NCBI GenBank assembly: GCA_030167145.1 | Contig: CP126532.1 | Coordinates: forward strand, 3,330,001 to 3,362,000 | Origin: Ktedonobacterales bacterium | Lineage (GTDB): Bacteria > Chloroflexota > Ktedonobacteria > Ktedonobacterales > JADMIN01 | Direction: 5' to 3' | Length of the DNA stretch: 32,000 bases | Shown here: positions 1 through 32,000 of the stretch, piece after piece | Layout: each line of letters begins with the position of its first letter | Position numbering within the stretch: position 1 is the stretch's first letter | Program-made: the position numbers and the translations under genes | The notes under the pieces: generated by a model | What the model was told of the DNA's origin: nothing | Databases searched by the model: none | What the model saw: the letters and a program-made list of their open reading frames with translations, nothing else

Positions 1-1702
1 AGATGATCTGGTCGCGCTGTTCTGGGCGCACCCGCGCGGCCAGATCTTGGAAGATCTCCCACTCGGAACGCGCCTCGCCGATGCGCGGGCCGGGGATCTC
101 CGGGCTGAAGATGATGCGCCGCTCGGTGCTGGTCTCGGTGCCGCCGCCGCGCTGCTCGTAACGGGTCTGCGCGGGCAGTAGCACGACGGTATCCGCCGGG
201 TCCACCAGCATTTGCGAGGTGACGTAGATGTCCTGGTGGACGCGCAGTGGCAGCCGGTCCAGCGCCTGGCGCACGTAGTCGGGATCGGGCAGCACTTCGA
301 GGAAGTTGCCGCCACTGGAGTAGAGGATGTCGAGCTGGCCATCATAGGCGGCGTCAATCATCTCCACGGCCCGCAGCCCCTTCCAGTCGGGCACGTCGAA
401 GCCCCAGTGCTCGCGGAACGTCGCCGCGTTCTCGGCATTGACCGAAGCGCCGCCGGGGAAGGCATCGGGAACCGCGCCAACCTCCGCGCCGCCCTGCACG
501 CCGCTGTGGCCGCGAATCGGCACCACGCCGCAGTGCTCTTTGCCGAGCCAACCCTGCGAGAGCGCCAGATTGACGATGGCCTTCACGTTGTCTACGCCGA
601 ATTCATGCTGGGTGATGCCCATGCTCCACACCAGGATGCCGGTCCGCGCGTTGTGGATCATCTCGGCGAAGCGCACCATATCCGCGCGGGTCGAGCCGCT
701 AAAGCGTTCCAGCGTCTCCCAGTCCTGCGCGGCCAGCGTCGCCGCCAGCGCATCCCAGCCGGTGGTGTGCTGTGCGATGAAGTCGTGGTCTACCCAATCC
801 TGCTCGATGAGATACTTCTGCACGCCGTTGAGGAAGGCGATGTCGCCGCCGGTGCCGACCTGATAAAAGTGGTCCATCAGCTTGGTGCCCATCAGCGCGC
901 TCTCTGGCGAGGAGGGCACCCAATACTTCACCATCCCCGGCTCCTTATAGGGATTGACGACGGCGATCTGCGTGCCTTCCTTCTTGGCGAGGTAGAGGTA
1001 CTTGGTGGAGACGGGCTGATTGTTGGCGATGTCGCTGCCGAAGAAGACCATCAGGTCCGTGCCGATCCAGTCACTATACGAGACCGACGAGGCGCCAACG
1101 CCAACGGTCTGCTTGAGGGCGACGGAACTCGGCGAGTGGCAGACGCGGGCGGCGTTGTCTATATGGTTGGTGCCGATGTAGCGCGCGGCTTTCTGCGCGA
1201 CATAGTAGACCTCGTTGGTGAGGCCGCGCGAAGTGAGGTAGAAGGCGGTGCGCTCTGGCGGCGTCTGGCGCATGCGGTCGGCGATCAGGTTCAGCGCGTC
1301 ATCCCACGAGACGCGCGTGAAGTTCGCCTCGCCCCTGCGCCGCACCATGGGATAGGGCAGGCGTCCCAGGTTGCGCAGCTCCGCGCTGGACATCTCGCGC
1401 AGGATGCCGACATCGGTGGTGAGCCGCTGCCAGGGCATGGCCTCCATGGTGTTGAGTTTCAGCAGGTTCAGGCGAATCGTGCAGAGGTGGATGCTGTCAA
1501 TGGTCCAGTCGCGCATGCCGGTGGTGCCCAGCGCGCAGCCGTCGCAGACGCCGCGATTGAGGATGCGCCAGGCGTAGAGCGGGTGGCGGCGGTTCTCCCA
1601 GACGGTATTGAAGATTTCGGTGAAGTGATGCGGCTTGGTTTCGCCGATGCCGAAGGGCTTCCAGCCTGCCCAGAGTCCGGGGGCGATCAATCGCTTAGCC
1701 AT
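1..1702 (-). CDS. FdhF/YdeP-family molybdopterin oxidoreductase (formate-dehydrogenase-alpha-like); C-terminus lies beyond the window edge
   Basis: Not in the ORF track because it has no stop in the window. Hand translation of the minus strand from ATG (complement of 1700-1702) gives MAKRLIAPGLWAGWKPFGIGETKPHHFTEIF...NRGVCDGCALGTTG...NAARVCHSPSSVALK...GITQHEFG...PIRGHSGVQGG, open to position 1. This is the typical YdeP/FdhF layout. SD-like GGAAGGTGG lies upstream. The 212..1798 + ORF is its antisense shadow. Confidence 0.85.
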   Translation of the reverse strand, partial: MAKRLIAPGLWAGWKPFGIGETKPHHFTEIFNTVWENRRHPLYAWRILNRGVCDGCALGTTGMRDWTIDSIHLCTIRLNLLKLNTMEAMPWQRLTTDVGILREMSSAELRNLGRLPYPMVRRRGEANFTRVSWDDALNLIADRMRQTPPERTAFYLTSRGLTNEVYYVAQKAARYIGTNHIDNAARVCHSPSSVALKQTVGVGASSVSYSDWIGTDLMVFFGSDIANNQPVSTKYLYLAKKEGTQIAVVNPYKEPGMVKYWVPSSPESALMGTKLMDHFYQVGTGGDIAFLNGVQKYLIEQDWVDHDFIAQHTTGWDALAATLAAQDWETLERFSGSTRADMVRFAEMIHNARTGILVWSMGITQHEFGVDNVKAIVNLALSQGWLGKEHCGVVPIRGHSGVQGGAEVGAVPDAFPGGASVNAENAATFREHWGFDVPDWKGLRAVEMIDAAYDGQLDILYSSGGNFLEVLPDPDYVRQALDRLPLRVHQDIYVTSQMLVDPADTVVLLPAQTRYEQRGGGTETSTERRIIFSPEIPGPRIGEARSEWEIFQDLAARVRPEQRDQII

Positions 1703-1962
1703 GAGAGAGCCACCTTCCGCGAACGCACTGCGGACACACGCGCAGACCGCCATTGTCTGCTATGTCCCCTATTGTACCGCCATTGTACCGCATCGTGACG
1801 TATTGATGAACACCGCTGGGCGGCAGGCATCTCCCCCAGAAGCGCCATGCCGGACGCCAGCGGACACGAATTTGCTATAATTCCCTCTTGTGTGCCCGCG
1901 TGCTGTGATAAAGGAAGGGTACACCAGCCAGTGGCGTGGAGTTCTGAGGAGATGAGTAGCGC

Positions 1963-3147
1963 ATGATGTTGGAGCAGCGCGAGCGGGAGGAAACGGGGGA
2001 GCAAGCGGGGAAGGTCGCGGAACCCCCCAGCGTAATGGCGTCCGCAAAGTCCGCTGTGCGCAAGCGGGCGCGCCCGCTGATGCGCGCCAGCCTGATCGTG
2101 CTGGCGCTGCTGGTGCTCATCAACGTCGCCTTGCAGATCAACCGCCGTCCGTTCGACATCCAGAGCGATGGCTTCTGGGCGTACAAGCGGCTTGCCACGT
2201 GTGAATCGCTGGGACGCGCGCCGGATGTGCTCTTCCTCGGCTCCTCGCGCACACTCTATTCCGCCGACGCGCACCAGGCCGATAACGTCATGGCGCAGCA
2301 GTTCGACCATCCGACGCTGAGCTGCAACCTGGGCCGGATGGGCGCAAGCATCGAGAACGACTACTACATCTTCAAGCGCATGGTCGAGGATGGCTACGCG
2401 CCGAAGCTGCTGATCGAGAACCTCTGGGAAAATAACCTGAACGTCAACGCCGATATTCCGATGGACATTCAGGGCACCAACATCTCGCAGATCGTGCGGC
2501 TGGCCGACATTAGCGACGCGCCCGCGCTGAGCGCGCACCTGGGCCACTATTCCGCGCCTTCGATGGCCGATTTCCTGGCGCAGAAGGCCATCCCGCTCTA
2601 TGGCGACCGCGTGGGCATCTACCATGTGATCTGCGGTTCCTCGCATCTCGGCCCGTGTGGCGTGAACACCGATGAGTGGGATCCCGAAACGATCAAGATG
2701 TATAACCAGTCGGATGACCGTGGCTGGACGGCGGTTTCGGGCTATTCGCTGGCGAATGTGCCGCCCGACAAGCTGCAAAACGACTACATGCAGCTCTACG
2801 GCGCGATCTATAAAGGCATCCAGCATTTCCAGATTGGCGGCCACCAGACCGACTATCTGGCGAAGATGGTGGCACTGGCGAAGGCGCACGGCATCAAGGT
2901 GGCGCTGGTGGTGAGTCCGGTCGCTCCGATCTATCTGAAGTTCTTCGATGCGCCGAATGAGTGGTCGGTGATTATGAACTACTGGCAGAGTTTTGCCCAG
3001 CAGCACGGCGTCGCGTTCTACGATGAGAGCCTCGCCCCCGGCTATGTGCCCGCCGATTTCCAGGATCCGCATCATCTGACCGCCTCCGGCGCGGTGAAGT
3101 TCTCGACGTGGATGGCGCATGCGATCATCGCGCCCGCGTTGACCTGA
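1963..3147 (+). CDS. membrane-anchored SGNH/GDSL-like (DUF1574-like) hydrolase-family protein
   Basis: 394-aa ORF with GAGGAG SD upstream. One N-terminal TM helix (LIVLALLVLINVAL). A FLGSSRT block resembles SGNH block I, and a C-terminal DPHHLT resembles the DxxH catalytic block. The family assignment comes from motif recollection only. Confidence 0.6.
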   Translation: MMLEQREREETGEQAGKVAEPPSVMASAKSAVRKRARPLMRASLIVLALLVLINVALQINRRPFDIQSDGFWAYKRLATCESLGRAPDVLFLGSSRTLYSADAHQADNVMAQQFDHPTLSCNLGRMGASIENDYYIFKRMVEDGYAPKLLIENLWENNLNVNADIPMDIQGTNISQIVRLADISDAPALSAHLGHYSAPSMADFLAQKAIPLYGDRVGIYHVICGSSHLGPCGVNTDEWDPETIKMYNQSDDRGWTAVSGYSLANVPPDKLQNDYMQLYGAIYKGIQHFQIGGHQTDYLAKMVALAKAHGIKVALVVSPVAPIYLKFFDAPNEWSVIMNYWQSFAQQHGVAFYDESLAPGYVPADFQDPHHLTASGAVKFSTWMAHAIIAPALT

Positions 3148-3289
3148 TAGCGCCTTGCCCTCTTTTGGCGCGCATGCTGGCGCATGGTTGCGCTGCCCAA
3201 ACAGATGTTCTATACTGCCTTGTAGACAATCCATACGGTCAGCCAGAACACGGCGCCGCTCTCTCCCCACCCGGAGGCAGCGGCGTCTC

Positions 3290-3730
3290 CCATTTCCGGC
3301 AACTCCGGCAACACACTATTGCGGCGAAAACGGCGAAAATTATGCAACCTCGAAAATCGGCAGAATCGGCAACTGGTGGGGCGGACATTCTTGTCTGCCC
3401 GCGCGCCACATCGGCCACGGCCACAATCGAAAAATCGGCAGAATCGGCAACTCCGGCCACTGCGACAGCACGCAATTGCGGCGAAAACGGCGAAAAATCT
3501 CCCCCTATCTCCCGTCACCTCCCGTCATTCACCCCCACCCAACCGCAAAAATCGGCAACATCGGCAACTGCCACTTGCGTGCATATATCGGCCACTGCGG
3601 CCATTCCGGCCATTCCGGCCACTCCGGCCACTGCGGCCATTCCGGCCATTCCGGCCACTCCGGCCACTCCAGTGGGGCTGCCATTCTTGTCCGCCCTCGT
3701 GCAAAAATCGGCAGAATCGGCAACTCCCTC
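3290..3730. repeat. composite non-coding repeat field with 9-bp periodicity (iteron-like 22-mers plus tandem arrays)
   Basis: Four copies of AAAATCGGCA(G/A)(A/C)ATCGGCAACT start near 3353, 3431, 3547 and 3704. Two copies of ATTGCGGCGAAAACGGCGAAAA are near 3318 and 3474. A GGACATTCTTGTCTGCCCGCG-like element near 3380 is repeated near 3675. The field lies between convergent genes. Confidence 0.8.
3589..3669. repeat. 9-bp tandem repeat CGGCCA(C/T)T(G/C), 9 units, with 36-bp higher-order structure
   Basis: Read directly. The variant order is actg, attc, attc, actc, actg, attc, attc, actc, actc. Confidence 0.9.
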
Positions 3731-3795
3731 CGCAACCCGCGAAGGCGGGTTTCGTGGCCGCAGGCCTTCAGGCGCGGTTTCAACCGCCCGCTCGC

Positions 3796-5253
3796 CTAAC
3801 TCCCTGGAGCGATGAGCAGGATGATGCGGAAGGCGCTGCCCTGGTCTACGGTGCTCTGCGCAGTCACGGTTCCGCCCATGGCCTGGGTGAGGTCGCGCAC
3901 GATGGCCAGCCCCAGCCCGAAGCCACCGCTGGCCCGCGCCCGCGAGGCGTCGGTGCGGTAGAAGCGCTCGAAGACCTGTTCCAATTCTTCGGGCGGGATG
4001 CCCATGCCGGTGTCGGCGACGACGAAGGCGAGATGCCACGGTCCGGCGCGCTCCAGCGAGAGCGAGACGATGCCGCCTGCGGGAGTATAGGTGATGGCGT
4101 TGCGGGCGAGGTTCAGCAGCACCTGCGCCAGCCGTTGGCGGTCGGCCAGCACGGGGGGCAGGTCGTGCGCCACTGCGGTATGCACCAGCGTCACCTGCCG
4201 CTCGCGCCGGGCCAGCGGGGCCAGCGCCTGATACACCTCTTCGAGCACCGCCGCCCCCGGAACGGGAACGAGTTCGAGTCGAAGCTCACCGGCGTCGCCG
4301 CGCGCCAGTGAAAGGAGATCCTCCACCAGCGACCCCAGCCGCTCGGTCTCGCGCTGGACGATGCCCAGGTAGGTGCGCAACTCGTGCGGGTCGGTGGGCC
4401 TGGCGTCGGGGTTGGGCTGGCTGGTCGCGTCTTGCTGGGCGTCGGCGGCCATGAGCAATGCTTCCACGTGGCCACGGATGCTGGCGATGGGGGTGCGTAG
4501 CTCATGCGAGACGTTGACGATCAGCTCGCGGCGGCTCTGCTCCGCACGCGCCGCCTGCGCCCGTGCGCGTTCCGCCGTCTCGCGCGCCTCCGCCAGCCGT
4601 CGTGCGGTGTCGGTCATGCCTAGGCAGAAGCGCGCGAAGAGTCCCCAGACCCACGCCGCGCCATCCGCCACCGCCAGCGTGCCGATGCCCACCGCGATGC
4701 CCGCCACCAGCGCCAGCGGCGAGGCGAGAAATAGCAGCCACGAACCGGCTGGTATGCTGCCATCGCCGATCAGGCGCACGGTCAGGGCGACGGGCAGCGA
4801 GATGAGCGCGACGGCCAGCGTGATCAGCAGCAGCGCCAGCGACCCTACCAGCGTGCCAAAGAAGAACTTGGCGAAGAGGTACAGTAGGCTTTTCCAGAGC
4901 ACGGGATTGCGCGCGTATGCCTGTATCCGCCGCCAGAGGCTCAGCCCAGGCGGGAGCGGACGGTACATCGGCGCGATCTCGATATGCAGCCACCACATGG
5001 TCAGTTCGCGCTCGAACGCCGCCAGCCCCCACCAGCAGAGCGCCGTCAGCGCCAGCAGCGGCAGGCCGATGAGCACGATAGCCAGGCTGATACCCGTCGA
5101 AATCAGCGTCAACAACAGGACGAAATAGAAGATGCCGAGCGGCAGCGCCGCCAGGATATAGAGCAGGTTGAGGTAGCTCTGCCGCCGCCGCGCCGCGCCC
5201 AGAACGGTCTTGACGCTTGGCAATGCGATCTGTTGCCCGGCCAGTGTGCTCAT
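3796..5253 (-). CDS. sensor histidine kinase (multi-TM N-terminal sensor domain, HisKA, HATPase_c); no response regulator adjacent
   Basis: 485-aa ORF. H-box SHELRTPIASIRGHVEAL, N-box LLNLARNAITYT, G-boxes DTGMGI and GGFGLGLAIV. Several hydrophobic helices in the N-terminal half. Confidence 0.9.
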   Translation of the reverse strand: MSTLAGQQIALPSVKTVLGAARRRQSYLNLLYILAALPLGIFYFVLLLTLISTGISLAIVLIGLPLLALTALCWWGLAAFERELTMWWLHIEIAPMYRPLPPGLSLWRRIQAYARNPVLWKSLLYLFAKFFFGTLVGSLALLLITLAVALISLPVALTVRLIGDGSIPAGSWLLFLASPLALVAGIAVGIGTLAVADGAAWVWGLFARFCLGMTDTARRLAEARETAERARAQAARAEQSRRELIVNVSHELRTPIASIRGHVEALLMAADAQQDATSQPNPDARPTDPHELRTYLGIVQRETERLGSLVEDLLSLARGDAGELRLELVPVPGAAVLEEVYQALAPLARRERQVTLVHTAVAHDLPPVLADRQRLAQVLLNLARNAITYTPAGGIVSLSLERAGPWHLAFVVADTGMGIPPEELEQVFERFYRTDASRARASGGFGLGLAIVRDLTQAMGGTVTAQSTVDQGSAFRIILLIAPGS

Positions 5254-5432
5254 ACGCTCCCTCTACGCTCTCTGGTGATGTCGTGGATGCGCTCCCCACC
5301 TGCGCCTCTTCAGTGTACCCGTATGGTGCTACACAAATGTGCCACAAGTGTGGCGATTTATGCGCCGCGCGGGGTGCCAGGGAATGCTATACTTGCTACG
5401 TATGCGTTGTGCGATATGGTTGAGGGAGCGAC

Positions 5433-6308
5433 ATGCCGGACTATCCGTCACCTACTATCTGGCGCGGCCACAGCCTGGACTGGGGCAGCCGCACCTACAT
5501 CATGGGCATCGTCAATGTGACGCCGGATTCGTTCTCGCGCGATGGCCTCGCCGCTGAGGACGCGACGCGCGAGCAGGTCGTGGCGGCGGCGGTGGCGCAG
5601 GCGCGGCGTATGGTGGCGGACGGCGCGCAGATGATAGATGTCGGCGGCGAGTCTACGCGCCCGGCAACCGCTGGCCAGCCGCCGCTCTCGCCGGAGGTGG
5701 AGCGCGAGCGCGTGCTGCCAGTGGTGAGCGCGCTGGCTGCCGCGCTGCCGCCGGAGGTGGTGATCTCGATTGACTCGTACCACGCGAGCACGGTGGCGGC
5801 GGCGCTGGATGCGGGGGCGTCGCTGATCAACGACGTGTGGGGGCTGCGCGCGGACCCAGAGATGGGGCCGCTGGTGGCCGAGCGCGGCGTGCCCATCGTG
5901 CTGATGTGCAACCTGCGGGGCGAGCCGCGCCGCGAGCCGGTGGCGGACGTGCTGCGGATGCTGGCGCGCGGCATGGAACTGGCGCTGAGCGCGGGCATCC
6001 CCGAAGATCGGATCATTCTCGATCCCGGCTTCGGGTTCGGACTGGTGGGCGCGGAAAACCTCGTGGTCTTGCGGCGGCTGCGCGAACTGCGGGCGCTGGG
6101 GCGTCCGCTGCTGGTGGGCACGTCGCGCAAGGCGCATATCGGCATGGTGCTAGGCACGGCGGAAGACGACCGCGTGGAAGGCACCGCCGCGACCGTGGCG
6201 CTGAGCATCGCCAACGGCGCGGACATTGTACGGGTGCATGACGTGCGGCAGATGGCGCGCGTCGCGCGGATGGCCGATGCGGTGGTGCGCGGCTGGCAAG
6301 AAACGTAA
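5433..6308 (+). CDS. folP: dihydropteroate synthase
   Basis: 291-aa ORF with GIVNVTPDSFSRDG, DVGGESTRP and DPGFGFG motifs. GAGGGAG SD upstream. Confidence 0.93.
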   Translation: MPDYPSPTIWRGHSLDWGSRTYIMGIVNVTPDSFSRDGLAAEDATREQVVAAAVAQARRMVADGAQMIDVGGESTRPATAGQPPLSPEVERERVLPVVSALAAALPPEVVISIDSYHASTVAAALDAGASLINDVWGLRADPEMGPLVAERGVPIVLMCNLRGEPRREPVADVLRMLARGMELALSAGIPEDRIILDPGFGFGLVGAENLVVLRRLRELRALGRPLLVGTSRKAHIGMVLGTAEDDRVEGTAATVALSIANGADIVRVHDVRQMARVARMADAVVRGWQET

Positions 6309-6320
6309 GGAACAATCCTG

Positions 6321-7718
6321 ATGACATTCGATAGCTACGCTGAGGCGCTAGCCTGGCTCTACTCGTTCAGCGACACGGAGCGCACCGGCAATTTCACGCG
6401 CGACCGCGAAGACAATCTGGCCCGCGAGCGGGCGCTGCTGGCAGCGCTGGGGAATCCACAGCGCGCCTATGGTGTGACGCATATCGCCGGAACCAAGGGC
6501 AAAGGCTCGACCTCGGCGCTGCTGGCGGCGATACTCCAGGCGGCAGGCCTGCGCACTGGACTGTATACCCAGCCCGACCTGCATACCTTTCGCGAGCGGA
6601 TGCGCGTCAACGGGCAGCTCATTTCTGGCGACGAGGTGGCGCGGCTGGCGGAGCGCGTGCGCGCGGCGGTGGACGCTGCTGGGACACCGCTAGGCGCATA
6701 CATCACCTACGAGGTCGCGACGGCGCTGGCCTTCCTATACTTTCGCGAGGCGGACGCCGAACATGCGGTGATCGAGGTGGGGCTGGGTGGGCGGCTGGAC
6801 GCGACGAACGTGGTCGAGCCGCTGCTGACGATCATCACGTCCATCAGTTACGATCACATGAGTGTGCTGGGCAACACGCTGGGCGAGATTGCCACGGAGA
6901 AGGCGGGCATCCTCAAGCGCGGCGTGCCGCTCGTTACGTCGGCGCGCGCGCCTGAGGCGCTGGCGGCGATCACGCGCATCGCCGTCGAACGCGAGGTTCC
7001 GCTGTTCCGCGTGGGTCCGGCGGGCGAGGCGGACTGCGCGTATACGTATCGCGCGGGCGCGTATAGCAGCGAGCGCCAGTATGCCGATGTGGTCACGCCC
7101 ACTGGGGTGTATCGTGATCTGGAGATAGCACTGCTGGGCGAGCATCAGATCGAGAATGCGGCGACGGCGGTCGCCGCCGCTGAGCAGTTGCGCGCGGCGG
7201 GGCTGCCGATCAGCGAGGATGCGATACGCGCGGGGCTGCGGTCGGCGCATTGGCCTGCGCGCTTGCAGGTGGTGGGGCGCGCGCCGTGGACCATCGTGGA
7301 TGGCGCGCACAACGCCGATTCGTTCGCGCGGCTGCTGGCCGCGCTCCGCCGCCACTTCACGTATGAGCGTTTGGTGTTGGTGCTGGGGCTGATGGCGGAT
7401 AAGGACGCGGCGGGCATCGCGGATGAGATTGCCCGCGCGGGGGTAGATTGTGTGGTGGCTACGGCTGCTGCCAATCCGCGCGCTGCTACGCCGGAGAGCA
7501 TCATCGCGACGCTACGCGAGCATGCGCCTGCCGTCGCTGCCCGCGCCGCACGTGACACCAGCGCCGCGCTTCAGGCCGCGCTCGCCGAGGCTGGCCCACG
7601 CGATCTGGTCTGTGTGGCTGGCTCGCTATACCTGGCGGGTGAGGCGTTGCGCTGGTTTGCGACGCATGCGACCGCGCCTGAGGCGGCGGCCATCGAAATT
7701 GCTGGCGTAGATCACTAA
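6321..7718 (+). CDS. folC: bifunctional folylpolyglutamate synthase / dihydrofolate synthase
   Basis: 465-aa ORF with the Mur-ligase P-loop HIAGTKGKGST and DGAHN. It follows folP after 12 nt. Confidence 0.93.
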   Translation: MTFDSYAEALAWLYSFSDTERTGNFTRDREDNLARERALLAALGNPQRAYGVTHIAGTKGKGSTSALLAAILQAAGLRTGLYTQPDLHTFRERMRVNGQLISGDEVARLAERVRAAVDAAGTPLGAYITYEVATALAFLYFREADAEHAVIEVGLGGRLDATNVVEPLLTIITSISYDHMSVLGNTLGEIATEKAGILKRGVPLVTSARAPEALAAITRIAVEREVPLFRVGPAGEADCAYTYRAGAYSSERQYADVVTPTGVYRDLEIALLGEHQIENAATAVAAAEQLRAAGLPISEDAIRAGLRSAHWPARLQVVGRAPWTIVDGAHNADSFARLLAALRRHFTYERLVLVLGLMADKDAAGIADEIARAGVDCVVATAAANPRAATPESIIATLREHAPAVAARAARDTSAALQAALAEAGPRDLVCVAGSLYLAGEALRWFATHATAPEAAAIEIAGVDH

Positions 7719-7741
7719 CGGCAGAAGGAGGCTCTGCGCCG

Positions 7742-8950
7742 ATGCTCGCCTATCTGGATTGCTTTTCTGGCATCAGCGGCGATATGCTGCTGGGCGCGCT
7801 GCTGGATGCGGGGCTGCGGCTGGACGATCTGCGCGTGGGTCTGGCGGCGCTGAAGTTGCCGGGATATACGCTCGACGCCGAAGCCGTAACCGATAAGGGT
7901 ATCAGCGGCACACGTGCGCGGGTGCGGCTGGATGCGACAGAGCAGCACGAGCACCGGCGCCTCAGCGACATTGAAGCGCTACTGGCGCAGTCGGCGCTGG
8001 CGGAGGCGGTGCAGCGGCGGGCGCGGGCGGTCTTCACGCGACTGGCGGAGGCGGAGGCGAAGATACACGGGACGACGCCCGCTAAGGTGACGTTTCACGA
8101 GGTCGGCGCGGTGGATTCGATTGTAGACATCGTGGGGGTGGCGCTGGGCCTGGACCTGCTGGGCGTCGAGCGGCTCTACTGCTCGGAGTTGCCGCTGACC
8201 TCTGGGCGGGTGCAGACGGCGCATGGTCCACTGCCGGTGCCCGCGCCCGCGACGCTGGAACTGCTGCGTGAGACGGGCGCGGTCTGGCGGCCAGGGGAGG
8301 CGGAGGGCGAGTTGGTGACGCCGACGGGCGCGGCGGTGGTGGCGGCGCTGGCGACCTTCGCGCGCCCGACGTTAAGCGTGCGCCGTGTGGGCTACGGTTT
8401 CGGCACACGCCAGTTGCCGTGGGCGAACTGCCTGCGACTACTGCTCGGTGATGCGCCGTCTGTTGCCGGCATTCCGGGTGAGGCGGCGGACTTTGTACGC
8501 GATGAGATTGCGGTGCTAGAGAGCAACATAGATAACATGACTGGTGAGGCGCTTGGCTGGCTGATGGAGCGGCTGCTGGCGGCGGGAGCGCTGGACGTGA
8601 GCTATACGCCGGTGCAGATGAAGAAGAATCGTCCCGGCACACTATTGATGGTGTTGGCGCCCGTGGGGGAGGCCGAACGGCTGGCGGCGCTGCTGCTGCG
8701 CGAGAGCAGCACGCTGGGGGTGCGGCTGCGGCGCACGGAACGGGTCACGGCGGGGCGGCGGGTGGAGGTGATCGAGACGCCGCTTGGCCCGGTGCGGGTG
8801 AAGCTGAAGCTGGCGGGGGAGACAGTGCTGGCGGTGAGCCCGGAGTATGAGGATTGCCGCGCGCTGGCCGAACGCCACGGCCTGCCGGTGGAGACGGTGA
8901 TGGCGAGGGTGAGCCATGCGGCGCGGGCGCATTTCGGGTTGGAGGCTTGA
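7742..8950 (+). CDS. larC: nickel-pincer cofactor biosynthesis protein LarC (DUF111 nickel insertion protein)
   Basis: 402-aa ORF with the N-terminus MLAYLDCFSGISGDMLLGALLDAG typical of LarC/DUF111. AAGGAGG SD upstream. Confidence 0.88.
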   Translation: MLAYLDCFSGISGDMLLGALLDAGLRLDDLRVGLAALKLPGYTLDAEAVTDKGISGTRARVRLDATEQHEHRRLSDIEALLAQSALAEAVQRRARAVFTRLAEAEAKIHGTTPAKVTFHEVGAVDSIVDIVGVALGLDLLGVERLYCSELPLTSGRVQTAHGPLPVPAPATLELLRETGAVWRPGEAEGELVTPTGAAVVAALATFARPTLSVRRVGYGFGTRQLPWANCLRLLLGDAPSVAGIPGEAADFVRDEIAVLESNIDNMTGEALGWLMERLLAAGALDVSYTPVQMKKNRPGTLLMVLAPVGEAERLAALLLRESSTLGVRLRRTERVTAGRRVEVIETPLGPVRVKLKLAGETVLAVSPEYEDCRALAERHGLPVETVMARVSHAARAHFGLEA

Positions 8951-8973
8951 GCGCAGGTGGCGGACGTGTGAGT

Positions 8974-9005
8974 GGCAGAGGCGTATGGGAGTCGAACCCA
9001 CCTCC
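8974..9005 (-). repeat. 32-bp tRNA 3'-end fragment (T-arm plus acceptor 3' strand plus CCA), left copy of a direct repeat (att-like)
   Basis: GGCAGAGGCGTATGGGAGTCGAACCCACCTCC is identical to 9976-10007. Its reverse complement reads GGAGGTGGGTTCGACTCCCATACGCCTCTGCC(A), which is a canonical GTTCGACTC T-loop. No tRNA body follows it. Confidence 0.7.
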
Positions 9006-9014
9006 TACCTGCGC

Positions 9015-9527
9015 TCAACTTCCCGTCAGGTGATTGAGCGGCGTATCTACCGTAAAGCTTTCCGCACGCGCTGCATCGCTCAGTCGCTTGTCTTCAGTGA
9101 GAAAGATGGGATCGCCCAACGCAGTCTCCCCTCTCGCTATTCGTGCCGCATCAGAGAGACGTGCAATGTCGCGGGCAGTAAGCGCACAGGCAAGCTGTAT
9201 CGCGTCATATCCTTTCAAAGCATGGATACTACATAAGTCCGCTGCGCGGCGCACGATAGAACTAACCACAGGAATGATGTTGTATTCACCGCCATCCACC
9301 TGACTCCAGAGCAGCACGAGGACATTCTCACAGAGTTTCTTACGCAAGATGCCGCCGCGCACCAGTTGATTGAGTGAGGCAGCAATTTCTGCTTCAGTGA
9401 CTTCCGCGAGCGCGATGGTATTCCGGCTGCCAGGTGTGCAAACGCGCTCGACCCAGACATGTCCAGGCGCACGTCTGAGCAAACGCGGTAAGAGCGCGCT
9501 GGTGTCAAGAAAATAGAGGGCAGGCAT
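9015..9527 (-). CDS. vapC: PIN-domain ribonuclease toxin (VapC-like)
   Basis: Begins MPALYFLDTSALLPRLL (PIN acidic residue in LDTS); later YDAIQLACAL and a C-terminal FLTEDKRL (PIN D). It sits downstream of a small antitoxin-like gene. An alternative start is at 9539. Confidence 0.8.
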   Translation of the reverse strand: MPALYFLDTSALLPRLLRRAPGHVWVERVCTPGSRNTIALAEVTEAEIAASLNQLVRGGILRKKLCENVLVLLWSQVDGGEYNIIPVVSSIVRRAADLCSIHALKGYDAIQLACALTARDIARLSDAARIARGETALGDPIFLTEDKRLSDAARAESFTVDTPLNHLTGS

Positions 9528-9570
9528 ACATCTCCACATCTCTTGCGCTTATGGTCTGTTTGTTATCTGT

Positions 9571-9939
9571 TCACCGTCGTTCGATCAGATCAAGAATACT
9601 CAGGCCGGATTGTTCGAGCGCATCGCTGAGGGCGTTGCCAACCTCCTCTTCGAGCTTGGCGCGCTCCGGGCTGCCTGTAGGGGGTAGGTCAGCAACGCCG
9701 GGATACGGAGGCAGACTCTTGGGATCAACCAGATAGCCATGTGAACGCATCATGGCAAGAAATTCCTCTTTTGCCGCTTGCGCCTGCTGTTCGGGCGATG
9801 GCGTGGTGTGTTGTGCGCTGAAACGCTCGGTGATAGCGGTGGCGGCTATCTCTTCGGGCGATTGGTGTGCTTGCTCGCCAGCGGCTTTAAGTGCTTCGTA
9901 GGCATCGTCTGGAAGGGAAATGGTAATGAATTTCGACAT
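9571..9939 (-). CDS. type II antitoxin candidate (RHH/CopG-like N-terminus) partnered with VapC
   Basis: ATG at 9937-9939 is preceded by a perfect AGGAGG SD. The product starts MSKFITISLPDDAYEALKAAGEQAHQSPEEIA (beta-strand plus helices as in RHH antitoxins). It lies 43 nt upstream of the PIN gene. The longer 170-aa ORF in the track reads through the tRNA fragment and is not credible. Confidence 0.65.
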   Translation of the reverse strand: MSKFITISLPDDAYEALKAAGEQAHQSPEEIAATAITERFSAQHTTPSPEQQAQAAKEEFLAMMRSHGYLVDPKSLPPYPGVADLPPTGSPERAKLEEEVGNALSDALEQSGLSILDLIERR

Positions 9940-9975
9940 AGATTTTTGACCTCCTGACGTTCCTTTCATGAGTTG

Positions 9976-10035
9976 GGCAGAGGCGTATGGGAGTCGAACC
10001 CACCTCCGACCGCACGGGCGGCCGGACAACGATTT
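9976..10035 (-). pseudogene. 3' half of a type-II / selenocysteine-like tRNA (anticodon loop to 3' end); 5' half absent; probable att junction
   Basis: The reverse complement reads CTTCAAAATCGTTG-TCCGGCCGC-CCGT-GCGGTCGGA-GGTGGGTTCGACTCCCAT-ACGCCTCT-G-CC. Features are a 9-bp variable-arm hairpin, a T-arm, an 8-nt acceptor strand and a G discriminator (the 8/5 geometry typical of bacterial tRNA-Sec), and a loop compatible with anticodon UCA (or CAA). No complementary 5' acceptor (AGAGGCGT), D-arm or 5' anticodon-stem strand exists upstream. Confidence 0.6.
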
Positions 10036-10147
10036 TGAAGACTGCTTCTGTACGTTTCGTATGGTTTCGTACCGTCTCATCACTCGACATGGACGCTGAA
10101 ATCTAGCCGCTTTCGTCTCACACTATACCATTCCGTTCAACGGCTCT

Positions 10148-10178
10148 GCTGTCAGTTTTGCTGTCAGTTTTGCTGTCA
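10148..10178. repeat. 12-bp tandem repeat GCTGTCAGTTTT x2.6 (intergenic)
   Basis: Read directly. It lies upstream of the first phage-like gene. Confidence 0.85.
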
Positions 10179-10246
10179 TGGTACGGCTGAGCTTCTTTGG
10201 GTTCGGCGGTACACAAGAATCGGGCGGATAGGTAGGTGGTCTTTGT

Positions 10247-10789
10247 ATGGAGTGGTTTCGGCTGTACAACGAGGCGTTGCATGATCGGAAGCTGCGACGT
10301 CTGCCGGTGGCCTATCGCTGGGTGTGGGTGGCGGTGCTGGCGATGGCGAGTGCGTCACCGGAACGTGGCGCGCTGCTGATCGCGGGGAACGTTCCCGCTG
10401 CGTTCGAGGATATGCAAGATACGGCGGCGGTGGACCTTGCCGACGTGCGCTCGGCGGTCTCTGCCTTCGAGCAGCAGGATATGCTGGTGCGTCGTGCTTC
10501 GGATGGCGCATGGGTGGTGGTCAACTGGCAGAAGCGGCAATTTATCAGCGATGCGCGGAAGGATGACGGTAGGCCGTCTGCCGAGGTCTGGCGTGAGCTA
10601 CGGGCGGCGGTGTTCGCACGAGATAACTACACCTGCCAGTATTGCGGCGCGCATGGTGTCTCGCTGCAATGCGACCATGTGATGCCCGTCAGTCGCGGCG
10701 GAAGCAACGAGCTTACAAACCTCGTGACGGCCTGCAAGCCATGCAATCTGTCGAAGCACGATAAGACACCGGAGGAGTGGCTGTCATGA
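10247..10789 (+). CDS. HNH endonuclease with N-terminal phage replication-organiser-like domain
   Basis: C-terminus YTCQYCGAHGVSLQCDHVMPVSRGGSNELTNLVTACKPCNLSKHDK is a canonical HNH. The N-terminus MEWFRLYNEALHDRKLRRL is paralogous to the N-terminus of the next gene. SD AGGTAGGTGG. Confidence 0.85.
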   Translation: MEWFRLYNEALHDRKLRRLPVAYRWVWVAVLAMASASPERGALLIAGNVPAAFEDMQDTAAVDLADVRSAVSAFEQQDMLVRRASDGAWVVVNWQKRQFISDARKDDGRPSAEVWRELRAAVFARDNYTCQYCGAHGVSLQCDHVMPVSRGGSNELTNLVTACKPCNLSKHDKTPEEWLS

Positions 10790-12021
10790 GCCGAAATACG
10801 GGTTGGTTTCGTTGCTACGACCGCATGATTGACTCGCCGCAGGTGCTCGACCTCTCGGATGCTGAGTTCCGGTTGCTGGTGAGCCTGTGGTGTTTGGCGA
10901 GCGCCGCCGAGACACGGGGCACGCTGCCCTACAACGCGAGGACGCTCCAACGGCGGGCCTTGCCAGATCACACCGTCGCTGAGGTGGAGCAGATGCTGTG
11001 TCACCTCATCGAGCTTGACCTGCTGGCGCAGGAAGAGGCAGAAGGGCAGGGATACCGCGTCGTCAGATGGGATGAGCATCAATATGTGCATGCCTCGTGG
11101 ACGCCGGAAGAGCGCCGCAAGCAAAAGGCGCTTGAACGCGAACGCGCGAGTTCCACGATGTCGCAAGCAGGTCGCAACGATGTCGCAACGATGTCGCAAG
11201 CTGTCGCAACACAGAGGCAGAGACAGATTACAGAGACAGAAGCAGAAGCAGATCTCTCCTCTCCAACCATTGTTACTAAAGATGATGGTCGTGATAGAGG
11301 CGGCGGAGGCGGAGAGAACGCGCGTGCGAGCGTATATGCGCGCGTGGCAGACTCACTGCCCGCTCCAGCATTCCCCGCCGCTGCCGCCAGTGCTCGATCT
11401 CCATCAGCAGAAAATGGTGAGCCAAAGAAGGGGAACCCCAAGCTGACGCAGATGGAGCGCTCCGAGCTTCGAGACCTCACCGGAGCGGTGGCGCGAGCCG
11501 CGAAATTGACGGCCTATGATGCGGCGGCGCTGGAAACGCTGGTCAGCCGCTATGAGGGGCATGGGCGGGCATGGTTGCTGGACGAGGCGTGCGCCGCCGC
11601 TGACTGGATTGCGAGCGAGCGGAATAAGAAGCTGAAGGAGAAGCAGCGACGGATGAATGTGGCGTTCTTGCGCAACTGGTTCAAGAAGTCCGAGGAGGGG
11701 TACGCCGGTGGACAACATGGACACGCAACCAATCAATCATCAGCAAGTGGGCAGCAATCTTGCGCTATCGGTTCCGCGTCGGCGGTTTCGGGACCTGGCG
11801 GGGTATCACCATCTGTCTCAGGCGCTCTCCCAGGCGCTTTCCCAGGATTCCCAGCAGGATTCCCCGGCAACGGACGAGGCCGATACAGTGGACCTGGGTC
11901 CTTCGGGGGACGGGTCGAGCCGGGGTCGCGGGAATATTGGGCGCTGCGCAGGCAAATCCGGGAGGAGCGCGAGCGACAGGAACGACAGGAAGCCGCCGTC
12001 TCCGCCGCAGGTTCCGCGTAG
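10786..12021 (+). CDS. phage replisome-organiser / DnaD-like replication protein (low-complexity C-terminal tail)
   Basis: ATGA start/stop overlap with the HNH gene. The N-terminus SRNTGWFRCYDRMIDSPQVLDLSDAEFRLLVSLWCLAS is of the same domain type as the HNH N-terminus. It is followed by a DnaC-like loader gene, the usual phage pairing. The true 3' end is uncertain (see findings). Confidence 0.6.
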   Translation: MSRNTGWFRCYDRMIDSPQVLDLSDAEFRLLVSLWCLASAAETRGTLPYNARTLQRRALPDHTVAEVEQMLCHLIELDLLAQEEAEGQGYRVVRWDEHQYVHASWTPEERRKQKALERERASSTMSQAGRNDVATMSQAVATQRQRQITETEAEADLSSPTIVTKDDGRDRGGGGGENARASVYARVADSLPAPAFPAAAASARSPSAENGEPKKGNPKLTQMERSELRDLTGAVARAAKLTAYDAAALETLVSRYEGHGRAWLLDEACAAADWIASERNKKLKEKQRRMNVAFLRNWFKKSEEGYAGGQHGHATNQSSASGQQSCAIGSASAVSGPGGVSPSVSGALPGAFPGFPAGFPGNGRGRYSGPGSFGGRVEPGSREYWALRRQIREERERQERQEAAVSAAGSA

Positions 12022-12046
12022 TGCTGCCGACCTGGCTGGGTGTGCG

Positions 12047-12793
12047 GTGTGCCCACGCTGCCACGACACGGGCTGGGTGCGCTCCGGCGTCTTCGGCGCG
12101 GAGACGGGCTGGCGTGTGGAGGTGGTGCGATGTGGCTGCCAGCGGGCGGCGGATCAGCGGCGGGTGTGGGAGCGGGCGCAGCGGATGAGCAATCTGTCGC
12201 CGGAGATGCGGCGACTCAGCTTCGATGGGTTCGATGCCGGGCGGCAGCCGGAAGCCTACGCGGTGATGCGGTCGTTCGCTGAGACGGTGACGGGGTGGGT
12301 GGTGCTGAACGGGGCGAGTGGGCTGGGCAAGACGCACCTGTTGGCGGCGGCGGCGAATGCGCTGCTGGCGGCGGGGCATGCGCCGGTGTATGTCGTCGCG
12401 GTGGACTTTCTGGATTATCTCAAGTCTGCTCTCAAAGCGGCGATGCGGAGCAGGCAAAACGGCGAAGAATCCGGGAGAGACGCCGATGATGGGTTCGAGA
12501 CGATGGAGCGGCGGATGGAGCAGGCGCGGACGTGTGAGGTGTTGCTGCTGGACGATCTGGCGGCGGAGCGGGAGACGGAGTGGTCGGTGGAGCGGTTCTA
12601 TGCGCTCTTGGAGTACCGCTACCGGAACGAGTTGCCGACGGTGCTGGCGAGCAACCTGCATCCCGAGGACTTTCCGGCGCGGGTGGCGTCGCGGCTGCAA
12701 GACCGGCGGTTGTGCCGGGTGGTGGAGCTGGAGGGCGCGGATTACCGGATTTCGCCTTCTTCGCTGAGCCGGGAACGGGGGCAGGCAGGATGA
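12047..12793 (+). CDS. DnaC/IstB-like AAA+ helicase loader with N-terminal CxxC...CxC zinc ribbon
   Basis: Walker A NGASGLGKTHLL and Walker B VLLLDDLAAE, then NELPTVLASNL. A GTG start at 12047 would give M-CPRCHDTGW...RCGC. The reading frame is open back to 11657, so the start is unresolved (alternative ATG at 11717). Confidence 0.75.
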   Translation: MCPRCHDTGWVRSGVFGAETGWRVEVVRCGCQRAADQRRVWERAQRMSNLSPEMRRLSFDGFDAGRQPEAYAVMRSFAETVTGWVVLNGASGLGKTHLLAAAANALLAAGHAPVYVVAVDFLDYLKSALKAAMRSRQNGEESGRDADDGFETMERRMEQARTCEVLLLDDLAAERETEWSVERFYALLEYRYRNELPTVLASNLHPEDFPARVASRLQDRRLCRVVELEGADYRISPSSLSRERGQAG

Positions 12794-13623
12794 ACGTGTT
12801 TTCGTTTGGCGGCGGGGTGCAGAGCACTGCCGCACTCGTGCTGGCCGCGCGTGGTGACTTGGATTGCGATGCCTTCCTGTTTGCGAATGTGGGCGATGAT
12901 AGCGAACACCCCGCCACGCTGCGCTATGTGCGCGAGGTGGCGATGCCTTATGCGGCAGCGCACAGCATCGAGTTGCATGAACTTCACCGCCAGCGCAAGG
13001 ACGGCAGCATCGAGACACTGTACGGGCGTCTCACACGACCTGGAAGCAAGAGCATCGGCATCCCCGTGCGACTCGCGGGCAGCGGTGCACCAGCGCAGCG
13101 AAACTGCACCGCCGACTTCAAAATACGAGTGATCGCGTCATGGTGCTACCGGCATGGCGCCCGCAAGATGAAGCCCGCCACTACTATGCTCGGCATCAGT
13201 ATGGACGAGTTCCAGCGTATGCGAACGGACAGCGGTATCTCCTACACGCGGCTGGCCTATCCGCTCATTGACCGGCGCATGTCGCGGCAGGATTGCATCA
13301 ACGTGATTGCCAGCGCAGGGCTGCCAGTGCCACCGAAAAGTTCGTGTTGGTTCTGCCCGTATCATCGCCTCTCGGTCTGGCAGCGCATGCGTGATGAGGA
13401 GCCAGATCTGTTTCGGAAAGCATGCGAGCTAGAGGCATCTCTAACAGCCCGTGCGAAAACACTGAAGCGCTACAGCCCGAAGGCGCTACCGCCAGAGCAG
13501 GAGGCGGTGTTCTTCACACGAACGATGAAGCCGCTCGCACAAGCGGTTGGCAACGCAAGTCAGCTATCTTTGTTCGATAGCTTTGAGGGTGATGTCTGTG
13601 AATCAGGTTTCTGCGTGGCGTGA
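12790..13623 (+). CDS. phosphoadenosine phosphosulfate (PAPS) reductase-family / PP-loop ATPase, phage type
   Basis: ATGA overlap with the loader gene. The N-terminus MNVFSFGGGVQSTAAL is a PP-loop SGGxxS-type motif. A C-terminal Cys cluster CWFCPY is as seen in phage PAPS-reductase/DndC-like proteins. Confidence 0.75.
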   Translation: MNVFSFGGGVQSTAALVLAARGDLDCDAFLFANVGDDSEHPATLRYVREVAMPYAAAHSIELHELHRQRKDGSIETLYGRLTRPGSKSIGIPVRLAGSGAPAQRNCTADFKIRVIASWCYRHGARKMKPATTMLGISMDEFQRMRTDSGISYTRLAYPLIDRRMSRQDCINVIASAGLPVPPKSSCWFCPYHRLSVWQRMRDEEPDLFRKACELEASLTARAKTLKRYSPKALPPEQEAVFFTRTMKPLAQAVGNASQLSLFDSFEGDVCESGFCVA

Positions 13624-13660
13624 ATGCTTCATTCAGAAGCGAGAGGGGAGCGTGAGGGAG

Positions 13661-14185
13661 ATGGTACGCATGAATCGGCAAGTGAAGGCTACCAGGTCGA
13701 AGGCGAAGATGTGGCGTGAGTGGCGCACGGTGTGGGCGATAGATGCGGGGTGCCAGGTGCGGCAGGTGACGGTGCATAGCTGTCTGGCCGAGGAGGTCGG
13801 GGAGGCGAGCGAGGAATCTGAGGCGGTGTCTGCGGTGTCTGCGGTGTCTGCGGTGTCTGCGGTGTCTGCGGCGGACGGTTCTGGTTGGTGGTATGCGCCG
13901 TCGCTGGCGTTCAGTTCGCGGCTGGATGGCCTGGGGGATAGCTTCTTCACGTCGGAGGCGGCGGCGGTGGCGGCGGCGATCCGGCGGGCGCATGCACGGG
14001 TGGTGCTGGCGAACCGGCAACTGGACCGGCTGTATCAGCGGCGGGCGGTGCTGGCGCTGCTGGCGGAGAAGGCGGACAGGGCAGACAGGGCGGCGGCGCG
14101 GGCGTGGGGGAAGTCGTCCTCCGCCGAGGACGACGATGCTGCGACTGCGGTGGGTGAGTTTCTTAAGACGCTGAAGGGGGCATGA
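13661..14185 (+). CDS. hypothetical protein with in-frame (AVS)n repeat
   Basis: An ATG at 13661 (or 13670) follows GAGAGGGGAG/GAGGGAG SD-like runs. It contains the 9-bp repeat GCGGTGTCT x5 (13823-13870). I recognise no family. Confidence 0.5.
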   Translation: MVRMNRQVKATRSKAKMWREWRTVWAIDAGCQVRQVTVHSCLAEEVGEASEESEAVSAVSAVSAVSAVSAADGSGWWYAPSLAFSSRLDGLGDSFFTSEAAAVAAAIRRAHARVVLANRQLDRLYQRRAVLALLAEKADRADRAAARAWGKSSSAEDDDAATAVGEFLKTLKGA

Positions 14186-14265
14186 AGCGGGGCATGAAGC
14201 GGGGTGTGATTGGAAAGCGAGCGTGCGTCAAGACGCATCACGTTTGGCACTCTGCGCGTGCGCGC

Positions 14266-14314
14266 GGGTGTGAGGAGTGCGGGTGAGGAGTGCGGGTGAG
14301 GAGTGCGGGTGAGG
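14266..14314. repeat. 13-bp tandem repeat GGGTGAGGAGTGC x about 3.7 (intergenic)
   Basis: Read directly. It abuts the 22-bp palindrome. Confidence 0.85.
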
Positions 14315-14316
14315 TG

Positions 14317-14338
14317 GGGGTAGCCATATGGCTACCCC
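14317..14338. promoter_or_regulatory. 22-bp perfect palindrome GGGGTAGCCATATGGCTACCCC (operator or hairpin candidate)
   Basis: It is its own reverse complement. It lies 55 nt upstream of the antirepressor start, and three GCATGA(G) half-repeats follow it. Confidence 0.4.
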
Positions 14339-14392
14339 TTGCACAAGCATGACACGAGCATGAGATAAGCATGAGATGAGAGGTGGGAGACA

Positions 14393-15448
14393 ATGCGCGA
14401 CGATGAGGGGCAGGTTCAGGATCAGGAGCCACAGGAAACTGCAAAGAGCGACGAGAAGGCGGAGATGGCGGCGGCCGAGGTGGCAGAGGTGGCAGAGGTG
14501 GCAGAGGTGGAGCAGGAGGAGGCGATTGAGCAGCGGCCTGTGCCGTTTCTGGGAGATGACCTGGCGGCGGCGCTGACGCCGGGTGGGGTGGTGTATCTGA
14601 CGGTGGCGGGGGTGTGTCGGGCGCTGGGGTTGAACACGCAGGCGCAACTACGCCGGATGCTGCGGACGCCGAGCCTGGGGCGGCATCTGCGGGTGATTGC
14701 GCTGACGACTCGTGGTGGGGTGCAGCAGGCGTATTGTCTGCGGGTGGACAAGATTGCGCTGTGGCTGGCGGGGGTAGAAACGCTGAAGGTGAAGGAGCGG
14801 TATCGCGCGAAGCTGGAGGCGTATCAGGAGGAACTGGCGCCGGTGGCGATGCGGGTGTTTCTGCGGGTGGGCAGTGTCGCCGATATGCAGCGGACGCAGA
14901 TCGTCCGCGCGACGGAAGAGCCACGTGAGGGGCAGAGTGATCTACAGGTGCGGCAGGATACGGCACTGGTGGCGGTGGCGGAGCAGATCGAGGCGCAGAT
15001 CGAGAGCTTGACGGGGGTGGTGACGCTGCTGCAGGAGCATCTGGCGGGGCTGCTGGCCTTGCCGGGGCAGGTGGCAGGGATCTCGGTGCGGCTGGACAAG
15101 CTGGACGAGGCGGTGACGCTGCTCGAAGCCCTCGCCGAACGGCAGGAGGCGACGGAGACGCAGGTGGCGCAGATCGAGGAGCGGACGCAGCGGCTGACGC
15201 CAGCGCATGCGCGGGCGGTGCAGGTGGAGGTGGACCGGCTGGTGCGCGAGACGAAGCACGCAGTTGTGCCGCTGACGTATGTGATGATCTATGGGCGGCT
15301 GAAGCATCGGTTCCGAGCGAGTTCGTATAAGGAGATTGCGGACGGGCGGTTCGCGGAGGTGCTGGCATTTCTGGGGGAGGAGTTGCGGCGGGCGCTGGGT
15401 GGGACGGGGGAGAGAGGGGAGGCGCCGGAGCAGGGGAGTCTGTTTTGA
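14393..15448 (+). CDS. phage antirepressor (P22_AR N-terminal-like domain plus ORF6C-like C-terminal domain)
   Basis: PVPFLGDDLAAALTPGGVVYLTVAGVCRALGLNTQAQLRRM...ALWLAGVE...KLEAYQEE matches the P22 antirepressor N-domain pattern as I recall it. The C-terminus is LTPAHARAVQVEVDRLV...YGRLKHRF. SD GAGGTGGGAG. It contains the 9-bp repeat GAGGTGGCA x3.8 (14477-14510; AEV repeats). Confidence 0.7.
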   Translation: MRDDEGQVQDQEPQETAKSDEKAEMAAAEVAEVAEVAEVEQEEAIEQRPVPFLGDDLAAALTPGGVVYLTVAGVCRALGLNTQAQLRRMLRTPSLGRHLRVIALTTRGGVQQAYCLRVDKIALWLAGVETLKVKERYRAKLEAYQEELAPVAMRVFLRVGSVADMQRTQIVRATEEPREGQSDLQVRQDTALVAVAEQIEAQIESLTGVVTLLQEHLAGLLALPGQVAGISVRLDKLDEAVTLLEALAERQEATETQVAQIEERTQRLTPAHARAVQVEVDRLVRETKHAVVPLTYVMIYGRLKHRFRASSYKEIADGRFAEVLAFLGEELRRALGGTGERGEAPEQGSLF

Positions 15449-15452
15449 GCTG

Positions 15453-15495
15453 CTTGGCATTCAGCTTGGCATTCAGCTTGGCATTCAGCTTGGCG
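15453..15495. repeat. 12-bp tandem repeat GCTTGGCATTCA x3.6 between convergent genes
   Basis: Read directly. It fills almost the whole 51-nt gap between the stop codons at 15448 and 15500. Confidence 0.85.
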
Positions 15496-15499
15496 TATC

Positions 15500-16672
15500 T
15501 TAATAATGTGCGTCCAAATAGGAGGTGTTGCGCGGTGCTGTTCTTCGCCGCTTGCCGAATACCTCTTCCTCTAGGAGCGCGAGATTATGCAGTGCCATAT
15601 CGTGCCGAGTACGCGAGATATCGTGGACGAAGACCTCGGCTGCGCTCTTGTATCCCTGCATGGCCTCGTCGAGGAGGCGCTCTCTTGCGCCCGACATATC
15701 GCTCAGCATATCGGCGTGTGCTTGCGCGTGGAGTACGAGAGCCAGGTTATAGCGTGTCGTGGCCCACTCAAGTGGTTGGGCTTCGCGTGAGCGAATCTGA
15801 AGCGCTTGCCTATAAGCGTCAGCAGCTTGCTGTAAGAGGTCGTTGCGCTCATCGCGCTCCTCATCGCCCTGTTTGGCCTTCGCCCATTCGGCCAAGGTAA
15901 CGCCGAGATTGTTTTGGAGTTTCGCCCAAAACTGGGGATGCTCGGCACGGGTGTAGATGCGCTGTGCTGCTCGAAAGGCAGCGAGCGCGGCCTCAATTGC
16001 GGCCATGGTCTCGTCGTTGGTCTCGTCGTTGGTCTCGTCGTTGGTCTCGTCGTTGGTCTCGTCGTTGGTCTCGTCGTTGGTCTCGTCGTTGCTACCCTCA
16101 TACGCTAGCTTGAGCTGCCCCTGAGCGAGCAAGGCCAGTCCGAGGTGGTGTTGAACGGTAGCCCAGCGTGTAGGATGGTCTTCGAAGGTAAAGATCCGCA
16201 GCGTCTCTCGGTGTGACGTGATGGCTTCCGCGAGCAATTCCATCCTGGCAGAGATAGCTGTTGTTGTTTGTACGCGCGCTAATTTCGATAAGGCGACTCC
16301 CAAATTGTCCAGGACACCTCCCCACGTGCCAGGCGCATCTTCTCGGCGTATCGCCTGTAAGGTTGCACGGAAGGAGGCGATGGACTGGGTCAAGCGGACT
16401 TCCTCTGCCAGGGTCGGGGTGGTACGCAGACGTTCGACAACTGCCTGACCACGCGGCGTCAGGGTCACCTGGTCATGGTCGAGACCCAGGTAATCGAAAT
16501 CTATCAGCCAACGAATTGCGTCGTTGAGGGAGATATCGTCTGCGAAGTGGTGGCGAAAGTCGGCCTCCGTCGCGCAGAGACCTGAGTCAATCGCCCACAA
16601 TACGAATGCGAGGGTCTGCTCATTCGTAATGGCCGCGGACTCCCATAGCGTCTGGCTGTCATCTGGTTCCAT
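15500..16672 (-). CDS. winged-helix plus TPR-like repeat protein with (NDET)7 insertion; second gene of a two-gene operon
   Basis: 390-aa ORF. The first ~90 aa look wHTH-like (LAFVLWAIDSG...LNDAIRWLIDFDYLGLDHDQVTLTPRGQAVVERL). Then come repeated about 40-aa units of the type W..vq.NLG.AL......R...L.eAi.a.r.AL.i.tre..P. A perfect 12-bp x7 repeat (16007-16090) encodes NDET x7. The start is 2 nt after the upstream gene's stop. Confidence 0.75.
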   Translation of the reverse strand: MEPDDSQTLWESAAITNEQTLAFVLWAIDSGLCATEADFRHHFADDISLNDAIRWLIDFDYLGLDHDQVTLTPRGQAVVERLRTTPTLAEEVRLTQSIASFRATLQAIRREDAPGTWGGVLDNLGVALSKLARVQTTTAISARMELLAEAITSHRETLRIFTFEDHPTRWATVQHHLGLALLAQGQLKLAYEGSNDETNDETNDETNDETNDETNDETNDETMAAIEAALAAFRAAQRIYTRAEHPQFWAKLQNNLGVTLAEWAKAKQGDEERDERNDLLQQAADAYRQALQIRSREAQPLEWATTRYNLALVLHAQAHADMLSDMSGARERLLDEAMQGYKSAAEVFVHDISRTRHDMALHNLALLEEEVFGKRRRTAPRNTSYLDAHY

Positions 16673-16674
16673 TA

Positions 16675-17304
16675 TCAGCCACAGCTTTCTCGATCCTGCT
16701 CGAGATCCTGCTCGAGATCCTGCGGAAAGGCGGCATACATCTCACGCCGCGCCTGGGCACACGCCATCGCCTGCCCCAACAGATTACAGGCGACGATATC
16801 CTCGTGCTGATACCAGTAGATGGCGTTATAGCCTTTTGCCAGGTTCATCAAGACACTGTGTGCGGCGAAGCCAGCTTGATAGCGCACAGGCGCCATTACG
16901 CGCAACTTATGCGCGATTTCGGGCCGACCACCGTAGAGGACGGTTTCGGCCAGAGCGCCGGGAGCATCTTCGATAAGGCTAAATATCAAGTGCGCAGCTC
17001 TCGCCTGGGAAAGTTCATCGGTACCAAGCGTAATGCCATCGTGATGCTCCGGCGGAGCTATTTGCTCGCTTAGCAGCGCATTGTGGCCTTCGGCGAGTAA
17101 CTCGTCTTGAATCTGAAGGCGTTTTGTTGCCACAGCACTGTTACTTGTGGGATCTGGCCCCCAGATCAAAATGGTCAAGGCGATGCTTTGTAGCGCCTCA
17201 AGATGCGCGCTGCGTCGTACAAGGAACCGTTCCATCTCGCGCTTCGCCTTGTCGGTGTGGGGGCGTGGCAGCGTGTAGGTCGTGCGTGGGGGCGTAGATG
17301 GCAT
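16675..17304 (-). CDS. Rossmannoid TIR-like / nucleoside 2-deoxyribosyltransferase-like domain protein (start uncertain: 17235, 17304, 17367 or 17391)
   Basis: TILIWGPDPTSNSAVATKRLQIQDELLAEGHNALLSE ... ELSQARAAHLIFSLIEDAPGALAETVLYG. This has the strand-GP-helix then acidic-residue/G..E layout of deoxyribosyltransferase/TIR-like folds. That is my motif-level judgement, not a search. The C-terminal DLEQDLEQD is encoded by a 12-bp repeat (16689-16722). Confidence 0.55.
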   Translation of the reverse strand: MPSTPPRTTYTLPRPHTDKAKREMERFLVRRSAHLEALQSIALTILIWGPDPTSNSAVATKRLQIQDELLAEGHNALLSEQIAPPEHHDGITLGTDELSQARAAHLIFSLIEDAPGALAETVLYGGRPEIAHKLRVMAPVRYQAGFAAHSVLMNLAKGYNAIYWYQHEDIVACNLLGQAMACAQARREMYAAFPQDLEQDLEQDRESCG

Positions 17305-17515
17305 AGGCGTGTGGACTCGCTTCCCGGTTCCATACTTGTACCTGTCAAGCACTAGTAGGTATGTCATACATGATGGCGACCACGGTGTCAAGTTTGATTG
17401 CTCCGGTGAGATGACGTGAAATTCAGGTCACAGCATGGATGCGCCGTGGGGTGGATGACCGACAGAGATGAGAGATAGCCAAAGATAGCCAGAGAGAGCA
17501 ATCATTGCGCCTGGT

Positions 17516-17605
17516 ATGGGGACACATGGGGACACATGGGGACACATGGGGACACATGAGGGCAGGTATGGACAAATGGGGACAAAGGTCGACATAGGTC
17601 GTCAC
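17516..17605. repeat. 10-bp tandem repeat ATGGGGACAC x4 perfect plus about 5 degenerate units (intergenic)
   Basis: Read directly. It lies in the divergent region between the 16675-17304 operon and the 17801 gene. Confidence 0.85.
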
Positions 17606-17653
17606 CAATAGAGCGGGATGGAGGGCGGGGGCGGCCAGGACACTGCTCCATTG

Positions 17654-17700
17654 TTGACAGGGTGGGGTGGGTTTCCGCATAGTTGTAGAACATATGTTCT
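17654..17700 (+). promoter_or_regulatory. sigma-70-like promoter (TTGACA-18-CATAGT) followed by a GAAC-N4-GTTC SOS-box-like palindrome AGAACATATGTTCT
   Basis: TTGACA is at 17654-17659 and CATAGT at 17678-17683. The 14-bp perfect palindrome at 17687-17700 matches the Gram-positive-type LexA (Cheo) box CGAACRNRYGTTYC at 12 of 14 positions. It lies 100 nt upstream of the ATG at 17801. Confidence 0.5.
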
Positions 17701-17800
17701 TGGTTGGTGGAAGGTAGCGGCTGCGATTGGCGCTGGTGGTGACGATTTGATGGCGCAGAGATGGCGCTGAGGTGACGGTCACGCAGGAGCGAGCGATGCG

Positions 17801-18178
17801 ATGGGGCATGTGTATCTGCAGACGATTGCGGTGACGGTGAGCGCGACGGCGAACGGCGCGGCGAGGGGCGAGAGGAGGCCGGAGCGGCTGGTGTGGCGTG
17901 GGCGGGAGTATACGGTGGCGGAGGTGCTGAGCACGTGGCGGCTGCGGGACCGCTGGTGGGAGGAATTGCCACCACTTTCGGATGCGCTGCTGCCGGGGGA
18001 ACAACCACAACCTGGACAACCTGGGCACGGCCAGGGGCGGCGGTTGGGTGGGGCGAGCGAGCGGACGTACTGGCGGGTGCGGTGCGAGGGCGACGGAGGT
18101 GGGGTGGAGGGGCTGATCTGCGACGTGTACGAGGATGCGGCGCGGGGGGTGTGGGTGCTGGATACGGTCTATGACTGA
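17801..18178 (+). CDS. small conserved hypothetical protein (WR..RWW ... YWRV ... VYED..G.WVLD.VYD architecture; I recall this as DUF6504-like, uncertain)
   Basis: 125-aa ORF with an AGGAG SD 11 nt upstream. Its C-terminal 36 aa are repeated as a separate mini-ORF at 19423-19533. Confidence 0.6.
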   Translation: MGHVYLQTIAVTVSATANGAARGERRPERLVWRGREYTVAEVLSTWRLRDRWWEELPPLSDALLPGEQPQPGQPGHGQGRRLGGASERTYWRVRCEGDGGGVEGLICDVYEDAARGVWVLDTVYD

Positions 18179-18406
18179 GGGCGCGGGTGGTAGAGGTGGT
18201 GGAGCGGGTGGAGCGGGTGGGGTGGTATCGGGCGTTGCTGGGGGTGAGGCTGGCGGGGTGGTGAGGATGGAGAGGACCTTCGCCGGTCACCCACATTGCC
18301 GGGCGTTCGCCTGAACTGTCGGCGGAGATCTGATCTCCGACTGTCACTCCGTCGCGTACACTGTGGAAGGGGCGAAGTATAGCGGTGCCCCGAACACACT
18401 GGCTGC

Positions 18407-18439
18407 GTGGAGTCATTGTGGAGTCATTGTGGAGTCATT
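18407..18439. repeat. 11-bp tandem repeat GTGGAGTCATT x3 (intergenic)
   Basis: Read directly. Confidence 0.85.
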
Positions 18440-18462
18440 GGACCGGCCAAGACGCAGATCCA

Positions 18463-18530
18463 CGAAAGGACGAAAGGACGAAAGGACGAAAGGACGAAAG
18501 GACGAAAGGACGAAAGGACGAAAGGACGAA
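18463..18530. repeat. 8-bp tandem repeat CGAAAGGA x8.5 ending 3 nt before the globin start codon
   Basis: Read directly. Each unit contains an AAGGA Shine-Dalgarno-like core. Confidence 0.9.
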
Positions 18531-18533
18531 GTC

Positions 18534-18962
18534 ATGGCAGAACCAACGCTGTATGAACGGCTGGGTGGCATTTTTGCCATCGCCGCCGTTGTCGACAACT
18601 TCAGCGACCGGTTGCTGGGGAATCCAAAGATCAGCGAGGCGAACCCCGAGTTGCATGCATGGCATACCGTGTCGTACACCGGGCGGCTGCCGGGCCTCAA
18701 GTGGCTACGAACCTTGTGGCTCGCCTCGTTGGCAGGGGGACCCTTTGCATACACCGGCAGAGAGTTGCGCGATGCCCATTTCGATCTGAAGATCTCACCT
18801 GCCGTGTTCGACGAAGTCGCTGCGGAGCTGAGCCGCACCCTTGATGAATTCAGGGTGCCCGAGCGCGAGAAGGGGGAAGTGTTGGGCGCCTTCGCTGGAT
18901 GGAGGGGTGAAGTCACGGCTGGTTCTGAGCCTGGGGCGGTCAATTGGCGCCGTTGGCGGTGA
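18534..18962 (+). CDS. truncated haemoglobin (2-on-2 globin, group I-like)
   Basis: MAEPTLYERLGGIFAIAAVVDNFSDRLL...GGPFAYTGRELRDAHFDLKISPAVFDEV carries the trHb signature (LYERLGG; proximal His in RDAH). The longer 199-aa ORF in the track merely translates the 8-bp repeat upstream. Confidence 0.8.
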   Translation: MAEPTLYERLGGIFAIAAVVDNFSDRLLGNPKISEANPELHAWHTVSYTGRLPGLKWLRTLWLASLAGGPFAYTGRELRDAHFDLKISPAVFDEVAAELSRTLDEFRVPEREKGEVLGAFAGWRGEVTAGSEPGAVNWRRWR

Positions 18963-18991
18963 GTCGAGCGTGAGTCGAGCGTGAGTTGCGG
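18959..18991. repeat. 11-bp tandem repeat GTGAGTCGAGC x2.5 straddling the globin stop codon
   Basis: Read directly. Confidence 0.8.
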
Positions 18992-19133
18992 GTGATTGCG
19001 CACCGCGAAAGAGCTCGACGTTCACAGAGAAGATATGTGGACGAAGAGAGCGGGAACGAGCGAGGTGGGTACGCCGGGGCCATGTCTTGGCACGAGGTGG
19101 TCGGATGCGTACCCGCCCTGACTGGGGGCGCGG

Positions 19134-19170
19134 ACAGGGATGTACAGGGATGTACAGGGATGTACAGGAG
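19134..19170. repeat. 10-bp tandem repeat ACAGGGATGT x3.7
   Basis: Read directly. Confidence 0.85.
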
Positions 19171-19226
19171 GGGGTGGGGCAAAAAGCAAGGACGCTGGAA
19201 AGGATACAGACAGGCGAGCAGCGGAG

Positions 19227-19433
19227 ATGGAGTGGGCGGTGGTGGGGATGGGGTGTGTGGCGGTGCAGGATGAGACGGGACGGCTGCTGGTGGCGTTGCC
19301 GCCACAGGTGGCGAGTGAGATCCACCGCGTGTTGCGGAAGGCGCGGGTGGTGCAGGTGCTGGGGCGGGTGGAGCGGGTGGGGTGGTATCGCGCGCTGCTG
19401 GGGGTAAGGCTGGCGGGATGGGATGAGGGGTGA
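19227..19433 (+). CDS. hypothetical small protein (68 aa); its C-terminal 27 aa recur as a fragment at 18180-18262
   Basis: MEWAVVGMGCVAVQDETGRLLVALPPQVASEIHRVLRKARVVQVLGRVERVGWYRALLGVRLAGWDEG. The duplicated part is conserved at the protein level (ARVVEVVERVERVGWYRALLGVRLAGW), which argues that it is or was coding. Confidence 0.35.
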   Translation: MEWAVVGMGCVAVQDETGRLLVALPPQVASEIHRVLRKARVVQVLGRVERVGWYRALLGVRLAGWDEG

Positions 19434-19533
19434 GGGGACGTATTGGCGGGTGCGCTGCGAGGAGGGGTTGATTTGCGACGTGTACGAGGATGTGGCGCGG
19501 GAGGTATGGGTGCTGGATAAGGTGTATGACTGA
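19423..19533 (+). pseudogene. 36-aa remnant equal to the C-terminal module of the 17801-18178 protein
   Basis: MRGEGTYWRVRCEEGLICDVYEDVAREVWVLDKVYD aligns with RTYWRVRCEGDGGGVEGLICDVYEDAARGVWVLDTVYD. It lacks the N-terminal two thirds. Confidence 0.4.
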
Positions 19534-19797
19534 TGGCGAGGACGTGGAGATATGGGGATGGACAGATAGGCAAAGGGCAAGGGTACGGGTGAGCGAGCAG
19601 CAAGGACAGAGCAGGCGGCGAGGGAAGCTCCGCTCGACGGGTGAGGAGAACCTACTCACCGGACCGATGGGCGCAAAGCCTTGTGGCTGTGCGCCCCTAC
19701 AAGCGTCACAGGCTGGACCTGCCGACACAGGTTGGGTAGTGAGGGAGTATCGGCAGCAATTGATACAAGGCCATAGGCGCTGCACCCATACAATAGC

Positions 19798-22401
19798 TTA
19801 ATCGTCAAGTTCGTTGGCTTTTGCCTCGGCCGCCTGGGCTTCTTCCTCGCGGCCAAGGGCATGTAAAGATAGTGCTTTATCTCGCCATGCTTCCGCAAGG
19901 CGCGCATCAATGGAGAGTGCCTGATTGATGTAGAGAAGCGCCTCATCGTATCGTTGGAGGCCATTGAGTGCCTCACCAACCGTACTCAAGGCGTATGCAT
20001 TGTTCGGATCCAAGGCAATAGCTTGTCGGGCTGCCGCCAATGCGTCATCAAAGCGACCTAGCAGATACAACACATAACCCTTGCTGTTCCAAGCGGCGGC
20101 GTTGTTTAAGTCGAGGACAATGGCGTGCTGGCAGGCGTCCAGCGCGCGGGCGAAGGCTTCCTGCGCGTCGGCTACGCGGTCAAGGCGCTGGAGGGTCTGG
20201 CCGGTGAGCATCCAGCCGCCCACGCTTGCGGCGTCTTCGCTGGTGGCGTGCTGGCAGGCATCCAAGGCGTCGTCGTAGCGGTGGAGGCGGTTGAGCAGGA
20301 GATAGGCAAGGTTGCGCCAGGCGCGGGCAAACGTCCGATCAAGGGCGACGGTCTGCTGATAGGCGGCGAGCGCTTCTTCATAGCGGCGCAGATTAGCGAG
20401 CGCGGCGCCCTTGTTGGTCCAGGCGGCGGCGAGGGTGGGGTCGAGGGCCAGCGCGCGGTCAAAGGCGGCGAGCTCCTCGTCATAGCGCTTGAGTCTGCCG
20501 AGGATATTGCCGAGGTTGTACCAAGCGGGGGCAAACTTCGGGTCGAGGGCAATGGCCTGCCAAAAGGCGGCCAGCGCCTCGTCGTTGCGGCGCAGAGCCG
20601 CGAGGACACCCCCTTTGTAGCACCAGGCGGCGTAAAGCCTCGGGTTGAGGGCGAGCGCCTGCTCTAAGACAGCGAGCGCCTCGTCATAGCGCTGGGCGTT
20701 ATACCAGGCAGTGCCGAGGGAGGAGAGCGCCTCAGCGTCGTCGGTAGCGGCGAAGACCTGCTGGAGCCGCTTAAGGTCTCGCTCGCGCTGGTAGGGCTGA
20801 GGATAGTCGGCGATGACGTCGGTGTAGTAGGCGGGGTCCTTGCGAATGCGCAGGAGGAGGTCGTCTTTTGCGCTGGGAAGAGTGGTGACGAACTGATAGC
20901 GCAGGAGTTCATCGAGGGCAGCATCCCAGGTGGGGGTAGAGGTGGCAAGCTCCGGCAGCGCGAAGAGTTGGGGGTCGGCGCAGATGGCTTTGAGACGGCT
21001 GCTGGTGTGGGCAGGAACGCCGACGAGGAACAGCAGCTTCATCGCATGCAGGATACCTCTGGCAGATGTGGTGAGCTGCATCTCGTATGCAGCGCGTTTG
21101 TCGCCGAGGCCCAAGACGACCGAGCCGATGGTGCCGTCCCACTGGGCGTGCTCGATCCGGCCTTCGCCGTCGGCGGCGAGGGCGGCGATGATGGCCTGAG
21201 CCTGGGCGGAGGATTCGTTTGGGTCGAACGTGGGAAATGCGACGTGATCTAGCTGGTTGAAGAGCCAGTCGAGGCCGTTGCGGACGGTGGTAAGGCGTTC
21301 GCTGCGGCAAGTGGCGATGATGAGAGTCTGAAGCGTCTGTCGCTCTGCGGATGGGGCGCGCAGGCGCTGGTCGAGGGCGCGGAGTGTCGTGGCGGCGGAG
21401 CTGGCCAGTGCAACGGGCGCCTGGTCGCCGGTGGGCGTGGGATGGGTGGCGGCGGGGACATAGTTTTGCAGGTCGTCGAGGAAGATGATGAGCTTGCGGC
21501 CCGTGAGCCGTTCGGTGGCGGGGATGCGGTGTTCAGGGTAGGCTTCGGTCCACTCGAGGACGTCCCAGTCGGGGAGGGCAGTGTGGAGGGCTTCGAGGGC
21601 AAAACGGGTCTTGCCGGCGTTGGATTCGCCGGTGACGAGGAGGCCGTGTTTGGGCGAGGCACCTTGGGCGCAGGCGCGCAAGGTGGCGATGGTGTCGTCG
21701 AGGAGTGGTCCGATGGAGGCGACGCGGACGTAGGGGCGGCTGGCGGCGGCGTCGTCGCCCATGGTGTTGAGGGTGAAGGTGCGGGCGGGGACGAGGGGGA
21801 GATCGTCACGGCTCATCCGTTGCTGGAGGTCGCGCACACCACTGCGCGTCTCCTCAGCGGCCGCGAGGAGTGCGTCGCTCTGCCCGATGCCTCCGCCATC
21901 AAGCGGGAGATGAAGCAGATAGTCGGCGATGCGGGTGCTGACCTTGCCGCCGAGGTCGGCGGGTGTGGTGAAGTAATCGGCGGTGTGGACGTTAGGATCT
22001 TCGAGATGGGCGCGAAAGGCGCGGAGTTGTGCGGTGTGTTCGAGGTCGCGCAGGGCGAAGGGAAAGAGGCTGTTGTCCTGCTCAGTGGCGGGGTCGGAGA
22101 GGTAGACGAAGATCTTCTTGCCCAGGCGTACCGCCGTGTCGTATTCCTGGTGGGTGATGGAGCGGGTCTCGCCAGGGGGCACGGTGGAGATGGTGCCGTA
22201 ACGCCAGGCGACGATGAGAACAAAGAACTCGGCGGCAGCGACGCGCTCCAGTGAGACGGTGGTGGCATCCTCGCCAGCGCCGAAGTAGACCATGTCCGTG
22301 GGGAACTGACGCATGCGTAAGAGGTCCTCCCGCACGCGAGCGCGGTGGAGCTCGAGATCGAAGAACGTCGAACTGATGAAGACGGAATGGATGGCGGTCA
22401 T
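19798..22401 (-). CDS. STAND/NLR-like NTPase: N-terminal DUF4062 (TIR-like) domain, P-loop NTPase, C-terminal TPR array
   Basis: Start MTAIHSVFISSTFFDLELHRARV (DUF4062 signature VFISST..DL...R) with a GGAGAG SD. Walker A GESNAGKTRFAL and Walker B KLIIFLDDLQ. About 10 TPRs follow (AWYNLGNIL, AAWTNKGAAL, AAWNSKGYVL and others). The track ORF starts 30 codons further upstream, at 22491. Confidence 0.85.
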   Translation of the reverse strand: MTAIHSVFISSTFFDLELHRARVREDLLRMRQFPTDMVYFGAGEDATTVSLERVAAAEFFVLIVAWRYGTISTVPPGETRSITHQEYDTAVRLGKKIFVYLSDPATEQDNSLFPFALRDLEHTAQLRAFRAHLEDPNVHTADYFTTPADLGGKVSTRIADYLLHLPLDGGGIGQSDALLAAAEETRSGVRDLQQRMSRDDLPLVPARTFTLNTMGDDAAASRPYVRVASIGPLLDDTIATLRACAQGASPKHGLLVTGESNAGKTRFALEALHTALPDWDVLEWTEAYPEHRIPATERLTGRKLIIFLDDLQNYVPAATHPTPTGDQAPVALASSAATTLRALDQRLRAPSAERQTLQTLIIATCRSERLTTVRNGLDWLFNQLDHVAFPTFDPNESSAQAQAIIAALAADGEGRIEHAQWDGTIGSVVLGLGDKRAAYEMQLTTSARGILHAMKLLFLVGVPAHTSSRLKAICADPQLFALPELATSTPTWDAALDELLRYQFVTTLPSAKDDLLLRIRKDPAYYTDVIADYPQPYQRERDLKRLQQVFAATDDAEALSSLGTAWYNAQRYDEALAVLEQALALNPRLYAAWCYKGGVLAALRRNDEALAAFWQAIALDPKFAPAWYNLGNILGRLKRYDEELAAFDRALALDPTLAAAWTNKGAALANLRRYEEALAAYQQTVALDRTFARAWRNLAYLLLNRLHRYDDALDACQHATSEDAASVGGWMLTGQTLQRLDRVADAQEAFARALDACQHAIVLDLNNAAAWNSKGYVLYLLGRFDDALAAARQAIALDPNNAYALSTVGEALNGLQRYDEALLYINQALSIDARLAEAWRDKALSLHALGREEEAQAAEAKANELDD

Positions 22402-22584
22402 GCCGCATTCTCTCCTCGCACTCGCGGTGGATGCTACGTCTGGTTGACGCAGGCTTGCGGGCAGGATAGCAGATTCCAGTGAGAGTCGCAAGGCTGGGGT
22501 TGAAATGAGGCGGCGGGCGCTAAGCCTGCTGGCGATACGCGCCTACGAATGCGAGGTATGAGCGGGTTGCTACAAGTCCATTTG

Positions 22585-22613
22585 TTGACATTATATGTGT
22601 ACGATTGTACGAT
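22585..22613 (+). promoter_or_regulatory. sigma-70-like promoter TTGACA-17-TACGAT for the rightward tail-end module
   Basis: A consensus -35 is at 22585-22590, with a 17-nt AT-rich spacer and TACGAT at 22608-22613. It lies 47 nt upstream of the ATG at 22660, in an otherwise GC-rich context. Confidence 0.45.
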
Positions 22614-22659
22614 GTTGTGAGCAGAGGACGAGGTTACGGGAAGCGAGAGGGAGAGGCGC

Positions 22660-22887
22660 ATGGATCCGGTGCGGCGGGCGTATTGCGAATTGATGCTGGC
22701 GCGTGGGGTGTGGCGCGCGGCGAAGGATGTGGAGGCGCAGGTGGCGCACTGGCTGCTGGAAAGTGGGGCGTCACATGCCGATCTGACCCAGGCGCGGCAG
22801 CGCGAGAAGGCGACGAAGGCGGCGCTGACACGGGCGCAGCGGACCTATCAGCGGCTGGCGGAGGCGTTGCTGCGTAGGGCGAGCTAG
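22660..22887 (+). CDS. hypothetical small helical protein
   Basis: 75-aa ORF with a GAGGGAGAGG SD. No family recognised. Confidence 0.45.
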   Translation: MDPVRRAYCELMLARGVWRAAKDVEAQVAHWLLESGASHADLTQARQREKATKAALTRAQRTYQRLAEALLRRAS

Positions 22888-22950
22888 CTAGGTGTGTCTC
22901 GGCGTGGTGGCTGGGTGGTGCGGGTGATTGGTTGAGCTAGGTGGTGTGGT

Positions 22951-23295
22951 ATGGCGCGCAAGAAACGGGTGCGGCATGTTCGAGCGGTGAAGCCGAAGAA
23001 GCCGAAGAAGCCGAAGAAGCCGAAGCAATGGCATGAGCAGCCAGGGGCGGGGAGTGCGGGCAAGGCACAACCAGTGGAACCGGCTGGCCTTTCGGCGGCG
23101 GGCGGGTTGGTTGCCCTCGACCTGCTTGCCTCATCTGGCGCTGGCGGCGGGTTGTCGGGGGTGATGCTGAACCTGGTGGGGGATGGTGCGGTGCAGTTGA
23201 GTGCTGGCCTCTCGGCGTGGCAGCGCGAGCAGGACCGGGTAGCGAATCGCGCGTGGCGTCGGCCCGGTGGATTGCAACGCATGGGAGGGCTGTAG
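22951..23295 (+). CDS. hypothetical protein with basic (KPK)n N-terminus
   Basis: 114-aa ORF with an AGGTGGTG SD. The 9-bp repeat GAAGCCGAA x4 (22989-23024) encodes KPKKPKKPKKPK. Confidence 0.4.
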   Translation: MARKKRVRHVRAVKPKKPKKPKKPKQWHEQPGAGSAGKAQPVEPAGLSAAGGLVALDLLASSGAGGGLSGVMLNLVGDGAVQLSAGLSAWQREQDRVANRAWRRPGGLQRMGGL

Positions 23296-23299
23296 CATC

Positions 23300-24772
23300 A
23301 TGGCGCTGCGGTCAACGCTGGCACTCTATGCCTACACGTCGCCCACGGGCAGCGCGTACCCGCCGCTGGCGCATGAGTACGGCGAGGCCATCGAGGCCCT
23401 GGAGTTTACGACCGTCGCGCCAGGGGGCTTCGGTGATCTGGCCTGCATGCTCAAACTGCGGGATGCCAGATTGCCACGGCCAGAGCTTGGCCTGTTCTCG
23501 CGCGTGGCGCTGCGGGATGGGCTGTTCACCTGCTTTAGCGGGGAGTGGTCGGACCCGGCGTTGGTGCTGGACGGGACGCATGGCGATTACGTGCTGCTCT
23601 CGGCGCTCGGCGGTGGCGTGGCCTTGCGGGATGACCCGGATGATAGCGCGTATACGACACAGACGGCGCAGAGCATCATCTCACAAGAGTTCTCGAAGCG
23701 CGCGGCATATCTGGCGCTGGACGCGGACCAGTCGGCGGTGCTGCCCACGGCTCCGGTCTCCACGTTCTCACCGATCTATGACGGCTATACCCTCGAAGAG
23801 ATCTGCCATGATCTGGCGTTTGATTTGGGCGATTACATGTGGACCGTGTATGAGCATCCCAAGAATAAAGACAGCGCGGGCTATCCCACGTGGCAACTGC
23901 GGATGCACCCCAGGGACACCGCGACCACGACGTACATGGCGCTCGGCTCGGACATCCTCTCCTGGCGGGTGCAGCCGTCGCAGCAGCGGGCCTACAACGT
24001 GGTGCAGGTGGCGTATGTGGATGTGACCGGCGGGCCAGCCACGGTGACGGTGAGCGACACACGCTTAGCGGTGGGTGGCGGGCAGGGCAGCGCGCCGTTC
24101 CGGCGGCGGAAGCTGCGACGCTCACTCGGCAAATCTCCGCTCACCAGCACACAGGCGACGGCGATAGCCAATGCCTGGCTTGCCGCGTACAGCAACATCA
24201 CCAACAAGGTCGAGGTGGAACTGCGGTCGGTGCGCGATGCCAATGGGCGGGCGCTGCCGCTGCACCAAGTGCGTGCGGACGGCAACCTGTATGTGCCGGA
24301 GCTCGCGGTACGCGGACAGCAGTTATCGAGTGGGCCGGTGCCTGGAACCAATCAGTTCTACATTGTGGAGACGGTGTACAGGGAGACGGCGGCGGGTGAC
24401 GTCAGATTGACGCTCTCGCTGGACAACTACGCGGACGCAGTGGGGGCGGAACTGGCTCGGCTGAAGCTGGCCTATGACGCTTCGCTGCGGGCACGGGGGA
24501 CGTATCGCCAGCCGATCTCGCCAGGGGTGCCACTGGTCGGCGGCTGCGGGGCAACCTTCCCCAACTCCACGGCGGGGGCGACGGTGAGCGTGTGGGTGCC
24601 GTTCCCTGGGCAGATGTCCAACGTGCCGACGGTCAGCCTCGCCATGACGGGCAGCAGCAACGCCAGCAGCATCACAGCCACGGGCGCAACCAAATACGGC
24701 TTCACGCTTCAGTGGACGAGTCCGGCGGCGGGGGCAACGAGCGTGATCGGGACGTACACCGCGCAGGGGTAA
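23300..24772 (+). CDS. putative phage structural (tail/baseplate-associated) protein
   Basis: 490-aa ORF from the ATG at 23300. It sits in a run of co-oriented genes that ends in a LamG fibre. The assignment rests on context only. Confidence 0.55.
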   Translation: MALRSTLALYAYTSPTGSAYPPLAHEYGEAIEALEFTTVAPGGFGDLACMLKLRDARLPRPELGLFSRVALRDGLFTCFSGEWSDPALVLDGTHGDYVLLSALGGGVALRDDPDDSAYTTQTAQSIISQEFSKRAAYLALDADQSAVLPTAPVSTFSPIYDGYTLEEICHDLAFDLGDYMWTVYEHPKNKDSAGYPTWQLRMHPRDTATTTYMALGSDILSWRVQPSQQRAYNVVQVAYVDVTGGPATVTVSDTRLAVGGGQGSAPFRRRKLRRSLGKSPLTSTQATAIANAWLAAYSNITNKVEVELRSVRDANGRALPLHQVRADGNLYVPELAVRGQQLSSGPVPGTNQFYIVETVYRETAAGDVRLTLSLDNYADAVGAELARLKLAYDASLRARGTYRQPISPGVPLVGGCGATFPNSTAGATVSVWVPFPGQMSNVPTVSLAMTGSSNASSITATGATKYGFTLQWTSPAAGATSVIGTYTAQG

Positions 24773-24852
24773 GGAACCATGCGGCAATTGTCAATCTTGT
24801 GCAACACAGAAATGAGCCAATAGCGAGGGGCGAATGATAGGATGGTGATGAT

Positions 24853-25413
24853 ATGCCAGGGGGTAGTGGGCCGAAGGTGTTGGGGAATGGGCCGTCAACG
24901 CTGGCGGTGTTGCAGGCGATGCAGGGCATCATCCTGAGTGAATGTCTCGTGGGTGGGGTCAGCCCCTTCGCGGCGCTCAGCACGGCGGATGCGAGCCGCT
25001 ATGGGGTAGCGCGCTCAGTCTTCGTCGGGCGTCCCAAAGACTTCAAGGACGGCTATCTGCCGCAATGCAACCTGTGGATTCCGCCCAACGACGCCACGAA
25101 TCAGCCGGTGGAACTGGCGGGGTATGTGGGCCGGGTGGAAGATGAGGTGGAGGTGACGCTGCAAGCCTTCGTGGACCTGCGCGCGGACTGGTATGCGGGT
25201 GAGCAGCAGATCATCGCCATACGCGATGCGCTGTGGCCGGTGGTGCTGCGGCATCTGCTGCTGGGTGGGACGGTGGCGAGCGTGACCGAGGCGGACGCCA
25301 GGGAAGGCAGAGGGCTGTGTTATGAGACGGTGGCGGGGCAGGAGTACCGCTGCTATGAACTCAGTTGGCTGGTGCGCCAGCAGTGGACGATCAGCGGAGG
25401 ACGCGTGCAATGA
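24853..25413 (+). CDS. putative phage structural protein
   Basis: 186-aa ORF whose stop overlaps the next gene's ATG (ATGA). No motif recognised. Confidence 0.5.
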   Translation: MPGGSGPKVLGNGPSTLAVLQAMQGIILSECLVGGVSPFAALSTADASRYGVARSVFVGRPKDFKDGYLPQCNLWIPPNDATNQPVELAGYVGRVEDEVEVTLQAFVDLRADWYAGEQQIIAIRDALWPVVLRHLLLGGTVASVTEADAREGRGLCYETVAGQEYRCYELSWLVRQQWTISGGRVQ

Positions 25414-25979
25414 GCGGAAGCGGAGGGAGCGCGTTACGGGTGGCCTATGCTGATCCGCCCTACATTGGGCAGGCGCGTAAGCACTACCGTCACGACCCGC
25501 GCTGTGCCGAAGTGGACCACGGCGAGCTCATTGCACAGCTCGTCGCAGAGTTCCCGGACGGGTGGGCGCTCTCGTGCAGCTCTCCTTCGCTCGCGCACCT
25601 GCTGCCGCTGTGCCCGCCGGATGTGCGGGTGATGGCCTGGGTCAAGCCATTCTGCTCATTCAAGCCGGGGGTGAATCCGGCGTATGCGTGGGAGCCGGTG
25701 CTGGTGCATGGCGGGAACGGGAGAAGGCGACGTGGGCGGCGAGAGCCAACGGTGCGGGATTGGGTGAGCGCGAACGTGACGCTGCGGCGCGGACTGGCGG
25801 GGGCGAAGCCGGAGGCGTTCTGTCACTGGTTGTTCGCGGTGCTGAACCTGCGCCCTGGCGACGAGTTGGTAGACCTCTATCCAGGGACGGGCGCGGTCTC
25901 GGCTGCGTGGGAGCGATGGTGTCGCGGTCTGTGGGTCGGTGGTTGTGGTGTGAATGGTGATGAGGCGGTGATAGCATGA
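25410..25979 (+). CDS. small N6-adenine (DPPY-type) DNA methyltransferase
   Basis: N-terminal YADPPY (motif IV) and C-terminal VDLYPGTGA (motif I, FxGxG-like). This permuted order is as in beta-class amino-MTases. ATGA overlaps occur at both ends (25410 and 25976). Confidence 0.7.
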   Translation: MSGSGGSALRVAYADPPYIGQARKHYRHDPRCAEVDHGELIAQLVAEFPDGWALSCSSPSLAHLLPLCPPDVRVMAWVKPFCSFKPGVNPAYAWEPVLVHGGNGRRRRGRREPTVRDWVSANVTLRRGLAGAKPEAFCHWLFAVLNLRPGDELVDLYPGTGAVSAAWERWCRGLWVGGCGVNGDEAVIA

Positions 25980-28900
25980 CACTCTTGAAGCTCGGCTATA
26001 GCAATCCGTTGACGGATAGCTTTGGCGCGCATCCGGTGCTGGGGCCGGTGCTGGACCTGAACGATGGGGCGACCTATACGCTGCTCGCGCCTGAGGTCGG
26101 CGGTATCGAACTCAGCCCACCACCGAGGACGATTGCGCTGGCGGGCAACATCAGGACGCAGGGCGAACGGGCGACGCGGGCGCTGTATCGCCATAACCGC
26201 GAGGTGCGCGTGCCGTTGCTGCTGGGGCCGATGTCGTCCTACGCGGCGCTCACCAGCGCCATCCGCACGCTGCTGCGCTGGGTGAATGCGGCACCCCAAA
26301 CCCCGCTGACACTGCTGTATCAGCCACCGAACGCCAGCGCGCCCGTCTACCTGGATGTGGTGGGTGCGGCGCACTCGCTGCCGGAGAGTGAGGCCGATTG
26401 GCTACGTCTCCAATTAGAGCCGGTGGAACTGGTGTTTATCTGCCGCCCAGGACTGCGCGGCGATAGGGTGACGCTCCAGAATCTTGTCGCCAATCCAGGC
26501 TTCGAGCAGGGGTCAGGCCCAGGGGTTCCGGTCTTCACTGAACTGTTCGCCAACCTCGCGGCGTACACGCAGGTCGCTGGTTCCGCGCCCACGCTGGCTC
26601 CGGCCAACACCTTTGTGGACGCGCTGATGGCCAATGGTGGCTCGTCGCTGTTGGCCTACTACCGGCTGGATGAAGCGAGCGGGACAAGTGTCTATGACAT
26701 CGCGGGGCAGGGGTATACGGGCACGACGCATGGGAGTCCTACGCAGAACGTGGCGGGGTTACTGGCAGGGGATACGGATACCTGCTATACGTTTGCCTCG
26801 GCCTCCTCGCAATACGTGAGCGTGCCCAGCACGAGCAGCTTTCCCAGCGGCAACAGTCCGCTCACCGTCGGGGTGTGGTTCAAGATCAGCGCGGCTCCCG
26901 CGAGCACGGCGCAACTGTGGAGCTACGGGGACATCACGACGGGCCATCATGCGCTCTCGCTGTATCTGGCGACCACGGGCAAGCTGACCTGTGATGTGGG
27001 CGCGGGCGCGTCGGTCATTTCCTCGGCTTCAGCCGTCTCGAACGGCGTAGCGCACTTCGCGGCGTTGACGTGGGACGGGACCACGCTGACGCTGTGGCTG
27101 GATGGGGTGAGCCAGGGCACGGCGACTCCCGGCGCGCAGAGCGTGCCCAGCACTCCTACCGTCAATTTGGGGGCGAATGCGACGCCAGCGGCGTACTTCA
27201 GCGGGCAACTGGATGAGGCGGGGATCTGGTCGGCGGCGCTGACGAGTGGGCAGATCTCCGCGATCTACACGGCGGGTCACGCTGGCGCGAGCGGGACGCT
27301 GGCCTCCGCCTTCTCGCTGCCTGCTAGTGGGCAGGTCAGTTTCGGCAGCGCGCAATGGAGCAGCATCAATAGCTGGCAACTACGGTTCCGCTACACCGCC
27401 AGCCTGACGCTGCGCGCGTTTCTGCACTATGTGGATGGCAACAACTATGTGCAGGCGCAGGTGACGGGGACACAACTCAGCCTCGCGCACAAGGTGGCGG
27501 GTGTGTTCACCACCATCCAGACGGTGACGATTAACGGCACAGCCGGCCTGACGTATGAGGGCTGGTACTGGCTGCAATGCACGCAGTTCCCGACGGTGAA
27601 CGCCACAGCGACCACACAGTTTCCTAGCGTCAACGCCAACTATCCGTATCTCACGGCGGCGGTGAGCTACGATGACAACGGGGCGGTGGGCGCGCAGATC
27701 GCGGCGGCAGCGGGGCCAGCGGTAGACACGGCGATTGCGCTGACGGGCAAGCCGCAGATCCTCGCGCAAGGGGCGGCGCTCGTCGTGGGTGGGAATGTGG
27801 TCAACCTGTTTGGTCCGGGTGGGTGGTCAGTGGCGACCGGCGGCGGCGCGGGCGGGCTGGCGGTGACGGGGGTGGCTATCGGCAGTTGGGAGCAGAGTAG
27901 CGCCAACCTGCCACCGCTGGGACTGCAAAACGCGAATGCGGCGAATGCGGTGCAAGTGCCAGTGCAGAGCTATGGCTGCGCACGGCTGGATATTCCCGCT
28001 GGTTCCACCGCCATAGATAGCCGCTGGCAGACACCGACGAGCGGGTTCGGGCCAAATGGCCTCATCCCGCTTCCAGGTTCCGGCGGCGCAGGGGTCACGC
28101 TGGCCTATGCCTTCGCCGCCAACTCCACGGGGTTCGCGGCAACGGCGCGGGTGCAACTCTACTGGACGGAGTACACCAGTAGCGGCTCCGCCCTGGGGAC
28201 ATATCAGGCGGCGAGCGTGACGCCACCGAATGGCTGGCAGGGGTATGCCAGTACCTTCGTGACGCAGAACGGTGGGGCCAATGGGTGCGCCGCGATCTCG
28301 CTGTTCATTCGTGCGCTGGACACGGCGACGGGGACGAGCGTGGGGGCGACGCTGTGGCTCGACAATGTGCAGGTGTGGTCGGTCTCCGCGACAGGGCTAG
28401 CGGTGGGAGCCATGCCCTACTGCGAGCTGCGGTTCCCACAGTCGCCCGCGCAACTGGTGCTAAGCGGGTTGCTGGGCGATCTGCCATGTCCGGCGGCGCT
28501 GGCATGGGGCACGTATGTGGGGTCTGGTGTCTCGACGCTGCCGCAGGGTGGGGCGCTGAGCTTCGCCATCGGCAGGAGCGCGCAGCCTTCCGCGACGGCA
28601 CGGCTGACGGCCAGCATGAACGGGTTTTATGGCAGCGCACTGGGCGCGGGGCAGCAGGCGACGGCGGCGCTGGACGCGACGGCCTATGGCGGCTACACCA
28701 TCTCGAACAATCCGCAGACGGGGTGGAGCGCGAAGGGATTCGCGCCACTGGCCAGTGATGCGCCAGGAGTGTATCATCTGCTCGAACGGTTCCTCTCCGC
28801 GCAGAGCGTGGGCAACCTGCCCAACGTGCAGGTGCGGGCGAACACGCAGCAACGGTTGCTGCCGTGGTTCGGAGCGACGAGTAGCGCCGACCAGTTGGGC

Positions 28901-29500
28901 AATAGTTACGGGCCGTATGCGGCGCTGCTGACGGCCTCCAACACGTGGACGGTGGTGGACACGGGGCAGGTGACGCTGCCACCGTACAGCCAGGGGGCGC
29001 TGACGGACCCGACGCAGACGTATCTGGTGCCACATCCGCAGTGGCAAGACCTGACGGGTGGAGGCTCAGGCGGGGCCATGTGTAGCGCGAGCTGGTGCGC
29101 GCTGCTGCCCATAGATGGGTCGCTGCTGGTGGGGGTGGTGAACAATCCGAGCAATGCGGCTTCGGCGCTGGCGAACACGTGGCTGTGGACGTACTTCGAT
29201 GGGTTGCTGGTGAACCGTGCGGGGGCGCAAGATGCGCCAGGGTGGCTGTATTCGCTCGAAGCGGTAGCGACGCCGAACGCGGGACATGCGGGCGGTGGGC
29301 CAGGGACACAGGGAACGGGGAATGTGAACGTGAATTCGGGGGCGGACCCGTATCTCATCCTCGACCCCACGGCGGCGCTACCACAGAGCGGACAGCGTGG
29401 GGTGAATCAACTGGTGGCATATGTGGCGGACCAGGCGGGTGCGGTGCTGGGATTTGCAGGCGAGGTGAGCTACGCGCCGCTGTATCTGTGGCCTCGGTAG
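25976..29500 (+). CDS. large phage tail fibre / receptor-binding protein with LamG (concanavalin-A-like lectin) domain
   Basis: 1174-aa ORF. LLAYYRLDEASGTSVYDIAG...LTVGVWFK...HFAALTWDGTTLTLWLDGV...FSGQLDEAGIWSAALT is a Laminin_G_3-type pattern. The rest is Gly/Ala/Thr/Ser-rich, as in fibres. Confidence 0.75.
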   Translation: MTLLKLGYSNPLTDSFGAHPVLGPVLDLNDGATYTLLAPEVGGIELSPPPRTIALAGNIRTQGERATRALYRHNREVRVPLLLGPMSSYAALTSAIRTLLRWVNAAPQTPLTLLYQPPNASAPVYLDVVGAAHSLPESEADWLRLQLEPVELVFICRPGLRGDRVTLQNLVANPGFEQGSGPGVPVFTELFANLAAYTQVAGSAPTLAPANTFVDALMANGGSSLLAYYRLDEASGTSVYDIAGQGYTGTTHGSPTQNVAGLLAGDTDTCYTFASASSQYVSVPSTSSFPSGNSPLTVGVWFKISAAPASTAQLWSYGDITTGHHALSLYLATTGKLTCDVGAGASVISSASAVSNGVAHFAALTWDGTTLTLWLDGVSQGTATPGAQSVPSTPTVNLGANATPAAYFSGQLDEAGIWSAALTSGQISAIYTAGHAGASGTLASAFSLPASGQVSFGSAQWSSINSWQLRFRYTASLTLRAFLHYVDGNNYVQAQVTGTQLSLAHKVAGVFTTIQTVTINGTAGLTYEGWYWLQCTQFPTVNATATTQFPSVNANYPYLTAAVSYDDNGAVGAQIAAAAGPAVDTAIALTGKPQILAQGAALVVGGNVVNLFGPGGWSVATGGGAGGLAVTGVAIGSWEQSSANLPPLGLQNANAANAVQVPVQSYGCARLDIPAGSTAIDSRWQTPTSGFGPNGLIPLPGSGGAGVTLAYAFAANSTGFAATARVQLYWTEYTSSGSALGTYQAASVTPPNGWQGYASTFVTQNGGANGCAAISLFIRALDTATGTSVGATLWLDNVQVWSVSATGLAVGAMPYCELRFPQSPAQLVLSGLLGDLPCPAALAWGTYVGSGVSTLPQGGALSFAIGRSAQPSATARLTASMNGFYGSALGAGQQATAALDATAYGGYTISNNPQTGWSAKGFAPLASDAPGVYHLLERFLSAQSVGNLPNVQVRANTQQRLLPWFGATSSADQLGNSYGPYAALLTASNTWTVVDTGQVTLPPYSQGALTDPTQTYLVPHPQWQDLTGGGSGGAMCSASWCALLPIDGSLLVGVVNNPSNAASALANTWLWTYFDGLLVNRAGAQDAPGWLYSLEAVATPNAGHAGGGPGTQGTGNVNVNSGADPYLILDPTAALPQSGQRGVNQLVAYVADQAGAVLGFAGEVSYAPLYLWPR

Positions 29501-29548
29501 CGTGAGGTGAGCCGCGGGAAATAACTGAGGGAGAAGGGAGGACGGAAG

Positions 29549-29938
29549 ATGAGCGAGGGACGTGAGGAATACCGGACGCGGAAGCGCGATCATCTGAAGA
29601 TAGTGCAGCAGGATTCCCAGCAGGATTCCCAGCCGGGCGCTGATGATGCTGGTAAAGATGCAGTCGGCGGAGACGTCGGTGCTGTGTCTGGTGGTGCGCT
29701 CGCCAATGCGATCATGTATGCCTGCACAGGGTGGGTGGCGTTGTGCATGGAGCGGACATGTGCGAGCGTGGATGTGCAGCCGATTGCGGCGCGGCTGTAT
29801 GAGGCGGCGGTGACGTTGGAGCCGAAGGCGGAGGGCGAGGGTTGGGAGTGTCAGCCGGATACTGTCTTGCTGCGGGTACGGTTGGAGGTGGAGGTTGGGC
29901 TGATCGTGCGGACGGTGGTGGAGCCGGTTAGGCCATAA
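29549..29938 (+). CDS. hypothetical protein
   Basis: 129-aa ORF with a GGGAGAAGGGAGGA SD. It contains the 12-bp repeat CAGCAGGATTCC x2.2 (29606-29632). Confidence 0.45.
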   Translation: MSEGREEYRTRKRDHLKIVQQDSQQDSQPGADDAGKDAVGGDVGAVSGGALANAIMYACTGWVALCMERTCASVDVQPIAARLYEAAVTLEPKAEGEGWECQPDTVLLRVRLEVEVGLIVRTVVEPVRP

Positions 29939-30079
29939 GGCGGAGGCATGGCTGATTCAACCTGTGGCACACCCAGCAGTGAGTTGCACCTACTAGAAGG
30001 ATCTCGTGTATTTCTAGTGCTGACTGGTCGTTGCTAACGAGAAATGTGGTCATTAAGAAGCGCGAAGTATAACCCGCCG

Positions 30080-32000
30080 TCAATTGAAAGTATTGAACGA
30101 ACCTTCAGTGGTCTCCTCGTCAAATACAAGTTCATCTTGACTGATGAATCTCATTAGAATGTCGTGGTCAAGAATTACCGTTTCCTGACTCAAAGGTCGG
30201 CTCGGTATGCCGACACTTTCCTGATTTATTCCATGTACTAGCTGCTGAAATGCGGATGGAAAGTCGTCTCTGTCGCGGAAGTCCACCCATTGGAAAGAGC
30301 CCAAAAAGCTACCTAGCAAAGCATCCATGGGACACCCGACGAGAATGCACGGAATGATTGGGATACCCTTCTGATGGTGACGCTCTAGCAGAATGACAAG
30401 CTCTTTCTTCTGATAGGGTCCGAGGCCATGTTCGCCACAAAAGATGGCCGCGGATTTACACGATGCAAGCGCGCGCACAATTTGATCCATCCACTCCTGC
30501 CCTGGGATGGAATCCCACATCTGAAAATATGGTCTAATACCGCGAAGTGTTAGCTCTTTGGCGTATTGTGACACTTCCTTTGCATCATGCGAGTTGTAAC
30601 TTATGAATACGTCACGTTGGTCAACATCATCTTTACCTCTTAATGTCATCGCTGCAACAGCAAGGCTAAGGGTGTGGTCAGCACGCTTCTCCATTTCAAT
30701 TAAGTCTTGGGATTGTTGGGATTGTAGGCCCGATTCTGCGCTTCCACTATGGTCGAATACTAACGGCGTTCCACAGTAAGAGCAAAAGGCTTGATTTCGA
30801 CTGTCATTGATGAGATCTTGCATTTGGGATGGGTTGACTCGCTTCCCACATTCGGTGTTGGGGCAATGAACTATTCTGTGCATTTGTATGGTTCCACGAA
30901 CCGCGTGTATGCGTAGATGATTTACGACAAATTCCTCAAATGTTTGCAGAGTCCTATTTGACGCCCCAACATGAAACAAAGTCAAATGGCCGGGCCCGAT
31001 CCCATCGTCTCGCAGGAGCAATCCGCATGTTCCACCAGCGGTAGCAGTGAAGGTAACTGCACCCTTATATACCTGTGGCTCTCGAAATAAACCGGAGTTC
31101 GCAATGCGTGTGGCAAGCGATGCATATATGAGCTGAATTCGTCCTCTAAACTCGATCACGGCGATCATATTGTCAGGTTCGTCGGGGTAGATGCTCGGTT
31201 TGCTTGCCTGCGAGGGGAACACAAGACATTCGTCGCCTTGTGCTGATCCAACGTTTTCGCGCATGGCCAATTCATGCCCAAGGAGGTCTCGCACCATTTC
31301 TACAATCAGCGTACGTTCTTGAGATTTGTCCTGTATGCGCTCATCAGCGGGAATAGGAAAGTCGCAAGCCTCCACTCTCTTGAGCGGGATACTTCCGAGC
31401 CCATCCTCTGCCTCTCTAACGGCATTGAGCAGCGCTGATGCATAGGTATCAAGTTTTTCTGGTCGAAGCAGGACATAGCTACCGAAGCTGAATCGTCTGA
31501 CCAATCCTGCGTTCTCGAGGTAGAATATGGCAGTCTCGAACTGGGTACGTGTGACTGTTATTGAGTCATCGCGGAAGCTCGAATGCCCGTAAGTCTCGTA
31601 CAGTTCTGACATAGTTGATAGGACGGACTTAGGGTTCCGGACACTTGCATTCATGACGAAGCGCATGACACGGATGAAAACATGAGACGAGTATATAGGT
31701 GTAAGCGAATCCCACTGCACAGAGCGAATGATCTTATCTTTGAGCGCATCTGTACCTAATGCGTACTTTGCACTGGTCTCAACATAGTCGTCGTAGCCAA
31801 GATCTCTGACAATCTCTCGAATGCGCGTGCGGTTCGTCCCAATGCCTGCTAAATCTGACTTACCAGCGACCAGGAACTTGGGCAAACGCCGGGTACCAGT
31901 AAGGCCCTCTTTCTGAGCGTCGCGAAGAGCGTGGTCCCAAAATAAGATTCTGTCGAGCGGATCTGCAGACTCACTATCGAACACGACTACCGCAACCGCG
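30080..32000 (-). CDS. Roc/Ras-like GTPase - COR-like winged-helix region - zinc ribbon - C-terminal TIR domain protein (N-terminus beyond window)
   Basis: The frame stays open to the window edge (AVAVV precedes the track's GTG start). GTPase G4/G5 motifs are FLVAGKSDL and ETSAK. The COR-like part is FETAIFYLENAGLVRRF...YVLLRPEKL. The zinc ribbon is CPNTEC...CSYC. The TIR domain is DVFISYNSHDAKEVSQYAKELTLRGIRPYF...GPYQKKEL. Local GC is 40-45% in hand-counted lines. Confidence 0.85.
   Translation of the reverse strand, partial: AVAVVVFDSESADPLDRILFWDHALRDAQKEGLTGTRRLPKFLVAGKSDLAGIGTNRTRIREIVRDLGYDDYVETSAKYALGTDALKDKIIRSVQWDSLTPIYSSHVFIRVMRFVMNASVRNPKSVLSTMSELYETYGHSSFRDDSITVTRTQFETAIFYLENAGLVRRFSFGSYVLLRPEKLDTYASALLNAVREAEDGLGSIPLKRVEACDFPIPADERIQDKSQERTLIVEMVRDLLGHELAMRENVGSAQGDECLVFPSQASKPSIYPDEPDNMIAVIEFRGRIQLIYASLATRIANSGLFREPQVYKGAVTFTATAGGTCGLLLRDDGIGPGHLTLFHVGASNRTLQTFEEFVVNHLRIHAVRGTIQMHRIVHCPNTECGKRVNPSQMQDLINDSRNQAFCSYCGTPLVFDHSGSAESGLQSQQSQDLIEMEKRADHTLSLAVAAMTLRGKDDVDQRDVFISYNSHDAKEVSQYAKELTLRGIRPYFQMWDSIPGQEWMDQIVRALASCKSAAIFCGEHGLGPYQKKELVILLERHHQKGIPIIPCILVGCPMDALLGSFLGSFQWVDFRDRDDFPSAFQQLVHGINQESVGIPSRPLSQETVILDHDILMRFISQDELVFDEETTEGSFNTFN

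Follow-up and report, generated by a model that had tools for sequence, protein, structure and literature searches.

A WD40-Roc-TIR protein with a predicted COR-like domain, encoded by a horizontally acquired gene of a Ktedonobacterales bacterium, as candidate GTPase-gated NADase sensor

At the end of a 32,000-nt stretch of the forward strand of a Ktedonobacterales bacterium (GCA_030167145.1, CP126532.1:3,330,001-3,362,000; hereafter the window), a minus-strand reading frame of low GC content runs out of the analyzed DNA, and the question arises which protein this frame encodes and whether it serves immunity or some other signalling process. The fall in GC content at the convergent junction, as reported by an earlier interpretation of the letters (the sequence-only reading), was recovered in the window composition profile (from about 0.64 to about 0.49): in 300-bp windows, GC was 0.61-0.69 up to position 29999, 0.51 at 29850-30149 and, from 30000 onward, 0.45-0.52; in 500-bp windows, a mean of 0.640 (sd 0.041) before 29500 compared with 0.492 after 30000 (z about -3.6). 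The plus-strand ORF ends at 29938 and the minus-strand ORF has its stop codon at 30080-30082, with a weak terminator-like hairpin just past it in the junction (29939..30079), the number of such sites not being above chance. The GC3 of the minus-strand ORF amounts to about 0.49-0.50 versus 0.70-0.87 in the neighbouring genes. Family members elsewhere normally have the same GC content as their flanks, so that low GC is no family trait; together with the strong GC and GC3 contrast, this bears out the foreign origin claimed before.

The minus-strand ORF lacks an in-frame stop from 30080 to base 31999 and leaves the window (see Table 1). Extension of the contig, which had been proposed as a check, recovered the full ORF, not disrupted upstream: the full-length protein P0001, 100% identical to the window fragment, is encoded on a 5.07-Mb contig and comprises 1028-1183 aa, depending on the start (1183 aa from GTG, about 1096 aa from an ATG). 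The low-GC end of the window thus contains the 3' two-thirds of one gene, which is intact and was acquired by horizontal transfer. That this recently transferred gene is inert cargo, decaying or silent in its present host, would agree with the strong codon-usage mismatch (GC3 0.50 versus about 0.8) and with the uncertain start codon, the gene caller's start cutting into the first WD40 blade; it is nevertheless highly improbable in view of a reading frame unbroken over 1183 codons and of catalytic and zinc-binding residues that are all intact. A promoter-like TTGCCA-17-TACAAT element is present 60 nt upstream of the GTG start and would likewise speak for an expressed gene, but the promoter and terminator scan gave counts not above chance.

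Table 1. Coordinates of the features at the locus (window positions unless stated otherwise).
Feature	Position	Strand	Basis
Intergenic junction of the convergent genes and left boundary of the 4.1-kb low-GC insert	29939..30079	.	composition profile
3' 1.9 kb (639 codons + stop) of the WD40-Roc-COR-like-ZnR-TIR ORF	30080..32000	-	translation open to window end
Acidic C-terminal tail, ~43 aa	30083..30211	-	predicted disordered, pLDDT <50
TIR domain (Pfam TIR_2)	30236..30610	-	profile match
Predicted catalytic Glu codon of QKKEL (E922 of P0001)	30401-30403	-	
DVFISY start of TIR	30596-30613	-	motif reading
Low-confidence linker, then ~30-residue helix ending in GK before TIR	30623..30751	-	AF2, H517-548 of model
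Four-Cys zinc ribbon HCPNTEC ... CSYCG	30752..30886	-	invariant Cys, weak Zn-ribbon Pfam matches
COR-like middle domain (predicted), ~280 aa, helical/winged-helix part then alpha/beta part	30887..31720	-	AF2 model, Foldseek
C-terminal half of Roc (Ras-like) GTPase	31721..32000	-	Pfam on full protein
G5 ETSAK	31766-31780	-	motif reading
G4 GKSD	31853-31864	-	motif reading
5' part of gene, outside window	window-equivalent 32001-33631 if GTG start		
Longest ORF of full gene (1183 codons)	L001:9536-13087		

The low-GC segment is a one-gene insert of 4.1 kb (GC 0.505) within an island of GC 0.65. The position at the right edge of that island, as assigned by the sequence-only reading, had to be abandoned: high-GC ORFan genes of the same island extend at least 9 kb past the WD40-Roc-TIR gene, which is thus embedded. 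Its immediate neighbours are ORFans of 129 and 74 aa; the ORFan genes beyond it matched nothing in PHROG or Pfam, and the surroundings of the low-GC insert yielded no convincing flanking repeats, att sites or tRNAs. Genes of the island encode a phage replisome-organiser/HNH protein, a DnaC-like protein, an Ant antirepressor, a LamG protein similar to structural proteins of virions and a DUF4062-STAND-TPR protein. The gene is probably carried as cargo by a mobile island of phage origin, in which there is a second sensor that likewise bears a NADase-type effector domain; in this genome, it marks an island with two such independent sensors.

In the full-length protein, a seven-bladed WD40 propeller on the N-terminal side is followed by a Roc GTPase, a middle domain (about 280 aa), a zinc ribbon with four Cys, a long helix and TIR. 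The N-terminal sensor that had been presumed to lie outside the window is indeed present in the form of the WD40 beta-propeller, the WD40 consensus being found in 73 relatives. Its mean pairwise identity (0.31) is below that of Roc (0.57) and of the COR-like domain (0.50), i.e. the sensor has diverged further than the switch. A membrane segment may be present at the N-terminus, depending on the start codon chosen. Pfam matched the full protein to Roc (E 1.3e-13) and Ras (E 1.4e-12); in the window fragment, the Ras match was weak (E 0.056), as the fragment covers no more than half of the G domain. The G4 and G5 motifs claimed from the fragment were located as GKSD and ETSAK, and the outlying G1 (GEQSVGKS) and G3 (DLAGQ) are intact in the full protein. 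Motif counts in 78 relatives identified G1, G3 and G5 as canonical and G4 as a family variant, [AG][KR]xD, that keeps the guanine-specifying Asp and could alter the nucleotide affinity. The best PDB sequence matches of the Roc domain are Rab29 and Rab32; the Pfam search of the full protein gave no NB-ARC, NACHT or AAA_16 match, and its sole NTPase is the Ras-superfamily GTPase.

The COR-like segment proposed previously was recovered by predicted structure and missed by sequence profiles: neither the fragment nor the full protein had a Pfam match to COR, and the middle-domain profile retrieved no Roco or LRRK chain from the PDB, with E values of up to 10 allowed. In Foldseek, WD40 matches swamped the full-length model; a second AF2 model was made without the propeller (pLDDT 80.3, pTM 0.82; middle domain mostly at pLDDT 80-95). 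With this model, ranks 1-16 were occupied by LRRK1 and LRRK2 (535-591 aligned columns, E 2e-17 to 9e-13) and rank 17 by the archaeal Roc-COR structure MbRoco2 RocCORdC 4wnr (TMt 0.57). At the level of the predicted structure, a COR fold (COR-A and COR-B) follows Roc. The zinc ribbon stood as described, CPNTEC...CSYC being located at about 30770-30865: none of the four Cys varies among 17 homologues, and a C..C(15-35)CxxC pattern occurs in 55 of 78 relatives. The G and K at the end of the subsequent helix, just ahead of TIR, are invariant, and the acidic C-terminal tail is missing from the aligned homologues, which stop just past TIR.

The TIR domain was detected with similar significance in the window fragment (TIR_2, E 5e-20) and in the full protein (E 1e-19); both the GTPase and the TIR assignments of the earlier interpretation are backed by significant Pfam matches (Roc, Ras, TIR_2). 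The best match of the family TIR profile was the AbTir NADase (E 1e-14; PDB entry name 'NAD(+) hydrolase AbTIR'), followed by AtTIR, PdTIR and the CRISPR-associated Cat1. The candidate Glu of QKKEL proved invariant in the 15 TIR-bearing homologues and aligns with the Glu of AbTir WTNYEL, PdTIR WPQKEL and AtTIR CLDEL, which we take to be the catalytic residues. From the profile match and the invariant Glu, the TIR is predicted to be an NAD-cleaving domain. It might instead serve as a protein-interaction scaffold devoid of enzymatic activity or as a virulence-type TIR directed at a eukaryotic host, in either case without NAD+ consumption; scaffold TIRs (TLRs, MyD88) do match the family profile, more weakly than the enzymatic TIRs that lead the list, and the invariance of the catalytic Glu is opposed to such a role. 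A secreted Tcp-type effector was rejected, since a 1000-aa cytoplasmic WD40-GTPase fusion is unlike such proteins and only the possible, start-dependent N-terminal membrane segment would suit it. We regard either variant as scarcely credible.

Taken together, the architecture probably represents, although with considerable reserve, a proximity switch, gated by nucleotide, through which the sensing of a trigger by the WD40 domain activates a NADase, i.e. a sensor of infection or danger. In this scheme, the propeller would be the presumed sensor, Roc the switch, the COR-like domain the dimerisation domain and TIR the effector. In the resting state, the TIR domains would be held apart or occluded; binding of a trigger, most likely a protein of a phage or other invader, to the fast-evolving propeller would change the nucleotide state of Roc, whereupon the Roc-COR module would shift its dimer or oligomer state as in canonical Roco proteins. 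The TIR domains would gather into composite active sites and cleave NAD+, with depletion of the latter and/or production of a cADPR isomer, and the cell would arrest or die before the invader spreads. The gene would act alone, without an operon partner.

Indeed, all-against-all BLAST of the flanks of 80 loci revealed no operon partner conserved across phyla, but synteny at genus level only. The family itself is widespread, comprising 2049 clusters by full HMM scan (more than 1000 when clustered at 50% identity) and loci in 234 species genomes according to a genome scan; the rarity suggested by a k-mer-filtered single-sequence search (18 proteins) was an artefact of the prefilter. Among 79 species genomes, the C-terminal output was TIR_2 in 50, a class III cyclase (Guanylate_cyc) in 22 and AAA_21 in one, and a DUF4365 nuclease is found at the effector position in metagenomic relatives; the core is conserved and its effector exchangeable. 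TIR NADases depend on self-association, and class III cyclases form obligate dimers; the alternative outputs (TIR, class III cyclase, DUF4365 nuclease) are all enzymes needing self-association. It is conceivable, as a tentative generalization, that the family constitutes a class of single-protein immune receptors in which a small GTPase replaces the STAND ATPase and a cryptic Roc-COR module gates TIR, DUF4365 or a class III cyclase.

Part of this survey speaks for a different reading, namely that of a signalling switch serving housekeeping or development in bacteria of complex, often multicellular organisation. TIR would then be one of several outputs and would serve, e.g., to produce a cADPR-type messenger or to bring about a regulated death of cells in the course of development or kin discrimination. 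The replacement of TIR by an adenylate/guanylate cyclase fits ordinary second-messenger signalling as well as immunity. Housekeeping genes, not defence islands, made up most of the 99 immediate neighbours and of the two neighbourhoods read throughout; the family is most strongly represented in Cyanobacteria, Chloroflexota, Planctomycetota, Acidobacteriota and actinomycetes; no relative was found among the IMG/VR viral contigs; and no system model of PADLOC-DB v2 was matched by the protein, the weak partial matches being bSEFIR on TIR (E 2.5e-4) and a HEAT-ARM model on the WD40 region. However, class III cyclases also serve in Pycsar defence, the DUF4365 nuclease is a destructive effector, and neighbouring TIR genes recur (another TIR_2 protein is the commonest immediate neighbour, 4 of 99 in a descriptive Pfam count). 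Moreover, a recent foreign insert in a mobile island with another NADase-type sensor ill fits an integrated developmental role. We consider the signalling switch rather unlikely, and the invader sensor is retained as the preferred interpretation. If validated, the family would provide a new anti-phage defence system and a simple bacterial model of how Roc-COR, the core of LRRK2, relays its nucleotide state to an enzymatic output; its size, the single gene and the easily assayed NAD+ cleavage would make it a candidate for the former and a tractable system for the latter.

The architecture had been regarded as poorly characterized in bacteria. This holds for the experimental side, the literature search having retrieved no experiment on any family member, but not for the computational one, by which the family is already catalogued: Kaur, Burroughs, Iyer and Aravind (2021, eLife, PMC8195603, Fig. 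6D) described conflict systems of AP-GTPase and COR with variable C-terminal effectors including TIR and predicted a counter-invader function, and their supplement and source data list 'BetaPropeller+AP-GTPase+TIR' proteins, e.g. HFS11412.1 of Anabaena (1179 aa), which has the same architecture as the protein studied here. Common to both are the repeat sensor, the Roc-type GTPase, the variable C-terminal effector and the enrichment in bacteria with complex life styles (PMC8195603). In contrast to the core class of those systems, with N-terminal LRRs and a COR detectable by sequence, the COR-like domain of the present protein is discernible by predicted structure only; the propeller entries are without annotated COR or zinc ribbon, whereas here a four-Cys ribbon follows the COR-like domain, and cyclase and DUF4365 outputs were found in this subfamily.

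Compared with canonical Roco proteins (C. tepidum Roco, M. barkeri Roco2, LRRK1/LRRK2, DAPK1), the predicted model likewise has Roc directly followed by a two-lobed COR-like domain, and the Roc sequence is Rab29/Rab32-like. The present protein differs in the absence of LRR and kinase, the N-terminal WD40 (C-terminal in LRRK), the TIR output, a COR invisible to sequence profiles and the G4 variant [AG][KR]xD instead of NKxD. In CtRoco, GTP causes monomerisation; with respect to the direction of TIR clustering, this was counted against the favoured mechanism. Roco proteins alternate between dimer and monomer with GTP turnover, a nucleotide-dependent mechanism known from CtRoco (PMC5714945), and by analogy a similar cycle is likely here. 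All prokaryotic Roco proteins known at the time of a 2019 review were of the LRR-Roc-COR type.

With the STAND/NLR sensors (Avs, bNACHT, plant TNLs, Apaf-1), the protein shares the succession of repeat sensor, NTPase switch and death effector, including a TIR effector as in plant TNLs and a WD40 propeller sensor as in Apaf-1. Membership in STAND/Avs was rejected, as the switch is a Ras-superfamily GTPase with COR and not an NB-ARC/NACHT ATPase; the protein is an analogue. If the proposed mechanism is right, bacteria would possess a second way to build NLR-like receptors, based on a Ras-type GTPase plus COR instead of a STAND ATPase, and such a receptor would be akin in fold to the Roc-COR core found in LRRK2, the Parkinson's disease protein, and in the death kinase DAPK1.

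On the effector side, the closest TIR sequences are those of AbTir, related bacterial TIR NADases and Thoeris ThsB, with a shared context of the catalytic Glu; these are small proteins or parts of two-gene systems, whereas here, in a protein of about 1100 aa, TIR forms the C-terminal module. Assignment to Thoeris was discarded, as no ThsA-like (SIR2/Macro-SLOG) gene is nearby, the neighbours being the two ORFans, and the 80 loci share no conserved partner. The short-Argonaute systems SPARTA and SPARDA employ TIR or DUF4365 as alternative effectors (PMC10810196, PMC12205087), and according to PMC12205087, the SPARDA nuclease is activated by filament formation. The same pair of effectors (TIR NADase, DUF4365 nuclease) is combined with a conserved sensing core in both cases, with induced oligomerisation in SPARTA/SPARDA; their sensor, however, is a guide-loaded Argonaute with APAZ and no GTPase is involved, the homology being confined to the effector.

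In 300-bp windows, the GC content amounted to 0.61–0.69 up to position 29999 and to 0.45–0.52 from 30000 to the window end; 500-bp windows gave a mean of 0.640 (sd 0.041) before 29500 versus 0.492 after 30000, and third-position GC was 0.49 in the minus-strand ORF versus 0.70–0.87 in the neighbouring genes. The sharp change at the convergent junction, as claimed by the sequence-only reading, was thereby borne out and is positioned within the 141-nt spacer separating two convergent genes. The ORF stays open through the final complete codon of the window and so extends past the window. Indeed, a homologue search retrieved a 1028-aa protein (P0001; 100% identical to the window ORF) from a 5.07-Mb JGI contig, on which the gene is uninterrupted and encodes up to 1183 aa. 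Within the 23 kb around this gene (L001; window coordinate = 43167 minus L001 coordinate), the low-GC segment (L001 about 9110–13228; GC 0.505) is surrounded by DNA of GC 0.65 on either side and comprises the gene and its upstream spacer, nothing else, which makes it an insert of 4.1 kb with a single gene. High-GC ORFan genes run on for at least 9 kb past the insert; in consequence, the gene lies inside the island, and its earlier placement at the right edge has to be abandoned. The proposed foreign origin was corroborated: the GC difference between family genes and their flanks averaged −0.001 (sd 0.041) and was −0.15 for this gene, which marks a recent transfer.

The publicly called TTG start (L001:10001) truncates the first WD40 blade, and since homologues align upstream of it, the true start is located further upstream. 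A candidate ATG would yield about 1096 aa and a candidate GTG (L001:9536) 1183 aa. The latter would add about 155 N-terminal residues (L001:9536–10000, equivalent to window positions 33167–33631, outside the window) with one strong hydrophobic segment (Kyte-Doolittle up to 2.4), a weaker one and a subsequent basic cluster (RRNAPRRPKR); judged from its sequence, this extension, which is missing from the aligned homologues, would be a possible membrane anchor. A promoter-like site is present 60 nt upstream of the GTG, the number of such matches being not above chance.

The encoded protein is very probably a WD40-Roc-COR-like-zinc ribbon-TIR protein (see table); the sensor that had been guessed to lie beyond the window would be the WD40 propeller. 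Rab29 and Rab32 are the nearest solved structures to the Roc domain by sequence. The GTPase motifs, of which G4 and G5 had been noticed earlier, are intact: G1 (GxxxxGKS/T) was found in all 78 relatives examined, G3 (WDxAGQ) in 77 and G5 (ETSAK/R) in 59 of them, and the family-specific G4 ([AG]RxD; here GKSD) retains the guanine-specifying Asp. The zinc ribbon and the TIR domain were likewise recovered. The family TIR profile matched best the AbTir NADase (E 1e-14), followed by AtTIR, PdTIR, the CRISPR-associated Cat1 and Roq1; the candidate Glu of the QKKEL motif is invariant in the family and aligned opposite the Glu of AbTir WTNYEL. For the acidic tail, disorder is predicted, apart from one short helix.

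Features of the window and domains of the 1183-aa protein (nt, window position; aa, residue of the 1183-aa ORF)
Feature	Position	Strand	Remarks
Housekeeping genes	nt 1–8950		molybdopterin oxidoreductase, histidine kinase, dihydropteroate-synthase-like, Mur-ligase-type folylpolyglutamate-synthase-like, LarC (last, ending at 8950)
Replisome-organiser/HNH gene	nt 10247–10789		Phage_rep_org_N+HNH
DnaC/IstB-like ATPase gene	nt 11657–12793		
Ant antirepressor gene	nt 14393–15448		
Two adjacent ORFs (390 and 238 aa)	nt 15500–17391	-	GC 0.57–0.58, below surroundings
DUF4062-AAA_16-TPR protein (867 aa)	nt 19798–22401	-	N-terminal DUF4062, weak AAA_16 (STAND-like) match, many TPR
LamG protein (1174 aa)	nt 25976–29500	+	Laminin_G_3; matches to PHROG virion structural proteins (large)
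ORF adjoining the junction	end at nt 29938	+	129 aa
Stop codon of the low-GC ORF	nt 30080–30082	-	
Acidic tail (43 aa)	nt 30083–30211	-	missing from all aligned homologues
WD40 propeller	aa about 140–410		Pfam
Roc GTPase (Roc/Ras)	aa 468–638		Pfam Roc, E 1.3e-13 (full protein)
Zinc ribbon	after middle domain		four Cys, invariant in homologue alignment
Helix (about 30 residues)	directly before TIR		invariant GK at its end
TIR_2	aa 1008–1132		Pfam, E 1e-19

The middle domain (280 residues following Roc) had been described as COR-like. At the sequence level this was not reproduced: the domain had no Pfam match, and a PDB search with its profile yielded neither Roco nor LRRK chains. Two AlphaFold2 models, both based on a 17-sequence alignment, were compared with solved structures by Foldseek. 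WD40 matches dominated for the full-length model (pLDDT 79.9, pTM 0.80); for the model from Roc to the C-terminus (pLDDT 80.3, pTM 0.82), PDB ranks 1–16 were exclusively LRRK1/LRRK2 (E 2e-17 to 9e-13) with 535–591 aligned columns, the length of Roc, COR-A and COR-B together, and rank 17 was the Roc-COR(deltaC) crystal structure of Methanosarcina barkeri Roco2 (TM 0.57 on target). Plain Ras/Rab domains ranked below these Roc-COR structures, with about 175 aligned columns only. The ranking thus supports a COR-like designation by predicted fold, not by sequence. The overall interpretation as a Roc/COR-like GTPase switch with a TIR domain is supported, the observation itself being confirmed.

Searching 1.84 billion representatives, the middle-domain HMM matched 2049 clusters (50% identity) at E <= 1e-3 and 1052 at E <= 1e-30, in most of which the protein is about 1000 aa long and the domain is located near residue 500. 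On GTDB contigs (one genome per species), there are 234 loci with a relative, in taxa that include Ktedonobacteria, Chloroflexia, Nostoc, Calothrix, Planctomycetota, Acidobacteriota and Actinoplanes; no relative was found on IMG/VR viral contigs. An N-terminal WD40 is present in 73 of the nearest loci. The C-terminus of the nearest relatives is TIR_2 (50/79), a class III adenylate/guanylate cyclase (22/79) or AAA_21 (1/79); the cyclase replaces TIR in about a quarter of them (e.g. loci L005, L017 and L040). A more distant branch possesses DUF4365 and is devoid of WD40; among short-Argonaute systems, DUF4365 serves as the effector nuclease in SPARDA, and TIR is used in the sister system SPARTA. 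The WD40 part is the most divergent (mean pairwise identity 0.31; Roc 0.57, COR-like 0.50). Comparison of the flanks revealed no neighbouring gene conserved across phyla; the immediate neighbours are mixed, and their sole recurring kind is other TIR_2 proteins (4/99). A few loci (L040 and L061) harbour two paralogues within one genome. The below-flank GC pattern recurred in three of 80 other loci; in the MAG loci L013, L053 and L054 (Thermoanaerobaculia, Actinophytocola and Bacteroidales), GC was 0.11–0.15 under the flanks, which suggests that members of the family have recently and repeatedly been transferred into genomes of higher GC.

The AP-GTPase(Roc)+COR conflict systems described from prokaryotes have N-terminal LRRs and, at the C-terminus, any of at least 24 alternative domains, one of which is TIR (Kaur et al. 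2021, PMC8195603); the protein investigated here differs by its N-terminal WD40. The supplement of the same study contains a few “BetaPropeller+AP-GTPase+TIR” entries, in which COR is not annotated, and a 2019 Roco review gives prokaryotic Roco proteins as LRR-Roc-COR only. No experiments on a Roc-TIR protein of any kind were found in the literature search, and none of the PADLOC models covers the protein. The earlier statement “poorly characterised” therefore holds for experiments, but not for computational listing: the architecture class was already known, and the present analysis adds three modest points, namely the cryptic COR fold (as predicted), the conserved zinc ribbon and the TIR/cyclase/DUF4365 output set of this subfamily.

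TIR NADases work only when self-associated, and dimerisation is obligatory for class III cyclases. Filament formation activates the SPARDA DUF4365 nuclease (PMC12205087); the three outputs thus appear to share activity only upon self-association. With Roc-COR as a nucleotide-dependent dimerisation device (PMC5714945), a nucleotide-gated proximity switch is the most economical model: binding of a trigger to the WD40 propeller would change the nucleotide state of Roc, COR-mediated re-association would cluster the TIR domains, and the clustered domains would cleave NAD+, resulting in cell arrest or death. The analysis shows how the protein is built, that its motifs are intact, that its middle domain has a COR-like fold (as predicted), that the effector at its C-terminus is exchangeable within the family and that the gene lies in mobile DNA; an immune, abortive-infection mechanism is considered moderately probable, its main rival being a general role in signalling or cell death instead of immunity.

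Concerning this mobile context, the left island boundary is likely situated at about 8950–9100: gene content is phage- or mobile-like, including many ORFans, from about 9000 onward, and GC falls to 0.53–0.56 at 9000–10000. No tRNA or integrase was seen within the window. The 390-aa and 238-aa ORFs, without match in Pfam or PADLOC, may constitute another foreign two-gene cassette. The DUF4062-AAA_16-TPR protein is a candidate second sensor with an NADase-type effector domain. Since a 2026 preprint reports DUF4062 to be a TIR-like NADase that acts as effector in the anti-phage system Swarozyc, the island contains two independent proteins combining repeat sensor, NTPase and NADase-type domain. 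The LamG protein is probably of tail-fibre or receptor-binding type, and the 3′ end of its gene adjoins the low-GC insert. GC skew is unusually strong and positive (0.21–0.35) just before the junction, at 28950–29999, a stretch that covers this 3′ end and a 129-aa ORF (29549–29938).
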